Shown here piece after piece: positions 1-64,000 of a stretch of 64,000 nucleotides of DNA. Origin of the DNA: a virus; IMG/VR virus record IMGVR_UViG_3300029784_000200. One strand, written 5' to 3'. Position numbers and translations under genes: made by a program. Each line of letters opens with the position of its first letter. Positions within the stretch are counted from its first letter, which is position 1. The notes beneath the pieces are model-generated. The model was given only the letters and a program-made list of their open reading frames with translations, did not search any database and was not told the origin of the DNA.

Positions 1-708
1 CGGGTAGTGATCGCTGTCATCGCCCTCAATTCCCTTTAAATCCGGGATTTGAGCTGGTGTTACTCCCTTGTCGGCAATTACTGCAGCTTCCGTATATTCC
101 AGATAATTCTTCAGCCATGGACATATTTCCGTGGTAAAATCCTTTCCGCGGTATAAGTCAAACATCGGTCCCTTTTCTTCCAGATCTTTTGGCGTTGGCA
201 AAAACCAGACGCGCACATCACATGCATCATCCACTAACTGCAGATAATCTTTATCTTTCGTTACGATACGGACCGTCATGTCGTTTTTATGGATATTTGC
301 CAGAGTGCCAGCCAGATCATCCGCTTCATACGTGTCACTGAGTAGCACTGGAATGCCCACATCCTGCAACAAATTCTGCATGGTCACAAACTGTTGCTTT
401 AGCGGCAGCGGAGTCGCCTCCCTCTGCGCTTTGTATTGCGCGAACATTCCGCGGCGGAACGTATTTCTCGTTTTATCAAAAGCCACAGCCAGATAATCCG
501 GGCGCCAGCCATCGATCAGTCCGTTCATCTGACGCACCATTCCATAAATCGCATTGGTGTAAGTTCCATCAGGTGCGTGCAGGATCTTATGAAAATACTT
601 TCCCTTTTCTTCTTCCGTTTTTGCAAACTTCACTTCATTTGGAAGCACGGCATAGTAAGCTGTACTAATCATAGCCGATCCATCAAGTATCAGTAATTTT
701 GGTCTCAT
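1..708 (-). CDS. 5'-3' exonuclease (Pol I N-terminal/FEN-like), partial; C-terminus runs off the window edge
   Basis: Minus-strand ORF with ATG at 706-708 preceded by GGAGAAAATTATC. N-terminus MRPKLLILDGSAMISTAYYA and an EADDLAGTLA motif are typical of the 5'-nuclease family. The + strand here only gives short ORFs. Confidence 0.75.
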   Translation of the reverse strand, partial: MRPKLLILDGSAMISTAYYAVLPNEVKFAKTEEEKGKYFHKILHAPDGTYTNAIYGMVRQMNGLIDGWRPDYLAVAFDKTRNTFRRGMFAQYKAQREATPLPLKQQFVTMQNLLQDVGIPVLLSDTYEADDLAGTLANIHKNDMTVRIVTKDKDYLQLVDDACDVRVWFLPTPKDLEEKGPMFDLYRGKDFTTEICPWLKNYLEYTEAAVIADKGVTPAQIPDLKGIEGDDSDHYP

Positions 709-745
709 GATAATTTTCTCCTTTGCTGTTAAACATAATCAGAAG

Positions 746-764
746 GGTGTTCCCCGGGAACACC
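746..764. promoter_or_regulatory. 19-bp perfect palindrome GGTGTTCCCCGGGAACACC (copy 1 of 7)
   Basis: Exact inverted repeat, intergenic, upstream of the exonuclease gene start. Confidence 0.6.
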
Positions 765-780
765 CCCATTGTTTTCTTAT

Positions 781-803
781 AAAAGCGTCTTGCAGACGTT
801 TTT
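781..803 (-). terminator. Rho-independent terminator hairpin (GCGTCTTGCAGACGC) for gene 802-1116
   Basis: Stem-loop with T-tract on the minus strand, immediately 3' of the stop at 802-804. Confidence 0.6.
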
Positions 804-1116
804 ACAATTTCTCCACGAAAATCCGATATCCGTGGTATGCATAGCCGTCAGCTTCACCGCATCCTTCTGCATCCAAAATCGATGCGACAAAATTCTCCAA
901 CTCATCATAATCAAATTGCAGATATTTTGCAAAACTCGCACTAATGAATCCGATCGCGCTGGAATGTTTTTTTCTCGCAAAGCACTCCATAGGAAAAATC
1001 TCATCTTCCGTCAGATGATCCAGGATTCGTCGAATATCCGTTTTCGTCATGCACGCGTTTTCTGCCACTTCCACCAGATACATATCCACTACCTTTTCTT
1101 TTCGTTCATTTTCCAT
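802..1116 (-). CDS. hypothetical protein (104 aa)
   Basis: ORF with RBS AAAGGAGTAAAAAATG; terminator hairpin downstream; upstream CATACTGAAAG element and palindrome. Confidence 0.5.
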   Translation of the reverse strand: MENERKEKVVDMYLVEVAENACMTKTDIRRILDHLTEDEIFPMECFARKKHSSAIGFISASFAKYLQFDYDELENFVASILDAEGCGEADGYAYHGYRIFVEKL

Positions 1117-1226
1117 TTTTTACTCCTTTCGCAATGCCTTATCAATAACAACACTTTCAGTATGGCTCGCTTAAGTGACGATCCCAGTCAGTTTTTACAC
1201 ATCGGTTGCTCCGAGGCAGATAAGGG

Positions 1227-1245
1227 GGTGTTCCCGGAGAACACC
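1227..1245. promoter_or_regulatory. near-palindrome GGTGTTCCCGGAGAACACC (copy 2 of 7, imperfect centre)
   Basis: Sequence match to the GGTGTTCCCCGGGAACACC family, about 55 nt upstream of the CATACTGA element of the minus-strand gene 802-1116. Confidence 0.5.
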
Positions 1246-1335
1246 CTAACCATCAAAAAATATATCTTTTTTACCATCCCTGCGTCTCCATACTGACACT
1301 GAATCAAATGAAAAAAGAAATGGAGGTAAGAAAAA

Positions 1336-1665
1336 ATGAAACAGAAAAAAATCAACAGCCAGTTACAGTCTTATGTAACTGAAAGATTACGCGAGTGCGG
1401 CATTGCGTACCAACTGGAAGAGTGCGGCGATTACAGCGTTATCACACTTAATGCGCCGTCAGCTCTCTGGGCGGAAATTGTGCAGGATGCAAAATATCAG
1501 CTTCAGGCAGAAAAAGGTCAGGATGATTCCTGTTATCTGCCGGTTGTATCGATCCGCACTTTCCGAAATAACAAGACTATGCGACATCTGCAGGATGTGT
1601 TCGCTACGCATTGTTTTTTTATCCGCGAAGAGCAGGCTGAAATTCTGCAGTATTTGTACGCATAA
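1336..1665 (+). CDS. hypothetical protein (109 aa)
   Basis: ORF with RBS AATGGAGGTAAGAAAAAATG. Confidence 0.5.
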   Translation: MKQKKINSQLQSYVTERLRECGIAYQLEECGDYSVITLNAPSALWAEIVQDAKYQLQAEKGQDDSCYLPVVSIRTFRNNKTMRHLQDVFATHCFFIREEQAEILQYLYA

Positions 1666-1696
1666 TCGCAAAGTAATAAGAGAGGAGATTGTCGAA

Positions 1697-2152
1697 ATGA
1701 CAAAGAAGATAATTACAGAAGAACAAGTGATCAATCACATCCGGACCCATATGGATATCTGGTGTAAAAGTTATGGAAGCCATGTGTTGGCAAAGCATGT
1801 CAATATCCCGGAAAAGACCCTGCTAAGCCGCATAGGCACAACGGAAAATAATCATTTTATTAAAAGCGTCTCGTCGTTTTATGACGAGACAGATGGGCAG
1901 CAGATCATGGATCTGCTTCAAAGAGCGTTGGAGAGTGAAGCGCAGTACATCGCGAAATGGTGTAATTACAGCAAACGCGCATGGCTCGGCTTGAATTTTT
2001 ACGGGTTGCCAGATGGTATTACCGCCAAAGCATGCCGATATGACGCACTCAACAAGGTCTTCCCGGTAAGCCGGTTTGTCATTTTCCTATCCAAGCGGGA
2101 ACAGTACCCGTTTTACTTGGAAAATGCATACCCGGTATTTGATCAAGATTAA
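1697..2152 (+). CDS. hypothetical protein (151 aa)
   Basis: In-frame ATG at 1697 after RBS AGAGGAGATTGTCGAAATG. The longer track ORF 1403-2152 overlaps the upstream gene. Confidence 0.5.
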   Translation: MTKKIITEEQVINHIRTHMDIWCKSYGSHVLAKHVNIPEKTLLSRIGTTENNHFIKSVSSFYDETDGQQIMDLLQRALESEAQYIAKWCNYSKRAWLGLNFYGLPDGITAKACRYDALNKVFPVSRFVIFLSKREQYPFYLENAYPVFDQD

Positions 2153-2170
2153 CCGCACAGACAAATATAA

Positions 2171-2204
2171 CAGAAGGCCGGAAATATTTCCGACCTTCTT
2201 TTTC
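2171..2204. terminator. bidirectional terminator hairpin
   Basis: GAAGGCCGG...CCGACCTTC stem followed by a T-tract, between convergent genes. Confidence 0.55.
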
Positions 2205-2356
2205 TTATGATTTTGTTTTGTGTTTCTGGCTCACAGCCCATTCTGCAAATCCCTCCGCTGTCTTATCAGCGTCCTTTTTATCTTTTGCTCCGTAGATCTC
2301 TAAATCCAGTTCCTCATAATCAAATGTATTATCAAAAGTCTCAGGCATACGCTTCA
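2205..2356 (-). CDS. small hypothetical protein (~50 aa, MKRMPETFDNTFDYEELDLEIYGAK...)
   Basis: Minus-strand ATG at 2354-2356 with strong RBS AAGGAGGGGTTCAT. Below the 60-aa track cutoff; the + ORF 2207-2449 has no RBS. Confidence 0.3.
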
Positions 2357-2504
2357 TATGAACCCCTCCTTGATGATTGTATTGCGATCGTTTTTCCTTC
2401 TAAAGATATTATACGAAATTTTTTGCAAAAATCCAACGTAAGAAAATAATTTTCCTATTTTTTGTCCCCAATGACGGGGAAAGACAAATTACGAAAAAGC
2501 GTCT

Positions 2505-4130
2505 TCAAGACGCTTTTTCTTCGGCATCCACATAGGACGCCATCATCATGCCCATTAACACGATCACGATTGCCTGTGTGATTGGAACGGAGATATTAAC
2601 GAAGGAAGCAGCAAAATACGCTAAAATCCCGACCGCGCATGCAGATGATATCCCGCTTTTACCAGAGTGCAACACTCGCGCGCAACACGAGAATACCCAG
2701 ATAAAGAGAGCGCAGCATCCAAGTAAACCGGCCGTAACCAGGTATTGCAAAAATTCATTATGTGGAGAGTCAAAGAACACCCCGGTGGACCGGATCATGT
2801 CTTCGTATCTGGTAGACCGCATCAGATTGCCAAATGTTTCCAGACCGGTTCCAAAACACTTTTGAAGCCAGCTCAAATGCCTGTATTCTTCCAAAGCCGC
2901 ACGCCAGATATAACCACGATGTGCGCCCCAGGCATCTGTCATGATAAAATACCGTCCAATCATCGGTACAGAACTAAAATCCCTGCCGACAAACGCCATG
3001 GCAATCAGTCCCGCACAGGCCAGCCCCAAGCAGATAATCAGGCAATAGAAAGTTCGAATGCATAAGGGTCCGTATTTCCATGAACCATCTTCATGCCGGC
3101 TTGCCATGTATATCAAAAACGTCAGGATAAGTAACATTGGAAGAGAATAATACACATGAAACTGACTAAGGTTTAGCAGAATACTGCCACTCACATCCAC
3201 CGGAAGATCCGGACACGCTGACAAGGAAAGCCCGGAGCAGGATAGCGCCACGATCACGCATTCCAGCAACATGCAATATGCCTGCAATCCGCCGGATGTA
3301 CGCCATGACCAATATGGCAAAACCAGGAACAACATCATAAGTCCCAATGCCGCATTATCCGATCTGCCATAAATCAATGCAAGCACGGAAACAAAAAAAA
3401 CGGCTGGGTACAGGATCCTGGAGCGCGTATTATGACAGAATCTTGTACCATCCGCGCCCTTACGCGGCATTGTCCCGATAAAAACAGTCATTCCGGCCGA
3501 TACACCTGCGACCAATAAAATGGCAGCGGTATAAGTATTGATGTTTCCGTAGGAAGAAGAAAACATGGTTTGCTGTTCCGGTTTTACACGGCCAAGCCAG
3601 CCGAAGATATCCATACCGAAAAAATCCGTAATTCCCCATACCGAAGAAATAACACCGCCCAATAAAAACAGATGGATCGGAACCAGATTCATGTGCCAAA
3701 ACCGGCTGATACAAAAATACGTAATCCCATACAGGATCCACATAAGAAGTCCCTGGTATCTGCCATCCGTCCCCAAAAAGACGGCTTTCACATTCCCCGA
3801 TAAAACCATTCCCACAGTGGCACTGCAAAGAAAGATCAGTAACAGCCAGTCCGTTTTCATCAGCCGGCATCTTTGCCGGATCACGCCGCGTTCCTCCCTT
3901 GGGATGTGGCATAAAAGCGTAAGCAGGAGTCCGGATAAATAAACGCCGGTCACGCACAGAAAGAAATTTCGCCGATCCCGTAGAATATGAAAGTAGCAAT
4001 TTGTACTGTAAAACGGGAATACCAGCAACATCAAAAATAAATACACCTGTGTGATCCGGTGCAGGCTGCGCAGATAAATGTCATGCGCCAGATCACGGTC
4101 CTGAAATAAAAAATTATTCAATGTCTTCAT
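2505..4130 (-). CDS. polytopic integral membrane protein (O-antigen ligase/polymerase-like, 541 aa)
   Basis: Many hydrophobic helices; RBS AAGGAGGTCATCATG; promoter box plus CATACTGA upstream at 4147-4202. Confidence 0.55.
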   Translation of the reverse strand: MKTLNNFLFQDRDLAHDIYLRSLHRITQVYLFLMLLVFPFYSTNCYFHILRDRRNFFLCVTGVYLSGLLLTLLCHIPREERGVIRQRCRLMKTDWLLLIFLCSATVGMVLSGNVKAVFLGTDGRYQGLLMWILYGITYFCISRFWHMNLVPIHLFLLGGVISSVWGITDFFGMDIFGWLGRVKPEQQTMFSSSYGNINTYTAAILLVAGVSAGMTVFIGTMPRKGADGTRFCHNTRSRILYPAVFFVSVLALIYGRSDNAALGLMMLFLVLPYWSWRTSGGLQAYCMLLECVIVALSCSGLSLSACPDLPVDVSGSILLNLSQFHVYYSLPMLLILTFLIYMASRHEDGSWKYGPLCIRTFYCLIICLGLACAGLIAMAFVGRDFSSVPMIGRYFIMTDAWGAHRGYIWRAALEEYRHLSWLQKCFGTGLETFGNLMRSTRYEDMIRSTGVFFDSPHNEFLQYLVTAGLLGCCALFIWVFSCCARVLHSGKSGISSACAVGILAYFAASFVNISVPITQAIVIVLMGMMMASYVDAEEKAS

Positions 4131-4146
4131 GATGACCTCCTTACTT

Positions 4147-4202
4147 TCAGTATGTCACATAGTATACGAGGTCACTTTTTGCGGATAACACTTTTTGGTC
4201 AA
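4147..4202 (-). promoter_or_regulatory. element promoter: box CCAAAAAGTGTTATCCGCAAAAA - N21 - CATACTGA (copy 1)
   Basis: Reverse complement of 4176-4198 is the 23-bp box; TCAGTATG at 4147-4154 is the reverse complement of CATACTGA. Confidence 0.6.
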
Positions 4203-4356
4203 AAGTACGCAAAATTTGCAATCCATCCTCTAATATAATTGCCAGATTTTTTTCTCCAGCGCCTAACGGTCGCCAGCTTGATTTTTATGTTATTTTGAAG
4301 TAACGGTATTTCCATACTGGAAGAGTAAAAGTAAGGAAAAGGAAAGGAGAAAAACG

Positions 4357-4665
4357 ATGAAAAATGATACGCTTATTAAGTGGGGGGATGAACAGTACAG
4401 CTACCCCAACCAGATCGGTGCGATCAAAAGATCGTACCGCTATCTGGTCGGGAGCGGAACCGGCCTGACCGGATTTATCAGGGAATTAGAAGCGATCCCT
4501 GATGTCCGGTATAAGCCTGGACCAAGGGCCAGCTGTGTGCTGTACCGTCCCGAGGCAGTGTTTGGCTTATTCCAGTCAAATGCTGCAACGGCAAATGTGC
4601 TCGCAGCGCGCCGCATCAGGAGTTTGGAAGAGTTAGTATTCCGAATGGAAAATTCGGAATGCTGA
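4357..4665 (+). CDS. hypothetical protein (102 aa)
   Basis: RBS GGAAAGGAGAAAAACGATG; CCATACTGG element about 40 nt upstream. Confidence 0.5.
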   Translation: MKNDTLIKWGDEQYSYPNQIGAIKRSYRYLVGSGTGLTGFIRELEAIPDVRYKPGPRASCVLYRPEAVFGLFQSNAATANVLAARRIRSLEELVFRMENSEC

Positions 4666-4688
4666 CCTTAACCCACCCCATTAAAAAC

Positions 4689-4782
4689 CGCAGGCAGATG
4701 GATAACTTGCTTCCATCTGCCCGCAAACAAAAAACATTTTTCATAACCGGCGGATAACTTGCTTCCGCCGGTTTTTTGTCGC
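4689..4782. terminator. pair of terminator hairpins sharing the loop GGATAACTTGCTTCC
   Basis: GCAGGCAGATGGATAACTTGCTTCCATCTGCCCGC and CCGGCGGATAACTTGCTTCCGCCGGTTTTTT, between convergent genes. Confidence 0.6.
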
Positions 4783-4793
4783 CTTTTTTAGGA

Positions 4794-6152
4794 TTATTCA
4801 CGTTCCGGCTCGTCCGCTTCGCGGTTTTCTGCCGCTTCGCCGGTATGAATCTCGTCCATCTGATACTTTTCATACAGATGCTCCATGCGAAGCTCGTAAG
4901 CCAGCGTATTTTCCTCAATACCATTTTCACGACATTCTTCTTTCAATGCTTCCAGTTCTCTCATGAACTGTTCGTTCAGTGCGATGGCATTCTCGGCGAT
5001 CGCACGCTGTTCCGCCTTTTTGTGTCTGCTGCTATATACAGATTCCAACCCGTTAAAGAACGTATCCATGTCACGGATACCGGAATGCTCCGGATCTACC
5101 GAGAATACGGACATCAGCGCTTCCTTAGACAGTCCGCAATCCCGTCCGAGGCTATACACCTGCATGATGCTTTCCATGTATTCCTTTTTGTAAGCCTTCT
5201 CCTCCAGCGCAGCAGCCTTCTCAATCTGTTTGGATGCCTTAATCTGCTCTGCGTTCACCCCCATGCTTAAAACATTGATCGCCTCCGTGATCACAGAAGG
5301 GTAAACCTCGCCATTAAATTCCGCATAGCCATTTTTAAAGGATTCAAATTCTTTTTTATTTGTTTCATCTGACGCCATTTTTCTGGAATGCTCAAAAAAG
5401 TCCGGATCGTTTAAGTAAACCTCTACGATTTTTCTCGCATTAGGAGCTGCGATCCCGTTTCCACGCAATAACTGATAGCAGTTTAAGAGGAGCGTATCGG
5501 CTTTCTCGGACACGCTGTGCAGGTTTTCTGTTTTCTTGCTGCGGATATCCGCATCGATCATACCGCGGTCCGTATTCAGCGCCTGGAAGGCCGAACCCGC
5601 TGCGGCCAAATTACCATGACTGATTTTTTCCAGATACGGAGTAATGCTGCGGCGGAATCCGTCACGATACGTAAAGACTTTATCCGTTCCCACCACGCCT
5701 GCGTTCTCCAGGCCTGTTCCTTCATCTTTTGCCGCCAGCTCCATATTTGCTGCTGTGCGCGCAAAAAGCGGCAACCCGTCATTGATATAATCTTCATAGT
5801 CGGATTCCACTTCATCTGCGAAGGTGCCGCAGTAATGTTCATCATAGTCTTCCGGTTCTACCCCATAATCCTCCTTCAGCCATTGCTTGAACGTCTTTTT
5901 TGCTGCCAGGTCAGGCACAGCAAACCCAGATGCGACGATCTCTGTTTCGTCCTGGTCAACCCATGACATTTCCCATTCGCCGGTCACCTGATTGCGCCGG
6001 TACAACGCCAGGTCATGGTTTACCTCCCAGCCGCTGCTTGCGACATATTCCCCTGTTTCATCATCATGTCCGAACCAGTATCCAGGCTGCAGTGTAAATC
6101 CGTGATAATCCGTATATGACGCAGCGCTGCGATTCTGTTTTAAAATAATCAT
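4794..6152 (-). CDS. hypothetical protein (452 aa, acidic, no recognisable domain)
   Basis: Long ORF with coding-like composition. Confidence 0.55.
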   Translation of the reverse strand: MIILKQNRSAASYTDYHGFTLQPGYWFGHDDETGEYVASSGWEVNHDLALYRRNQVTGEWEMSWVDQDETEIVASGFAVPDLAAKKTFKQWLKEDYGVEPEDYDEHYCGTFADEVESDYEDYINDGLPLFARTAANMELAAKDEGTGLENAGVVGTDKVFTYRDGFRRSITPYLEKISHGNLAAAGSAFQALNTDRGMIDADIRSKKTENLHSVSEKADTLLLNCYQLLRGNGIAAPNARKIVEVYLNDPDFFEHSRKMASDETNKKEFESFKNGYAEFNGEVYPSVITEAINVLSMGVNAEQIKASKQIEKAAALEEKAYKKEYMESIMQVYSLGRDCGLSKEALMSVFSVDPEHSGIRDMDTFFNGLESVYSSRHKKAEQRAIAENAIALNEQFMRELEALKEECRENGIEENTLAYELRMEHLYEKYQMDEIHTGEAAENREADEPERE

Positions 6153-6266
6153 AAATATCTCCCTTCCCGGCTACGCCGTGTGTATTTTCTTTTTTTGCAT
6201 GTCAATATCAGTATGTAATATTTTCCCGAACCTTACATCAGATTTTTGGCGAAATTTGCACGGATC

Positions 6267-6282
6267 AGTTTCACGTGAAACA
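6267..6282. promoter_or_regulatory. parS-like centromere site AGTTTCACGTGAAACA
   Basis: 15/16 match to the canonical ParB parS TGTTTCACGTGAAACA; perfect 14-bp palindrome; 180 bp upstream of parA. Confidence 0.6.
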
Positions 6283-6384
6283 AAACGGCAAATATAAAGA
6301 AGCATTTTATCAAACGATAAATTATGCACTTCCCGCAAGCCCGCATCGGCATACGCCATTGCTTCGGAAACCCTTTATATAAAT

Positions 6385-6399
6385 GCGTCTTCCAGACGG
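6385..6399. other. hairpin GCGTCTTCCAGACGG (third copy of the GCGTCTT..AGACG hairpin family)
   Basis: Same stem sequence as the terminators at 781-803 and 2495-2518. Confidence 0.4.
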
Positions 6400-6464
6400 T
6401 TTTACAGGAATTGCCGTTTACAAAACGATAAATACTTCTTATAATATATGGTACATAAAGAAAA

Positions 6465-7649
6465 ATGGAGGCAGTCATGAAGAAGCGTTTACCAACTGAC
6501 CACATTATTACGATCATCAACCAAAAAGGCGGGGTCGGGAAAACATCAAGCTGTACCCTGATGGCAACGCTGCTTGGATTAGCAGGTTACCAATGCCTTG
6601 TGATCGACAACGATTCCCAGGCAAATACCACGGCAACATTGTTGCCAGACATTGCGTCTGTCACTAAAAGCATTGTTGATATTTTTAGGATGAATACGCC
6701 AACAGCGGAAGAAGTAGCCGCCTGTATCTACCATACCCCATACCAGGGAGTTGATCTGATTCCATCCAGACCAGAACATCAAAGAACGGATGATTATTTA
6801 TATTCCCTCCTCGGACGTAAGGCGATCCACAAATTATTAAAACGGGCCATTAAACAAGTGGAAGAACACTATGATTACATTCTGATTGACACACATCCGG
6901 ATCTTGGCGGCTCTGTGCAGAATGCACTCTGCTGCAGTGATTACGTCTTGATTCCGGTAAAGCCGGACGGCTATTCTTACCAGGGCGTTACCCCCATTAT
7001 CAACCAGGTTCTGGATATCGCATCAGATGAAGATTTAAACCCCGATTTGGAACTGCTGGGTGTTTTTTTGACCTGTGCAGAGCCCAGAAATGCCGCGTAC
7101 CGCAAATTTTACTCCTATTACCAGAATACATTTGGGGACGATTTTATCCCCGTGAGCGTCCGTCTGGACCGCTCTGTATCTGCCGTATGCAATTTCTTAA
7201 TCCCACTACCATACCTGCTTGGATCATCCGATTACCAGGCTGGCGGTTCCTGGAAGGCAATCTACGACTATATCGAACTGATGAAATCTACGGAGATCAT
7301 AGGAGATGAAGACTATCTTGTATTGAGAGCGACCTTTGAGATTCTGGAACGGAATTTGGCGGTGCACATACCGTCCGGTGCATACGATAACCCGTACATA
7401 GCCCACATCACGCCGATATCAGGTTTAAGCGATACATGCGCCCCGTACGAAAATCACCCATACATGGAGTATTCAGCTATGCTGGATATCTTAAATCAGC
7501 AACAAGAATTACGTGACCGCATTCAGCAGTGCCTGCTCACCGCAGGTGACGCGACCAGAAACATTCGGTACTGCTCAGAAGACAGTGCGTTAAGCGAAAA
7601 ATACTCGTTTGTAAGGATCGCCGCTTTGAAACCGGCACAGGAGGTATAG
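6465..7649 (+). CDS. parA: ParA-family partition ATPase (394 aa, with C-terminal extension)
   Basis: Deviant Walker A NQKGGVGKTS; RBS AAATGGAGGCAGTCATG; followed 2 bp later by parB. Confidence 0.85.
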   Translation: MEAVMKKRLPTDHIITIINQKGGVGKTSSCTLMATLLGLAGYQCLVIDNDSQANTTATLLPDIASVTKSIVDIFRMNTPTAEEVAACIYHTPYQGVDLIPSRPEHQRTDDYLYSLLGRKAIHKLLKRAIKQVEEHYDYILIDTHPDLGGSVQNALCCSDYVLIPVKPDGYSYQGVTPIINQVLDIASDEDLNPDLELLGVFLTCAEPRNAAYRKFYSYYQNTFGDDFIPVSVRLDRSVSAVCNFLIPLPYLLGSSDYQAGGSWKAIYDYIELMKSTEIIGDEDYLVLRATFEILERNLAVHIPSGAYDNPYIAHITPISGLSDTCAPYENHPYMEYSAMLDILNQQQELRDRIQQCLLTAGDATRNIRYCSEDSALSEKYSFVRIAALKPAQEV

Positions 7650-7651
7650 AC

Positions 7652-8881
7652 ATGGGAAAAATCAAAAACCAGTTCAATATGGATCGATTAAACGCGGTAT
7701 CCGGAGGTGCGATGCCTTCTGCAAAGCAAGCGTTATCAGAAAAGAAACAACTTGATCAGAAGAATGCTTACGAAATCCTCAACATTCCGGTAGATCAGTT
7801 GCAGCCCATGTCTTATAACCGGGAAGTATACGAAGTTGATGACCTGGACTTTCTTGGCGCCACAATCAGCCAGTACGGCCTGGCCCAACCTTTAGTCGTC
7901 CAGCGCCAGCCAGGAACCGACAAATATAACATTGTTGCCGGTGAGCGTCGATACCAGAGCTATTTAAAAAGCAAGGCTGACGGCAAAGCTGCCGGACTAT
8001 ATCCAAACGGGCTTCCATGTCATGTATACCCGGAAAATATGAGTCCGGTGGATATTAAGATCATGCTCTTGATTACCAACGCAACTTCCAGGGCGCGTAC
8101 CGCTGAAACGCAGAGAAAAGAATTACAAGAACTGGTCTCTCTGTTTAACGAAGCAGAAGCATCCGGAACTACAATTGGATTTTCTTTAAAGGAGCTGGCT
8201 AAAAATCATTTAAAGATTGCGGAACGCCAATATCAGCGCTACATGAGTGCACTGCGCGTCATTCCGGAATTAAAGCAGTTTACGGATGCATCCGATGTTA
8301 TTTTAGCCGCTGCCATCGGTTCCAAGCCAGAAGACGTGCAAAGGGAAATTTATGCATACATGCAGGAACAACATTGTTCCATCGAAGATGCACATGAAGC
8401 GGTCAATGAAGAGTACGGAGCTTACAGGCAGCAATTACAGGCACTTCGCAAACAGGTCCGCACCCTGCAGCATGAAAAACAGCAATGGCTTAGCCAAAGC
8501 CGTGCGCAGGATGCCACGACTCCTGGTAAAGCGGAGGAAGCGAAATTAAATCTGGCGCGATCCACAGAGAAACTGGAGAAAACCAGGAAAGAGTTGGATA
8601 AGCTACAAGCTAATGCCGGTAGGATTGTTCGTTCTGGTATGCAAAAGAAGCTACACAAAAAGGAACCTTCACATACGTTAACGCAACCCACATCCGCCGC
8701 AGAAACCCAGAGCTGTCTTTCCGTTAAGGATGCCATCCGCCAGATGAATGCCGGACTTAATTCGGTTGGATTGCAGATGAAAGCTTGTGACGAAGAATCC
8801 GTAGAACAACTGAAACTAATCCGTGATCGACTTGATAAGATCATCAACGTTATTGAACCTCAAAATCAATCGATTTTTTAA
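7652..8881 (+). CDS. parB: ParB-family partition protein (409 aa, coiled-coil C-terminal half)
   Basis: ParB N-terminal domain with the IVAGERRYQS box; adjacent to parA. Confidence 0.8.
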   Translation: MGKIKNQFNMDRLNAVSGGAMPSAKQALSEKKQLDQKNAYEILNIPVDQLQPMSYNREVYEVDDLDFLGATISQYGLAQPLVVQRQPGTDKYNIVAGERRYQSYLKSKADGKAAGLYPNGLPCHVYPENMSPVDIKIMLLITNATSRARTAETQRKELQELVSLFNEAEASGTTIGFSLKELAKNHLKIAERQYQRYMSALRVIPELKQFTDASDVILAAAIGSKPEDVQREIYAYMQEQHCSIEDAHEAVNEEYGAYRQQLQALRKQVRTLQHEKQQWLSQSRAQDATTPGKAEEAKLNLARSTEKLEKTRKELDKLQANAGRIVRSGMQKKLHKKEPSHTLTQPTSAAETQSCLSVKDAIRQMNAGLNSVGLQMKACDEESVEQLKLIRDRLDKIINVIEPQNQSIF

Positions 8882-8898
8882 TAATTTTTACTTTGACA

Positions 8899-8925
8899 GA
8901 GCCTTGATTTTTCAGGGCTCTTTTT
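8899..8925 (+). terminator. Rho-independent terminator after parB
   Basis: GAGCCTTGATTTTTCAGGGCTC followed by TTTTT. Confidence 0.65.
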
Positions 8926-8939
8926 ATATACTCACGCAA

Positions 8940-9350
8940 AATAAGAGCGAAGCTTATTTCTTGAAAGAAATAAAAGAGATGAAAGACATAAAAGAAATCA
9001 AAGACATGGCAGAATGAGTTTCCGAAACCTTGATGCCACAAAGGCTCCGGGGAACGGCTATGCAGGAAATCTTCTCGGAAACGGATAAAAAAATCATGCA
9101 ACGCATAAAAAAATATTGGATTGCAGATAATAAAATGAAAACGTGGAAAAAAGAAATAAAATGCAGATTTTTTTCCAAGTTATCCACAGGCGTGCGATGC
9201 ACGATAGGGAGATAAATGGACAAAAAACAGCCAGCGCATCACTGAAAAATGGTAGGAGTAGGTACGATGTTTGAAAAAAATGTTATTTGAAGGGATTAAG
9301 CATGAAAAGAAAACACGAGAAAAGCCCGCGGTAAGAAGCGCGGGTGATAC
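8940..9350. promoter_or_regulatory. AT-rich region with short AAAGANATAAAAGA repeats and a perfect DnaA box TTATCCACA (9177-9185); candidate origin/DUE
   Basis: Low-GC noncoding tract between parB and the rep gene with an exact DnaA-box consensus. Small track ORFs here lack RBS. Confidence 0.35.
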
Positions 9351-9357
9351 GAAGGGA

Positions 9358-10443
9358 TTATGCAGTTGCGGTTTTCATCTGACACAGCTCCATGACGATT
9401 GTCCGGATCAGACCGCCAAGGGATTTCGCCTTATCAACAACAAAATGAACCGCATCAGACAGTTTATAATTTTGGTAGTACAAACGGAGCGCATCGATTA
9501 CAGTATCAATACCGAAATCCTGGGCGATGGTCAGACAATCATTTTTTACATCGCTCGTAAGATCTAAAAGAGGGAGCATCGTGGTCTGGTGCATTGGGTC
9601 GAGACAATCCCACAGATTGATATGATGCTGCCATAAATCACTGGCATTCCAGGTATGGATCATGTTATCTTGATAAATATCCGTATTGATATCACGAATG
9701 ATGTCATTGATTTCATCGATCTCATCAAAGATTGCCCGTTTTGCCTTAATACGAACCTGCTGTTTGATCTGTTTTGCGTCATAATTCTGCTGTAACTTAA
9801 TACAAATGGATTTTTTGAGATCCGGATTTACACGCTCGAATAAAGACCCGAAGCTTCCGTCCGCATCACAGGCTGCCTTGATGTCACATAATCTGCTGGA
9901 TACGGGAAAGCTCATAGCGATCTCATGAAGACCAATGCGCACACGATCAACAATTTTGGACGCACTAAAAGTCTGCTTGGTTGCAAAAACGATCATCGCG
10001 GTCAGTGAAGCACGTAAAACAGCGATGGCTTTAGCCCCCAATAAAACCTGCAGCAAGTCCCGATTGCAAACGAAATAGCCCTTGCCGCCTTCACCGCGAC
10101 GCTTATACATATCACCGATGTTTAAGATCTGCACGAAAACATATCCAGATTCCGGACGTCCGGTTACCTGAATGAAATCGCCCTGTTCCAGGATGTCAAG
10201 GGAGCGATATACAGTTTTTGTTGTGCAGGATAATTGTTCTGCCAGATCTTTGACAGATAAAAGATCCGTCAGGCCGGTATTAGAATTCGCATGAAACTGC
10301 AGAATCAGATAGAGATTTATCTGAGCGACCAAATATCGCTCATGCACATCTTCAGCTTTTTGGATCGTGCATTCTCTGCCGACAAGCTCAAGCCCGAGCA
10401 TTTTTGCTACTGCTGCATTCGATATATTAGCAAATGTCTTCAT
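9358..10443 (-). CDS. replication initiator, RepA_N-like winged-HTH protein (361 aa)
   Basis: N-terminal region YLILQFHANSNTGLTDLLSVKDLAEQLSCTTKTVYRSLDILEQGDFIQVTGRPESGYVFV resembles the RepA_N family of Firmicutes plasmid initiators. Adjacent to the iteron field. Confidence 0.5.
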   Translation of the reverse strand: MKTFANISNAAVAKMLGLELVGRECTIQKAEDVHERYLVAQINLYLILQFHANSNTGLTDLLSVKDLAEQLSCTTKTVYRSLDILEQGDFIQVTGRPESGYVFVQILNIGDMYKRRGEGGKGYFVCNRDLLQVLLGAKAIAVLRASLTAMIVFATKQTFSASKIVDRVRIGLHEIAMSFPVSSRLCDIKAACDADGSFGSLFERVNPDLKKSICIKLQQNYDAKQIKQQVRIKAKRAIFDEIDEINDIIRDINTDIYQDNMIHTWNASDLWQHHINLWDCLDPMHQTTMLPLLDLTSDVKNDCLTIAQDFGIDTVIDALRLYYQNYKLSDAVHFVVDKAKSLGGLIRTIVMELCQMKTATA

Positions 10444-10535
10444 GCGAATTCCTCCTTTCTTTTCAATGTATCAACAGTTTATCCCAACAAATTTGTTTTG
10501 TAAATACTGCCAAAAATCGACCGATTTTCCTCGAA

Positions 10536-12515
10536 TTGCTTTGAAAGTCCACATTTTTAGCGACAAAAATGTGGTTTTGTTCTGAAAGTCCATGTTTTTG
10601 GCGACAAATTTATCGTTTGAACGATCACCGCCCCCGCAATCGAATTTGAAAAAAAAATAATTTCGGCACATTTACGAACAAACCCCCAAAAAGCCAGTTT
10701 CTGATCTTAATCAATACCCGAATTGCGCTGAGAGTCCACATTTTTAGCGACAAAAATGGAAATTTATCGTTTAGATAGTCCGATCGGGATCATCGTCAGG
10801 AAGCACCCAATATCAGAAACAGGGCCAAACAATCGTTTTGTTCTAAAAGTCCACGTTTTTAGCGACAAAAATAGGGTTTTGTTCTGAAAGTCCACATTTT
10901 TAGCGACAAAAATAACTACAGAACGAACAGACGATCTACGAACAAACATTCGCCAAACAATCGTTTTGCTCTAAAAGTCCACATTTTTAGCGACAAAATA
11001 GGACGTACAGGCTTAAAATTTAGGCAGTATTGTGCAATATGTACAATACCATGTTTAATAACGGGTGATTATCACTAAACATCACGAATTATCGTCCTAA
11101 TCCGCGTTTCCTCATGCCAGTTGAGCCGTGACATCTGCCCACTCAATATGTGATTGATAGTTCCCGCCCTGAATTTTTACGGTGCTGAATTCTGGACGCA
11201 GTATGTCGTATGAGAAAAAACGCATTTTATAGAAGAGATTTTGTGTAACATCAAAGCGAAAGGACGCGAACATACATCTTCCGAATAGATGTGATATGCA
11301 CAACACAAATGCCAGCGGCAATTTACCTTGCAAATCAGGTTATAAATGTCCTATGCCATGTATAAACAGGCCAAAAACCATATCGCCGGATGTAGATTGT
11401 ATCAATCTGATCGAGGATGCTTCAAATTGCTCCAAAAGTCCATGTTTTTGGCGACAAAAATACAAGCAGAATTCGACCAGCCGCATTGGATGAACTACGA
11501 ACGCATCGACATCCCGATAATAAATTGCCCCAAAAGTCCACGTTTTTGGCGACAAAAACAGTTGTAAACGATAAAAAGCCATGAACTCCCGGAAAATCAA
11601 GGCAGACACAAGTCTGTACCACCGGCATTTACCAGAATTGCTCTAAAAGTCCATGTTTTCGGCGACAAAAATGAACGCAAACGATAAAAAAGCAAAAAGT
11701 CCTAGCAAATCCGCAGGAAAACGGGTCTGCGCCACTGGTGTTCACCGGAATTGCGCTAAAAGTCCACGTTTTTGGCGACAAAAATATAAGGGAAATTTCA
11801 CCAACCGCATTGGACGAACTATGGTACATCAGTATCCAGAGGGAAAATTGCTCCAAAAGTCCATGTTTTTGGCGACAAAAATGGACTCAAACGATAAAAA
11901 GACGGGAAGCCCCAGAAAATCCGGTCTGGCATAAGTCTGCACTACTGGTATTTACAGGAATTGCACTAAAAGTCCACGTTTTTAGCGACAAAAATATAAG
12001 GAAAATTTGAAAGATCAAATTCAATGGATTATGATATTTCGATATCTCAAGAAAAAATTGCTCCGAAAGTCCATGTTTTTAGCGACAAAAATGAGCGTAA
12101 ATGATAAAAACCAAGGAAATCCGAGCAAATCTGCACGGCACTTAGCTTGTAGAGCTGATGTTCATCGGAATTGCTCCAAAAGTCCGCATTTTCGGCGACA
12201 AAATTATAGGTGGAATTTAGCCACCCGTATCCGGCAGATTCCGATATTTCGACATCTGAAGAAAAAATTATTCCAAAAGTCCACGTTTTTAGCGACAAAA
12301 ATGGGCGCAAACAATAAAAAGACAGTAAGCCCTGCGAAATCCTGACAGGCGCAGGTCCGCACAACTGACATTTACCAGATTGCGCTAAAAGTCCACGTTT
12401 TTGGCGACAAAAATATAGTGGAAATTTGGCCAGTTATATTCAACGGATCGAGGTATGCCAAGAGCTCACAAAAAGAATTGCGCTAAAAGTCCACGTTTTT
12501 AGCGACAAAAAATGA
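10536..12515. repeat. iteron field: 17 copies of a ~35-bp unit AATTGCNCYAAAAGTCCAYGTTTTTRGCGACAAAAAT, partly organised as ~220-bp higher-order tandem units
   Basis: Copies at ~10541, 10571, 10721, 10841, 10871, 10961, 11421, 11521, 11631, 11751, 11841, 11951, 12051, 12171, 12271, 12381 and 12471. Contains the inverted core TTTTTGGCGACAAAAA. Confidence 0.85.
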
Positions 12516-12543
12516 ATTAAAACGATAATTATAGAGAAATAAG

Positions 12544-12593
12544 CCAAAAAGTGTTATCCGCAAAAAATGTGCCGATACACATCAGGCATACTG
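12544..12593 (+). promoter_or_regulatory. element promoter box - N19 - CATACTGT (copy 2)
   Basis: CCAAAAAGTGTTATCCGCAAAAA at 12544-12566 and CATACTG at 12587-12593. Confidence 0.55.
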
Positions 12594-12696
12594 TTAAATA
12601 TGAAGCCGCAACGTATGGTTCCGCCTTGACGGAGCCCGTCGGTTTCGTATAAAATAGCGACAGGATAATATAATAAGAGAAAGTGAGGAGTGAGGA

Positions 12697-14253
12697 GTGG
12701 AAGATAAATTCTTAACCGAAGGTATTTTAAACCAGTTTGTTAAGACGATCAGCGAAGATATCCCGATTCTGCTGGCAAGCTTGTGCAAGAATTATTTCTG
12801 CGTGGATGATGAAGTCACAAAAATCGTCGAAGATCATTTGCTGGAACGCATCTATCTGACAGACTCTACCTATTACGAAAAAATCAAAACGCCGGAGCAG
12901 AACGTCATGAAGGCGCTGGATAGAAAGCGGCGCTATCAATTAAAACGTCTGTTTGAGGATCTCGACTGTGATCAAGAAAAAGCACTAAATGGGAATCCGA
13001 CCGCAAGTCTTGGATCCCCATACAGCCAGTTTACCCTGATGATCATGTGTGATGCGACCGGTATGAGCATAGAGGAAAGCGTCGGAATCGTAGCATCCAA
13101 GATTGAGGCATTCCGCAAACTGGTCAGCGATCAGGATTACGGGAAAAAGTCACAAACACAAATAGAATTCCATGGCTTTTACGAATATCCATACTTTACT
13201 TTGTTGTCGGCCGACAATCGCCGGAGAGCTGAAAAGTTCCTACGTATCGACCTCGAAGAATTCATTCTGAGTTGTTCTACATCTCCAAAATATAACCAAT
13301 ATGTTTCTTATCCGGCGGACAGTGTTGGACGCGGTTTCTACGGTGAGATCGTACGTAGTAAAAAAGAAGATACGGAATACGAAGTCGTAACATCTCAGTA
13401 TCTGCGTGATACATTTTTCCCGGATGAGCAGGGTATCAACCACGTAAAAATCATTTCCAAAAAACCATGGGACTTGAAAGATATGGAGCTGTTCGGGTAT
13501 CTTTGTACAAAAGGCGTGAGCGAGCTTTTAAGGAGCGGCATCGGCGGAAAACCGACTCTGGAGGTCAGAGGCACAATCAGAGAACTCTGCAAAATCGTTT
13601 CCCCGGAAGCAAAGTCTTACGGGCAGAAATCATACACCTTAGTCCAGGCCCGCCTCGAAAACATGATCAATACAAAACTGGAAGCGATCACAGTTGACGG
13701 GAGACAAATCATCCAGCAGCTTTTTGACCGCGTCATTATAGATAACCCCGCACTTCAAAAAACGGCAGCCTCAAAGCATGAAAAGCAAGGTGGCTATTAT
13801 ACACTCCGGATCGCCTGGAGTTTAACGGAAGATATTTTATCCCACCGACTGTCTACGGTTATCAAGGCGCGAATCTCCGAATTAAAAAATCCGGTCAGTA
13901 TCATACTTTATGCGCCACTCAAAAAGGACCGCGCCGTAGATCTGTGCATGTATAATCGCGGTAGCCATGAATATGCCATCATTGATCTGATGCTCCTGTA
14001 TCGGCTTGATGCGAGACGTAAAGCGACCAGAATTGAAAAATTTTCAGAAGTTTTTGAAGAAATGAAATCAAAAAGACTTCTGATTAAAGATTACGCTGTG
14101 GTGAACTCCAAATTTGTTATTACATGGATGCCACTCAGCCCGGAGGAAAAAAATGATATCCGGGTTTTGCAAAAAGGATCGGATTCAATTATCGACGTAA
14201 CAGCAACTGAGTCGCCTGTTGAAGCGGAAAAGAAAAACAGGAAAATGACCTGA
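12697..14253 (+). CDS. hypothetical protein (518 aa); possible second replication/maintenance protein by position
   Basis: Long ORF directly downstream of the iteron field with RBS GAGGAGTGAGGAGTG; no recognisable motif. Confidence 0.5.
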   Translation: MEDKFLTEGILNQFVKTISEDIPILLASLCKNYFCVDDEVTKIVEDHLLERIYLTDSTYYEKIKTPEQNVMKALDRKRRYQLKRLFEDLDCDQEKALNGNPTASLGSPYSQFTLMIMCDATGMSIEESVGIVASKIEAFRKLVSDQDYGKKSQTQIEFHGFYEYPYFTLLSADNRRRAEKFLRIDLEEFILSCSTSPKYNQYVSYPADSVGRGFYGEIVRSKKEDTEYEVVTSQYLRDTFFPDEQGINHVKIISKKPWDLKDMELFGYLCTKGVSELLRSGIGGKPTLEVRGTIRELCKIVSPEAKSYGQKSYTLVQARLENMINTKLEAITVDGRQIIQQLFDRVIIDNPALQKTAASKHEKQGGYYTLRIAWSLTEDILSHRLSTVIKARISELKNPVSIILYAPLKKDRAVDLCMYNRGSHEYAIIDLMLLYRLDARRKATRIEKFSEVFEEMKSKRLLIKDYAVVNSKFVITWMPLSPEEKNDIRVLQKGSDSIIDVTATESPVEAEKKNRKMT

Positions 14254-14254
14254 A

Positions 14255-14290
14255 AGGAGACCGGAGCTAATTAAGCTCCGGTCTTTTTTT
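14255..14290 (+). terminator. Rho-independent terminator
   Basis: GAGACCGGAGCTAATTAAGCTCCGGTC followed by TTTTTTT. Confidence 0.65.
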
Positions 14291-14293
14291 GTG

Positions 14294-14347
14294 CCAAAAA
14301 GTGTTATCCGCAAAACCAGACAGTTTCGCAAAACTGATACATACTGA
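14294..14347 (+). promoter_or_regulatory. element promoter box - N23 - CATACTGA (copy 3)
   Basis: CCAAAAAGTGTTATCCGCAAAA at 14294-14315 and CATACTGA at 14340-14347. Confidence 0.55.
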
Positions 14348-14373
14348 AAAAAAATGAGAGGGAGGTTACTCAC

Positions 14374-15348
14374 ATGCCATTGTTCTTCTTACCGCGAAAA
14401 AAAAGAATAACGGATCACACTGAAAATCCATTAAAGAACTCTGGAGATGATATCATGTGCAAAGAACTGTTTGTGCGGGATACTCTTGCAATGTATACCG
14501 TGCGGTTTCTGCCGGAGCAGCCGGCAAATTATAAACCGTGCGGAGATAACCCGGAAGCCGGATTAAAAGTATTGTCCGGAGTATTTCTTGGCTCATGCAT
14601 GGCATCCGATGGCATGGCTAAGAAAAGTTGGGAACAGAAGCGTGCGGCAAAATGCAATGCCAGTAGTGTCCACGCACTTGCTGTCTGGATGGCGCTAAAA
14701 GAACTGAAACGAAAAAATGCGCCAGTTGATGTATTGCCTGATATCTGCAGTCAGACCATAAAAAAATGCGTCAAAAAATATAACGTTCCCTGCGATAATG
14801 TATTTGGATTTGACAGTGCGCTGGCAGTCGGTGGATGTATAGCCGGGGCGTTTTCTGACGACCCAAAAGAAGTGATCCGGATGGCTTCTATGAGTTCTTA
14901 TCATCCATCCTGGCATCCGGAGGGCATGCGCGGCAGCATTGTTTCGGCTGTGTGCGTGTGGATGGCGCTCCATCAAGCCACAATCGAAGAAATTACACAA
15001 TATGCCTGTAATCATTACGGAAAAGACACTGCACCGGTGGAATACTGTTTTTCACATGGCCGCATTACCGTCGACATGACTATGGATGATCTGCTTGGGA
15101 CTCCATCCTATCAGCTTACGGATAACAGTTGCATCATTGTTGTTCCGGAAGCGCTGTTTAACCTAATCCATTCTGACCGGTTCACATCCGCAATCCGCAC
15201 TGCCCAGACCTATCCGTGTGATAAACAAAGCGTACCGTCATTAACGGGAGCGTTAGCCGGAGCGCTGTACAATGGTGTTCCCGGGGAACTCCTTAAAAAA
15301 TATAAAGATCATTTTCCGGTCGAATTGCGAGCCAGACTCACGTCATAA
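14374..15348 (+). CDS. ADP-ribosylglycohydrolase (ARH/DraG)-like protein (324 aa)
   Basis: C-terminal TGALAGALYNGVPGEL resembles the conserved GAIAGAxYG motif of the ARH family. The N-terminal match is weak. RBS GAGGGAGGTTACTCACATG. Confidence 0.4.
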   Translation: MPLFFLPRKKRITDHTENPLKNSGDDIMCKELFVRDTLAMYTVRFLPEQPANYKPCGDNPEAGLKVLSGVFLGSCMASDGMAKKSWEQKRAAKCNASSVHALAVWMALKELKRKNAPVDVLPDICSQTIKKCVKKYNVPCDNVFGFDSALAVGGCIAGAFSDDPKEVIRMASMSSYHPSWHPEGMRGSIVSAVCVWMALHQATIEEITQYACNHYGKDTAPVEYCFSHGRITVDMTMDDLLGTPSYQLTDNSCIIVVPEALFNLIHSDRFTSAIRTAQTYPCDKQSVPSLTGALAGALYNGVPGELLKKYKDHFPVELRARLTS

Positions 15349-15358
15349 CAAAAAATAC

Positions 15359-15387
15359 GACTCCGGCATAATGCTGCCGGAGTCATA
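15359..15387. terminator. bidirectional terminator hairpin
   Basis: CGACTCCGGCATAATGCTGCCGGAGTC between convergent genes. Confidence 0.55.
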
Positions 15388-15389
15388 AG

Positions 15390-15556
15390 TCAGCAGAAAA
15401 TCTGCATTTTAACCATTTCGAAAAGCCAGGTGGAAAAAATAGTCCCCTGGTTTTTCTGTTCTTCAGAAACTTTCATTTGGAACATGCGGTAAGCTTTTCG
15501 CATGCTGATTCGTTCTGGTCTCCCGTTTTCGTAATAACAGAATCCGTTTCTCATTT
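15390..15556 (-). CDS. small hypothetical protein (~54 aa), translationally coupled (ATGA overlap) to the upstream gene
   Basis: Minus-strand ATG at 15554-15556 overlaps the TGA stop of gene 15551-16255; RBS GGGAAGGAGTCAGACGAAATG. Confidence 0.3.
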
Positions 15557-16255
15557 CGTCTGACTCCTTCCCGTTCGCATAGTGCCTGCCTGCGCTTCCT
15601 GTTTAGTTAACCATTCCTGCTTTTTTAAGTAGACCGCCCGCAGTTTATCGCAAATCTGTATTTTGTTTTCCAGACTGCGTCGCATTTTCTGATAAGCGGA
15701 ATCATCGAACCGATCACCCAGGTAGTCATAAACCATTGCAGCATACGGAGCCAGTCTGTTGCCGCATGCACGGTATAGTTTCTGGTACTTCCGGGTCATT
15801 TCCTCTGCTCTTGCGATAATCAAAGAACAATAAAGCTGTGGGTCTTGCTCATACAGTCCACAAAAGCTGACTATCTTTTCCCCATCTGGCGTATCGATCT
15901 GCATGCCAGCGTTCGTAACTGCTAATGCGTCTGCTTCTTCTTGGCTCAGCCATACTGCGGATTTTTTTGTTGTTTCCCCGATTGGTGTTGGTACAATTCC
16001 ATAAAACTTCAAGATTCCGGCGCAGGCTTCCTCATAGTTTAAGGAATTCTGAATCCGGAATAGTTCTACTTTGTTTGCCGACAGTCCGCAGCTCCAGCAT
16101 TTCCAATATTCCCCATCCCTGGAAGTCATGCCGGAACCATTTTTACCGGAACCGGATCCACAGTTGGGACAGATATAGCTTTTTCTGTTTCTCGCCAACG
16201 GTAAAAATCCGGGTTCCAGATACCGGATCGCTGTCATATCATATTTTGTCATCAC
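15551..16255 (-). CDS. zinc-ribbon protein (234 aa; CPNCGSG...CWSCG, primase-type CHC2-like Zn finger)
   Basis: Cys4 motif near the N-terminus; CCATACTGT element about 45 nt upstream (reverse complement at 16286). Confidence 0.5.
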   Translation of the reverse strand: MMTKYDMTAIRYLEPGFLPLARNRKSYICPNCGSGSGKNGSGMTSRDGEYWKCWSCGLSANKVELFRIQNSLNYEEACAGILKFYGIVPTPIGETTKKSAVWLSQEEADALAVTNAGMQIDTPDGEKIVSFCGLYEQDPQLYCSLIIARAEEMTRKYQKLYRACGNRLAPYAAMVYDYLGDRFDDSAYQKMRRSLENKIQICDKLRAVYLKKQEWLTKQEAQAGTMRTGRSQTK

Positions 16256-16365
16256 ACATTTTCTCCTTTCGCAATTTCTTATCGTTTTGCCTACAGTATG
16301 GATTCCGGTACCGCAAATTTCAAGCCAAAAAATTCAGGGCTAAAAACCCAGTAAAACAATTTCCG

Positions 16366-16487
16366 AAGTCTATATTACGTATTAGAGTGTCGCAAATTTT
16401 TTATACATGGACGAGAACCTCGGTAAAATAATGATTGTAGGGGGGGTGTACAAAAAATGGAAGTTTATATTACGTATTAGAGTGTCG
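16366..16487. repeat. direct repeat of 25 bp TATATTACGTATTAGAGTGTCGCAA (2 copies, 97 bp apart)
   Basis: Exact copies at 16366-16390 and 16463-16487 inside the 1.4-kb noncoding tract. Confidence 0.7.
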
Positions 16488-17242
16488 CAAGTGCTTTGCG
16501 GAATTTTTAAATGAGGTGAAAAAAGAGGGTTAAAAATCGGAAAAAGCTTTTTCGCTCTCTCCGATTTTCGTAGGTAGCGGATGAGATTTCAGTTTGTGAA
16601 GGAAACAATCTGGATAACAGAAACATAAAAAATGAAAAAATAGAGAAGTCAAAGACGCGAGGATAAATCCATTTTCTTTTATCGCGTTCTTAGGTAGCGG
16701 CAGATGCTTTCGCTTGGACGTGAGCCTGTAAAACAGTGTCCGCATAAGAAACCGTCCTACGCCCCCCTGCCTTCATTTCCACCGTAAAATCCTGGAAATC
16801 CAATAAAATCCCGATAAAAATCACGAAAATTAAATGATCGTACCGCCTGACGTTCAGTTGAAAACTCCTTATTCCATAAGGATCCGGCAGAAAATGCAGA
16901 AAAAAATCCAGAAAGGAATGCTGGAACACATTCTATCCATCAGAGTGATAGAGAAAAGACGTTCAGACGTACCTTTGAAGCTCCGCCGACGCAAATTCCC
17001 GTCCTTCGGCGCTGGAAAGATAGTCGATTCAGGCGTCAGGGAGAGTAGTGCGGTTATACGTCCCCCTGTATTTTCCTCTTTCCATCCATTTTCCGCTGCC
17101 GTTTAACGATATCCGCGTATCGAAATCATGGAAAAGAGTACGTATTTCGGACTTTTCCGTAGGAAAACACCACGAATACCCATAGATCTGCAAAAGAGAA
17201 GAAAAAAGATGCAGAAAAAAGAAAAGAAAGCCCCAGCCTGAT

Positions 17243-17478
17243 ATCCTTGCGGATAAGAGATAGTGGCACCCTTAAGGGTGACGCAAAAAGACGTCCTCCG
17301 GTACTCCTTGCGGATAAGAGATAGTGGCACCCTTAAGGGTGACGCAAAAAGACGTCCTCCGGTACTCCTTGCGGATAAGAGATAGTGGCACCCTTAAGGG
17401 TGACGCAAAAAGACGTCCTCCGGTACTCCTTGCGGATAAGAGATAGTGGCACCCTTAAGGGTGACGCAAAAAGACGTC
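17243..17478. repeat. four tandem, near-perfect 61-bp repeats, each with the 14-bp palindrome CACCCTTAAGGGTG
   Basis: Unit TCCTTGCGGATAAGAGATAGTGGCACCCTTAAGGGTGACGCAAAAAGACGTCCTCCGGTAC at 17243, 17304, 17365 and 17426 (last copy diverges at its 3' end). 61 bp is not a multiple of 3. Confidence 0.9.
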
Positions 17479-17600
17479 TTTCCGTACCGCTCACAAATAT
17501 CCTCCATATCTTCTGCAAAACAAAAAATAGAAAGGTCACACATACTGAAAGCGTTTTCCCGGAAATACCGCAGGACGTATCTTTAAAAACGGCCCGCCCA

Positions 17601-17619
17601 GGTGTTCCCGGGGAACACC
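17601..17619. promoter_or_regulatory. 19-bp palindrome GGTGTTCCCGGGGAACACC (copy 3 of 7)
   Basis: About 45 nt upstream of RBS/start at 17652-17664. Confidence 0.55.
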
Positions 17620-17663
17620 CATATAAGAGAAAAACATTGACGCATCAAAAGAACGGAGGACTT

Positions 17664-18608
17664 GCCTTGGAAGAAAAACAGAAGACGAAGTCTGGAACCC
17701 GCATCCGGAATTTTTCCCGCCGGATCCGGAATGCAGCTTCGGATCTGATCGCCGGGATCAAGAAAGGCCAGCAGGAAACCAAATCGGAATATGGAACAAA
17801 ACAGGAAATAGGAAAAGAAGAAAGAAAAGAGCAAATGGAGCAGCTCCAGATGCGTACGGCAGCAGGCGTAATTTCACTCCTCTGCTTCTGCTGCCTTCCG
17901 GTCATCGCTGCGGAGACCATGCAGCCGGAAGGAGAAACAAAGACAGCCACCGCGTCGGAGGCGACTGCATCGGAAGCCGATACATTTGAGCTGGAAGGAA
18001 GGACGAGAAACGTCAGGACACAGTTCCCCGTCACGGACGGATTCCATAAAAACCGCGCCGGGAAATGGAACTACTACAAAAACGGTATGATCGTGAAAAA
18101 TACCTGGGAACAGGAAGACGGAATCTGGTATTACCTGGACGCGTCCGGACGTATGGCGTCGGACTGCTGGCAGCAGGTGAACGGAACCTGGTATTATTTT
18201 GATCCGTCCGGCGCCCTGCATGATGGATGGCTATTATACCATGACGAATGGTACTACATGACAGATGCCGGCATGATGACCGGATACGCAGACATCCCGG
18301 GTGGAGAAGATTCGGACAGCTTTTACTTTTACGAGGATGGACGGCTTGCCGTGAATGCGGCGACGCCGGACGGACGGGCCGCTGATTCGGACGGATACCT
18401 CATGCCGCCGGACGGAACCCTGCCGTCTTTTTTCTGGGACGCATCCGGGGATCCGTCCGTAGGGACGCTCTCCGGCCTCACGATCGCCGGAATGCCGGCC
18501 GAGTTCTATATGCTCTCCATCGCCGGGGAAACGTCCGGTGGACAGATCATCATGGGGGACCGTGGACGCCATACGGGATCTGCCAGTTTGATTACCGGTA
18601 CGATCTGA
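17664..18608 (+). CDS. secreted/anchored cell-wall-binding repeat protein (choline-binding/CW_binding_1-type WYY repeats)
   Basis: TTG start at 17664 six nt after GGAGGA (alternative ATG at 17835). Hydrophobic segment AAGVISLLCFCCLPVIAA; repeats GKWNYYKNG, DGIWYYLDASG, NGTWYYFDPSG, DEWYYMTDAG. Confidence 0.5.
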   Translation, partial: ALEEKQKTKSGTRIRNFSRRIRNAASDLIAGIKKGQQETKSEYGTKQEIGKEERKEQMEQLQMRTAAGVISLLCFCCLPVIAAETMQPEGETKTATASEATASEADTFELEGRTRNVRTQFPVTDGFHKNRAGKWNYYKNGMIVKNTWEQEDGIWYYLDASGRMASDCWQQVNGTWYYFDPSGALHDGWLLYHDEWYYMTDAGMMTGYADIPGGEDSDSFYFYEDGRLAVNAATPDGRAADSDGYLMPPDGTLPSFFWDASGDPSVGTLSGLTIAGMPAEFYMLSIAGETSGGQIIMGDRGRHTGSASLITGTI

Positions 18609-18739
18609 CGGATTTTATCCGGTACGCTTACGGAAAGCACCCGGGACTCTGGGCGGAATTATCCGCTTACTTAAATGTCGCGGACGGTGATGAAACGCTT
18701 GTCGGGAACACGGCCCTCCGGGACGCGTTCTACGCTGCC

Positions 18740-19417
18740 ATGGCCCGCTCTTACGAAGCCGCCATCACCGACCAGTTGGAATATATGCGTGCGAGATACT
18801 GGGACGCATTCCGGACACGCATGGACGAAGCCGGTTATCATCTGTCTACGCGTCATATCGCGGTACAGGCAGCATTCTTTTCGGTCAATGTAAACTGCGG
18901 GGTACAAACGGATCTGTACCTTTCCGAGATCCGTCCGGACCTGACAGACGCGGAAATGATCTGCAGGCTCTATACACTCCGGAATACTGTCCTTGCGGAA
19001 CAGAATGTCGGGCGTCACAAAAAAGGAACGACCGCGAGATACCGTCAGTACGAACCGCAGATGGCGCTGGACCTGCTGCACGGATACGTCACGATCGACA
19101 GCAAAAAGGCATACGGTGGCGGAGTTTCCTGGTGCGGTAACATTTTCGCAAACGGCATCATTTCAACCGCAGCGACAGAGGGCACCAGCACGGAATGGCT
19201 GGCACTGCAGGCGAAAGAAACTCCCGCGGAGGAGACGGATCCCATGCCGGAAACAGCGACCGCATCAGAAGCATTGACCGGACTGGAACAGGGTTCCGAA
19301 ACCGACCAGGCGGAAGACCCAAAAACCGAGCAGAAACCAGACTGCGGCCAGACGCTAACCGATGAGCGGGAAGGAAAGGAAGGACCGGCCATCGACAATG
19401 ACCAATCCAGTACTTGA
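18740..19417 (+). pseudogene. C-terminal domain ORF in the -1 frame, open from 18386 with no start codon or RBS; probable frameshifted continuation of 17664-18608
   Basis: Frame 2 is open from the stop at 18383 through 19417 with no ATG/GTG/TTG before 18740 and no RBS at 18740. The upstream in-frame peptide ...QFDYRYDLTDFIRYAYGKHPGLWAEL... is protein-like. Confidence 0.35.
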
Positions 19418-19502
19418 TCTTTAAGAATTTGTCATGCCGCCATTCTCTCCGTCTACATACTGAACATGAAACAATTTAAGAAAAGGAAAGGAGAAAGAAA
19501 AA

Positions 19503-20456
19503 ATGACAGAAAGACAGATCGAGGACATGTGCAGGAGGCGGTACCAGAATTTTGAGGCGGTGATCCTGCCATGGAGCAAAGATGGACAGGGGCCGGATGG
19601 TGCGGTATCATGCACGGACAACGGGATCCTGGGATTGGAATGGAAGAACCGGGATGGAAGCGGTACCTATCAGAGCCGATATATCATCGATTTGGAGAAG
19701 GGAAACATCATCATTACCGGGGACTGCGGAAACGCCATTGCCTGTTTTTCGAACCAACTGAAGGTGGAACAGTTAAGCGGACTGGTCTCCAATATCGGCT
19801 ACTTTGCGGAAAAGATCCGGTGCGGAGAAGGCATGTTCACTTATGAACCGGAAGACATCGAAGCGGATCTTCAGTTTGCGGAAGAATGCTGGAGAAAGAA
19901 GCATCACGAAAACTGGAGTGATACGATTACGGATTCCGTGAAAAGACTCCGTATATGGTTTTCCGAAAATGAAGTCGCAGGCACGGATTATCCGAAAGAG
20001 ATATGCGACATCTTAGAGGAAATGGAGCCAAACTGGCGCCATGCCGTATACCTGAGGTTTGGCAAACGGTTATCTGCCAGAGTCTACATGTGGCAGATCG
20101 GACTTCAGATGGCACTGGAACAGATCTCACTCAAGGCATTCGACGGTATCAGCAAGAATACGGCTGATCATCTGGCCGCGTTCTGCATGGCAGCCTTAAA
20201 CCCCATGCGCTGGAACGGAAAGGGCAATAACCTCTCTTTTGATCAAACCAGGTGGATGCACAGACTGGGTAATGACCACATACTGCTCGTAAGGCTTGGA
20301 CAGAACATCAACCAAGACTGGTATTTCCGCGTTGCCCTGCTACGAGACGAAGAGCTGGTAAAAGAACAGTTCTGTTGGACAGTCGCATCTGTAGAAGAAC
20401 TTTCAGAAACAATCGCAAATGTCATGCAGGCCGCAATGGAAAATGCGGCACAGTAA
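19503..20456 (+). CDS. hypothetical protein (317 aa)
   Basis: RBS GGAAAGGAGAAAGAAAAAATG; CATACTGA element at 19446. Confidence 0.55.
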   Translation: MTERQIEDMCRRRYQNFEAVILPWSKDGQGPDGAVSCTDNGILGLEWKNRDGSGTYQSRYIIDLEKGNIIITGDCGNAIACFSNQLKVEQLSGLVSNIGYFAEKIRCGEGMFTYEPEDIEADLQFAEECWRKKHHENWSDTITDSVKRLRIWFSENEVAGTDYPKEICDILEEMEPNWRHAVYLRFGKRLSARVYMWQIGLQMALEQISLKAFDGISKNTADHLAAFCMAALNPMRWNGKGNNLSFDQTRWMHRLGNDHILLVRLGQNINQDWYFRVALLRDEELVKEQFCWTVASVEELSETIANVMQAAMENAAQ

Positions 20457-20553
20457 GGTTTGTGTCCGTAACAGGTATCAGAACAAAGAGGAGCGACAAA
20501 ACCCGGGCAGATGACTCCGGGGCACTCCTCTCTCATCTACAAAAAAACAATCA

Positions 20554-20584
20554 GAAGGACGTTGTGATGTGTCCTTCTTTTTTT
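20554..20584 (+). terminator. Rho-independent terminator
   Basis: GAAGGACGTTGTGATGTGTCCTTC followed by TTTTTTT. Confidence 0.65.
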
Positions 20585-20647
20585 GACCAAAAAGTGTTAT
20601 CCGCAAAAACAGGAACCCTGCACATGATACATACTGAAGATATCATA
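20583..20647 (+). promoter_or_regulatory. element promoter TTGACC-box - N20 - CATACTGA (copy 4)
   Basis: CCAAAAAGTGTTATCCGCAAAAA at 20587-20609 and CATACTGA at 20640-20647. Confidence 0.6.
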
Positions 20648-20660
20648 CCGAAAGGAGGAC

Positions 20661-21989
20661 GTGCCGGATTACCGGTACAAACAAACCATGGAAAACAACA
20701 CTATCATTCACGCGGGGGACCGGTTCACGAAGAACGCAGCCACAAAAATGGAAGGCAAAAAAGCAACAGCAGACAATCTGCTCTCCCTGATCACCAAACC
20801 AGGAACACACTTAGACTCATCCAGACTGCTGTCGCTTGAGCGGGCTATGGATACACTCGCATACCAGGAATTCAGTGCCGTATTAAGAAACCGGATCGCG
20901 CAGCAGATCTTTACCACTGCGGAAACCACGGCAAAAGCTATGCATATGGATTTAAGTAACTGGAAACTGACAGAGGATAGCCTGGATGACTTTTTAAACG
21001 ATGATGCATGGGAATCATTTGATGCAGACGATGAACGGGTACACTTGTGGGACGGTCCGTACCTCCAGTTTATCAAAAAGGCAAAATCGGCTACATACGC
21101 CTTAACGGTCTGCGTGACTTCCATCCAGCTGGATTCCGATAAATGGACTCCGGAACAGATCATGTTTTACGTACCGGAGGACGGGGAGACGGATCCGCTC
21201 AGTGAGATGATCACACTGACAAAAGAATGCATCAAGATCGATAAGGACAACAACCGGTGGTTTTACGATATAGATACCAACGTATGGGCACCATGCCCGG
21301 AGGTCAAACTGGACGAAGAGATCGAAGATTCCCCATGCATGCGCCTGGAAGACCGAGAGCTTCCGGAGGATCTGAAAAACATAATCTTAGGTGAACCGGT
21401 AAATGGGGAATATGACCAGGAATCCCTGCGGATGTACGCCAGTCTGTACGATATGACGGCTCCATACATGCAGTGTGACGAGATCGAATTAAAAGAGAAA
21501 AGCATTCCGGTCCTTGTCCCGGCAGACTGGAAAAACTGCGGCTATGCCGTATCCATGGAACACGGTGATGCCGTACTCTGCCAGTACTTAGACTCCGCAA
21601 CCGCGATCCCGGTAGACCAGAGCGAATTTAGCAAGGACGAATTAAAAACCGTCATGGACCATGAAAGACCGGAACAGACCGACGATCTGTATCTCAGGGA
21701 GATCGCGAGGACGAAAGACGCCGGACAGATGGCCGCATGGCTCAAATGCCTGGCCGACCGTTTTCTTCCGTTTGCAATCTATCTGGTACCATTATCAGAC
21801 CGCACCTATGTGATCGCGGAAAGCGTGGCAGATCTCTTAAAAGACCCGAAGATCATGTATTTCGATGACGCAGCCCAGCAGGATCCGCTCACAAAAGAAG
21901 AAGAACAGGCATTAAAGGATGCATATTGCGGATTCATGCGTGCTCTTGCCTGCAGCCGGATCGATACACTGCACCTGATAAACAAATAA
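20661..21989 (+). CDS. hypothetical protein (442 aa, acidic)
   Basis: Track ORF with GTG start at 20661 just after AAAGGAGG; an alternative ATG lies at 20688. Confidence 0.5.
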   Translation: MPDYRYKQTMENNTIIHAGDRFTKNAATKMEGKKATADNLLSLITKPGTHLDSSRLLSLERAMDTLAYQEFSAVLRNRIAQQIFTTAETTAKAMHMDLSNWKLTEDSLDDFLNDDAWESFDADDERVHLWDGPYLQFIKKAKSATYALTVCVTSIQLDSDKWTPEQIMFYVPEDGETDPLSEMITLTKECIKIDKDNNRWFYDIDTNVWAPCPEVKLDEEIEDSPCMRLEDRELPEDLKNIILGEPVNGEYDQESLRMYASLYDMTAPYMQCDEIELKEKSIPVLVPADWKNCGYAVSMEHGDAVLCQYLDSATAIPVDQSEFSKDELKTVMDHERPEQTDDLYLREIARTKDAGQMAAWLKCLADRFLPFAIYLVPLSDRTYVIAESVADLLKDPKIMYFDDAAQQDPLTKEEEQALKDAYCGFMRALACSRIDTLHLINK

Positions 21990-22007
21990 GAAAACAACAG
22001 ATACATC

Positions 22008-22040
22008 CAGACAGACAGTCATCACGGCTGTCTGTTTTTT
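22008..22040 (+). terminator. Rho-independent terminator
   Basis: CAGACAGACAGTCATCACGGCTGTCTG followed by TTTTTT. Confidence 0.65.
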
Positions 22041-22175
22041 ATTAAAAAGTAATAAAATAACTATATAAAATATAAAAGTAATCAAACACTTGACAGAAGT
22101 AATAATATACACTAAAATAACAGTAGAGACAAAAAGTAACGTAAAAAGTAATCGAATACAAAAGGGAGGAACCAT

Positions 22176-23438
22176 ATGATCAAACAATGGTACAGTACAA
22201 CTGCCGCAGAATTTGCATCCATGACGGATGTGACAGATGAGGAGATCCGCGAGGCATCCCGCGGAGAAGTAAGCAAAATGACCGCAGAAGGGGAAGACAC
22301 CGGAGATTTCACTGCTACCTTACAGGATGAAAGAATCTTCGGTATGATCCCCGGGGACCATCCGGACCGCATGGGACACATCGAACTGACAGAGCCGGTC
22401 GTAAACATCCAGTATACCAGAGGGCGTAAAGCGACCCTTCCGGCAAAGCTCCACATGAGCTTACGTGATCTGGAATCCGTGATCTACGGAAGCTGCTTTA
22501 TCCTGACCGGGGAAGACCGGACAGGCGGAACCAGGACATATACGGATAAAGAGGCTGCTGCATGGAAAGAGAAGCATCCGGACACAGACCAGATCTTTCA
22601 GACGGAAACCGAAGCGATCGCAACACTCCTTGCTGAACAGGGATTAAGCGAGGCACCGTACATCCTGCACTGCATCCCGGTCATGCCGGCGTGCATGCGT
22701 TACATGGGATGCCCAGGGGAAGGCGGGAAACCAGCATTCATCCCGCTTGCGATAAACCGCTTATACGAGAGGGTCGTTTCCCAGTCCGGACGGATCCGCA
22801 GGCTTTTAGCCTTAAATATCCCATTCCCGCAGATCATCCGCATCAATGAGCACCGCATGCTTCAAGAAGCAGTCGACTGCCTGGTGAGCAACGGGCTGCG
22901 TGCCTTTCCGAAGACATACCGCGCGTATCCGATCAGTTCCCTGGACGAACTTTCCAACATGATCATGAACCCGGCGCCGGAAAAGGTTGCCGACTTATCC
23001 GGGCTTCTGACACTTCCGGTAGAAAGGGAAAAATTAACCGAGCGGTGGCGTGCCTATGAAAAAAGCCTGGACTGGGAAGAACCAGATGAAGACCAGGAAA
23101 ATGGACCGGATACGGAAGCCGAGGCAGAAGCAGAAGCTAAAATAAAAGAAGCGTCTGACCGCGTCCTGGAACTGATGGAGCCGGTAGTCACTTGGTTACT
23201 CAAAAACGTATTTGCGTCCTACCAGGCAGACCCGGAAAAGCTTCGCTGGCTGACCGACCAGGCAGTCCTTGGCTCCGTCTCCTGTTTTATGGAGAACGAA
23301 GAGGCGGATGAAGAAGAAAAGAACGAACAGAAAGAAAGCAAAGATGATTCGGATGACTGTGAATTCCTGTTTACAATCGCGAAACCGGTTTACGAAATTC
23401 TCCGTATCTATTTCAACAAACAGTACATCTGGTCATAA
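22176..23438 (+). CDS. RNA polymerase beta-prime N-terminal (clamp/clamp-helices) homolog, 420 aa, without zinc ribbon or catalytic domain
   Basis: Collinear similarity to bacterial beta-prime residues ~60-350. [29 protein letters not shown] aligns with [40 protein letters not shown]...[47 protein letters not shown] aligns with ILTVLPVLPPDLRP...[45 protein letters not shown]. No NADFDGD motif. Confidence 0.6.
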   Translation: [420 protein letters not shown]

Positions 23439-23448
23439 GGAGGAACCT

Positions 23449-24654
23449 ATGGGAGATTTAAAAAAAGAGGCCCGCGAGGGAACAGATCCGCACGGCGGGC
23501 AGGAGTTTAAAGAGTTCCGCAGGCTGCTGCGGGAGGGCATCGGGATCCGCACACAGCGCGAATTTGCCCGGGTATCCGGGATCAGCTACACGCATTTAAA
23601 CCGCTTGTTAAACCAGGAAGTGATCGCAAGACCGTCAAAGAACACATTAAAAACCATGGCAGAGCACATGCCGACGGTAGCCTTAAAGGATCTCTTGGTA
23701 TCCTGTGGATACGAAACGGAGGACATCCATACGACGGCTGCCAAACTGGTCCGGGACTTTAAGGAATTCTTCTTAAAAGACGGCCAGGAATACCATCTGG
23801 TGTGCGAAACCATTGAACGGTTATGTGAAGCCTTCGACATGCTCTACCGTCCGGAACATACAGACGCGTTATCTTTCTATTTCGGACCGGAAATGCCGTG
23901 CGACAGCACGGTTTACCAGCAGGCGGAACATTCCATGCAGATAGGCTTAACATGGGGAGATGCAGACTACGTGTGCCGCAACACCTTTATCGTCTATTAT
24001 GCGAAGACCACCGCAGGCAAACTCTTAATCATGGGGATGGACGTCAAACGGGCGTTAGACGGGACGGAGACGCAGATCACACCAAGGGAAACCGCCAAAA
24101 AGAAAACGGCCGATACGGCACACCGCCTGTTACAGTACCTGCTTGGCGGGGAAGCGTATGAAACGGTCAGCATCGGGCCGGGACTGCCGTATAAAGAGAC
24201 ACCGCCGGGCTTCGTGGACTTTTTATCAAACCACCGCAGCACCTTCTGTACGAACCCGGAACGCATTCAGTTATGGAAGCGCGTCGTAGCCGATGGTGAG
24301 GATCCGAACCAGGTCTTTAATACCTTTACGGATCACGGCGGTGGAGCTGGAACCGGCGCGGTCATCGCGACCATTATGACGGAAGAATTAAAAAACGAAC
24401 CTTACATGAAGGACCGTGAATTTTTATATATGGAACCATGCGAAGCACTGCCGGAGGAAAGCCGTGACGCATTCATCATGACGGAAAATGCATATGGCTC
24501 AGATGACTGTCCCAAGGAGATCCGGATCCGGCTGTACTTTTACGCAAAAGAGCTTGGTATCCAGAAATTTGGCCTCTGCTACTACCGCCACGTGACTTAC
24601 CGGGATACCAGGAACTGGTATGATACAGACCGATACGGGGAATATCTGCGATAA
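23449..24654 (+). CDS. XRE-type HTH domain protein with a large C-terminal domain (402 aa)
   Basis: ATG at 23449 after AAGGAGGAACCT; HTH EFKEFRRLLREGIGIRTQREFARVSGISYTHLNRLL. Confidence 0.55.
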   Translation: MGDLKKEAREGTDPHGGQEFKEFRRLLREGIGIRTQREFARVSGISYTHLNRLLNQEVIARPSKNTLKTMAEHMPTVALKDLLVSCGYETEDIHTTAAKLVRDFKEFFLKDGQEYHLVCETIERLCEAFDMLYRPEHTDALSFYFGPEMPCDSTVYQQAEHSMQIGLTWGDADYVCRNTFIVYYAKTTAGKLLIMGMDVKRALDGTETQITPRETAKKKTADTAHRLLQYLLGGEAYETVSIGPGLPYKETPPGFVDFLSNHRSTFCTNPERIQLWKRVVADGEDPNQVFNTFTDHGGGAGTGAVIATIMTEELKNEPYMKDREFLYMEPCEALPEESRDAFIMTENAYGSDDCPKEIRIRLYFYAKELGIQKFGLCYYRHVTYRDTRNWYDTDRYGEYLR

Positions 24655-24882
24655 GAAATGTATTCATCTCCAACCAGCGTAGCAGCCATTCCCATGGGCG
24701 GGGGCGCTCCCAGGCGGAGATGCTCCGACAATAGCAGGAACATTCCTACTACAACAGGACTCACAAAAAAAAAGAAAAAACGGTGGAGCCATCCGATATC
24801 CGGAATGCATCAGCCCGGGGCGCGAAAGCGTACCCGGGTTTTTGATGTGATATGCGAATTACCAAAATGGTGACGACTAAGA

Positions 24883-24901
24883 GGTGTTCCCCGGGAACAC
24901 C
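24883..24901. promoter_or_regulatory. 19-bp palindrome GGTGTTCCCCGGGAACACC (copy 4 of 7)
   Basis: About 45 nt upstream of the CATACTGA element at 24946. Confidence 0.55.
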
Positions 24902-25000
24902 CGCCAAAAGCCAGTAAGAAAAAACGGCAGGATCCGATCCGGACCATCCACATACTGATACCGAACGATCATCATAAAAAGGAATGAAAGGAGAACAGAA

Positions 25001-26659
25001 ATGACAAAAGAAAAAGACACAGACAAGAAACCGGATAAGACGGCAGTGTGGCTTGGGATCGTTAAAAGAATCGCGGAATGCCGCAAACAGCACATGACGT
25101 GGAACCAGATTGCGGAAGCAACCGGCATGACTGCTGCATCTGCACAGTCCAACTGGTACCGCAGGAAACATCTGCTGGAAGAAGGACTGGAAGAAAATCT
25201 CCAGGAAACGCCGGAGGGCGAAAAACCAGAGGAAACGGACGCACCGGAAATCCCGGTGACGGCGGATCCGCGCGAACCGGAAATCCAGAAAGTACATGCG
25301 GCGACAGAAAGCGTCATGCCGGAAACACCGGATGATCAGGAAAAAGAACCGTCGGACGGACAGGCCGTTTCGCAGGAAGGCCGTGAGAGCGGCCAGAAAA
25401 CAGCCATGACAAAAGGAACACGTCTTCCGGATGTTTTTCGGGTGTCCTTCTGGTTTACCGGATGGAAAGGCAGGACTCCGGGAGATATTCTCTTGGAAGC
25501 TGAAAAAAACGGTACCCTGGATCAAAGCATCCAGGCTATGGAGGACATCCTGGTATTCATGAAGGAAAACCGCAGATTCTATCCACGAAACGATACCATG
25601 ATCCCGGTGGTGACGCAGGCCATTGACCTTGCAAAACGCGGAGAACTGGAGCAATTTCGCATGGAAACACTCAGGCCACGCCCATCCACAGACCCGTCCA
25701 CACATGAAATGCACATGACAGCCGAAATGAATTTGGCAGACCTCCTCTGGACTTGCAACTCACGTAAAACCGATCCAGAACCGGAACCGGAATTAAAACC
25801 GGTACAGAAAGAAAGTCAGGTAATGGAGCCGGTCATGGAAGTCTGGGAGAAACCGGATACCGCTATTCAGGATGACGGACCGGATGATGCATGGGTCAGG
25901 TCGACAGATGTGCAGGAAGAAAAAGCGGAAACAGAAAATACCCACCCGGATCAGTATATAGTCCGTCTGTTAAAAGACGTGATCCGCTACCGGACGCATT
26001 ATCTGGTGGATACGGAAAACTTCGGGACTCCGATCATCGAACGGCTGGTCACGGGATTAAAGGATACGGAAATGATCCATCTGTTTTATACGGACAATTC
26101 CCCAGCACTTACGTACCGTATCATGGAGAAACTGTTACAAAGACCGGACCAGATCCAGCTGGAAAGCTGCATCGCCGGAACGGCAAATGCCATGGATTTT
26201 CAGCTGATCAGCGCACTCGGATGCTTATTATCCGCATGTGACCCGGGAAAGAATGATTTTAAGATCATTTCGGATGACCGTGGCTATGATGCAACCGTTG
26301 CCTTCTGGACCAAGCGCGGGATGCCGGTAACAAGGATCCCGTCCTGTAGCGTCGCATCATCAAAGACGCCGGCGCAGGCAAAGAGAAAACGGGAAACAGA
26401 CGTCATTTCGACCACTTTTCAGGAAAGGGACATAAAAGAACAGGAACGCTGGGTACAGATCATGTCATGCCATTACGGCAACTTCTGTAAAAAGCATCAC
26501 GCGACAGCTACGACACCGACGGTCAACTCCCGAATCTTGCTGCTACACTCAGACTTTCGAACAGAGGATTTTGCAAAAGACGCGGCCGGATTCTTGCTGA
26601 AAGTACCCAGAGAAGAAATCTTGAAAGCCAGACAGGATGTTTATTCAAAATTCCGATAA
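25001..26659 (+). CDS. HTH (sigma-region-4/LuxR-like) + acidic linker + C-terminal NYN/LabA-like domain protein (552 aa)
   Basis: N-terminal MTWNQIAEATGMTAASAQSNWYRR; C-terminal YLVDTENFG...CIAGTANAMDFQLISALGCLL...FKIISDDRGYDATVAFWTKRGMPV resembles the NYN domain. Confidence 0.5.
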   Translation: MTKEKDTDKKPDKTAVWLGIVKRIAECRKQHMTWNQIAEATGMTAASAQSNWYRRKHLLEEGLEENLQETPEGEKPEETDAPEIPVTADPREPEIQKVHAATESVMPETPDDQEKEPSDGQAVSQEGRESGQKTAMTKGTRLPDVFRVSFWFTGWKGRTPGDILLEAEKNGTLDQSIQAMEDILVFMKENRRFYPRNDTMIPVVTQAIDLAKRGELEQFRMETLRPRPSTDPSTHEMHMTAEMNLADLLWTCNSRKTDPEPEPELKPVQKESQVMEPVMEVWEKPDTAIQDDGPDDAWVRSTDVQEEKAETENTHPDQYIVRLLKDVIRYRTHYLVDTENFGTPIIERLVTGLKDTEMIHLFYTDNSPALTYRIMEKLLQRPDQIQLESCIAGTANAMDFQLISALGCLLSACDPGKNDFKIISDDRGYDATVAFWTKRGMPVTRIPSCSVASSKTPAQAKRKRETDVISTTFQERDIKEQERWVQIMSCHYGNFCKKHHATATTPTVNSRILLLHSDFRTEDFAKDAAGFLLKVPREEILKARQDVYSKFR

Positions 26660-26821
26660 GAAACGAAAAAGAAAAAGAGGGAAAATATGACACAGACAAT
26701 CACATTATCAAAAAGAAATGGATCTGATCAACAACCTGCTGAATCTCACAGGGAGTGAAATTTACTGCAGGGATTTGTATTTAGGGTTTAGTCTAAACTG
26801 AACTTTAACGGAGGTATAAAA

Positions 26822-27073
26822 ATGGCTTATGGCTATAAGAATTTATCAAAAGCACAAGAAGATGCAATACGAATTATGAAAGCACATGACAATACTTTGG
26901 TAAAAAGAGACGGATTTTGGACGTACGAAAATTGTGAATTTCATGAATGTCGTAATGGAAACGATTTGTTGAAAATTCCAATTTATAGTTGTCGATTGAC
27001 AACATTAAGAGTGCTTGCACGAAGAAATGTGATTACTCTTGATGAAGATAAAGGTATTTGTAAATTAAACTGA
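26822..27073 (+). CDS. hypothetical small protein (83 aa) in a low-GC island
   Basis: RBS AACGGAGGTATAAAAATG; the surrounding ~400 bp is markedly AT-rich. Confidence 0.4.
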   Translation: MAYGYKNLSKAQEDAIRIMKAHDNTLVKRDGFWTYENCEFHECRNGNDLLKIPIYSCRLTTLRVLARRNVITLDEDKGICKLN

Positions 27074-27195
27074 AAATTATACGTATGCAAGTGAACCGGA
27101 AGAAGAGTCCGTGCAAACTGCCGGACAGATCCTGGCATGATCGTGACCATCCGGAATCACAATCATCATATTTATGCAAAAACAAAGGAGAAAAA

Positions 27196-29271
27196 ATGGA
27201 GATCAGAAAATTAGCAGAAGAAAATAAGGATGTACAGGCATTTTTAACCAGAACATTGAAGATCGCGGCGGCGCAGTATTACAATACCGGGACTTCCGCA
27301 ATGACGGATTATGAATTTGACCGGCAGCTCGCGCGCTTAAAAGACCTGGAAGCAGAACACGGCTTTGCGTATGAAGGAAGCCCGACCATCGCAGTCGGAG
27401 CTCCGGTCGTGGTTTCGGAATTAAAAAAGGTAAGGCATAAACAGGAAGCCTTATCCCTCGATAAAGTAAAATACGCAGAACGCGAGACCCTCACAGACTG
27501 GCTTGGCAACAAACAGGGAATCCTCTCCTGGAAAATGGACGGTCTGACCGTTGTTGTGACCTATGACCAGGGAAAGATGGTACAGGCCGTGACCCGAGGA
27601 AACGGAGTCGAAGGAAGCGACATCACGCACAATGCGAGATTTTTCAAAGGACTTCCGGAGACCATCCCGGACAAACGCCATATCGTGATCCGCGGAGAAG
27701 CAGTCATGACCTATGCAGAATTTGACCGCGTCAATGAGGAAAATGGCGGGATCTACGAAAATGCAAGAAACCTCGCATCTGCAACGATTCAGATGCTTGA
27801 CAGCCGGGAATCCAGGAAAAGGGAGATTAGTTTCTATGCCTTCCAGCTTGTGGAACCGGATGCGCAAGAGGAATCACTCCGCTATGAGGATATACGTTTC
27901 GGATTTTTACAGGCCCAGGGTATCCAGACCGTCGCTTTCTGCTTAACGGACGCAGACCAGATCCTTTCTGACATCGATAACTGGCAGAATGCACTTCCAT
28001 CAAACCCTTACCCGACAGACGGACTGGTCCTTTCCTACAATGACCAGGAATATGCCGAAGGACTTGGCAGTACCGGACATCACCCACGCGGAAGTATCGC
28101 CATGAAATGGACGGATGAAACGAAGGAAACGGTATTACAGGACGTAGAGTGGTCCGTTGGAAAGACGGGTATCATCACTCCGGTCGCCATCTTCGATCCA
28201 GTGCGTCTTGGTGCCGGTTCTACCGTAACCCGCGCTTCCATGCACAATTTATCCGTCATGGAGCATATTCCATCCGAAGACGAAGGCGCTGTCTCCACTC
28301 TGCAGATCGGCTCCAAGATCCAGGTCGGACTGGCAAACATGATCATCCCGCAGATTTATTTGCAGACAGCGGGCAATCTGGATCAGATGCGTCCGATCGA
28401 AGTGCCGGAACGATGCCCGGTATGTGGACAGCCGACCAGAATCGAGAACCGTAACGGAATACGCGTCCTGCACTGCGATAACGCGAACTGCCCGGCAAGG
28501 ACCAGGGGCATGCTTGTCAATGCGTTCAGCCGTTCCGGCTTAAACGTCAAAGGGCTCGGACCGTCCCAGATCGAAGACCTGCAGCAGGTGAAATTACTGG
28601 AACGCTACCCGGCAGAAGCGTATACCTTAAAAGCACGCACACAGGGAAAACTTCCGGAAACATTAGCTGCAAGAGACGGCTGGGGAGAAAAATCCTGGAA
28701 GAACCTTCTGGACGCCATTGATGCATCCAGAAAGACCACACTCCAGAGACTCCTCTTTGCTCTCGGGATCCCGCTCCTTGGAAATGACTTATCAAAGAAA
28801 CTTTCCGCACATTGGAGCGGAGACTTGGAACAGTTCCTGGCATATTATGAGAATCCATCGTATGAGGAGCTGGTGAACCTGGACGGCATCGGAGATGTTA
28901 AGGCGCGTTCTGTCTATGACTGGTGCCGGTTTATGAAAACAGATGCCGTAAAGAACCTGATGTTCCACATCCTGGTGGAAGAGCTGGAAATCGAAAAACC
29001 GGAACAGAACACAGACCAGTCCTTAAAGGGCCTGACCTTTGTGATCACCGGAAGCGTCCACATCTACAAAAACCGCGACGAGTTCAAAGCATCCGTCGAG
29101 GCGCGTGGAGGAAAGGTAGCAGGTTCTGTATCAGCAAAAACCTCCTATCTGGTTGAAAATGCACCGGAAGACGGCAGCACGGCAAAGATGAGCACCAAGA
29201 GTAAAAAGGCCCATGAACTCGGGATTGAAGTGCTGACGGAAGATGCATTTGTAGAGAAATTCGGAAAATAA
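27196..29271 (+). CDS. ligA: NAD-dependent DNA ligase LigA
   Basis: ATG at 27196 after AAAGGAGAAAAA. Adenylation motif SWKMDGLTVVVTY; Zn finger CPVCGQPTRIENRNGIRVLHCDNANCPAR; C-terminal BRCT-like domain. Confidence 0.9.
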   Translation: MEIRKLAEENKDVQAFLTRTLKIAAAQYYNTGTSAMTDYEFDRQLARLKDLEAEHGFAYEGSPTIAVGAPVVVSELKKVRHKQEALSLDKVKYAERETLTDWLGNKQGILSWKMDGLTVVVTYDQGKMVQAVTRGNGVEGSDITHNARFFKGLPETIPDKRHIVIRGEAVMTYAEFDRVNEENGGIYENARNLASATIQMLDSRESRKREISFYAFQLVEPDAQEESLRYEDIRFGFLQAQGIQTVAFCLTDADQILSDIDNWQNALPSNPYPTDGLVLSYNDQEYAEGLGSTGHHPRGSIAMKWTDETKETVLQDVEWSVGKTGIITPVAIFDPVRLGAGSTVTRASMHNLSVMEHIPSEDEGAVSTLQIGSKIQVGLANMIIPQIYLQTAGNLDQMRPIEVPERCPVCGQPTRIENRNGIRVLHCDNANCPARTRGMLVNAFSRSGLNVKGLGPSQIEDLQQVKLLERYPAEAYTLKARTQGKLPETLAARDGWGEKSWKNLLDAIDASRKTTLQRLLFALGIPLLGNDLSKKLSAHWSGDLEQFLAYYENPSYEELVNLDGIGDVKARSVYDWCRFMKTDAVKNLMFHILVEELEIEKPEQNTDQSLKGLTFVITGSVHIYKNRDEFKASVEARGGKVAGSVSAKTSYLVENAPEDGSTAKMSTKSKKAHELGIEVLTEDAFVEKFGK

Positions 29272-29327
29272 TCGAATATACGAACTGGTAACCGCGCATT
29301 AGCCCCAGACGAAAATAACAAAACAAT

Positions 29328-29368
29328 GGACCCTTCACTCCACATGATGGAGCGGGGTCCATTTTTTT
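29328..29368. terminator. terminator hairpin after ligA
   Basis: GGACCCTTCACTCCACATGATGGAGCGGGGTCC followed by TTTTTTT. Confidence 0.6.
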
Positions 29369-29641
29369 GTAAAAATCATATAATCTCAATCACAAGACAT
29401 GGCCCTATATTTTCTCCTTGTCCACATATACGGCCGTAAATATTCTGGATCTCCCTATCCATGACCTCATCTTCGATTTCCCCATCAAGACCATAAATAT
29501 CACCACCATATACATGGATTTTTTTGCCCTCAATGATACGCACAACACTGATTCGTCCTAAGACCCCAACACCCTGTGATAATAATTCTCGCAATGTCAT
29601 AGCATACGCCTCCTTAACCACACATCTCAACAACACAACGT

Positions 29642-29712
29642 CTAACACGGCCCAGCCGGTGGCGGAGCTGCGCCGGCTAATCAATCACGGCTCTCGCCGG
29701 TCCCTCCATCAC
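29642..29712 (-). mobile_element. IS200/IS605-end-like 70-nt segment at the tnpB 3' end, repeated upstream of iscB
   Basis: Reverse complement GTGATGGAGGGACCGGCGAGAGCCGTGATTGATTAGCCGGCGCAGCTCCGCCACCGGCTGGGCCGTGTTAG is about 95% identical to 52913-52982. Contains an imperfect hairpin AGCCGGC...GCCGGCT. Confidence 0.6.
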
Positions 29713-30277
29713 GAAGCGTGGATAAGGTATTTGTGCTTCTATGGGCCAGTTCCGGGACTTTTGCCGTAACGGCCTGCCCCACCGTTGCCGGCAGGGTCTT
29801 TAAGTGCTCACGGATAAAATACCGGGCGCCGATGTTATAGGAAGCATTCAGGTCGCAGTTATACTGCTTCCCGGATGCGAACCTGCATAAACTGTAACTC
29901 GGAAGGTCTGCTTCCTTTCCCCTGGATACCTTTCCGGAACCGTCAAAGGCAAGCTTTGACGTATTCCAGGCACATACCCTGGCAACCCGGATCAGATTCC
30001 GGTGGGCCTTCTCCATGACCATAGACTGGACGTACTTTGCCTTCCAGAGGTGGAGGCGCATCTTCCTGCTTCCCCGTTTCTTTCCGGTAAGGTCCAGACG
30101 CTCCATGACAATGCAGTCTACGTCATATCTGACTGCCATATCCACGATGAACTGCGCGGTCTTTACCACGATGTCATCGTTAATACCTTTTGCCTGTGCC
30201 CACAGTCTCGGAGTACGTCCGGCACAGAGTTTCTGTGCATGTTTGATCTTGACAGAATATGTCATACTTAATTCCAT
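29681..30277 (-). CDS. tnpB: TnpB (IS605 OrfB) C-terminal fragment: RuvC-II / degenerate Zn finger / RuvC-III only; lacks the N-terminal half
   Basis: DCIVMERLDLTG (RuvC-II-like), CAWNTSKLAFDGSG, NCDLNASYNIGARYF (RuvC-III-like). 198 aa versus ~400 expected. Own ATG at 30277 driven by an element promoter box. Confidence 0.55.
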   Translation of the reverse strand: MELSMTYSVKIKHAQKLCAGRTPRLWAQAKGINDDIVVKTAQFIVDMAVRYDVDCIVMERLDLTGKKRGSRKMRLHLWKAKYVQSMVMEKAHRNLIRVARVCAWNTSKLAFDGSGKVSRGKEADLPSYSLCRFASGKQYNCDLNASYNIGARYFIREHLKTLPATVGQAVTAKVPELAHRSTNTLSTLRDGGTGESRD

Positions 30278-30309
30278 GCCGCAGCCTTATTTCCGAAAAT
30301 GTTACGCCA

Positions 30310-30359
30310 TCAGTATGGAGTATTTTTTTAGAGATATTTTTGCGGATAACACTTTCTGG
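30310..30359 (-). promoter_or_regulatory. element promoter box - N19 - CATACTGA (copy 5), upstream of the tnpB fragment
   Basis: Reverse complement of 30337-30359 is CCAGAAAGTGTTATCCGCAAAAA; TCAGTATGG at 30310-30318. Confidence 0.55.
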
Positions 30360-30464
30360 CTAAAAAACAGGCAGAAATAAAATCTGCCCGTCCTTCCTAA
30401 TGTTTTCGAATCTGGCCGATTCATCCAGCTGCCTGCGGAGGCGGGAAAATCATCGAATGTAACG

Positions 30465-31043
30465 CTAAAAATTATCCTCTTTTCTGGTAACAGCTAAGTC
30501 TTTAATGCACCAATATTTTTTGACATCCTCAATCATTGCTTCTGTTAGCTCATTTTCTTTCAGTTTTAACACCTCGCATAACGTATTGGCTGTGATGATA
30601 ATTCCGCATTTTGTATGCGATAGTTGCCAGAATGTAACGACATTGTTGTCGCTGTTGCTCCACGCCCCGTCATCATAAAGGACTGTTGCATTTTCATCAT
30701 CGCCAATGTATCCGTAATCACAACCATGGATTAAGGCATCTACAAATTCCAAAGATGGATTGCCGCTTGTTGTTCTCAAATAATATTTCCCGCCCTGTTC
30801 CACGGGAAAGCATTGTCCGTTACTTTTTTCCGCATAATCTCCCAGTGTTGGAAAATTCGCTTTATACGTTGATATAGAAACAGATCCGTTGCATATAATG
30901 CATGTTCCCTTTTTGTCTGACATAAGGTTGAGAGCCTCATATGATTTACCAGACCCATACTCACCGATGATGATAATTTTGTTCTTAGGACGTTGATCCT
31001 TCTTTTGTTTGCCTTGTTCCGTTTTTCTTTTCCACAATCTCAT
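30465..31043 (-). CDS. small P-loop NTPase (192 aa) in a low-GC island
   Basis: Walker A GEYGSGKS; RBS AAGGAGAACAAGACATG; terminator hairpin GGCAGAAATAAAATCTGCC just downstream on the minus strand. Confidence 0.5.
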   Translation of the reverse strand: MRLWKRKTEQGKQKKDQRPKNKIIIIGEYGSGKSYEALNLMSDKKGTCIICNGSVSISTYKANFPTLGDYAEKSNGQCFPVEQGGKYYLRTTSGNPSLEFVDALIHGCDYGYIGDDENATVLYDDGAWSNSDNNVVTFWQLSHTKCGIIITANTLCEVLKLKENELTEAMIEDVKKYWCIKDLAVTRKEDNF

Positions 31044-31135
31044 GTCTTGTTCTCCTTCGTTCTCTTTTAGGGCTGCCGTTTACAGCAGCTTACACAACCA
31101 AATGATTCCGTGCATCCGCCCTTCTCATTTTTAGG

Positions 31136-31154
31136 GGTGTTCCCGGGGAACACC
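31136..31154. promoter_or_regulatory. 19-bp palindrome GGTGTTCCCGGGGAACACC (copy 5 of 7)
   Basis: About 90 nt upstream of the ATPase start at 31043, between convergent/divergent genes. Confidence 0.55.
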
Positions 31155-31163
31155 CAAATTTTC

Positions 31164-33461
31164 TCATATCGTTTCTTTCTTTTTCGGAACCTGTCGGAAC
31201 ACAAAATCCGTAGCCTCCGTTTTTTCCGCAGACAAGCAGACCTGTTTTGCGTCAGGGAACTCCACAGCATCCCGGATTTCAGATGGCATATTCCTTACCA
31301 TCATCAAAAAAGAAATAGCAAGGCTTGCCTGGCGCCTAGTCAGAGTCTCGATGCGGAAATCCATGAAAATTCCAATCTGGCGTTCCAAACTTGTGAGCAT
31401 GGATAACTGCGCATCCGTGAAGGACTGTCCTTTGCCAATCTGTACGGAAAACGGCACGCGAAGCTCGGATGCTTCCATGGCTTTTCTGAAAGCTGCCTGC
31501 TTTGCTTCTTCCATTTCCCAGATACTTTCACATACGGCTGCATACCGCGCTCGGACGGTATCCATAAACAGTCGGAACGCAGATTCATCAGCAGGACCGC
31601 AAAATGCTTCCTGTTCGTTCAGCAATCCCTCCACGGTATTCACTGCAGCAATTGCTTTTTTAGTCTGCTTCCCGCTGGAAGCCTGTACAAATGCTTCTGA
31701 CATCTTTCGTGCTTTCTTATACCGCATGGCCAAATCAATCAGAGTGGACGCATCTAACTTATTTAAGACGGACTTATCAGTTACCAGAATTCCCTGTTGT
31801 TTTAAGGTAAACTGTAATTTGCCACGTTGTGCGGATGTGGCGTCCATTCGTTTCCACGACTGCTGTGCACTCCGGCTCCAGCAATAATGATAAAAATCAG
31901 GCTGGATGAAGCAGTACATACGGATCAGCTCCAGCGCATCCGAAAGAGGCAGATGCCCGGAAACGGTCTGGGTGGATGCGTGCCCAGCACCAGGAACGGC
32001 CGGGAACCAAACACGGACCTGATCTAATACATCCGGCTCCGACATCCAGATTTCCTGCTCCCAGTCCGGTCGGAACCGATAGCGTTTGGATTCGTCCGCA
32101 AATACCTCCGCCACAAGATCCCCAAAATCCACGCCGCAGGCGGCGCTCCTTTTCTCGGAGAGCTCATGGCAGGCTGCCGTGCAGGCTTCGATTGTACGAT
32201 CATGTTCTACACCAAAGACCGTCTCACAGTCAGAAAGGAACAGATCCACATTCCGGCTTAAAAGCTCTACTCTGGCGGAACGCTCCGCATACATGCTGCT
32301 GAGCGCATCACAGAACTCTAAAAGATCCACATCATCCGTAAGCTCTGCACGTTTGGATGGAGGAAGCGCGGACGGATCGATCCCAAACAGGGTCGGGGCT
32401 GTGCATAACGAGCGACCATAACTGCTCCCGGTATCCGGAATGATGTCGAGGACCAGGCAGTATTCCTTAGTAGGATATAATCTGGTTCCGCGTCCAACCA
32501 TCTGCTGGTACAACGTATTTCTGCAGGTCGGCCGTAGGTTCATAACAGCATCGCAGACCGGAAGATCCGTGCCCTCGGTTAAGACCATGCAGTTGATAAT
32601 GCAGCGAACGGTTCCGTCCTGAAAATCAGACAGGATTTTTGCACGCTCCTCATCCGGGGTATCCCCGAATACAGCCTGCACCTGTTCCTGCTCATCTTCC
32701 GGGAGCATTTTCCGGATTGTCTCTAAAAGAACGCGGCTGATCCGTTTCGTCACACAGTAGATCAGGGTATGCCTCCCGGTGCTATGGCATTTTTCCAGAT
32801 AAGCACGGGCAGCAGTCGGGATGACGGTCACATCCTCACCAAGAAACAGCTTTTCGATTTGGGATGCGCTATAATCCCCGTTCGTCTTTTCAATATGATC
32901 CAGGGAATAGGCAGCCCGGATCTCCTCACAGCGGATGCGTGAAAGATACTGATGGGCAATGCCCCACCGGATGTCACGGGAAAAGATGATATCATCAAAC
33001 ACGCAGGACAATCCGACATTATCTCCACGCTTCGGTGTTGCTGTAAATCCGAGGATACGTTTTGCACCGGTAAAATAATCCAGGATCTTCCGGTACGTCG
33101 GCGCTGCGGCATGATGGGCCTCGTCCACAATGATCGTCTCGAATGCGTCCGGGGAGAACCGGGTAAGCCTGGAATCCTGGGAAAGAGACTGGACGCTGGC
33201 GGATACCACTTCCTCATCCGTGGCATGTTCCTCCGCTTTTTCGACACCAAAGCGGACCTTCCCTCCATAATATTTTTCCGGCTGGCGGACCAGCTCATCC
33301 CGGTGGGATAAGATAAGGACCCGCCCAACGCCGGTAAGATGCGTAAAAACTACGGTCTTCCCAAGACCGGTAGCCAGAGCGATAAGATGGCGCCCCGGGC
33401 CTGCATCCAGGATCGCCTGGATGCATTCGGTCTGGTAAGGACGCTCGGTGAAAGTAGCCAT
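31164..33461 (-). CDS. superfamily-2 DEAH-box helicase (type III restriction res-subunit-like) with a long C-terminal extension
   Basis: Start MATFTERPYQ at 33461 after AAGGAGGAATCTT. Motif I LATGLGKT; motif II IIVDEAHHAAA. Confidence 0.8.
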   Translation of the reverse strand: MATFTERPYQTECIQAILDAGPGRHLIALATGLGKTVVFTHLTGVGRVLILSHRDELVRQPEKYYGGKVRFGVEKAEEHATDEEVVSASVQSLSQDSRLTRFSPDAFETIIVDEAHHAAAPTYRKILDYFTGAKRILGFTATPKRGDNVGLSCVFDDIIFSRDIRWGIAHQYLSRIRCEEIRAAYSLDHIEKTNGDYSASQIEKLFLGEDVTVIPTAARAYLEKCHSTGRHTLIYCVTKRISRVLLETIRKMLPEDEQEQVQAVFGDTPDEERAKILSDFQDGTVRCIINCMVLTEGTDLPVCDAVMNLRPTCRNTLYQQMVGRGTRLYPTKEYCLVLDIIPDTGSSYGRSLCTAPTLFGIDPSALPPSKRAELTDDVDLLEFCDALSSMYAERSARVELLSRNVDLFLSDCETVFGVEHDRTIEACTAACHELSEKRSAACGVDFGDLVAEVFADESKRYRFRPDWEQEIWMSEPDVLDQVRVWFPAVPGAGHASTQTVSGHLPLSDALELIRMYCFIQPDFYHYCWSRSAQQSWKRMDATSAQRGKLQFTLKQQGILVTDKSVLNKLDASTLIDLAMRYKKARKMSEAFVQASSGKQTKKAIAAVNTVEGLLNEQEAFCGPADESAFRLFMDTVRARYAAVCESIWEMEEAKQAAFRKAMEASELRVPFSVQIGKGQSFTDAQLSMLTSLERQIGIFMDFRIETLTRRQASLAISFLMMVRNMPSEIRDAVEFPDAKQVCLSAEKTEATDFVFRQVPKKKETI

Positions 33462-33484
33462 AAGATTCCTCCTTTGTGTAAGTT

Positions 33485-33536
33485 CATAATACTTCCAGTA
33501 TGTCAAAGTTGCAACCAGGACATTTTTGCGGATAAC
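33485..33536 (-). promoter_or_regulatory. element promoter box - N20 - CATACTGG (copy 6), helicase promoter
   Basis: Reverse complement of 33514-33536 is CCAAAAAGTGTTATCCGCAAAAA; CCAGTATG at 33485-33492. Confidence 0.55.
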
Positions 33537-33651
33537 ACTTTTTGGCAAAAATCAGCAAAGCGTTCTGATTATGCTATCAGCTTTTCTTGTCCGCAGATAC
33601 ATACTGAAAGTGTTATAAAAATATAAGACATTGAGAAATGGAGGAAAATTG

Positions 33652-34311
33652 ATGAGCAAAAAGTGTTTTCGGGACCAAAAAGAATCAACAAAACTGATTG
33701 AATTTTGTGTGACGCGAACTCAGAAAAACAAACAGGGAAATGCTGCTGTTTTGTCAGAGGAAGAACGGTATTGCGTATATGGGACCTATTTCTGGGATGA
33801 CGCGCCAGGAGTCGGGGCCGAACTGTTTCAATATCCGGAATTTGAGGATTTGCAGGCAACCCAAGTGGTGAACGGAAAAGAAATTCCGTATGCCCCGGCA
33901 GGATTGGCGTGGAATCATAAATTCCAGGTAGATGACATGATAAACAGTGCGCTCGCAGCGGCGATCTGGGGCGCGACAGAAAGCGTATACCGGACATTAT
34001 TTCTGCATAAGGGACTGCAGGAATTTATAGATGGTTTCCGTTCAGAAGAAAACTGCGTACTGTCGGCATCCGGGCTGAAGATTTATAAATATATTTTATC
34101 GAGCGACCTGTCCATGCAGTATCAGCTGGATCTTGTGACCGATCAATATATTTATTATTCCAATGAAAACCTGGTGTATGCATTCAGTACGTCTGACCAC
34201 AATCTGCTGTCCGATAACGAATACGCGGATATCGGCTATTGGAATTCGGTTGATGCCGTTAAAAACGGCACAGAAAAGTTGTTATGGGGTGAGCTCCCGG
34301 AAAATAATTAA
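33652..34311 (+). CDS. hypothetical protein (219 aa)
   Basis: ATG at 33652 after AAATGGAGGAAAATTG; CATACTGA at 33597. Confidence 0.5.
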   Translation: MSKKCFRDQKESTKLIEFCVTRTQKNKQGNAAVLSEEERYCVYGTYFWDDAPGVGAELFQYPEFEDLQATQVVNGKEIPYAPAGLAWNHKFQVDDMINSALAAAIWGATESVYRTLFLHKGLQEFIDGFRSEENCVLSASGLKIYKYILSSDLSMQYQLDLVTDQYIYYSNENLVYAFSTSDHNLLSDNEYADIGYWNSVDAVKNGTEKLLWGELPENN

Positions 34312-34497
34312 AAATCTCAGCGAAGGCAGGAACACATCCTGCCTTTTTGTTTTGTCGAAAAATGTGGTTCATGGAGAATGCCGAAGAGGAACTCCTGGCA
34401 GACGGAACTGTGGGTTTTATCCGGAAAACAGGCAGAAATAGAGGACGCCGATTGGCATACTGACGTTGTAACAAAAAAGGATTAGGAATAGGAGGAA

Positions 34498-34908
34498 ATG
34501 AAAATGCAGGAATTTACAAACATGGAACTGAAAAACATGGTGATCGAAGACGTAACTGGATGCAGTGAGCATGCAAAAGGACGCGTTGGCCGGATCTTAC
34601 AGGCCATACGGCTCCAGGATGGCGAGGCGTTTATGATGTATCCAAAACGAACAGATGGGAAACAGCTGTTTTTTCATCTGACAGACGTGAAAGCCAGAAA
34701 AAAATGGTTTTCCAGCAAGGTGGTGATCACCAGCAGTACGGGGACCTATACCGTCCGACCGGCATCCGCACAGGAGCTGCAGTCCGTAGCAAGACAGGAA
34801 TACGCAAAGGTAATCAGCGCGTTAGAACGTGTATACGGACCGGACATCCATTACATGGCACCGGAACAGGTCTTTGCGCTGGCTGGACAGTTAAGCATCG
34901 AACAGTGA
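34498..34908 (+). CDS. hypothetical protein (136 aa)
   Basis: RBS GGAATAGGAGGAAATG. Confidence 0.5.
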   Translation: MKMQEFTNMELKNMVIEDVTGCSEHAKGRVGRILQAIRLQDGEAFMMYPKRTDGKQLFFHLTDVKARKKWFSSKVVITSSTGTYTVRPASAQELQSVARQEYAKVISALERVYGPDIHYMAPEQVFALAGQLSIEQ

Positions 34909-34922
34909 GGAGGAAGAATGCT

Positions 34923-35138
34923 GTGATCAAAATCATGGACGAGTGCTGTGACTGCGCAAACGGAGCGTATCCCTGTCTGGGAGAAAGCTGCGAAAAACGC
35001 CACGTGAAGCACCTGATCTGCGACCAGTGCAATGCAGACGCGGAGACATTATATGACGTAGAAGGGAAACAGCTTTGCAAGAGCTGTTTGGAAGCACAGT
35101 TTGGAACGGTAGAAGTTCCTGTTTTGACGATTAATTAA
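34923..35138 (+). CDS. small Cys-rich (zinc-ribbon) protein, ~71 aa
   Basis: GTG at 34923 nine nt after GAGGAGG. ...MDECCDCANGAYPCLGESCEKRHVKHLICDQCNADAETLYDVEGKQLCKSCL. The track ORF 34704-35138 extends upstream into the previous gene. Confidence 0.4.
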   Translation: MIKIMDECCDCANGAYPCLGESCEKRHVKHLICDQCNADAETLYDVEGKQLCKSCLEAQFGTVEVPVLTIN

Positions 35139-35174
35139 AAGGAGTAATATGATAGCACAGAAGGAGAAAAGCAC

Positions 35175-35792
35175 ATGGAAAATATCAAAGGAGATGCTTC
35201 ACCACGATATTTTGTGGAGCGTGCCTATACCCCAGCAACGGCTGATAAAGGCGGGACGGACTATTGTTACATCGGTCGCGCCACTGCGGCAATGGAAAAG
35301 GCGGATGACACTGACGAAGTAAGTCAGGACAAGGTTTACCGGTTTCACATCTATGATTCTTTGGAAGAGGCGGTTTGCAACGCGGGTGTACCGATTAGAC
35401 AGATTGGATTCATTGATCCGTCAGAAGAGGAGTATGCAGTGTTTAAGAAAATGCTCGAAGAGGATATCAATGGTGGTAATGAATCTGTTGAAGATTTATT
35501 ACCCGAGGAGTACACTGGTCGGTATTATGTTGAGAAGGCATTTATCCCGGCAGGTGCGGTAACACCGGAAACCAACTACTGTCGTATTGGTCGGGCTACA
35601 GTTGATATGGAAGAACATGATGGGGATAACTTTGTAGGTCATGACGATATGTATAAGTTCCATCTTTATAATTCCATAAAAGAGGCAATTCAGCATGCCG
35701 CATACCCGGAAGACATGATCGAGTTTGTTGATTTGCTTCCTGAAGAAATGGAAGAGGCCCACCGGCTTGTTCAGTTCATAATTGCTGATTAG
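35175..35792 (+). CDS. hypothetical protein with two tandem ~80-aa internal repeats
   Basis: RYFVERAYTPATADKGGTDYCYIGRATAAMEKADD...YRFHIYDSLEEAV is paralleled by RYYVEKAFIPAGAVTPETNYCRIGRATVDMEEHDG...YKFHLYNSIKEAI. Confidence 0.5.
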   Translation: MENIKGDASPRYFVERAYTPATADKGGTDYCYIGRATAAMEKADDTDEVSQDKVYRFHIYDSLEEAVCNAGVPIRQIGFIDPSEEEYAVFKKMLEEDINGGNESVEDLLPEEYTGRYYVEKAFIPAGAVTPETNYCRIGRATVDMEEHDGDNFVGHDDMYKFHLYNSIKEAIQHAAYPEDMIEFVDLLPEEMEEAHRLVQFIIAD

Positions 35793-36063
35793 AATGGTAA
35801 ATAATATGCAGGAAGTTGGAAATTACGTAAAAGTAATCAGTAAGACAATATCAGGTGGAAGAAGCAAGGAGTTAATACCAATCGGAACGATCTGCAGGAT
35901 CAAAGAAGTGTGCCGGGAAGATGACGACACACCGTATTACGGGATTACTCCGATTGACAAAGAAGATGTCCCGTTTTATTATCCGGAAAAAGAACTGGAA
36001 AAGGGACAGATTGTGTGGGTGCCGGATGTACCTTATAAGAACGCAACACAGAAAGGAAGATGA
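35782..36063 (+). CDS. hypothetical small protein (93 aa)
   Basis: Overlaps the previous gene by 11 nt; weak RBS; alternative starts at 35794 and 35806. Confidence 0.4.
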   Translation: MLIRMVNNMQEVGNYVKVISKTISGGRSKELIPIGTICRIKEVCREDDDTPYYGITPIDKEDVPFYYPEKELEKGQIVWVPDVPYKNATQKGR

Positions 36064-36102
36064 GAGACGGATACAAGAGAAGAATTTGTAGGAAAATTTG
36101 AG

Positions 36103-36531
36103 TTGGGAAACAAGGTAGACATTACGGATCCCTGTTATAACAAAGGTACGCGGTGCCGGATGACAACGGACTGCAAACCGGGAACCTGGTATGGTTATGT
36201 AACCATCAGCGATGAGGGAGAATGGGGAGACCGCGTTGCCATGCTGTGCATTTACCTGGAGGATCATAAAGACGTAGATATGGTTTTGGAACTGATCGGC
36301 AATATCGGCGTGGACGCCGGAATGGCCGGATTCTTCCGCGACAAACCGGATTACACGGACGAGGAATGGTATCAGTTCTGCAGTCAGTTCGATCATCGCA
36401 AGCGCTATACCGGGCTGGACTACGGCGTAGTATCGGAGTCTGGCTACGGGGACGGCGGTTACGATGTGTATGCAAATGCAGACCGTTCCGCATTCATGAT
36501 CGAGTTTTTATACGACGACGAAGAAGAATAA
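36103..36531 (+). CDS. hypothetical protein (142 aa)
   Basis: ORF with coding-like composition. Confidence 0.45.
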   Translation: MGNKVDITDPCYNKGTRCRMTTDCKPGTWYGYVTISDEGEWGDRVAMLCIYLEDHKDVDMVLELIGNIGVDAGMAGFFRDKPDYTDEEWYQFCSQFDHRKRYTGLDYGVVSESGYGDGGYDVYANADRSAFMIEFLYDDEEE

Positions 36532-36535
36532 GTAG

Positions 36536-36554
36536 GGTGTTCCCCGGGAACACC
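36536..36554. promoter_or_regulatory. 19-bp palindrome GGTGTTCCCCGGGAACACC (copy 6 of 7)
   Basis: Immediately after the stop of 36103-36531, about 90 nt upstream of CCATACTGT at 36645. Confidence 0.55.
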
Positions 36555-36582
36555 ACTGTAAGGAACAAAAAGCAACCTAACA

Positions 36583-36608
36583 GGCAGCAGATTCGCTGCC
36601 TGTTTTTT
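36583..36608 (+). terminator. Rho-independent terminator
   Basis: GGCAGCAGATTCGCTGCC followed by TGTTTTTT. Confidence 0.65.
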
Positions 36609-36693
36609 GCGCGAAAAAAGCTGCTTTTTCAAAAAGCTCTATCCCCATACTGTAACCGAAAACAAAGAACAGAAGGAAAGGAGTCTTAACAAA

Positions 36694-37257
36694 ATGAGTG
36701 AAAAAAGGCAAACGGAAAGTTCCAACAAGGAGGCACAGGTAGCGCCGATGTTGGAACTGGATGAAGCCATGCGCGAAATGTTTGGTATTACACGCATGGA
36801 AGAACTCTGGGGATTAAAAGCGCCGGCCCTGTATTTAAAGGTTGGTACCGGTGACATTTACACCGATACGGGAGCCTGCTGCCTGCCGTACGCCAAAACG
36901 TTCACCGGACTGCGGGACATTGCAAAACGCTATGGATTTGCCTACCGACCAGGAAACGCAAAATGCGGCATATGCAGTACCCAGGCGGAATACCTCCTTG
37001 CAAGGACGGTATTCGGTGCATGGGTCCCATGGTTCGGGATCCGTAAGTCCGGTGAGTTTGTAGCTTGCGGGGATACTGGGACACTTGAGATCCGGTTATC
37101 CATCACGAGGCCGGAACTTACCGGGAATATCCTTGCAGAGTTTATGGAAGAGGTTCGCAAACTGGCCAGGGAGTGCGGTGTCATCATTGACGCACAGACC
37201 CTGATCGCACAGGCGGATTTTTGGGAAGGAGCTAAAACACAAGTACATAGCGACTGA
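36694..37257 (+). CDS. hypothetical protein (187 aa)
   Basis: ATG at 36694 after AAAGGAGTCTTAACAAA. Confidence 0.5.
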   Translation: MSEKRQTESSNKEAQVAPMLELDEAMREMFGITRMEELWGLKAPALYLKVGTGDIYTDTGACCLPYAKTFTGLRDIAKRYGFAYRPGNAKCGICSTQAEYLLARTVFGAWVPWFGIRKSGEFVACGDTGTLEIRLSITRPELTGNILAEFMEEVRKLARECGVIIDAQTLIAQADFWEGAKTQVHSD

Positions 37258-37294
37258 AATCCAGCCGCACAGCTAACCGCAGGAAGGGACTACA

Positions 37295-37864
37295 ATGACA
37301 AATGACATAATGGTGAGAGAAACAGCAAAACTGCTTTCCTGGCTGCGTGCGTGGGATGAACAGACATACCAGCACAGTCTGCGTACCGCAGGGTACGCAT
37401 TCCAGATTGCCAGCCAGATGCATATGGCGTGGCAGGACCGCAGGGATCTTCTGGTCGCCGCCACACTCCATGACATCGGAAAACGGACCATCCCGCAAAG
37501 GGTCTTACGAAAGTCAGGAAAACTGACAGATGAGGAATACAGGCTCATCCGCGAACACGCGGAAGCCGGCTCCCGCATCTTACGGGCCCACGGATTCCCG
37601 GAGAAAATCTGTGATGCGGTCCGCGATCACCATGAACAGCCGGACGGCAATGGGTACCGCGGATGCGCACAACCGGCCAGGTACGCGGATATCATCCGCG
37701 TGGCAGATTGTCTGGACGTGATGTTCTCCGGCCGCAGTTACCAAAAGCCGAAGACCAGGGAACAGGTTGAGGAAGATTTAAAGAAAAACGCCGGAAAAAG
37801 CATGGCAAAGCCCGCTGTAGACGCGGCGCTCCGTACCTATTTTGTATCGGCTGCCCGAGCATAA
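37295..37864 (+). CDS. HD-GYP-type HD-domain phosphohydrolase (189 aa)
   Basis: LHDIGK and DHHEQPDGNGYR motifs. Confidence 0.55.
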   Translation: MTNDIMVRETAKLLSWLRAWDEQTYQHSLRTAGYAFQIASQMHMAWQDRRDLLVAATLHDIGKRTIPQRVLRKSGKLTDEEYRLIREHAEAGSRILRAHGFPEKICDAVRDHHEQPDGNGYRGCAQPARYADIIRVADCLDVMFSGRSYQKPKTREQVEEDLKKNAGKSMAKPAVDAALRTYFVSAARA

Positions 37865-37875
37865 GCGAAAAACCG

Positions 37876-37905
37876 AAAAAGACCGCCACCCGCGGTCTTT
37901 TTTTT
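37876..37905 (+). terminator. Rho-independent terminator
   Basis: AAAAAGACCGCCACCCGCGGTC followed by TTTTTTTT. Confidence 0.65.
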
Positions 37906-37909
37906 GTGA

Positions 37910-37961
37910 CCAAAAAGTGTTATCCGCAAAAAACAGATTTAGAAAACATTCTACATACTGA
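37910..37961 (+). promoter_or_regulatory. element promoter box - N21 - CATACTGA (copy 7)
   Basis: Box at 37910-37932; CATACTGA at 37954-37961. Confidence 0.6.
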
Positions 37962-37988
37962 TAACAGCCTAAAAAAGGAGGGATCCTC

Positions 37989-38687
37989 ATGGACCAACAT
38001 CAGACAAAACAGACAAAAGGATTTGATCAGGAGGCTTTTGCGTCCATCTTAAACCGGATCATCAAAAAACGCGGGATCAGGAAGCAGGACTTTGCGATAG
38101 AAGCGGGGATCCGGAATACGAGCCTTTCCAGATACCTGACCGGAAAATTATTGCAGCCGCCGCATTTCAACAACCTGGAACGGATCGCGGCAGCATCCGG
38201 CGATCCGGAGCATATTTTCCCGGAACTCCTGGACGCGACCGGCTATACATTAAAAGATTACGAAGATTATAAGAAACGAAGCGAGCAGAAACTGGAGGCC
38301 AGAAGAGACGTGGAGGACGCGGTTTGGGATACCTGCGGCAAGCTTCTCCATATGAAAGAACAGGATTTAAAGCAGGCATTCGGATGCACGAGCGTCCGGG
38401 CGGTCATGCAGAAATACCGTTACCAGGAAGCCGTCAGCATCCTGTATAACAATTACGCGAATTCCCGCATCGGACTGGTCGCCAGAGGCGAAACCCCGGA
38501 TGGAAACAGCAGATGGGGCGTGACCACATCCTGGAAGGACGGAATCTACCAGATTCTCATGGAAGACGGAAGAACAATCGGGATCCCGGAAGATAAGATC
38601 GGCTGGCATCCAAAAGAGCTGGATCTGCGGTCAGTCGGCCTCACGGAGATTGCGGAAGCCCTGCGAAAGATCAACGGGACTACCTGA
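37989..38687 (+). CDS. XRE-type HTH protein with C-terminal domain (232 aa)
   Basis: ILNRIIKKRGIRKQDFAIEAGIRNTSLSRYLTGK; RBS AAAAAAGGAGGGATCCTCATG. Confidence 0.55.
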   Translation: MDQHQTKQTKGFDQEAFASILNRIIKKRGIRKQDFAIEAGIRNTSLSRYLTGKLLQPPHFNNLERIAAASGDPEHIFPELLDATGYTLKDYEDYKKRSEQKLEARRDVEDAVWDTCGKLLHMKEQDLKQAFGCTSVRAVMQKYRYQEAVSILYNNYANSRIGLVARGETPDGNSRWGVTTSWKDGIYQILMEDGRTIGIPEDKIGWHPKELDLRSVGLTEIAEALRKINGTT

Positions 38688-38770
38688 TTTTGTCTCCTTT
38701 TCATGCCATACGCATCCACATACTGAAACCGAATCAGAAAATGGACGTACAAAAGAAAAGGAGAGAAAAG

Positions 38771-39331
38771 ATGGAAAAAACAAGATATTTTTTAGACATG
38801 GACGGGACTCTGGCAGAATGGCAGGTCGGCAAGGAAGCGGAACTGTTGTCAAAAGGGTATTTCAGGAACTTAAAACCGACGTTCTTTTTACAGCCATTCC
38901 GGGAATTTGCTAAAACGCACGCAGACCGATGTTATATCTTAAGCCACTGCCTAACGGACGGTTACGCGGCGGAGGATAAGACCGGGTGGTTGAACGAGCA
39001 TTTCCCGGAGATACCGGTCACACAGAGATTCCTGATCCCGTGCGGGGTCAGCAAGGCGGATTTCGTGATGGACCTGTTCCATTTGGACCGGATCCCGAAA
39101 AGCTGGATCCTGTTCGATGATTACTCCAGGAACCTGCATGCCTGGGACGACGCCGGCGGGACAGGATTAAAATGTTACAACGGGATCAATGGCAGCCACG
39201 GGACCTGGAAGAAGGACGGGGTCATGTGGAGCGAAGACTTAAGGATTTATTTACACGGGGTCATGTGGAACGAAGACTTAAGGGTTTATTTACACGAAAA
39301 GACAGACAAGGAGGAGCACGCACGATGTTAA
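38771..39331 (+). CDS. HAD-superfamily 5'(3')-deoxyribonucleotidase-like protein
   Basis: ATG at 38771 after AAAGGAGAGAAAAG; DxDGT motif FLDMDGTLA. Contains a 39-bp in-frame tandem duplication (GVMWSEDLRIYLH / GVMWNEDLRVYLH at ~39220-39297). Confidence 0.55.
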   Translation: MEKTRYFLDMDGTLAEWQVGKEAELLSKGYFRNLKPTFFLQPFREFAKTHADRCYILSHCLTDGYAAEDKTGWLNEHFPEIPVTQRFLIPCGVSKADFVMDLFHLDRIPKSWILFDDYSRNLHAWDDAGGTGLKCYNGINGSHGTWKKDGVMWSEDLRIYLHGVMWNEDLRVYLHEKTDKEEHARC

Positions 39332-39486
39332 CGACAGCAGTATTGGAGCAGTACGCAAGGGAATGCGCGGAAAAAGACAGGATCCGCGCAAAAGAAGTAG
39401 CACAGGATGTCCTCAGCCGCAGGATTCGGATGGAACGCCACGGCATGGATGTCAGAGCAAAGAGCATCAGGAGGGTATACGCATGA
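39325..39486 (+). CDS. small hypothetical protein (~53 aa), ATGA-type overlap with the upstream gene
   Basis: ATG at 39325 ten nt after AAGGAGG. The track ORF 39172-39486 is the same frame extended upstream. Confidence 0.35.
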   Translation: MLTTAVLEQYARECAEKDRIRAKEVAQDVLSRRIRMERHGMDVRAKSIRRVYA

Positions 39487-39878
39487 GAATAGGCAGTGTA
39501 GACTTCATCATCATGGAAGTAGTTATTGTCCTCATTTCCTGCATCCTGGCTAAACTGTTCATGGATGTGGCGGCACTGGTGCAGCTGCACATGCAGTATG
39601 AAGAACCGGACCGCGAGGAAACAATAAGCACGCCCGGTATCACGATCAATTTAAAAGATGCCGCTTCCAGGCACATATACCGGATCAAATGGATCACGGG
39701 AAAGATACCGGAGCACCAATTTGACGTGGGGGACCACGTGGAAGTACTGAAAAATGCAGGCGGACATCTGATCATCCGGCATTTTGCAAAGGGCGAAGTA
39801 CATACACTCGCGATCGGCAGCGGTTATGCGGACCGGCTCCGAGTCGAGGTGGATGATCATGCATATGAGACTGAATAA
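39483..39878 (+). CDS. small membrane-anchored protein (131 aa)
   Basis: ATG at 39483 overlapping the previous stop (ATGA); hydrophobic N-terminus FIIMEVVIVLISCILAKLF. Confidence 0.45.
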   Translation: MRIGSVDFIIMEVVIVLISCILAKLFMDVAALVQLHMQYEEPDREETISTPGITINLKDAASRHIYRIKWITGKIPEHQFDVGDHVEVLKNAGGHLIIRHFAKGEVHTLAIGSGYADRLRVEVDDHAYETE

Positions 39879-39983
39879 GACGGAATAAGGGACCAGGCGG
39901 ATGCCGGGTTCCTTATTTTTTGCCGCCAAAAGGAGATTTTTTGCGACATACTGAAAACAGGAACAAAGAAAATCAAAAATGAG

Positions 39984-41378
39984 GTGGAGCGTATGATCAA
40001 AAATTACCTTCTTGATACGAATATCCTGCTGCAGAACCCGCAGAGCCTGTTCGGGTTCGAGGACAACAACGTTTATCTGTGCGGGACGACCATGCAGGAA
40101 CTGGATAGCAAAAAGACGGCGCCAGGCGAGCTCGGTTACAATGCAAGGGAATGCTGCCGCATCCTGGACGGGCTGCGTGAGACGGGAGACTTAACGAAAG
40201 GCGTTGTGCTCCATACGGCAGCCGAGCCGAAAAAGTGCGGCAAGCTTTACGTGGAACCGGACGGCGTGGATCAGGGGCTGCTCCCGAAAGGGTTCAAGAT
40301 TGACGTACCGGATAACCGGATCATCAGCACCTGCCTGTATTTAAACCAGGAAAAACTGCGCGAAAAGCCGATCGTCCTGGTCACGAACGACATTTCCATG
40401 CGTGTCAATGCGAGCATCTGCGGGCTTCACGTGGAAGGGTACCGCAATGACCAGATCGCGGAGACTGATTATACCGGACAGACGGATATCACAGTCCCAT
40501 CCAGCCTGATCGACCAGCTGTACGCGGAAAAGAGCATCCTGTTTACGCCGGAAGAATACGGACTGACAGGAATTTATGAAAACCACTTCATTACCCTGCA
40601 CGGTGGAAAAAACCAGTCCGCCCTCACGATCCATAAGGACGGGAAACTTTTCCTGCTGCCGCCGCAGCCCCCGTTATTTGGCGGTATCCGCCCGTTAAAT
40701 GCCATGCAGCATTATGCGTTATACGCACTCCTTGCCCCGGCGGAAGAGATCCCGTTAGTCGTGCTCGTTGGGCCTGCCGGAACCGCAAAAACCTTCCTTG
40801 CCATGGCGGCCGGATTATCCAAGACCTATCTCGGACAGGGATGCCGGGACGGGGAATACCGGAAGATCCTAATCAGTAAGCCGAATTCCGGCAACCGCGC
40901 GGAACCGGGCTTTGGATACCTTCCGGGCGACCTGGAAGATAAGATGGCTCCGCTTATCGCATCCTATACGGACACCCTGGAAGCAGTACTCGGGGGCTCC
41001 AACGGGGAGAAGGAAGAACCGTCCCAGGTATCGGCGCAGATCGAGGACATGTTTGAATCCGGCGTGATCGAGCTCTGCCCACTAAACTACATCCGCGGCC
41101 GTTCCATCGCAGGCAGCTATATCATCTGCGATGAGGCGCAGAACGCGACAAAGGGGCTCATCCGCGACGTCATCACGCGTGCCGGAACCGGCTCCAAGGT
41201 CGTGGTGCTCGGTGATGAAAAGCAGGTGGACGCCCCGACACTGGACAGCCGCAATAACGGCCTCATCTACTGTGCGGAGCATATGAAGGGATCCGCGCTC
41301 AGCGTGGTCTTACGTTTCGGCGAAAAACAGTGTGTCAGAAGTGCCCTCGCGGAAGCGGCCATCCAGCTCATGAAGTAA
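39984..41378 (+). CDS. phoH: PhoH2-type protein (N-terminal PIN domain + PhoH-like P-loop ATPase)
   Basis: N-terminal LLDTNILL (PIN-like); Walker A LVGPAGTAKT; CATACTGA at 39944; RBS GAGGTGGAGCGTATG. Confidence 0.8.
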   Translation: MERMIKNYLLDTNILLQNPQSLFGFEDNNVYLCGTTMQELDSKKTAPGELGYNARECCRILDGLRETGDLTKGVVLHTAAEPKKCGKLYVEPDGVDQGLLPKGFKIDVPDNRIISTCLYLNQEKLREKPIVLVTNDISMRVNASICGLHVEGYRNDQIAETDYTGQTDITVPSSLIDQLYAEKSILFTPEEYGLTGIYENHFITLHGGKNQSALTIHKDGKLFLLPPQPPLFGGIRPLNAMQHYALYALLAPAEEIPLVVLVGPAGTAKTFLAMAAGLSKTYLGQGCRDGEYRKILISKPNSGNRAEPGFGYLPGDLEDKMAPLIASYTDTLEAVLGGSNGEKEEPSQVSAQIEDMFESGVIELCPLNYIRGRSIAGSYIICDEAQNATKGLIRDVITRAGTGSKVVVLGDEKQVDAPTLDSRNNGLIYCAEHMKGSALSVVLRFGEKQCVRSALAEAAIQLMK

Positions 41379-41441
41379 CGGAGGACGATGATCCGGCACC
41401 CCGTTTTCCAAAATGGGGTGCCTTTTTATGGCCAAATATAA

Positions 41442-41492
41442 CCAAAAAGTGTTATCCGCAAAAAGCACAGGGCAAAATCCAATACATACTGC
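41442..41492 (+). promoter_or_regulatory. element promoter box - N20 - CATACTGC (copy 8), topB promoter
   Basis: Box at 41442-41464; CATACTG at 41485-41491. Confidence 0.55.
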
Positions 41493-41504
41493 ACATGACG
41501 GAAC

Positions 41505-43856
41505 ATGCAAAAGAAAAGAGAAAGAAAGGAAAGAACACAAGTGGGGAAATCATTATTCATCGCGGAGAAGCCGTCCGTGGCAATGGAATTTGCCAAGGCG
41601 CTTGACATGAAACCCGGGGAAAAGAAGAACGGATACCTGGAAGATGAACGCTACATCGTAACATGGTGTGTTGGACATCTGGTCACCTTATCCTACCCGG
41701 ATAAATATGACGAGAGATTAAAGAAATGGGAGCTGGAAACGCTGCCGTTCATCCCGAAGGAATATAAATATGAAGTGATTCCGGAGGTAGCAGCCCAGTA
41801 TAAAGTGGTAAAGACCCTCTTAAACCGGAAAGACGTGGACCGGATCTATTATTCCGGGGACTCTGCGCGCGAAGGAGAGTACATCCAGCGCCTCGTCCGT
41901 CAGATGGCGGGACATAATAAGGAAGCAAAAGAGTTCCGCGTCTGGATCGACTCCCAGACCAGGGAAGAGATCCGAAACGGTATCAAGAATGCCCATGAAC
42001 TGGCTTATTACGACAAATTATCGGATTCCGCCTATGCACGGGCGATCGAGGACTACCTGGTCGGCATTGACTTTTCCAGGGTCTTATCCATCAAATACGC
42101 AAATATGGTCTCCGGCGCGGCAGGGATCCGTTATACGCCGATTGCGGTCGGACGCGTCATGTCCTGTGTCCTTGGCATGATCGTGGAACGGGAACGCCAG
42201 ATCCGGAGTACGACCGTTATCCCATATTACGGGATCCGGTTAAACCTTTCCGATACGGTAAGCGCAGACTGGAAGATCCGGGACGGGTCCGCGTATGCAG
42301 CAGATCCGGACCGCTATAATGACGCCGGTCTCTTAAAAAAGGAAAAGACGGAAGCACTGATCAAGGATTTAAGCGCAAACGGCACCACCAGGTTTATAAA
42401 AAGGGAGAAAAAACAGGAGTCCAAGGCGGCGCCCCTGCTCTTTAACCTCGCCGAGCTCCAGGCGGAATGCACCAAACAGTTTCACATCAGCCCAGCAGAC
42501 ACCTTAAAGATCGCGCAGACCTTATACGAGGGAAAGCTAACCACATACCCGAGAACAGATGCCAGGGTCCTGACCACGGCGATCTGCAAAGTCTTCGATA
42601 AAAATATCCGCGGCCTCCAGAGCGTGGAGGAAGTGGCGGCATTTTCAAAGGAAGTACTGGACCAGGGCATGCAGGAGCCGCTCCGGCAAAAGACGACCAA
42701 ATACGTGGATGACTCCAAGGTATCTGACCATTATGCGATCATACCGACCGGTGAAGGATTTGAGACGTTAAAGAAACTTTCCCAGCTGGAAAAGGACGTT
42801 TATCTGCTGATCTGCAGACGTTTCTTAAGCATCTTTTATCCGCCCGCTGTTTACGACAAGCTGTCCTTTACCTGTAAGACGGCCAAGGAAGAATTTGACG
42901 GTTCCTACACAGCTGTTGCAAAGGAAGGATACTTAAAGGTAGCCGGAAGGAAAGATGACAAGGACGCAGCAGTTGCAATCACGGCGGTCATGAACATGCC
43001 GGAAGAAGTCTCACCGGTCACGTTCGACTTAAAAGAAGGAAAAAGCAAACCGCCAAAACGCTATACGACCGGTTCCATGATCCTTGCGATGGAAAATGCC
43101 GGAAAACTCATCGAGGATGAAGCACTCCGGGAACAAATTAAGGGATCCGGCATCGGTACGTCAGCAACCAGGGCGGAAACGATCTCAAAACTGGAGCGAC
43201 TGCAGTATATTGCCGTCAATAAAAAAACACAGACGATTACACCGGATAAACTCGGCGAGATGGTGTATGATGTCCTCCGCTTAAGTGTTCCGACCATCTT
43301 AAAACCGGACTATACGGCATCCTGGGAAACAGGCCTTCAGGGGATCGCGGATGGAAAATACACCAAACAGATCTATCTGGACAAGATCTATGCCTACATC
43401 GCAAAAAATACAGAAAATATGAAGGCGGAAAACCATGCGGAAGAGATCACAAAGAATATTCAGACCTTAAAAAAGGTATATCCGGACATCGGAAAAGCGC
43501 AGCCGGCAGATGCATCCGGCGCGGGTAATACTGCAGCCGGTACCTGCCCGGTATGCGGGAAACCATTAAGGATCAGCGAAAAGAGTATTTACTGCAGTGG
43601 GTACCAGGACGGATGTAAATTTACGATCTGGCGGGAGATCAGCGGCAAGAAATTGACCGATAAGCAGCTGGAGTCTTTAGCGAAGGGCATCAAAAAGAAT
43701 GGATCCGGCGGATACCAGTCCGCGCCGTCCGCGAAGATCTCCGGATTCAAGTCCAAAAAGGGGACGTCCTTTGACGCAAAACTGCAGGTAACCGGGATCG
43801 TAAACGGAAAGGTAGAAATTAAATTCGTGTTTGAGAATGCGCCGAAAAAGCCATAA
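41505..43856 (+). CDS. topB: DNA topoisomerase III (type IA) with C-terminal zinc ribbons
   Basis: KSLFIAEKPSVA / YIVTWCVGHLV (TOPRIM); C-terminal CPVCGKPLRISEKSIYCSGYQDGCKFTIW. The true start may be the GTG at 41541. Confidence 0.85.
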   Translation: MQKKRERKERTQVGKSLFIAEKPSVAMEFAKALDMKPGEKKNGYLEDERYIVTWCVGHLVTLSYPDKYDERLKKWELETLPFIPKEYKYEVIPEVAAQYKVVKTLLNRKDVDRIYYSGDSAREGEYIQRLVRQMAGHNKEAKEFRVWIDSQTREEIRNGIKNAHELAYYDKLSDSAYARAIEDYLVGIDFSRVLSIKYANMVSGAAGIRYTPIAVGRVMSCVLGMIVERERQIRSTTVIPYYGIRLNLSDTVSADWKIRDGSAYAADPDRYNDAGLLKKEKTEALIKDLSANGTTRFIKREKKQESKAAPLLFNLAELQAECTKQFHISPADTLKIAQTLYEGKLTTYPRTDARVLTTAICKVFDKNIRGLQSVEEVAAFSKEVLDQGMQEPLRQKTTKYVDDSKVSDHYAIIPTGEGFETLKKLSQLEKDVYLLICRRFLSIFYPPAVYDKLSFTCKTAKEEFDGSYTAVAKEGYLKVAGRKDDKDAAVAITAVMNMPEEVSPVTFDLKEGKSKPPKRYTTGSMILAMENAGKLIEDEALREQIKGSGIGTSATRAETISKLERLQYIAVNKKTQTITPDKLGEMVYDVLRLSVPTILKPDYTASWETGLQGIADGKYTKQIYLDKIYAYIAKNTENMKAENHAEEITKNIQTLKKVYPDIGKAQPADASGAGNTAAGTCPVCGKPLRISEKSIYCSGYQDGCKFTIWREISGKKLTDKQLESLAKGIKKNGSGGYQSAPSAKISGFKSKKGTSFDAKLQVTGIVNGKVEIKFVFENAPKKP

Positions 43857-43932
43857 GCGGTACGAAAATGCGATGGCATCTTGGAATGTTCCGCAAGAAG
43901 GTCAAAAGACACGTATCATTCCTGACCAATAT

Positions 43933-43986
43933 TGACCAAAAAGCGTTATCCGCAAAAATACAACTGTCTAAAATGATACATACTGG
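43933..43986 (+). promoter_or_regulatory. CRISPR leader promoter: TTGACC-box (CCAAAAAGCGTTATCCGCAAAAA) - N20 - CATACTGG (copy 9)
   Basis: Box at 43937-43959; CATACTGG at 43979-43986; 75 nt upstream of the first repeat. Confidence 0.6.
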
Positions 43987-44059
43987 TTCTGTTACGGAAG
44001 TCCAAGACTAAGGGAAGCAACGGCTTGCTAAGCATGGAAATCTCTATGAGGGATTTAGT

Positions 44060-44393
44060 ATTTGCCCCGTACACACGGGGATGAACCCAGGTTGTAGGAT
44101 CGGTGAGTGTCTTGGGATTCATTTGCCCCGTATACGCGGGGATGAACCCACACAACCATTTTTGCCACAAATCGGCGCAACATCTGCCCCGTATACACGG
44201 GGATGGGCCCAGAAAATCTCAGTCGCCACTTACGAAAATCGGATTTGTCCCGTATACGCGGGGATGAACCTACATTTCAATGTATGGATAAGACAGCCTT
44301 AGGATCTGCCCCCGTATACGCGGGGGATGAACCCTTGTTTCGCAGAGCAAATACGGGAACTCAGCCATCTGCCCCGTACACACGGGGATGAAT
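44060..44393 (+). CRISPR. CRISPR array 1a: 6 repeats of ~28 nt (ATYTGCCCCGTAYACRCGGGGATGAACC), ~33-nt spacers; type I-E-like repeat
   Basis: Repeats at 44060, 44121, 44183, 44242, 44305 and 44366. Palindromic CCCCG..CGGGG stem and ATGAACC 3' handle, as in I-E repeats. Confidence 0.9.
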
Positions 44394-44503
44394 CTATCCC
44401 ATACTGCCTACGCGATCATCAGTAGGAATCAACCATGCATGCACAGGGGCAGGCTCGCCGCAACGCTACAAACCTACAATATATCATTTCGGACCAATAT
44501 TGG

Positions 44504-44554
44504 CCAAAAAGCGTTATCCGCAAAAATACAACTGTCTAAAATGATACATACTGG
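44504..44554 (+). promoter_or_regulatory. duplicated leader promoter (copy 10)
   Basis: Box at 44504-44526; CATACTGG at 44547-44554. Confidence 0.55.
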
Positions 44555-44622
44555 TTCTGTTGCGGAAGTCCAAGACAAAAAAACGGCTTGCTAACCACAG
44601 GAATCTCCTTGAGGGATTTAGT

Positions 44623-45077
44623 ATCTGCCCTGTATACACGGGGATGAACCTAACCTCATGTGCAGCTTGCTATATTTTTCCAAATCTGCCCCGTATGCAC
44701 GGGGCTGAGCCATTCCCGGATGGTTTTGTAGTAGGTGTTGATGCATTCGAGCCCCGTACATGCGGGGATGAACCATCGTGCTCGGGGATGCAGGGCTTTT
44801 CCAACGGGTCTGCCCCGTATGCACGGGGATGAACCTATTAAAAATGAGCCAGTAATGCGGGAAGTGCCATTTGCTCCGTACACACGGGGATGAACCAGAG
44901 AGTAGTCAAGAGAATAATCAAATCTATATTCTTCCCGTACACACGGGGATGAATCATGGAGACGCAAATCTACAATGAGAGATCCCGGGTCTACCCCGTA
45001 TACACGGGGATGAGCCTATCACTTCGACATTATTCGCGCCACAACACAAATCCACTCCGTATGCACGAGAATGAGTT
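44623..45077 (+). CRISPR. CRISPR array 1b: 8 repeats (last two degenerate)
   Basis: Same repeat family. Spacer ATTCCCGGATGGTTTTGTAGTAGGTGTTGATGCATTCGAG at ~44713 is nearly duplicated in array 1c. Confidence 0.9.
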
Positions 45078-45121
45078 CGCTACGCCGCAATTGCCAAAAT
45101 ATGTATCATTTCTGACCAATA

Positions 45122-45175
45122 TTGACCAAAAAGTGTTATCCGCAAAAATGCGACTATCTAAAATGGTACATACTG
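45122..45175 (+). promoter_or_regulatory. duplicated leader promoter (copy 11)
   Basis: Box at 45126-45148; CATACTGG at 45168-45175. Confidence 0.55.
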
Positions 45176-45249
45176 GTTTTGTTGCGAAAGTCCAAGACGA
45201 AGGGAAGCAATGACTTGCCAAGCATGGAAATTTCCATGAGAGATTTAGT

Positions 45250-45524
45250 ATTTGCCCCATGCACACGGGGATGAACCTAAGCATAAGTGGCACCCTTGAT
45301 AAGGATATGGCATCCGCCCCGTATACACGGGGATGAACCGGCTTTTCACAATTATTGAGATGTTACACGAGGATCTACCCCGTATACACGGGGATGAGCC
45401 ATTCCCGGATGGTTTTGTAGTAGGTATTGACGCATTCGCCCCCGTATACACGGGGATGAACCTTGTGTGTAAGGGTTGCGAGAAAAGAATTATCGGATCT
45501 GCCCCGTATATACGGGGACGAGTT
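45250..45524 (+). CRISPR. CRISPR array 1c: 5 repeats (terminal repeat degenerate)
   Basis: Same repeat family; shares a spacer with 1b. Confidence 0.9.
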
Positions 45525-45572
45525 CGTTGCACCGCAATTGTCAAAAAATATGTTTCAATTCTGGATTAACAT

Positions 45573-45626
45573 TGACCAAAAAGTGTTATCCGCAAAAATA
45601 CATCTCAAAGAAATAATACATACTGA
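45573..45626 (+). promoter_or_regulatory. duplicated leader promoter (copy 12), also the probable cas operon promoter
   Basis: Box at 45577-45599; CATACTGA at 45619-45626. Confidence 0.55.
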
Positions 45627-45699
45627 CCTTGTCGTAGAGATCCAAGATGATAGGAATCAACGATGCGTCAGCCATAGAAAATTCTTTGAGGAATTTAGT

Positions 45700-45788
45700 A
45701 TCCGCCCCGTGCGTACGGGGATGAACCTGATCGGACGCTTCGGATCGGTCTCACGTAAAAATCCGCCCCGTGCGTACGGGGATGCCCC
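45700..45788 (+). CRISPR. CRISPR array 1d: 2 repeats, directly upstream of cas8e
   Basis: ATCCGCCCCGTGCGTACGGGGATGAACC at 45700 and ATCCGCCCCGTGCGTACGGGGATGCCCC at 45761. Confidence 0.8.
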
Positions 45789-45871
45789 CATAGAAGCACA
45801 AGGATGACAGTTAATAACAGTCTTTTCCATGTACATGGGGAATCAATTATAACAAAAGAAAGGAAAAAATC

Positions 45872-48256
45872 ATGCAGAAACAATTTTGTCTGGTAACAGA
45901 ACCGTGGATCAAAGTGATCGATCTGCAGGGCGAAGTAAAGGAACTCAGCTTAAAGAACGCCTTCGCGCAGGCACATGAAATCCGCTGCCTGGCAGGGGAG
46001 CTGCCGAACCAGGACTTTGCTGTCCTGCGATTTCTGTTAGCCATATTACAGACGGTAATGTACCGGTATGAACCGGACGGCACTGAGAAACTACTGACCG
46101 AACCGGAAGACGCGCTCAGACGGTGGAAAACAGTATGGGAAGATAAGAAATTGCCGGAAACAGTTGTAGACAAATACCTGGAGGAGTGGAAGGAACGCTT
46201 CTACTTATTCCACCCGGACCATCCGTTTTATCAGGTTCCGGGAATCGAAGGAATGGGTACCTCCATCTCACCCGGCAGGATGATCGCGGCAGTCGGGGAA
46301 AGCGACAATAAGGCAAGGATCTTCGGTACATACTCTACCCGCGGAAAGAACGGGATTACGGATGCAGAACTTACCAGATGGATTTTACATTTCCAGGCAT
46401 ATGATACAAAATCCACCAAGATCATAAGAGGCCCCGTTGACCCGGAAAGAGGGAAACTGCATCCAAGGATCGCATGGTGCGGAAATCTCGGCGCCGTATA
46501 CCTGGAAGGCGACAACCTGTTTGAAACGCTGATGTTAAATCTGGTACTGCTTCGCACGGATATTACAGAAGATACCTGCTTTGCCAAACCGAAACCATCA
46601 TGGGAGAGGGACGTATTAAAACCCATTGAGGATAACATCCGAACAGATATCGATAACCAGGCGGAACTGTTATCCATGCCGTGCCGCTGGCTTTTCGTCA
46701 GCCGGCAACAGGATACCTTTTCAGCATCCTCTGTCGTTGGTGAAAACCTCGATCCAAAAAACGCCTTCCTGGAGCAGATGACCTTATGGAGGCCTGTTTA
46801 CGTGAAGGCCAAGGAAGGGGCTGTCACGGATGGGTTCATTCCAAGCCTTTCTGATTACACCAGGGAGAGCATCCCGGACCGGACCGATTTTGGACGCGGT
46901 ATGTGGAACCGGTTCAGCGCCATCACATCGGAACAGGAAGATGCGAGAAAACCCGGCATTATCCTCTGGATGCAGAAGCTGACCGACCGCGGCATCCTCT
47001 CTGAAGAAAAGGCAGTGGCCTTAAAAGGGATCGACACGGTATACCACAAACAGCAGGGAAGCATGGTCATGGACGTAAAGGGAAGCTCCATTGACATGAG
47101 GCTGCTGTTTTTAGGAACGCGCGGCAAGGTATGGAGAGAGATGTTAGACCGCGTCATCCGGCTGACCAACCAGGTGGCGGAAATCTATGCAACCTTTTAT
47201 ATGGAGACATGCAGCGCAATCGGACATTCCTATAACGGCAATACCTTCGGAACCAGATCGGAAGGGGCCGAAATGTTCTATGGAGCTGTGGATGCGCCAT
47301 TAAGGAAATGGCTTTCCGAAATCAACGACCGCGTGACAACACCGGATGAACCGGAAATCACCCCGGAAATGTTTGAAAGAAAATGGGAAGCAGTTGCGTT
47401 CCGCACTCTGGACCGCTGCGCGAAAGAGCGGATCCGCTCCTGTGGCATGGCAGGGATCCGGATCATAGAGTCCGAGACGGCAACATCCGGATATACAGGG
47501 CTTGCATCATGTTACGATAAGCTCTGGTTTACCATAAGAAAGGTCACGGATCATGCACTGGATGAGATCTACTGGAATATGGATCCGCACTCCGACCGCG
47601 CGGATGAGGTGTGTGATTACGTAAGGGAAAAGATCCTTCGGTATCGGAGGACTGCGGATGATCCTAAGACGGTACGGGAACTGGCGCTGCTGCGCAGGAG
47701 CGTTGGACAGGATCCGGAAAACGCATCCAAAATTGCGCAGACTGTTTTACAGGACTTTGAGGAAACCTACCGCGCGGCAACCGGATACACGCGTGCAGAA
47801 CGCGCGGTCTTTGCGGCACTTACCTTATATGCAAGAAGTTTCAAGGATAAAAACGAGGACGGACACACGGAGGAAGCCTCTTTCGGATGCGCCGTAAGAC
47901 TTGCCGCCACGGACAAAGAAACCGGAAAAGAGGACGCAGACTGCTTAAAGCAGATCGTCCGGTACATGAACCGCATCCTCTCGGCGGATTACCTGCAGAC
48001 GCTGGTGCACCATGCGGACAGCCTGTTTCGGGTACAGAAAGGCCGGATGCCAGGATTCGATTACGGCTGGTTTGCAAAGGATCTATTCCTCTGGCAGATC
48101 CGGGAATACAATCCGTCCGTAAAGCTTGCATGGTCTGCGGATTTTCTCCGCAGAAGGAAAACGGCAAAGCTGGATGCAGGAATGCAGGAACAGGAAGAAA
48201 CCGGACCGGATCCGGGTACCAAGAAAACCAAAAAGGCAAGAAAAACAAAAAAATAA
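45872..48256 (+). CDS. cas8e-cas11: Cas8e (Cse1/CasA) fused in-frame to Cas11 (Cse2/CasB) - large+small subunit fusion, 794 aa
   Basis: N-terminal LVTEPWIKV and FYLFHPDHPFYQ parallel CasA LIDNWIPV and FYLNHAEHPFMQ. The C-terminal ~190 aa (…LKQIVRYMNRILSADYLQTLVHHADSLF…DYGWFAKDLFLWQ…VKLAWSADF) parallel the CasB helical pattern (…LDWPLMARMLTWWGK…LLEDF). Confidence 0.75.
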   Translation: MQKQFCLVTEPWIKVIDLQGEVKELSLKNAFAQAHEIRCLAGELPNQDFAVLRFLLAILQTVMYRYEPDGTEKLLTEPEDALRRWKTVWEDKKLPETVVDKYLEEWKERFYLFHPDHPFYQVPGIEGMGTSISPGRMIAAVGESDNKARIFGTYSTRGKNGITDAELTRWILHFQAYDTKSTKIIRGPVDPERGKLHPRIAWCGNLGAVYLEGDNLFETLMLNLVLLRTDITEDTCFAKPKPSWERDVLKPIEDNIRTDIDNQAELLSMPCRWLFVSRQQDTFSASSVVGENLDPKNAFLEQMTLWRPVYVKAKEGAVTDGFIPSLSDYTRESIPDRTDFGRGMWNRFSAITSEQEDARKPGIILWMQKLTDRGILSEEKAVALKGIDTVYHKQQGSMVMDVKGSSIDMRLLFLGTRGKVWREMLDRVIRLTNQVAEIYATFYMETCSAIGHSYNGNTFGTRSEGAEMFYGAVDAPLRKWLSEINDRVTTPDEPEITPEMFERKWEAVAFRTLDRCAKERIRSCGMAGIRIIESETATSGYTGLASCYDKLWFTIRKVTDHALDEIYWNMDPHSDRADEVCDYVREKILRYRRTADDPKTVRELALLRRSVGQDPENASKIAQTVLQDFEETYRAATGYTRAERAVFAALTLYARSFKDKNEDGHTEEASFGCAVRLAATDKETGKEDADCLKQIVRYMNRILSADYLQTLVHHADSLFRVQKGRMPGFDYGWFAKDLFLWQIREYNPSVKLAWSADFLRRRKTAKLDAGMQEQEETGPDPGTKKTKKARKTKK

Positions 48257-48289
48257 ACACCACTATTTTATAAGAAAAGGAGAAAAATT

Positions 48290-49525
48290 ATGAATACCAA
48301 AGGACTTTTTATGGCTGTACATGTCATCCAGAGCTACCCGAGCAACAATTTAAACAGAGGAGAAGACGGATCACCGAAAAGCTGCATTTTCGGCGGCGTC
48401 AGAAGAAGCCGCGTCTCCAGTCAGTGCATCAAGCGTAACGCACGCTTAGCCATGTACGACGTCATTTCTGAAAATGATGAAAACGGCATGGGTATCCGCA
48501 CAAAGACCATGCCGGCCATCATCGCAGCGTTTCTGGAAAAATGGGCCGAGTCAGCGGAAAATGTAACATGGACAGACGATGAGATGGAGAAACAGAAATA
48601 CCATGAAGCGGCAAAAGAATTCGACATCCGTGACGTATCCCATGCCCTGACCGCGGTCGGCATGCAGATTGACGCGAAAAAGAACCATACCTTAAAAAGT
48701 GTTTACTGTACGAACGTGAAGCAGTGTGTGGCATTTGCAAAAACGATGCTGGAGATCGGAAGCAAGCGTGCAGGAGAAGATAAGGACGGTAACTTAAAGT
48801 TAAATCCGTACGATACAAAAACAGAACTTCCGGCCCTGGACGACGCATTGGATTCCTCGATTTCCCTGGACATCATGATGTTCGGAAGAATGCAGGCAGG
48901 AAGACCCATCCATAACGTGGAAGCCTGCATCCAGGTAGGACATGAGTTCTCTACGCATCGCGCGGAAGAAGAATTTGACTACTTCACTGCCGTGGATGAT
49001 GCAAAAGACATGTTAAAGGAGCAGGGCTCCGCGCATCTGGATACCCAGGAGTTCACCTCCGCAACCATGTACCGTTACAGCAGTGTGGATCTTGGCGCCA
49101 TGTACCAGGCCATGAAGAACAACGGTTCCGATATGGGCCTGGCCATGTTAGCAAAGGAGTGGGTACGTGCTTTTGCATTGGCAGCGCCGACCGGAAAACA
49201 GAATTCCTTCGCAGCGACCACCCTGCCGGTCTACGTTTTTGTAGAGTTCCGCAATGACGCACCGGTAAGCTTTGCGAACGCTTTTGAAAAAGCGGTAGAA
49301 GCCGGAACAGACGGATATGAGGGCGCATCCGTAAAAGCGTTCGAGGAACGTGTCAGACGCTCTGATGCAATCGGATGGCTTCATGCACCGGTCGCAAGAT
49401 TTTTAGTTAGCGAACAGGCATCTTCCCTGCAGGACTGCACCCAGCCGAACTTCAATGCTTTGCTGGACCATGTCGAGGAAACCGTAAAAGATGCGGTATC
49501 CGGTATGGAAAAGGAGCGTTCATGA
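48290..49525 (+). CDS. cas7e: Cas7e (Cse4/CasC) Cascade backbone subunit
   Basis: FGGVRRSRVSSQCIKR, FDYFTAVDD...EQGSAHLDTQEFTSATMYRY and ANAFEKAVEAG are collinear with E. coli CasC; RBS AAAGGAGAAAAATTATG. Confidence 0.9.
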   Translation: MNTKGLFMAVHVIQSYPSNNLNRGEDGSPKSCIFGGVRRSRVSSQCIKRNARLAMYDVISENDENGMGIRTKTMPAIIAAFLEKWAESAENVTWTDDEMEKQKYHEAAKEFDIRDVSHALTAVGMQIDAKKNHTLKSVYCTNVKQCVAFAKTMLEIGSKRAGEDKDGNLKLNPYDTKTELPALDDALDSSISLDIMMFGRMQAGRPIHNVEACIQVGHEFSTHRAEEEFDYFTAVDDAKDMLKEQGSAHLDTQEFTSATMYRYSSVDLGAMYQAMKNNGSDMGLAMLAKEWVRAFALAAPTGKQNSFAATTLPVYVFVEFRNDAPVSFANAFEKAVEAGTDGYEGASVKAFEERVRRSDAIGWLHAPVARFLVSEQASSLQDCTQPNFNALLDHVEETVKDAVSGMEKERS

Positions 49526-50262
49526 GTACCCTGTTATTCCGTCTCGCCGCGCCGATGCAGGCGTGGGGGACGGAACCGAGGTTCGACAAATGGCTCCGTA
49601 CGGGCATGGAGCCAAGTAAAAGCGGAGTGATCGGCATGGTTGCTTCCGCCATGGGGATCGACCGGACGGACGATGAAGCACTCCAAAACCTGGTAAAACG
49701 CTTACGGTTCGGCGTCTGCGTGGACCGGGAGGGAACCGTCATTACGGACTATCATGCGACCCGCGTGGTCCCATATCCGGAATGCAGCTACAGGGATCTT
49801 TTTTCCGACAATATCGTGATACGCGGAAAGAAGATCCCGGACACGGCCATTTCCAAATATGACTATAAAAAGTATTACTTATCCGATGCGGCGTTCACCG
49901 TTGGACTGGAGTGCAAGGATGACTCTCTGTTACATACCATCCTGGAAGCACTGCGGCACCCAAAACGAATGCTGTACCTTGGACGGAAATCCTGTCCACT
50001 TATGGAAGAACTGGATGGTGTCATTGTAAAGAAAGCCGTGCTGCCGGCATTAAAGGAACACGCCGAAGCCAAGGCAGATGGACGGTACCATACCTGCAGG
50101 ATCATCTATGACGCGGAAAAGGGAGAACGCGGGACACTGGTAAACGATGAGCCGGTTTCATTCAATGCCCATAAAAAAGTCTGGGCTCCCCGCATGGCAG
50201 CAGAGACCATGGTGGAGATATTCCCACAGTCCGAACAGCACGACCCATTTGCATTTGTATAA
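49522..50262 (+). CDS. cas5e: Cas5e (CasD)
   Basis: MSTLLFRLAAPMQAWGTEPRF and YLGRKSCPL parallel CasD LAGPMQAWGQPTFEG and YLGRRSCPL; ATGA overlap with cas7e. Confidence 0.9.
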   Translation: MSTLLFRLAAPMQAWGTEPRFDKWLRTGMEPSKSGVIGMVASAMGIDRTDDEALQNLVKRLRFGVCVDREGTVITDYHATRVVPYPECSYRDLFSDNIVIRGKKIPDTAISKYDYKKYYLSDAAFTVGLECKDDSLLHTILEALRHPKRMLYLGRKSCPLMEELDGVIVKKAVLPALKEHAEAKADGRYHTCRIIYDAEKGERGTLVNDEPVSFNAHKKVWAPRMAAETMVEIFPQSEQHDPFAFV

Positions 50263-50265
50263 GGA

Positions 50266-50290
50266 GCCCCGTAGATACGGGGAGAAAGAA
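50266..50290 (+). other. solo CRISPR-repeat-like hairpin between cas5e and cas6e (GCCCCGTAGATACGGGGAGAAAG)
   Basis: Same CCCCG...CGGGG stem as the array repeats, with 6-nt loop and A-rich 3' side. Confidence 0.45.
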
Positions 50291-50297
50291 GGAACGT

Positions 50298-50936
50298 ATG
50301 TATTACTTAACCAGGATCGAACTGGATCCGTATAAAAAACTAACACAGCTGGCTTTAAAAAACGCCAACATGATCCATGGAACCATTGAAAAGGTCTTTG
50401 GAAACGAAGCGGAACGGAAGCTCTGGCGTATCGACAGCCTGCGTGGCAGACGGTATCTGATGATCGTCAGCCGGACGCTGCCGGATTTTACACCGTTACT
50501 TGCACAGTTTGCGCCGGACGGCGCCAAGAGCCAGTCAAAATCTTATGACGCCTTTCTGGAAAGCATCAAAGACGGAAGCCAGTGGAACTTTAAGCTTTGC
50601 GGGGTACCGCTCGTGTGCAGGAAGACAGAAAGCAGCCCGAACGGGAAGCGGTTCCCGCTCTTGAAGCCGGAGGAACAGATGGAGTGGCTTATAAAGAAGG
50701 GAAATCTCCACGGATTCACGGTAAATCCGGAACACATCCGGATCACGGATACCGGCCCGTCCAAGCTTTCAAAAGGCGCAGGAGAAGACCATTACGAATT
50801 CCGAATCCGGAAAGTAATATTTGACGGTATCCTGACCGTGACGGACCCGGAAAAATTCCGGGATGCCATGGTAAACGGAATCGGCAAGGAGCGGGCATTC
50901 GGAGGTGGTATGATCACGGTGGTACCGCGCCCGTAG
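50298..50936 (+). CDS. cas6e: Cas6e (CasE) pre-crRNA endoribonuclease
   Basis: MYYLTRIELDPYKK...HGTIEKVFG and C-terminal GIGKERAFGGGMITVVP parallel CasE (…GIGPAKSMGCGLLSLAPL). Confidence 0.85.
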   Translation: MYYLTRIELDPYKKLTQLALKNANMIHGTIEKVFGNEAERKLWRIDSLRGRRYLMIVSRTLPDFTPLLAQFAPDGAKSQSKSYDAFLESIKDGSQWNFKLCGVPLVCRKTESSPNGKRFPLLKPEEQMEWLIKKGNLHGFTVNPEHIRITDTGPSKLSKGAGEDHYEFRIRKVIFDGILTVTDPEKFRDAMVNGIGKERAFGGGMITVVPRP

Positions 50937-51031
50937 CAGCAGCGGGGCGTTGATATCAAAGGTGCGGCCGGTATTCCAACAGGCCGCACGCGTAACCGAA
51001 AATAAGGAAAATACACAAAAAAAGAGGGATC

Positions 51032-52384
51032 ATGAGAAAGTTCAGCAAAAAACAGTTTGCCGTGCTGGCCATAGCCGGCGCATGTGCGGTCATCGCAGCC
51101 GCAGGCGGTATATTCTGCCATCAGGTGAAGACGAAAGCCGACGAAGCACTGGCTATGGCGCAGACAGTCGACAAAACCGAAGTCAAAGAGATGAAAAATG
51201 ACAATATCACAGAAAAGACATCGGTACAATTAAGGGATCACTGGACGGTGGCCGCCTTTGGCCTGGATTCCAGGGATCCTGAAAACTTAAAAAGCGGAAA
51301 CTCAGACGTAATCATCCTGATGGATATGGATGGGAAGACCGGATCAGTCAAACTGGTCAGCGTGTACCGGGATACCTGCATGGACATCGGGAAAGGAACT
51401 TTAAGGAAAGCTAATGCCGCATATGCGAACGGCGGCCCGAAGCAGGCAGTCCGGATGTTAAACGAGAACCTGGATATGGAGATCGATGATTACATTGCGG
51501 CCACCTGGAAGAGTGTGGCAGACGCGGTCAATATCTTGGGCGGTGTGGACCTGGAAGTCACAAAAAACGAATTCCGCTACATCAATGCTTTCATCACCGA
51601 GACGGTAAAATCCACCGGGATCGGTTCCCACCAGCTAAAAACCACCGGGATGCAGCATCTTGACGGGGTGCAGGCCGTTGCATACTGCAGGCTGAGGCTT
51701 ATGGACAGTGACTTTAAGCGCACCGAGCGGCAGCAGAAGGTCTTAAGACTGGTACTGGAGAAGGCCAAGAAAGCGGATATGGCAACTCTGAATAACCTGA
51801 TGGTCACGATTTTACCGCAGACAGCCACCTCCATCGAGACAGATGATCTGTTTGCCGTCATGAAAAACATCCTGAAACTGCATATTACGGAAACACATGG
51901 GTTCCCGTCCGAATATGTATGCGAAAAATCCGGAGGCGCGGATTATGTTTTTCCGGACGATCTGGAAAGAAACGTAAAAGAACTGCACGAATTCTTATAT
52001 AATACGGAAGATTATAATCCGTCCGGATATGTCTTGCGGACATCGGAAGCCATCGAGGAAAAGAAAAACAGAGGCAAGAAAAAAGAGACAAGGCAGGAAG
52101 AAGAGAAGCAGGCAGAACAAGCGCAGGATCAATCGGAAACCACGCAGACAGAAACGGAAAACGGAATTCCGGAAATGGAAACAGAGTCGGAAACGGAGCC
52201 TTTTTTAGAGACGATTCCGGAAACGGAGCAGAAGGGATCAAATGGATACGGACCTGGCTTTGAGACGGTACCGGAAATGGATGAAGTCATAATGGAATCG
52301 CAAGCGGAAATGCAATTACAACCGGAGCCGGAACCCCAAACGAAAGTTCCGGCAAAACCGCAGGTGATAGGCCCGGGTGCTTAA
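51032..52384 (+). CDS. LytR-CpsA-Psr (LCP) family protein with N-terminal TM anchor and E/Q/T-rich C-terminal tail
   Basis: DVIILMDMDGKTGSVKLVSVYRDT...ANAAYANGGPKQAVRMLNENLDMEIDDYIAATW, typical of LCP domains. Confidence 0.7.
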   Translation: MRKFSKKQFAVLAIAGACAVIAAAGGIFCHQVKTKADEALAMAQTVDKTEVKEMKNDNITEKTSVQLRDHWTVAAFGLDSRDPENLKSGNSDVIILMDMDGKTGSVKLVSVYRDTCMDIGKGTLRKANAAYANGGPKQAVRMLNENLDMEIDDYIAATWKSVADAVNILGGVDLEVTKNEFRYINAFITETVKSTGIGSHQLKTTGMQHLDGVQAVAYCRLRLMDSDFKRTERQQKVLRLVLEKAKKADMATLNNLMVTILPQTATSIETDDLFAVMKNILKLHITETHGFPSEYVCEKSGGADYVFPDDLERNVKELHEFLYNTEDYNPSGYVLRTSEAIEEKKNRGKKKETRQEEEKQAEQAQDQSETTQTETENGIPEMETESETEPFLETIPETEQKGSNGYGPGFETVPEMDEVIMESQAEMQLQPEPEPQTKVPAKPQVIGPGA

Positions 52385-52437
52385 CCAAGCCATTGCTTAC
52401 AAAAAATTGCAAAAACACAAAAAACGCGGAAAATGAC

Positions 52438-52487
52438 CAAAAAGTGTTATCCGCAAAAATACGCTTTATAAAGATGCGACATACTGA
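52438..52487 (+). promoter_or_regulatory. element promoter box - N20 - CATACTGA (copy 13), upstream of hup/iscB
   Basis: Box at 52438-52460; CATACTGA at 52480-52487. Confidence 0.55.
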
Positions 52488-52581
52488 AGGTGTTAGGCTG
52501 TTGGGGAGCCATCTCCCCTTCTTCCGGGCCGGCAACAGACCAGCCCGGGAAATATAAAACCCATAAAGGAGAAAAACAAAC

Positions 52582-52866
52582 ATGAACAGACAGGAGTTAG
52601 TAAACGCAATCGCAGCAAACAGTGGGATCAGCAAAAAAGACATCGACGAAGTTTTAAAAAACTTTGTGACCGTTGTCATGGATGACGTAGCCGCAGGAAA
52701 CAAAGTGCAGCTGATCGGTTTTGGTACCTTTGAAAGCACAACCAGAGCTGCACGCGAGATGCGTAACCCGAGAACCGGTGAAGTGAGCATGTATCCGGAG
52801 TCCCGTAACGCCAAATTCAAACCGTCCAAAGTATTCAAGGACAAGGTCAATAACTCACGACTGTAG
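52582..52866 (+). CDS. hup: HU/IHF-family DNA-binding protein
   Basis: MNRQELVNAIAANSGISKKDIDEVL...RNPRTGE...SKVFKD, canonical HU fold sequence. Confidence 0.85.
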   Translation: MNRQELVNAIAANSGISKKDIDEVLKNFVTVVMDDVAAGNKVQLIGFGTFESTTRAAREMRNPRTGEVSMYPESRNAKFKPSKVFKDKVNNSRL

Positions 52867-52899
52867 TCGCAAGCTTGAAGCGATTATGTTTTCATTACC

Positions 52900-53206
52900 G
52901 TTTCAAGTTTTGTGATGGAGGGACCGGCGAGAGCCGTGATTGATTAGCCGGCACAGTCCCGCCACCGGCTGGGCCGTGTTAGGCGTTATGCAGGAAATTA
53001 GGCACTCCGGGGTGCTCCACAAGCCCCGGACCCTGCGGCATCCGGTTAAACATCCCTGAGAGTACGGGGAAGTGCCGGATGTGTTCAAACCCTGCAGAAC
53101 ATCGGCGATGTGGACCACCGTCCTTCGGGGCGAGAAGCCGTACGGGCGAAGCTCTGCTTTGCCGGTACGGGAATGCGTAAGCATAGCAAAGAAAAGGAGG
53201 CACCAT
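52900..53206 (+). ncRNA. candidate omegaRNA scaffold of IscB (GC-rich structured region immediately 5' of iscB; includes IS-end-like segment 52913-52982)
   Basis: About 300 nt, noncoding, GC-rich with multiple hairpins (e.g. GGCACTCCGGGGTGCTCC and CCGTCCTTCGGGGCG). IscB omegaRNAs are encoded upstream of and overlapping the iscB 5' end. The ORF track start at 53072 has no RBS, whereas 53207 has AAGGAGG. Confidence 0.4.
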
Positions 53207-54553
53207 ATGGTAGCCGTATTAAGTAAGACCGGCATCCGTCTGATGCCGACATCCAGTTACCGGGCAAGGAAACTCCTTGCCAAAAAGAAAGCAGTCATCT
53301 GCGGGTACCGCCCGTTTACCATCCGTCTCACAGAACGTGAGACCGGGGACGTACAGCCGGTGGAACTTGCAGTTGATACAGGATACTTCCATGTGGGGAA
53401 CAGCTTAAAAACAGCGAAGCACGAATTAGCTGCCGTTGAGATCCGTGCCCTAATGGACGAGAAGCGAAGATATGACGACCGGCGCCAGTACCGCAGGATG
53501 CGGCGCTCAAGGCTCCGCTACCGTGCCCCGCGGTTTGATAACCGCAGGCGGCCGGAGGGATGGCTCGCGCCGTCCATCCAGGGACGCATGGAACAGAACC
53601 TGGCATTTTTAAGACGGATCCTATCCGTCGTGCCGGTCACCCGTATCGTTATGGAGATGGGACAGTTTGATACCCAGGTATTAAAAGCCGTGGAGGAGGG
53701 AAGGCCCCTTCCGGAAGGAACGGATTACCAGCAGGGAGAGCGTTACGGGATTGCCACCTTACGGGAGGCAGTCTTTACCCGTGACAATTACACCTGCCAG
53801 TGCTGCCAAAAGACGGTCTGTGATGGCGCGATCCTTCATGTCCACCACATCGTATACCGGAGCCAGGGAGGGACCGACCGGATGGGGAACCTGATCACGG
53901 TCTGTGAGAAATGCCATACCCCGAAGAACCATAAACCGGGAGGAAAGCTGTACAAATGGAAACCGACGGTCAAAAGCTTCAAGGGGGCAACGTTCATGAC
54001 TGCCGTCCGGTGGATCGTGTACCGGTCCGTGAAGAAGTCTTTCCCGGATGTGGATGTAAGAATCACATACGGGGCAAAAACAAAGCTGCAGCGACGAGCA
54101 ATGGATATCACCAAGAGTCATGTCAATGACGCTTATGTCATGGGAGACTTCCATCCGAAGCACCGGGCCCGTCCGGTCATCCTGCAGAAGAAACGGCGGA
54201 ATAATCGGATCCTGGAAAAGTTCTATGATGCAAAATACATAGACACCCGGGATGGAAGTAAAAAGACCGGACAGCAGCTCTTTAACGGACGTACGAACCG
54301 GAACCATAACACGGATACGGAAAACCTGCGGCTATACCGTGGGATGAAATTATCAAAAGGCAGACGGGCAATCCGTACCACAAGGTACAGGATTCAGCCT
54401 CATGATATCCTTGTATATCAGGGACAGGAAATGGAAGCGTCCGGCTGCCATAACAAAGGAACCAGAGTCATGACGACTGCAAAGAAATCCCTTCCAATTG
54501 GAAAAGTCCGCGTCAGACGGTATTCCGGAGGGTATTATGCGGTCGCAGAATAA
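53207..54553 (+). CDS. iscB: IscB (OMEGA RNA-guided nuclease; PLMP - RuvC-I - Arg-rich bridge helix - HNH - RuvC-III), 448 aa
   Basis: N-terminal GIRLMPT (PLMP motif); LAVDTGYFHVG (RuvC-I-like); RRQYRRMRRSRLRYRAPRFDNRRR (bridge helix); HNH CQCCQK...HVHHIVYRSQGGTD...NLITVCEKCH; size typical of IscB. Confidence 0.75.
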   Translation: MVAVLSKTGIRLMPTSSYRARKLLAKKKAVICGYRPFTIRLTERETGDVQPVELAVDTGYFHVGNSLKTAKHELAAVEIRALMDEKRRYDDRRQYRRMRRSRLRYRAPRFDNRRRPEGWLAPSIQGRMEQNLAFLRRILSVVPVTRIVMEMGQFDTQVLKAVEEGRPLPEGTDYQQGERYGIATLREAVFTRDNYTCQCCQKTVCDGAILHVHHIVYRSQGGTDRMGNLITVCEKCHTPKNHKPGGKLYKWKPTVKSFKGATFMTAVRWIVYRSVKKSFPDVDVRITYGAKTKLQRRAMDITKSHVNDAYVMGDFHPKHRARPVILQKKRRNNRILEKFYDAKYIDTRDGSKKTGQQLFNGRTNRNHNTDTENLRLYRGMKLSKGRRAIRTTRYRIQPHDILVYQGQEMEASGCHNKGTRVMTTAKKSLPIGKVRVRRYSGGYYAVAE

Positions 54554-54619
54554 GAAGAAAGGAGAAGCGGGGATCGGAACCACCGGAAGAAAGAGGAATA
54601 TACTCATTAACACTCTCTG

Positions 54620-54665
54620 TATTCCGGTGCGATTTCTCTCACGACTAAAGTCGCGAGTATCCTCG
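54620..54665 (+). other. nested stem-loop 3' of iscB (GGTGCGATTTCTCTCACGACTAAAGTCGCGAGTATCCTCGCACC)
   Basis: Long-range GGTGCGA/TCGCACC stem enclosing an inner CTCACGAC/GTCGCGAG hairpin; possible IS end or terminator. Confidence 0.4.
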
Positions 54666-54859
54666 CACCGAATCATGAAGGCGTAATCCGAAGAATCGGA
54701 CGCAGCTAAAATTTGCACAAATGCAAAATGTACAAAATTAGACGATCCAGGGTTAATCTCGGGATTGCCTGATTCGAAACCAGCCCACAAAAGCAAACGT
54801 GTACCGGAAGTCCTGACACGCGTTTGCAGTGTCAGGATCCGGTGCGGAAAGGAATTGTT

Positions 54860-56443
54860 ATGTTAGCAAAAATCATTCTTATCCCGATCCTTCTCGTGGT
54901 GTTCTTCGCATTTTCCTTCTTATGCTACAAGAAGGCACCTCCGACCATGGCAATCATTGTCACCGGCTTCGGACTTTCCAAGCCAAAGGTCGTAATCGGC
55001 CGCGGCGTATTCGTGATTCCGATCATCCAGCGCGCGGACCGGCTGAACATGCGGCTGTTAAAGGTCGATGTTAAGACTCCGGACAATGGTGTTAAAAACC
55101 AGGAAGGTGTATCCCTTTGGTTGGATTCTGTCGTAACCGTTCAGGTCTTTTCCGAGAACTCCACGGTCAGCGAGACAGAGATTGCGGATGCAAAATGCCA
55201 GAATTTCAAGGATTACATCTGGCACCGTCAGCAGGCTGCAATCAGTAATTTCCTTGGTATGTCCGAGGAAGATATTGCCGTAAAGATCAACGATGTCTTA
55301 CAGGGAAACCTGCGTGAGATCGTATCGGAAATGACAATTGCGGACATCTTAACAAACCGGAAACAGATGGCGTTAAGCGTTCTGGAAAACGCGAGACCAG
55401 ACCTTGCTAAAATGGGTCTTGAGATCGTAACATTCAACGTCCAGGACATCAAAGACGCCAGAGACCAGCAGGGCCACGACCATGGCGTCATCGAAGCAAT
55501 CGGTGTCCAGCAGGAAGAGATCGTAAAACGACAGGCGGAAATCGCAAGAGCAGAAGCCGCAAGGGATATCGCAATCGCAAAAGCGGATGCAGACCGAATC
55601 GCTAACGAAAAACAGGTAGAAGCCCAGACAGCAATCGCCCGCAGGAATAATGAATACATCCTGGAAAAGGCAAGACTGAAAGCAGAAGCAGATAAGGCAC
55701 AGGCGGATGCAAATGCAGCCGGACAGATCCAGGATAACCTCCGTGCCAAAGAGATCCGTGAAGCAGAAGTCGAAGCGGAGATCGCAAAACAGACGAAGAT
55801 GGTTGAACTGGCAGCCCAGGAGGCAGAAGTGCAGCAGCGCAAGCTGGATGCAGAAGTGCGTAAGCAGGCGGATGCGGAACTGTATAAGAGAAAACAGGAA
55901 GCAGAAGCGAAAAAGTATGAAGCGGAAAAAGCTGCTGAGGCGGAGAAATTCAAGAGACAGCAGGAAGCAGAAGGTATCAAAATGGTCGGTGAAGCGGAAG
56001 CGGAAGCGATCCGTCAGAAGGGTCTTGCGGAAGCGGAAGCCATGAAAGAAAAGGCGGAAGCATATAAGCTTTATAACAGCGCGGCTATGGCGGAAATGCT
56101 CATTAAGGTACTCCCGGATGTGGCAAAGAACGTGGCTCAGCCATTATCCTCCATCGGAAAGGTATCCATTTTTGGCGGAGATGCCTCCGGCGTGACCGGT
56201 ATTACCGGTAACGTTCCGGTTATCATGGCCCAAACCTTCCAGACCATCAAGGAAGCAACCGGAATCGACATGAGTGAGATCGTCCGCGCGGACAGCCTGA
56301 CTGCGAAGACAGACAGAAACATCAAGATCGAAGGCCTTCCGACAGGAAAGGCTCCGAAGCAGAAGCCTGAGGCACCGGTACAGCCAAAGGCAGAAGAAGC
56401 GCCGACACAGTCCAAGAGACCGGAAATGTTCGAAAAGCAGTAA
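54860..56443 (+). CDS. SPFH/band-7 (flotillin/YqiK-like) membrane protein with long EA-rich coiled coil
   Basis: ATG at 54860 after AAAGGAATTGTT; N-terminal TM ILIPILLVVFFAFSFL; the SPFH core is followed by AEA/KAE repeats. Confidence 0.7.
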   Translation: MLAKIILIPILLVVFFAFSFLCYKKAPPTMAIIVTGFGLSKPKVVIGRGVFVIPIIQRADRLNMRLLKVDVKTPDNGVKNQEGVSLWLDSVVTVQVFSENSTVSETEIADAKCQNFKDYIWHRQQAAISNFLGMSEEDIAVKINDVLQGNLREIVSEMTIADILTNRKQMALSVLENARPDLAKMGLEIVTFNVQDIKDARDQQGHDHGVIEAIGVQQEEIVKRQAEIARAEAARDIAIAKADADRIANEKQVEAQTAIARRNNEYILEKARLKAEADKAQADANAAGQIQDNLRAKEIREAEVEAEIAKQTKMVELAAQEAEVQQRKLDAEVRKQADAELYKRKQEAEAKKYEAEKAAEAEKFKRQQEAEGIKMVGEAEAEAIRQKGLAEAEAMKEKAEAYKLYNSAAMAEMLIKVLPDVAKNVAQPLSSIGKVSIFGGDASGVTGITGNVPVIMAQTFQTIKEATGIDMSEIVRADSLTAKTDRNIKIEGLPTGKAPKQKPEAPVQPKAEEAPTQSKRPEMFEKQ

Positions 56444-56478
56444 CTAAGAAACAAAAATCCTAATTGCAAACCATCACA

Positions 56479-56509
56479 AAAATCCCGGATGAATCCATCC
56501 GGGATTTTT
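56479..56509 (+). terminator. Rho-independent terminator
   Basis: AAAATCCCGGATGAATCCATCCGGGATTTTT. Confidence 0.65.
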
Positions 56510-56702
56510 GTATGCAGACCCCGCAAAAGCGAGGAGGAAAAGAATGGATGATAACGTCAATCCATTCCCGTGGATAAAAGAAAATATAGTCAGCAGCTCC
56601 GCCGGAGGTTCATCCCTGCACAGGCAGGGCGTATGTGTCGTATCACAGGAGACTACTGCCAAAATCTACCCATGCGCGAACGGACATTGCGACAGGTGCG
56701 GA

Positions 56703-57392
56703 TCATCCGCAGTCAGAAGATACCAGTATTTTTCCGTGCTTCTGCAGTTCCTCTACACGTCCAAGCGGGAGCATTTTTTTGACGGAGATCTCATAAGCTA
56801 CCCGCACGTCGTACCGTCCGTCCGCCTGAGCTTTTACATACTGCCGGCTCTGGGCCCGTCCGGTCAGCTCTACGCAATCACCAGGCTTTAGACCCGCATA
56901 CCGTTCTGCGTCTTCCTGCCAGCAGATACAGGGAATGTAGTCGGAGTGGTAGTCATCCGGAGCACTCCGGTTCACTGCCAGTAAAAAATCCGTGATCTTA
57001 CGGCCAGACGGAGTCCGCCGGAATGCGGAGGGGCGGCAGACCGTCCCGACCAGATGAATATAATTGGTATCCGGCCCGAAAACATCCACGTGGCCGGGAT
57101 ATTCGTCACAGAACTTCATGGATGTGGCGAATACAAACAGCTCCAGCCGGCGCTTCAGACCGTCAAAGCGGTTTCTGGAACGAAATTCACCAACAAAAGA
57201 AACTTCACGACCGGTGCAGTCGCGCGTTTCTCCGTCCAGTACCGAGGCGGGGACTACTACCTGTAGGGTATCAAAAATACCGGAATTGCGCATGACGGAT
57301 ACATAAGTCACATAGCATGTACCGCCATCTTCACGCTCTTCCAGATAAAACGGATCGCGGATGACGCCGCGTAATCGAACTGTGTTAGTCAT
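56703..57392 (-). CDS. tandem OB-fold single-stranded-DNA-binding (SSB)-like protein, 230 aa
   Basis: Start MTNTVRLRGV at 57392 after AGAAAAGAGGAAAATT; GRKITDFLLAVNR...DYIPCICWQEDAERYAGLKPGDCVELTGR matches the SSB OB-fold pattern. No acidic tail. Confidence 0.6.
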   Translation of the reverse strand: MTNTVRLRGVIRDPFYLEEREDGGTCYVTYVSVMRNSGIFDTLQVVVPASVLDGETRDCTGREVSFVGEFRSRNRFDGLKRRLELFVFATSMKFCDEYPGHVDVFGPDTNYIHLVGTVCRPSAFRRTPSGRKITDFLLAVNRSAPDDYHSDYIPCICWQEDAERYAGLKPGDCVELTGRAQSRQYVKAQADGRYDVRVAYEISVKKMLPLGRVEELQKHGKILVSSDCG

Positions 57393-57484
57393 AATTTTCC
57401 TCTTTTCTTTCGTGATTAGATTATTTGTAGTTACAAATGACCGGTTACAGTCATTTTTAGCGGGATATAACCGCGCCCTTAACC

Positions 57485-57874
57485 GGGCATCCCCGTACAT
57501 ACGGGGCTAACTAATATGAGCGAGCCAACATGGTATGTCGGGGTGCATCCCCGCGTATACGGGGCAGATTGGCAAAAATTTTCCAGTCCACTCGATAATC
57601 ATCGGTGCATCCCCGTGCGCACGGGGCAGATAACAGATTTCTTACGAGGCACACTTCCTGTCTTGGCTCATCCCCGTGTATACGGGGCAGATTTTTGTCG
57701 ATACCGATAGGCCCTGAACGATGTGGATTCATCCCCGCGCGCGGGGGCAGATTCAATTCCCGGATCATGAGTCATGCCACCATTCGGTTCATCCCCGTGC
57801 ATACGGGGCAGATGCAATTTTGCTTTCACCTAACTGCTGTACGTACGGCTCATCCCCGTACATACGGGGCGGAT
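57485..57874 (-). CRISPR. CRISPR array 2: 7 repeats of the same I-E-like family, inverted relative to array 1
   Basis: Plus-strand GGCTCATCCCCGTACATACGGGGCAGAT is the reverse complement of ATCTGCCCCGTATGTACGGGGATGAGCC. Repeats at ~57485, 57542, 57603, 57664, 57725, 57786 and 57847. Confidence 0.9.
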
Positions 57875-57946
57875 ACTAAATCCTCAAAAAAGTCCTCTGG
57901 GTCGATGGATAAGCGGTTTCTTTTGTCCCGGCTTCCTACGATAAAA

Positions 57947-57998
57947 TCAGTATGTATCATTTCTTTTAGATATATTTTTGCGGATAACACTTTTTGGT
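57947..57998 (-). promoter_or_regulatory. leader promoter of array 2: element box - N20 - CATACTGA (copy 14)
   Basis: Reverse complement of 57976-57998 is the 23-bp box; TCAGTATG at 57947-57954; leader end GAGGATTTAGTAT matches the array 1 leaders. Confidence 0.6.
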
Positions 57999-58084
57999 CA
58001 AAAAACAGACGGATACAAAATCCTTCTGCTATTCAGAAAATATCCTCATCCGGACAATGCATCCGGCTATTCACACAAAAACAG

Positions 58085-58103
58085 GGTGTTACCGGGGAAC
58101 ACC
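58085..58103. promoter_or_regulatory. near-palindrome GGTGTTACCGGGGAACACC (copy 7 of 7)
   Basis: About 60 nt upstream of CCATACTGA at 58150. Confidence 0.5.
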
Positions 58104-58209
58104 CTTATTTTAACGTCCAAAACAAAAAAAACTGGATACCAGCCAGCTGTCTAAAATCCATACTGATACCGTAATCATACATATCATAAGGAATAGGAGG
58201 AAAGAAAAA

Positions 58210-59535
58210 ATGGAAGAAACAAAAAAAGGAACACCTGAAGTCTTGGATACTGAGCGGATGCCGGAGCCGGAAGCGATCCCACGGGATTATGTGGAGATGA
58301 CATTCGTAAAGGAAACTGCGACCGGAAGGGGAAGAAACGAGATCTTCATCATGGAGAACTTGAAGGATGGCACCATGAAGGTTACACAGGGACGAGTCGG
58401 AATCACAATTGGCCGCTATAAGCCAAAATCCGTAATCCATCCATATTCGGACTGGGACTGGATCTACCGGTCACGCATTGCCAGGGGATACATGGCGACG
58501 AAAACGGTGAAAATGGACCGAATCGAAGTTACCAAAGGCTCAGGAAACGAGCAGGCGGATTATAAACCGATCGAAAACCCGGACGTATCCATGTTCGTCG
58601 AAAACCTGCTGCGGTATGCAAAGTATACCTTTGAAGCATCCTACACGATCCGCGTCGATAACATTTCCGACGAAATGATCAAACTGGGAGAAAAGATCTT
58701 AAAAGAACTTTCAACCGGATATGGGGAGATGAGCGTACCGGAGTTCAACAATAAGCTGAAACTTTTGTACGCAGTGATCCCGAGACGTATGGATAACTTA
58801 TCCAAGCATCTGGCGAAGCACAAACAGGATTTTGCGGCGATCGTGATCGAAGAGCAGGACCTGTTCGACATCATGGTTTCCCAGGTACGCGGTGCGACAC
58901 TGGAAAAACATGCGGAAACGACGATCCTGGAAGCAAACGGCGTGGAAGTGCGCCCGGTCACAGAGGAAGAGGAAGCGTACTTAAAAGGTCTTTTAAAAGG
59001 AAGCGCATCCAAATACCAGAAAGCGTACCGGGTCATCAATCATGAAACGGAAAAGGCATTTGATGAATTCGCTAACCGGGAAGGCTTAAGTGACGGAAAA
59101 GAGAACGGCATCTGCCATCTTTTCCACGGAACCAAACATGCCAACGTCTGGTCAATCCTAACGACCGGCTTAAAGAACCGTCCGCCAAAGGATGTGGTGA
59201 CCACTGGAAAGGCGTACGGAATTGGAACCTATTTTGCTCCGGACGCAATCAAATCCCTTGGATATACGTCGAGGGCGGGCTCCAAATGGGCAAACGGGGA
59301 CCAGGCATACGGACTTATGTTTATCTGCAAGGTGGCGACCGGAAAACCAGATCAATATTACAACGGACATTTGGGATGTGATTCATCTTTAAATTTCGGG
59401 AAACTGCAGACGATCCAACCGGGAGCATTGTGTACCTGGGCGGAATGCCGGTATTCCGGGTTTATGATGGATGAAGTCATCGTCTACCAGGATGAACAGT
59501 CAACCGTGGAATATATTCTGCAGATCGGTATGTAA
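58210..59535 (+). CDS. WGR-domain + PARP-like ADP-ribosyltransferase catalytic domain protein (441 aa)
   Basis: N-terminal ...TATGRGRNEIFIMENLKDGTMKVTQGRVG (WGR-like). C-terminal HLFHGTKHANVWSILTTGL...GKAYGIGTYFAPDAIKSLGY...MMDEVIVYQDEQ parallels the PARP H-G-[ST] / Y / E catalytic signature. Confidence 0.65.
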   Translation: MEETKKGTPEVLDTERMPEPEAIPRDYVEMTFVKETATGRGRNEIFIMENLKDGTMKVTQGRVGITIGRYKPKSVIHPYSDWDWIYRSRIARGYMATKTVKMDRIEVTKGSGNEQADYKPIENPDVSMFVENLLRYAKYTFEASYTIRVDNISDEMIKLGEKILKELSTGYGEMSVPEFNNKLKLLYAVIPRRMDNLSKHLAKHKQDFAAIVIEEQDLFDIMVSQVRGATLEKHAETTILEANGVEVRPVTEEEEAYLKGLLKGSASKYQKAYRVINHETEKAFDEFANREGLSDGKENGICHLFHGTKHANVWSILTTGLKNRPPKDVVTTGKAYGIGTYFAPDAIKSLGYTSRAGSKWANGDQAYGLMFICKVATGKPDQYYNGHLGCDSSLNFGKLQTIQPGALCTWAECRYSGFMMDEVIVYQDEQSTVEYILQIGM

Positions 59536-59549
59536 AAAAGGAGAGAGAT

Positions 59550-62396
59550 ATGGAAACCAAAGAGAAAAGAAACACGGAAGAAATGATATGGAAAACGACG
59601 GATGATACCGCGTCCGCATATCTGGTGCATAAGAAAAGTTCCGAGTTCCGCGGTGCGGAGCGCTGCTCCACGTTACGGCGTTATGACGGACTCAGCAAGC
59701 TCCTGGATACGGTCAAAGAGTCCAATTTTGATGAAGCGATCCTTGCGAAGGATATCATGAAAGGCTATCTGACCGGAAAGTATCAGATCAAGGATTTCAG
59801 GGGACTCATCGACGAGGGACTGGACGATGACCAGATGATGCTCGGGGAACAGCGCGATGGCAAAGCGAAGCGCTTATACTCGATCCTGGAACGTGCGGCC
59901 CTGGCGGAAAAACGGCATGCTTCCCTGGTCAAACGCGCAAAAGTCTATGCCGGACGCTATGAAGTGACCGTAACACCAGATGTACTGTTCCGGACCGCGC
60001 ACAGTGTGGAGCTGGTGTTATACCGCGTCGGAAAGCCGACCGTGACCCAGAACGGCAAAAAACAGGATGCATCCGTAAACAACTGTCTGGAACTGTATTT
60101 CCTGCTGAAATATGCCAGGAGGTTCGTCCCGGATGGGAAAGCCATGGACGTGAAAGCTTCCTATTATTTTTTAAGGAAGAAAACCGATAAGGCGACGGAA
60201 CTGGCGAATGAAGACTTCTTTGAAACAAAAGGCGGAAACATCGTCACCCTGACGGAAGAAAACTACATCGGAGGAACGACTGCGCCAGGAGAGCTGGACG
60301 AGCAGTTCCTTACGCAGTTAGATGAATTCACACAGGGTACAGACGCCTGCACGGAGGAAGCCTGCAAGTACTGTAAGATGCACTCCCAGTGTTACTGGCA
60401 GAAAACTCCGGAAAAATACGAAAAGAAAACCCTGTCCGGAAAACAGGGCGTGATCGTCCCGTCGGATGAACAGCAGGCGGTCATCGATTGCAGGTCCGGC
60501 TACTGCAAGGTTAATGCGGGAGCGGGTACCGGAAAGACAGAGTGTATGACGGAACGCGGAGCAAGGATGTTCGCGGAAGGTACGGACCCGCACAAAATGC
60601 TGTTCATCACCTTTACGGAGGCAGGCGCAACGGAAATGAAGGAGCGTTTGGTAAAGAAGACAGCTGCGAGGGGCCTTGCTATCACAGAAGCGGACATCAT
60701 GGCCATGACGTTCAATGCTTTTGATTACCAGATTATCAAGGAAAATTATGAGGAACTGGGGTTTGAGACGATGCCGAAGGTCGTGGGGCGTGTCAAAAGC
60801 GCCGCGATCTTAACGAGGCTGATGGATGAAAAGCCCGTGAGTGGGCTGGACTACTTAAACTACACAATGGACGGCGGTGCCTTAAGCTGTGCGCAGAAGA
60901 TTATGGAAATCATTAAAACGGAAAAGCTGGACCCTGACGAACAGGGAGCGCCATACCTGCTCGAAGCGGCCATCGCGGATACGGGACTTGCGAAATACCT
61001 GGAACACGTCTCCATGCAGGATCTTTTGGAACTCTACAAAGAGTACGATGCGGAGTTAAAAAAGGACAACCTGATCCAGTTTGCCGACCAGGAACCGCTT
61101 GCGGATAAATTCCTGGATGCGCATCCGGATTATTTGGAGGAGCGTTACGGATTCGCGCACATCATCGTGGATGAGTTCCAGGATTCCAATGACGGGCAGC
61201 TCGACAAGATCAACCGGCTGCGCAACTGTAAAAGCTGCAAGAGCCTGATGGTAGTCGGAGATGACGCGCAGGCGATCTACTCATTCCGACACACTTCTCC
61301 GGAAAACATGATCCATTTCTTTGAAAAGCTGAATGTGACCGGAACGGAGCTGTTCTTAACGCAGAACCGCAGGAGCAGGCAGGAGATCATCGAACTGTCA
61401 AACGCACTGATCGACTTAAACACAGAAAAGGTTGATAAGACCATGCAGTCCACCAGAGGAGCCGGCGGCCGGACAGAAGTAAAGGGATTTTTCAAAAAGG
61501 CAGTCGAATACGAATGGATCGCGACGCAGATCGGGGAATTGATCGATAGCGGCGTTCAGCCGGAGTCAATTGCGTTCATCGCTTATACCCGCGCGGAGAT
61601 CACGGATATGAGTGCGGTGCTTTCCAGGCACGGGATTCCATGGGTCATGAAAAACCCGCTGCTATTAAAAGATAACAGCCGCGTGAACGCCGCCATGTCA
61701 CTGGCTATGGCATTCTATGACCCGGACGCGACCAAATCCTACTTTGATTACCTGGTTGCCAGGTATGACGGGGACCTGTTAAATCAGATGAATGATGAAA
61801 CGCTGACCGAGCAGGTGGACCAGATGCGGGAGGATTTCCTGGCAATGGAAGATCTGCCGTTTACAGCTCAGCGCGCGAAGTTCCACGAATATCTGGACGC
61901 GATCCGGGGAGAGGATGAGGTTTACGCTTACTTCCTGGAACAGCTTTATGATAACGAAGATCTTCAGAGTGAACTGGAATATGTCATGGAGTTTAAGCGG
62001 TTCGGAGATAAAGAAGAAAAAAAGATGGAACAGAGTTACGAAGGCGTTGTCCTGACCACTGCGCATTCTTCCAAGGGACTGGAATGGGAATATGTATTCA
62101 ACAGTATTTCCAAATACGATTCCGAGTGGCTGCACAGTAGCGGAAAGAAAGCGAAGGAAAGACTCGAAGAAACGAGACGTCTCCTCTTTGTGTCCATGAC
62201 CCGCGCTAGGGATGAACTGACCGTCACGGGCCAGTATATCGCATTCGGCACGAAAGAAACCGGTTATACCAACAACCAGTTCTTAGAGGAAGTCCATAAA
62301 CTCCTCGGTGTAACGTATGATCCGGTGGATCATGAAGCAGAAAAAAAGAAAGCAGAAAAGGAAAAGAAAGGAAAAAAGGCAGCGCCAGCTGCGTAA
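59550..62396 (+). CDS. UvrD/PcrA-family SF1 helicase with ~300-aa N-terminal Cys-cluster domain (948 aa)
   Basis: Motif I NAGAGTGKTE; motif II IIVDEFQDSND; motif III VVGDDAQAIYSFR; C-terminal TAHSSKGLEWEYVF...FVSMTRARDEL. N-terminal DACTEEACKYCKMHSQC. Confidence 0.8.
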   Translation: METKEKRNTEEMIWKTTDDTASAYLVHKKSSEFRGAERCSTLRRYDGLSKLLDTVKESNFDEAILAKDIMKGYLTGKYQIKDFRGLIDEGLDDDQMMLGEQRDGKAKRLYSILERAALAEKRHASLVKRAKVYAGRYEVTVTPDVLFRTAHSVELVLYRVGKPTVTQNGKKQDASVNNCLELYFLLKYARRFVPDGKAMDVKASYYFLRKKTDKATELANEDFFETKGGNIVTLTEENYIGGTTAPGELDEQFLTQLDEFTQGTDACTEEACKYCKMHSQCYWQKTPEKYEKKTLSGKQGVIVPSDEQQAVIDCRSGYCKVNAGAGTGKTECMTERGARMFAEGTDPHKMLFITFTEAGATEMKERLVKKTAARGLAITEADIMAMTFNAFDYQIIKENYEELGFETMPKVVGRVKSAAILTRLMDEKPVSGLDYLNYTMDGGALSCAQKIMEIIKTEKLDPDEQGAPYLLEAAIADTGLAKYLEHVSMQDLLELYKEYDAELKKDNLIQFADQEPLADKFLDAHPDYLEERYGFAHIIVDEFQDSNDGQLDKINRLRNCKSCKSLMVVGDDAQAIYSFRHTSPENMIHFFEKLNVTGTELFLTQNRRSRQEIIELSNALIDLNTEKVDKTMQSTRGAGGRTEVKGFFKKAVEYEWIATQIGELIDSGVQPESIAFIAYTRAEITDMSAVLSRHGIPWVMKNPLLLKDNSRVNAAMSLAMAFYDPDATKSYFDYLVARYDGDLLNQMNDETLTEQVDQMREDFLAMEDLPFTAQRAKFHEYLDAIRGEDEVYAYFLEQLYDNEDLQSELEYVMEFKRFGDKEEKKMEQSYEGVVLTTAHSSKGLEWEYVFNSISKYDSEWLHSSGKKAKERLEETRRLLFVSMTRARDELTVTGQYIAFGTKETGYTNNQFLEEVHKLLGVTYDPVDHEAEKKKAEKEKKGKKAAPAA

Positions 62397-62408
62397 TACT
62401 TCTGACTA

Positions 62409-62446
62409 AAAACAAGACCCGGGCCAAGCGTCCGGGTCTTTTTCTG
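62409..62446 (+). terminator. Rho-independent terminator
   Basis: AAGACCCGGGCCAAGCGTCCGGGTCTT followed by TTTCT. Confidence 0.6.
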
Positions 62447-62448
62447 AC

Positions 62449-62471
62449 CAAAAAGTGTTATCCGCAAAAAA
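62449..62471 (+). promoter_or_regulatory. element promoter box (copy 15); CCATACTGA lies farther downstream at 62565
   Basis: CCAAAAAGTGTTATCCGCAAAAA exact; atypically long box-to-CATACTGA spacing. Confidence 0.45.
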
Positions 62472-62641
62472 ACATGATACGACTGCTGCCCCATCTGGTC
62501 GCACAAAAAGAATATCCGTTTTGCAGACGGCGAAAATACAACGTTTTAACGCGACTCTATCGCCATACTGAGCATAGCATGAGATGAAAGGAATTGAGAA
62601 ACATCGAAATGCAAAAAAAAGAACAAAGGAGAAAAAAAACT

Positions 62642-63679
62642 ATGAAGATTGAGAGAACAAAAAAAGGCACTGAGATCGTGAGCAAGCTGGATGGCAAGAA
62701 CTACCGTGTTACAGCAGTGCTCTGTGATGAAGCAGGAAAGGTGACCGAAGCCACAGCTGCAGAAATGATCGAGAACGAGGGCGAAGAAGTGGAATTATCC
62801 ACAGAACATATCGTCCAGATCACGGAGGCAAATGCTCTGGCATTCCGCATCACAAAAGACGCGAAGCCGGAAACCGTTGTGACAGGTTTTTCTGTCATTG
62901 ACGGAAACCTGTACCAGGACGGGCGCCAGATTGAGCAGGGCCAGTTAAAGGTCTTATCCGTACTGTCTTCCCATATCGGGGCAGTGTTACTGGCAGTAGA
63001 AAGCGGAGATAATGTGGCACTCATGACTTATGAGCCGGACCGCGATTATTTCCGTAAGATTTTCGTGGATCTCAGTGAAGTTCCGGAAGTCCTGAAGGTG
63101 TCCGGGGAGACCTGTCTGATGGCGATCGAGCACACCAAGGAGGTCGAGGCAGAAAAAGATGGTCAGAAGGAGAAAAAGACTGTCTTTGCCGGAACCACTC
63201 TGATCCTGTATCAGAACGGTAACCACAGCGCCACAGTTCACGAGACCAGCGCAAAGTACGGTCTTACAGAGGCGTTGTATACGGAAAGCCCGTTCGGACT
63301 GGACGCATGGTTCCCGTGCGATGCAGTCGCAGGGGAAGATGCGGATCCGGTTGCATATAAAGTGCGTCGCTGGACTCGCTTCGCGTTATATGATGCGATC
63401 ACCTGCAAGGACTTCGTAGAAATGAACGGAGCACTGCATGCCACATGGTCTCATGCGTACAAGTGTTACGTACTGCATAACGATGACCGTTTGTACGTAG
63501 ATGGCACTGGTTTAGACATCAAGAGCCCGCTTGTTGAGAAGATCGGGGATAAGATCCTGATTGACGTAAACAAAAAAGAGGGAGTATACCGTCTGACCTT
63601 CAGCGACAGCGACTACCAGTTCGTAACCATGGTCAGCAGAAAGACGGCTGACCGCGGCCTGATCGTTACCATCGAGTAA
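62642..63679 (+). CDS. hypothetical protein (345 aa)
   Basis: ATG at 62642 ten nt after AAAGGAGAAAAAAAACT. The track start at 62594 is a TTG with a weaker RBS. Confidence 0.5.
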   Translation: MKIERTKKGTEIVSKLDGKNYRVTAVLCDEAGKVTEATAAEMIENEGEEVELSTEHIVQITEANALAFRITKDAKPETVVTGFSVIDGNLYQDGRQIEQGQLKVLSVLSSHIGAVLLAVESGDNVALMTYEPDRDYFRKIFVDLSEVPEVLKVSGETCLMAIEHTKEVEAEKDGQKEKKTVFAGTTLILYQNGNHSATVHETSAKYGLTEALYTESPFGLDAWFPCDAVAGEDADPVAYKVRRWTRFALYDAITCKDFVEMNGALHATWSHAYKCYVLHNDDRLYVDGTGLDIKSPLVEKIGDKILIDVNKKEGVYRLTFSDSDYQFVTMVSRKTADRGLIVTIE

Positions 63680-64000
63680 GCGATACGACTGTAACCGCAA
63701 AAACAACACCCAAGGGGCTGTCGCACTAGCAAATATTTTTTGCTGGGCGGCAGCCCTGCTTTATGCCCAAATGGGGGCGAAATCGGTTGTGATTTCGCCC
63801 CTGTCCCTTATAAACACAGTTCATTCCCAGACATCCCTTTCGGCATGCCTGATTTCAAACTGTTTTGTTTTCAACCATTAAAATCTATGCTGTCTTTAAT
63901 GAAAAAAGATGACTCCCCGTTCTTCCGGTCTGAATCTTGCAATGAAGCTTATTGATATTTCGTCCCATCGCCAAAAGGATGCTCTCTGCCAGTGCATTTG

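What the first reader, a model, noticed from the sequence alone, without database searches (positions are those of the whole stretch)
52900..54665. IscB (OMEGA) nuclease gene next to the Cascade operon, with a structured upstream region and an IS-end segment shared with a truncated tnpB 23 kb away
53207-54553 encodes a 448-aa protein with PLMP-like, RuvC-I, Arg-rich bridge helix, HNH and RuvC-III arrangement, consistent with IscB. The ~300-nt GC-rich noncoding region upstream (52900-53206) is where an IscB omegaRNA would be. The first 70 nt of that region (52913-52982) are about 95% identical to the reverse complement of 29642-29712, which is the 3' end of the truncated tnpB. Even the last 9 codons of tnpB (DGGTGESRD-stop) and its TGA are preserved upstream of iscB. 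So an IS200/605 right-end-like sequence, normally the TnpB-side omegaRNA scaffold, sits on the IscB 5' side. That suggests a tnpB-RE::iscB junction, or an IS605-family element whose two ends share this hairpin. No tnpA is present in the window.
Basis: partly seen in the sequence, partly recalled or inferred. Interest (0 to 1): 0.7.

Follow-up and report, generated by a model that had tools for sequence, protein, structure and literature searches.

The report
IscB transposon inserted in HU gene
This is an ordinary, intact IscB/omegaRNA mobile element (IS200/IS605 type, no transposase of its own) inserted into the last codons of an HU gene, and the "tnpB end" seen upstream of iscB is really a piece of the IscB guide-RNA gene that was left, as a leftover fragment, on a decaying tnpB pseudogene 23 kb away.

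Summary
The observations hold. ORF 53207-54553 is an IscB with RRXRR and HNH domains and all RuvC/HNH catalytic residues. The region upstream is a full-length HEARO/omegaRNA (Rfam RF02033, 103 bits, 52846-53118). An 81-87-nt stretch (52904-52990) recurs at 29634-29720 on the minus strand at 91-96% identity.

The interpretation of that repeat is reversed. Ten TnpB homologues and one 96%-identical tnpB locus end ...STLIxLNAEL. The window's tnpB diverges exactly where the repeat starts, so "DGGTGESRD*" is not tnpB sequence. The same stretch is an internal part of the omegaRNA in IscB copies from unrelated contexts.

Ten IscB loci from outside, eight independent, with both junctions readable in six, plus four syntenic empty sites define a 1,829-bp element, 52846-54674. 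It has matching subterminal hairpins and no target duplication. It sits next to ATGAA (TTCAT on the other strand, the TAM published for ISGst5 IscB), inside the last four codons of HU. The predicted guide is 52830-52845. No tnpA lies in the window.

This is a new member of a well-known kind. The orphan omegaRNA piece is a rearrangement relic. Interest is low.

The parts
52582..52866 (+). HU (Bac_DNA_binding) gene. It is native up to 52845. Its last 6 codons and its stop codon (VNNSRL*) come from the inserted element.
   Evidence: Pfam 2.9e-30. Uninterrupted homologues are 91 aa and end KVFK(D/E)KMNA. Empty-site alignment.
52830..52845 (+). Predicted omegaRNA guide (AGTATTCAAGGACAAG): the 16 nt of HU coding sequence that abut the omegaRNA-side end of the element.
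   Evidence: Inferred from the element boundary and from the published IscB architecture, in which the guide lies 5' of the scaffold and outside the transposon end (PMC10055086). The guide length is assumed, not measured.
52846..54674 (+). Non-autonomous IS200/IS605-type IscB element, 1,829 bp.
   Evidence: Homology among independent copies starts at GTCAATAAC and ends just before ATGAA. Joining 52845 to 54675 reproduces the uninterrupted HU 3' end of syntenic contigs L013-L016.
52854..52873 (+). Subterminal imperfect hairpin at the omegaRNA-side end (the RE in the Meers et al. nomenclature). It is also the first hairpin of the omegaRNA. The HU stop codon TAG lies in its loop.
   Evidence: Motif search finds only two sites in 64 kb, 0.04 expected by chance. 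HEARO alignment.
52846..53118 (+). omegaRNA scaffold as matched by Rfam HEARO. Conserved extra hairpins continue to about 53195.
   Evidence: 103.1 bits. (covariation, and conserved stems at 53127-53140 and beyond).
52904..52990 (+). The segment shared with 29634-29720. It is an internal part of the omegaRNA and contains: the end of hairpin 2, a small GNRA hairpin, the 3' strand of P1 (GTGATTGAT), the 5' strand of the pseudoknot (AGCCGG), hairpin 3, and the start of the central stem.
53207..54553 (+). iscB CDS, 448 aa. Features: PLMP-like LMPT 12-15; RuvC-I D57; Arg-rich bridge helix 92-106; RuvC-II E150; HNH H213/H214, N228, H237 with Cys197/200/233/236; RuvC-III H305/D308; C-terminal TAM-interaction region.
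   Evidence: Close homologues of 74-96% identity and 446-448 aa.
54638..54657 (+). Subterminal hairpin at the far end (the LE in the Meers et al. nomenclature), same motif as at 52854-52873.
54675..54679 (-). Target/TAM pentanucleotide 5'-TTCAT-3' (ATGAA on the + strand), present once, directly outside the element.
   Evidence: ATGAA adjoins this end in 7 of 8 independent copies and ATGAT in one. It is also present in the empty sites. It is identical to the TAM reported for ISGst5 IscB (PMC10055086).
54675..54686 (+). Displaced native end of HU (ATG AAG GCG TAA = MKA*), followed by its hairpin TCCGAAGAATCGGA.
   Evidence: Homologues end KMNA*.
29634..29714 (-). Orphan internal fragment (81 nt) of an IscB omegaRNA gene. 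It lacks the element terminus, the 5' strand of P1, the 3' strand of the pseudoknot, the rest of the scaffold and iscB.
   Evidence: It gives no HEARO hit on its own. Its variant bases are a mosaic of the window copy and the L005 copy, so it derives from a sister copy.
29681..30277 (-). tnpB pseudogene ORF (198 aa). It keeps the native N-terminal 12 codons, has an internal deletion, has native RuvC/TNB sequence up to 29715, and then reads into the omegaRNA fragment (RDGGTGESRD*).

Best explanation
Positions 52846-54674 are one intact, non-autonomous IS200/IS605-family element. It carries an omegaRNA gene (HEARO type) and iscB. It inserted without target duplication beside a TTCAT motif (ATGAA on the + strand), inside the last four codons of an HU gene on what looks like a large plasmid.

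Inferred mechanism, following the published model for IscB elements:
1. The omegaRNA is transcribed from upstream. Read-through from HU is likely, because the element lies in the same orientation and no terminator intervenes.
2. Its 5' guide is the HU sequence that abuts the element (52830-52845).
3. IscB-omegaRNA cuts any copy of the site that lacks the element (guide match followed by ATGAA). This could be the donor joint after TnpA-mediated excision, or an empty sister copy.
4. Recombinational repair from an occupied copy then restores the element.
5. Transposition itself needs a Y1 TnpA supplied in trans.

The 81-87-nt match at 29634-29720 is not a TnpB end. It is an internal piece of a sister IscB omegaRNA gene joined by illegitimate recombination (1-nt overlap) to a tnpB pseudogene that has lost its own 3' end, omegaRNA and right end. 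The piece cannot fold into a scaffold and is most likely inert.
For: Shown by tools:
- IscB domains and catalytic residues are present.
- There is a full-length HEARO hit above the gathering score, with covariation across 8 loci.
- Element boundaries are identical in copies with unrelated flanks.
- Both ends carry the same imperfect hairpin, found nowhere else in the window.
- Four syntenic contigs (LytR-HU-Band7-SSB) carry the uninterrupted site. They match the window's 52845|54675 join in register, at 41 of the first 46 aligned positions across the junction. The predicted 91-aa HU has 91-aa homologues ending KMNA.
- ATGAA lies next to the far end in 7 of 8 copies and equals the published ISGst5 IscB TAM TTCAT. 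The same paper places the HEARO/omegaRNA at the transposon RE upstream of iscB (PMC10055086).
- IscB relatives of 90-96% identity occur in at least 3 other contexts, so the family moved recently.

For the orphan piece:
- TnpB homologues cover only 90-94% of the window ORF and end differently.
- L012 DNA is about 96% identical up to 29715 and unrelated after it.
- L005's omegaRNA contains the segment nearly verbatim.
Against: - There are no expression data.
- The simple sigma-70 scan found no promoter in 52380-54830, so the source of omegaRNA transcription is inferred.
- Guide length, TAM use and cleavage are inferred from homology and from the literature, not measured.
- No tnpA is in the window, so current mobility is unproven.
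- How the orphan fragment arose is unresolved. Both of its breakpoints lie inside the omegaRNA rather than at an element end.
- Only one DNA-level tnpB comparator (L012) was available.
Confidence: 0.9

Rival explanations
1. The shared segment is an IS200/605 right end or TnpB omegaRNA scaffold that now lies 5' of iscB. This would make a tnpB-RE::iscB hybrid junction or a module swap between TnpB and IscB elements.
For: The segment ends a tnpB-derived ORF in frame, with a stop codon. IscB omegaRNAs do sit at the end that Meers et al. call the RE.
Against: - The native TnpB C-termini differ, and the window ORF diverges at the segment's first base.
- The L012 tnpB locus has a different 3' region from that base onward.
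- The segment is part of the HEARO alignment. It is conserved, with compensatory changes, in IscB loci that have no tnpB.
- No TnpB omegaRNA family hit is found at 29300-30400.
Confidence: 0.03
2. The shared segment is the terminal hairpin common to both ends of one IS605-type element. The copy at 29.6 kb would then mark a second element end, a solo end or a miniature element.
For: IS200/605 ends do share hairpins, and this element has such a pair.
Against: - The end hairpin is a different 20-mer, found only at 52854-52873 and 54638-54657.
- The shared segment starts 58 nt inside the element.
- It lacks the terminus GTCAATAAC and that hairpin.
Confidence: 0.02
3. The orphan omegaRNA piece is functional, for example as a trans-acting RNA. 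It carries one pseudoknot strand and one P1 strand and could pair with, or compete with, the full omegaRNA. Alternatively it could serve as a useful C-terminal tail for the TnpB remnant.
For: It lies downstream of a promoter-like motif that also precedes tnpB in L012. The fused ORF is kept identically in a second assembly (L017).
Against: - L017 is 100% identical over 1.2 kb, so it is the same lineage and not independent conservation.
- None of the 120 best TnpB-family hits listed, all covering at most 94% of the query, reaches the tail. This is out of 856 hits in a 5.8-billion-sequence database.
- The junction 20-mer has only two chance matches in the metagenome collection.
- The tnpB is internally deleted.
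- The piece alone scores no HEARO hit.
Confidence: 0.04
4. The match is an assembly artefact, with a chimeric contig joining reads from two omegaRNA copies.
For: Repeats can misjoin in metagenome assemblies.
Against: - The segment differs at 8 of 87 positions from the window's own omegaRNA.
- Both flanks are unique sequence.
- An independently assembled JGI contig has the same junction.
Confidence: 0.01

Closest known systems
ISGst5-type IscB elements of Geobacillus stearothermophilus (Meers et al. 2023; preprint PMC10055086)
   Same: - Non-autonomous IS200/IS605-family element carrying iscB.
- A HEARO-like omegaRNA lies upstream of iscB and is bounded by the transposon end.
- Subterminal hairpins at both ends, and scarless insertion.
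- The same TAM/target pentanucleotide, TTCAT.
- Predicted targeting of the donor joint.
   Different: - Different host lineage: a gut Lachnospiraceae-like plasmid.
- The omegaRNA has lineage-specific insertions, namely a longer hairpin 2 and an extra GNRA hairpin at 52878-52936.
- Activity was not tested here.
- No cognate TnpA was identified.
OgeuIscB-omegaRNA (PDB 7UTN, 7XHT, 8CSZ) and the IscB/OMEGA family of Altae-Tran et al. 2021 (the latter from my own knowledge)
   Same: Same domain order and catalytic residues: D57/E150/H305/D308 in RuvC and H213-H214 in HNH align with those of the solved IscBs. The guide RNA is of the HEARO type.
   Different: 448 aa versus about 496 aa. Only E about 1e-30 similarity at the sequence level. 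TAM ATGAA (inferred) versus NWRRNA for OgeuIscB (PMC12660989 abstract). ATGA fits the NWRR part.
Rfam RF02033 HEARO RNA (Weinberg et al. 2010, from my own knowledge)
   Same: Full-length match above the gathering score, with P1, the pseudoknot and the central multi-stem conserved.
   Different: 49 extra nucleotides inside the P1-enclosed region. Two to three conserved 3' hairpins lie beyond the model end. Meers et al. also noted such downstream elements for the Rfam model.
TnpB/IS605 OrfB pseudogenes
   Same: The 29681-30277 ORF retains the RuvC/TNB C-terminal half of TnpB.
   Different: Internally deleted. It lacks its native last 10 or so codons, its omegaRNA and its right end, and is capped by a foreign IscB-omegaRNA fragment.

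Membership tests
IscB (OMEGA RNA-guided nuclease) | N-terminal PLMP/RRXRR region, a split RuvC with an Arg-rich bridge helix, and an inserted HNH domain, in a protein of about 400-500 aa without a REC lobe | tested here: met
   Pfam RRXRR 1e-46 (residues 2-177) and HNH 5.5e-10 (197-242). Eight of the 11 PDB hits are IscB chains, the best at E 7.6e-31. The other three are IsrB, a Cas9 and an unnamed HNH nuclease.
IscB (OMEGA RNA-guided nuclease) | Intact catalytic residues in RuvC I/II/III and in HNH | tested here: met
   D57, E150, H213/H214, N228, H305 and D308 align with the corresponding residues of solved IscB.
IscB (OMEGA RNA-guided nuclease) | A cognate omegaRNA (HEARO) encoded directly upstream on the same strand | tested here: met
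   RF02033 at 103.1 bits versus a gathering score of 83, at 52846-53118, 88 nt before the start codon. Homologous loci score 100-130 bits. Covariation is shown.
IscB (OMEGA RNA-guided nuclease) | RNA-guided, TAM-dependent DNA cleavage | not testable with these tools
   Needs an interference or in vitro cleavage assay.
IS200/IS605-family transposable element (non-autonomous) | Discrete ends conserved between copies that sit in unrelated flanks | tested here: met
   Both junctions are readable in the window, L001, L005, L006, L018/19, L026/29 and L030. They place the boundaries at 52846 and 54674. In L007 only the 52846-side junction is intact.
IS200/IS605-family transposable element (non-autonomous) | Subterminal imperfect hairpins at both ends, no terminal inverted repeats, and no target-site duplication | tested here: met
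   CTCACGACTnnAGTCGCGAG occurs at 52854 and 54638, in the same orientation. Joining the flanks reproduces the empty site with a single ATGAA.
IS200/IS605-family transposable element (non-autonomous) | Insertion next to a conserved 4-5-nt target that doubles as the nuclease TAM | tested here: met
   ATGAA (TTCAT) in 7 of 8 independent copies. It is the same as the ISGst5 IscB TAM.
IS200/IS605-family transposable element (non-autonomous) | A Y1 HUH transposase TnpA (needed only for autonomous members) | tested here: not met
   No PF01797 hit in any of the 144 stop-to-stop ORFs of 95-260 aa in the window. This fits the non-autonomous majority: only about 1.5% of iscB genes have a tnpA nearby (PMC10055086).
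   TnpB homologues end STLIxLNAEL, not STLRDGGTGESRD. L012 diverges at base 29715.
   No such hit up to E=10 in 29300-30400. However, the Rfam TnpB models cover only a small subset of TnpB omegaRNAs (PMC10055086).
HEARO/omegaRNA (for the orphan copy at 29634-29714) | A complete scaffold able to form P1, the pseudoknot and the central stems | tested here: not met
   It holds only the equivalent of model positions about 40-85. It gives no HEARO hit on its own. The partner strands are absent.

The most novel reading that the evidence does not exclude
The omegaRNA fragment welded to the tnpB remnant could be a footprint of direct recombination between co-resident IscB-type and TnpB-type IS605 elements. 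That would be natural evidence that guide-RNA modules are shuffled between the two nuclease lineages. Alternatively, the transcribed fragment, which carries one pseudoknot strand and one P1 strand, could modulate the resident IscB omegaRNA in trans.
Probability: 0.04. Interest if true: 0.45.

Novelty: new member of a known kind. Interest (0 to 1): 0.12.

Why it matters
It matters little beyond annotation.

- It gives a cleanly delimited natural IscB element, with ends, hairpins, guide, TAM and a matching empty site. That makes it a ready test case for IscB homing on a plasmid. The compact 448-aa IscB with an ATGAA/TTCAT TAM could be of minor interest as an editing scaffold.
- It corrects a tempting misreading. 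A tnpB ORF that appears to share its "3' end" with an iscB upstream region does not indicate a hybrid TnpB/IscB element. The tail of that ORF is foreign.
- It is an example of an IS supplying the last codons and the stop codon of a host gene (HU), and probably using that gene's transcription.

Tried and rejected
- An exact search for the reconstructed empty site in viral contigs found nothing. The empty site was found instead through HU protein homologues.
- The genome-contig scan with IscB gave only 4 loci. More copies came from exact-protein look-ups.
- Megablast of the element against PLSDB plasmids gave no match.
- The sigma-70 promoter and terminator scan of 52380-54830 found no promoter and only one weak terminator-like site, on the minus strand inside iscB. 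It was not informative.
- An Rfam E-value scan of 29300-30400 found no HEARO or TnpB-omegaRNA hit and only three noise hits (MicA, sR42, ZFAT-AS1_3).
- A metagenome scan for the tnpB::omegaRNA junction 20-mer gave two hits. Both are chance matches in unrelated GC-rich DNA.
- I considered that GTCAAT at 52846 might be native HU (Val-Asn). I rejected this because five IscB copies with unrelated flanks start with the same GTCAATAAC (a sixth lineage has ATCAATAAC), and native HU homologues end KMNA.
- I considered that the partial similarity upstream of the shared segment in the MAFFT alignment was real. I rejected this because that stretch is conserved tnpB coding sequence.
Full report
**Observation**

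The ORF at 53207-54553 (+) encodes 448 aa. It matches Pfam RRXRR (1e-46) and HNH (5.5e-10), and its best PDB matches are IscB chains at E about 1e-30. Alignment to those chains, with motif positions, shows these features:
- a PLMP-like LMPT at 12-15
- RuvC-I D57
- an Arg-rich helix at 92-106
- RuvC-II E150
- HNH H213/H214, N228 and H237, with four zinc cysteines
- RuvC-III H305 and D308

Rfam's HEARO model (RF02033, the IscB omegaRNA) matches 52846-53118 (+) over its full length at 103.1 bits, against a gathering score of 83. Identity collapses to chance outside.

**Which element owns the shared segment**

I asked whether the segment is native to tnpB or to the IscB omegaRNA.

On the tnpB side:
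- The 198-aa ORF 29681-30277 (-) has 856 homologues, but the best hits cover only 90-94% of it.
- In an alignment of ten homologues, all continue ...RSTCTLSTLIxLNAEL.., whereas the window ORF reads ...STNTLSTL|RDGGTGESRD*.
- At the DNA level, contig L012 (tnpB 91% identical in protein) is about 96% identical to the window up to base 29715. It then continues into a different 3' region. L012 also shows that the window's tnpB has an internal deletion just after its native first 12 codons.
- So the tnpB is a pseudogene that has lost its own last codons, its omegaRNA and its right end. The "last nine codons" are foreign.

On the iscB side:
- I collected IscB copies of 96%, 90%, 90% and 74% identity, each in a different genomic context (L005, L006, L007, L001).
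- In their upstream alignment, the shared segment is part of a continuous conserved block. L005 carries it almost verbatim, including three variant bases that the 29.6-kb copy has and the window's own omegaRNA lacks.
- In the HEARO alignment the segment corresponds to model positions about 40-85. These are the 3' strand of P1, the 5' strand of the pseudoknot, a hairpin and the start of the central stem, preceded by a lineage-specific insertion.
- That insertion contains a 4-bp GNRA hairpin. Its stem changes CGGC/GCCG to CAGC/GCUG in L005, which is a compensatory change.
- RNAalifold on eight loci gives 65 pairs, 33 with compensatory changes. It also shows conserved hairpins beyond the Rfam model, up to the iscB ribosome-binding site.

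The 29.6-kb copy is therefore an 81-nt internal fragment of a sister omegaRNA gene. It has one base of overlap at the junction with tnpB. It lacks every pairing partner needed for the scaffold, and on its own it gives no HEARO hit.

The exact fused ORF exists in one other assembly (L017), which is 100% identical over 1.2 kb and so belongs to the same lineage. The junction 20-mer has no true match in the metagenome collection.

**The IscB element itself**

*Boundaries.* Across copies with unrelated flanks, homology begins exactly at GTCAATAAC (window 52846) and ends just before ATGAA (window 54674|54675).

*End hairpins.* Both ends carry the same imperfect hairpin, CTCACGACTnnAGTCGCGAG, at 52854-52873 and 54638-54657. 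It occurs nowhere else in 64 kb, against 0.04 matches expected by chance.

*Effect on HU.* The left boundary lies inside the HU ORF (52582-52866), so the final VNNSRL* of HU is encoded by the element. Joining 52845 to 54675 predicts a 91-aa HU ending KVFKDKMKA*. The protein database contains 91-aa homologues of 85-93% identity that end KVFK(D/E)K(M/L)NA.

*Empty sites.* The contigs carrying those homologues (L013-L016) have the same LytR-HU-Band7(-SSB) gene order as the window. At the junction they read ...AAGGAGAAA|ATGAACGCGTAATCCGAAGAATCGGACGC..., colinear with the window's two flanks. These are empty sites. The insertion is precise, 1,829 bp long, and has no target duplication.

*Target and TAM.* ATGAA adjoins the far end in 7 of 8 independent copies. 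On the other strand this is TTCAT, the TAM that Meers et al. determined for the ISGst5 IscB. [quoted passage not shown]

*No transposase.* No Y1 transposase domain is found in any ORF of 95-260 aa in the window. The same paper reports that only about 1.5% of iscB genes have a tnpA nearby.

**Mechanism**

Shown here: the element's anatomy, the empty site, the TAM-like motif, an intact nuclease and a covarying RNA.

Inferred from the published model:
- The omegaRNA is transcribed from upstream, probably as read-through of HU, because the orientation matches and no terminator intervenes. The consensus promoter scan was uninformative.
- Its guide is the flanking 16 nt, AGTATTCAAGGACAAG (52830-52845).
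- IscB-omegaRNA cuts copies of the site that lack the element (guide match followed by ATGAA). Homologous repair from an occupied copy then restores it.
- Movement to new TTCAT sites needs a TnpA supplied in trans.

The related empty-site contigs differ from the guide at 3 of 16 positions.

**Comparison and novelty**

Every defining feature of IscB and of a non-autonomous IS200/IS605 element that can be tested in silico is met. The closest described relatives are the ISGst5-type IscB elements and OgeuIscB-omegaRNA. The differences are host, size (448 aa) and lineage-specific omegaRNA insertions. This is a new member of a known kind.

The feature that made the finding look unusual, a TnpB right end on the IscB side, is refuted. 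What remains is an orphan omegaRNA fragment on a decaying tnpB, best read as rearrangement debris. I give a small probability to recombination between the two element types being biologically meaningful, or to the fragment acting in trans.

The neighbouring Cascade genes are separated from the element by LytR and HU. Nothing links them functionally to IscB.

Noticed in passing
window 43906-50936 and 57536-57881: There is a type I-E Cascade gene set with a Cse1-Cse2 fusion (45872-48256), Cas7 (48290-49525), Cas5 (49522-50262) and Cas6e (50298-50936). No Cas3, Cas1 or Cas2 Pfam hit appeared in the ORFs I scanned. The CRISPR array at 44060-45793 is split into four mini-arrays, each preceded by a copy of a leader-like repeat of about 180 nt (43906, 44474, 45096, 45546). 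A further inverted mini-array lies at 57536-57881.
   Followed up: partly
window, at least 15 sites, e.g. 12531, 14281, 20574, 37897, 41429, 43923, 52424, 62435 (+) and 4172, 30333, 33519, 57971 (-): The motif (TTGA)CCAAAAAGTGTTATCCGCAAAAA, often followed about 25 nt later by CATACTG, recurs in intergenic regions just upstream of genes. It also precedes tnpB in the unrelated contig L012. It looks like an element-specific promoter or operator.
   Followed up: no
window 6465-12510: ParA (6465-7649), ParB (7652-8881) and an HTH protein (9358-10443, minus strand) lie next to 17 iteron-like repeats, AAAGTCCACGTTTTTAGCGACAAAA (10522-12510). This suggests the window is part of a large plasmid or other extrachromosomal replicon.
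   Followed up: partly
window 52864: The window's copy has T where the six other independent copies of this end that were read have A (CTGTAG or CTATAG-type loop versus CTGAAG or CTAAAG) in the loop of the end hairpin. This creates the TAG that stops HU after VNNSRL. With A, the ORF would run four codons further to a TGA.
   Followed up: partly
L001 about 5440, L018 about 3961, L030 about 2744: In several other copies, the ATGAA target next to the element's far end coincides with an ATG that lies at or next to the called start of the downstream gene. The element sits immediately upstream of that ORF.
   Followed up: no
window 22176-23438; 58210-62396; 39984-41378; 25001-26659: Other cargo includes an RNA polymerase Rpb1-domain-1-like protein, a PARP-like protein followed by a UvrD-family helicase, a PIN-PhoH fusion, and a PIN7-domain protein. 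These are possible defence or replication modules of the replicon.
   Followed up: no
window 17183-17548: Five or six tandem copies of a 61-nt unit, some 98-100% identical, run into the start of a gene for a choline-binding-repeat protein (17385-18608).
   Followed up: no
L007 5449-7000: In the L007 copy the far end of the IscB element lacks its last 7 nt or so and the ATGAA. An IS256-type (Transposase_mut) gene and an IS66 gene follow, so that end may have been clipped by another insertion.
   Followed up: no
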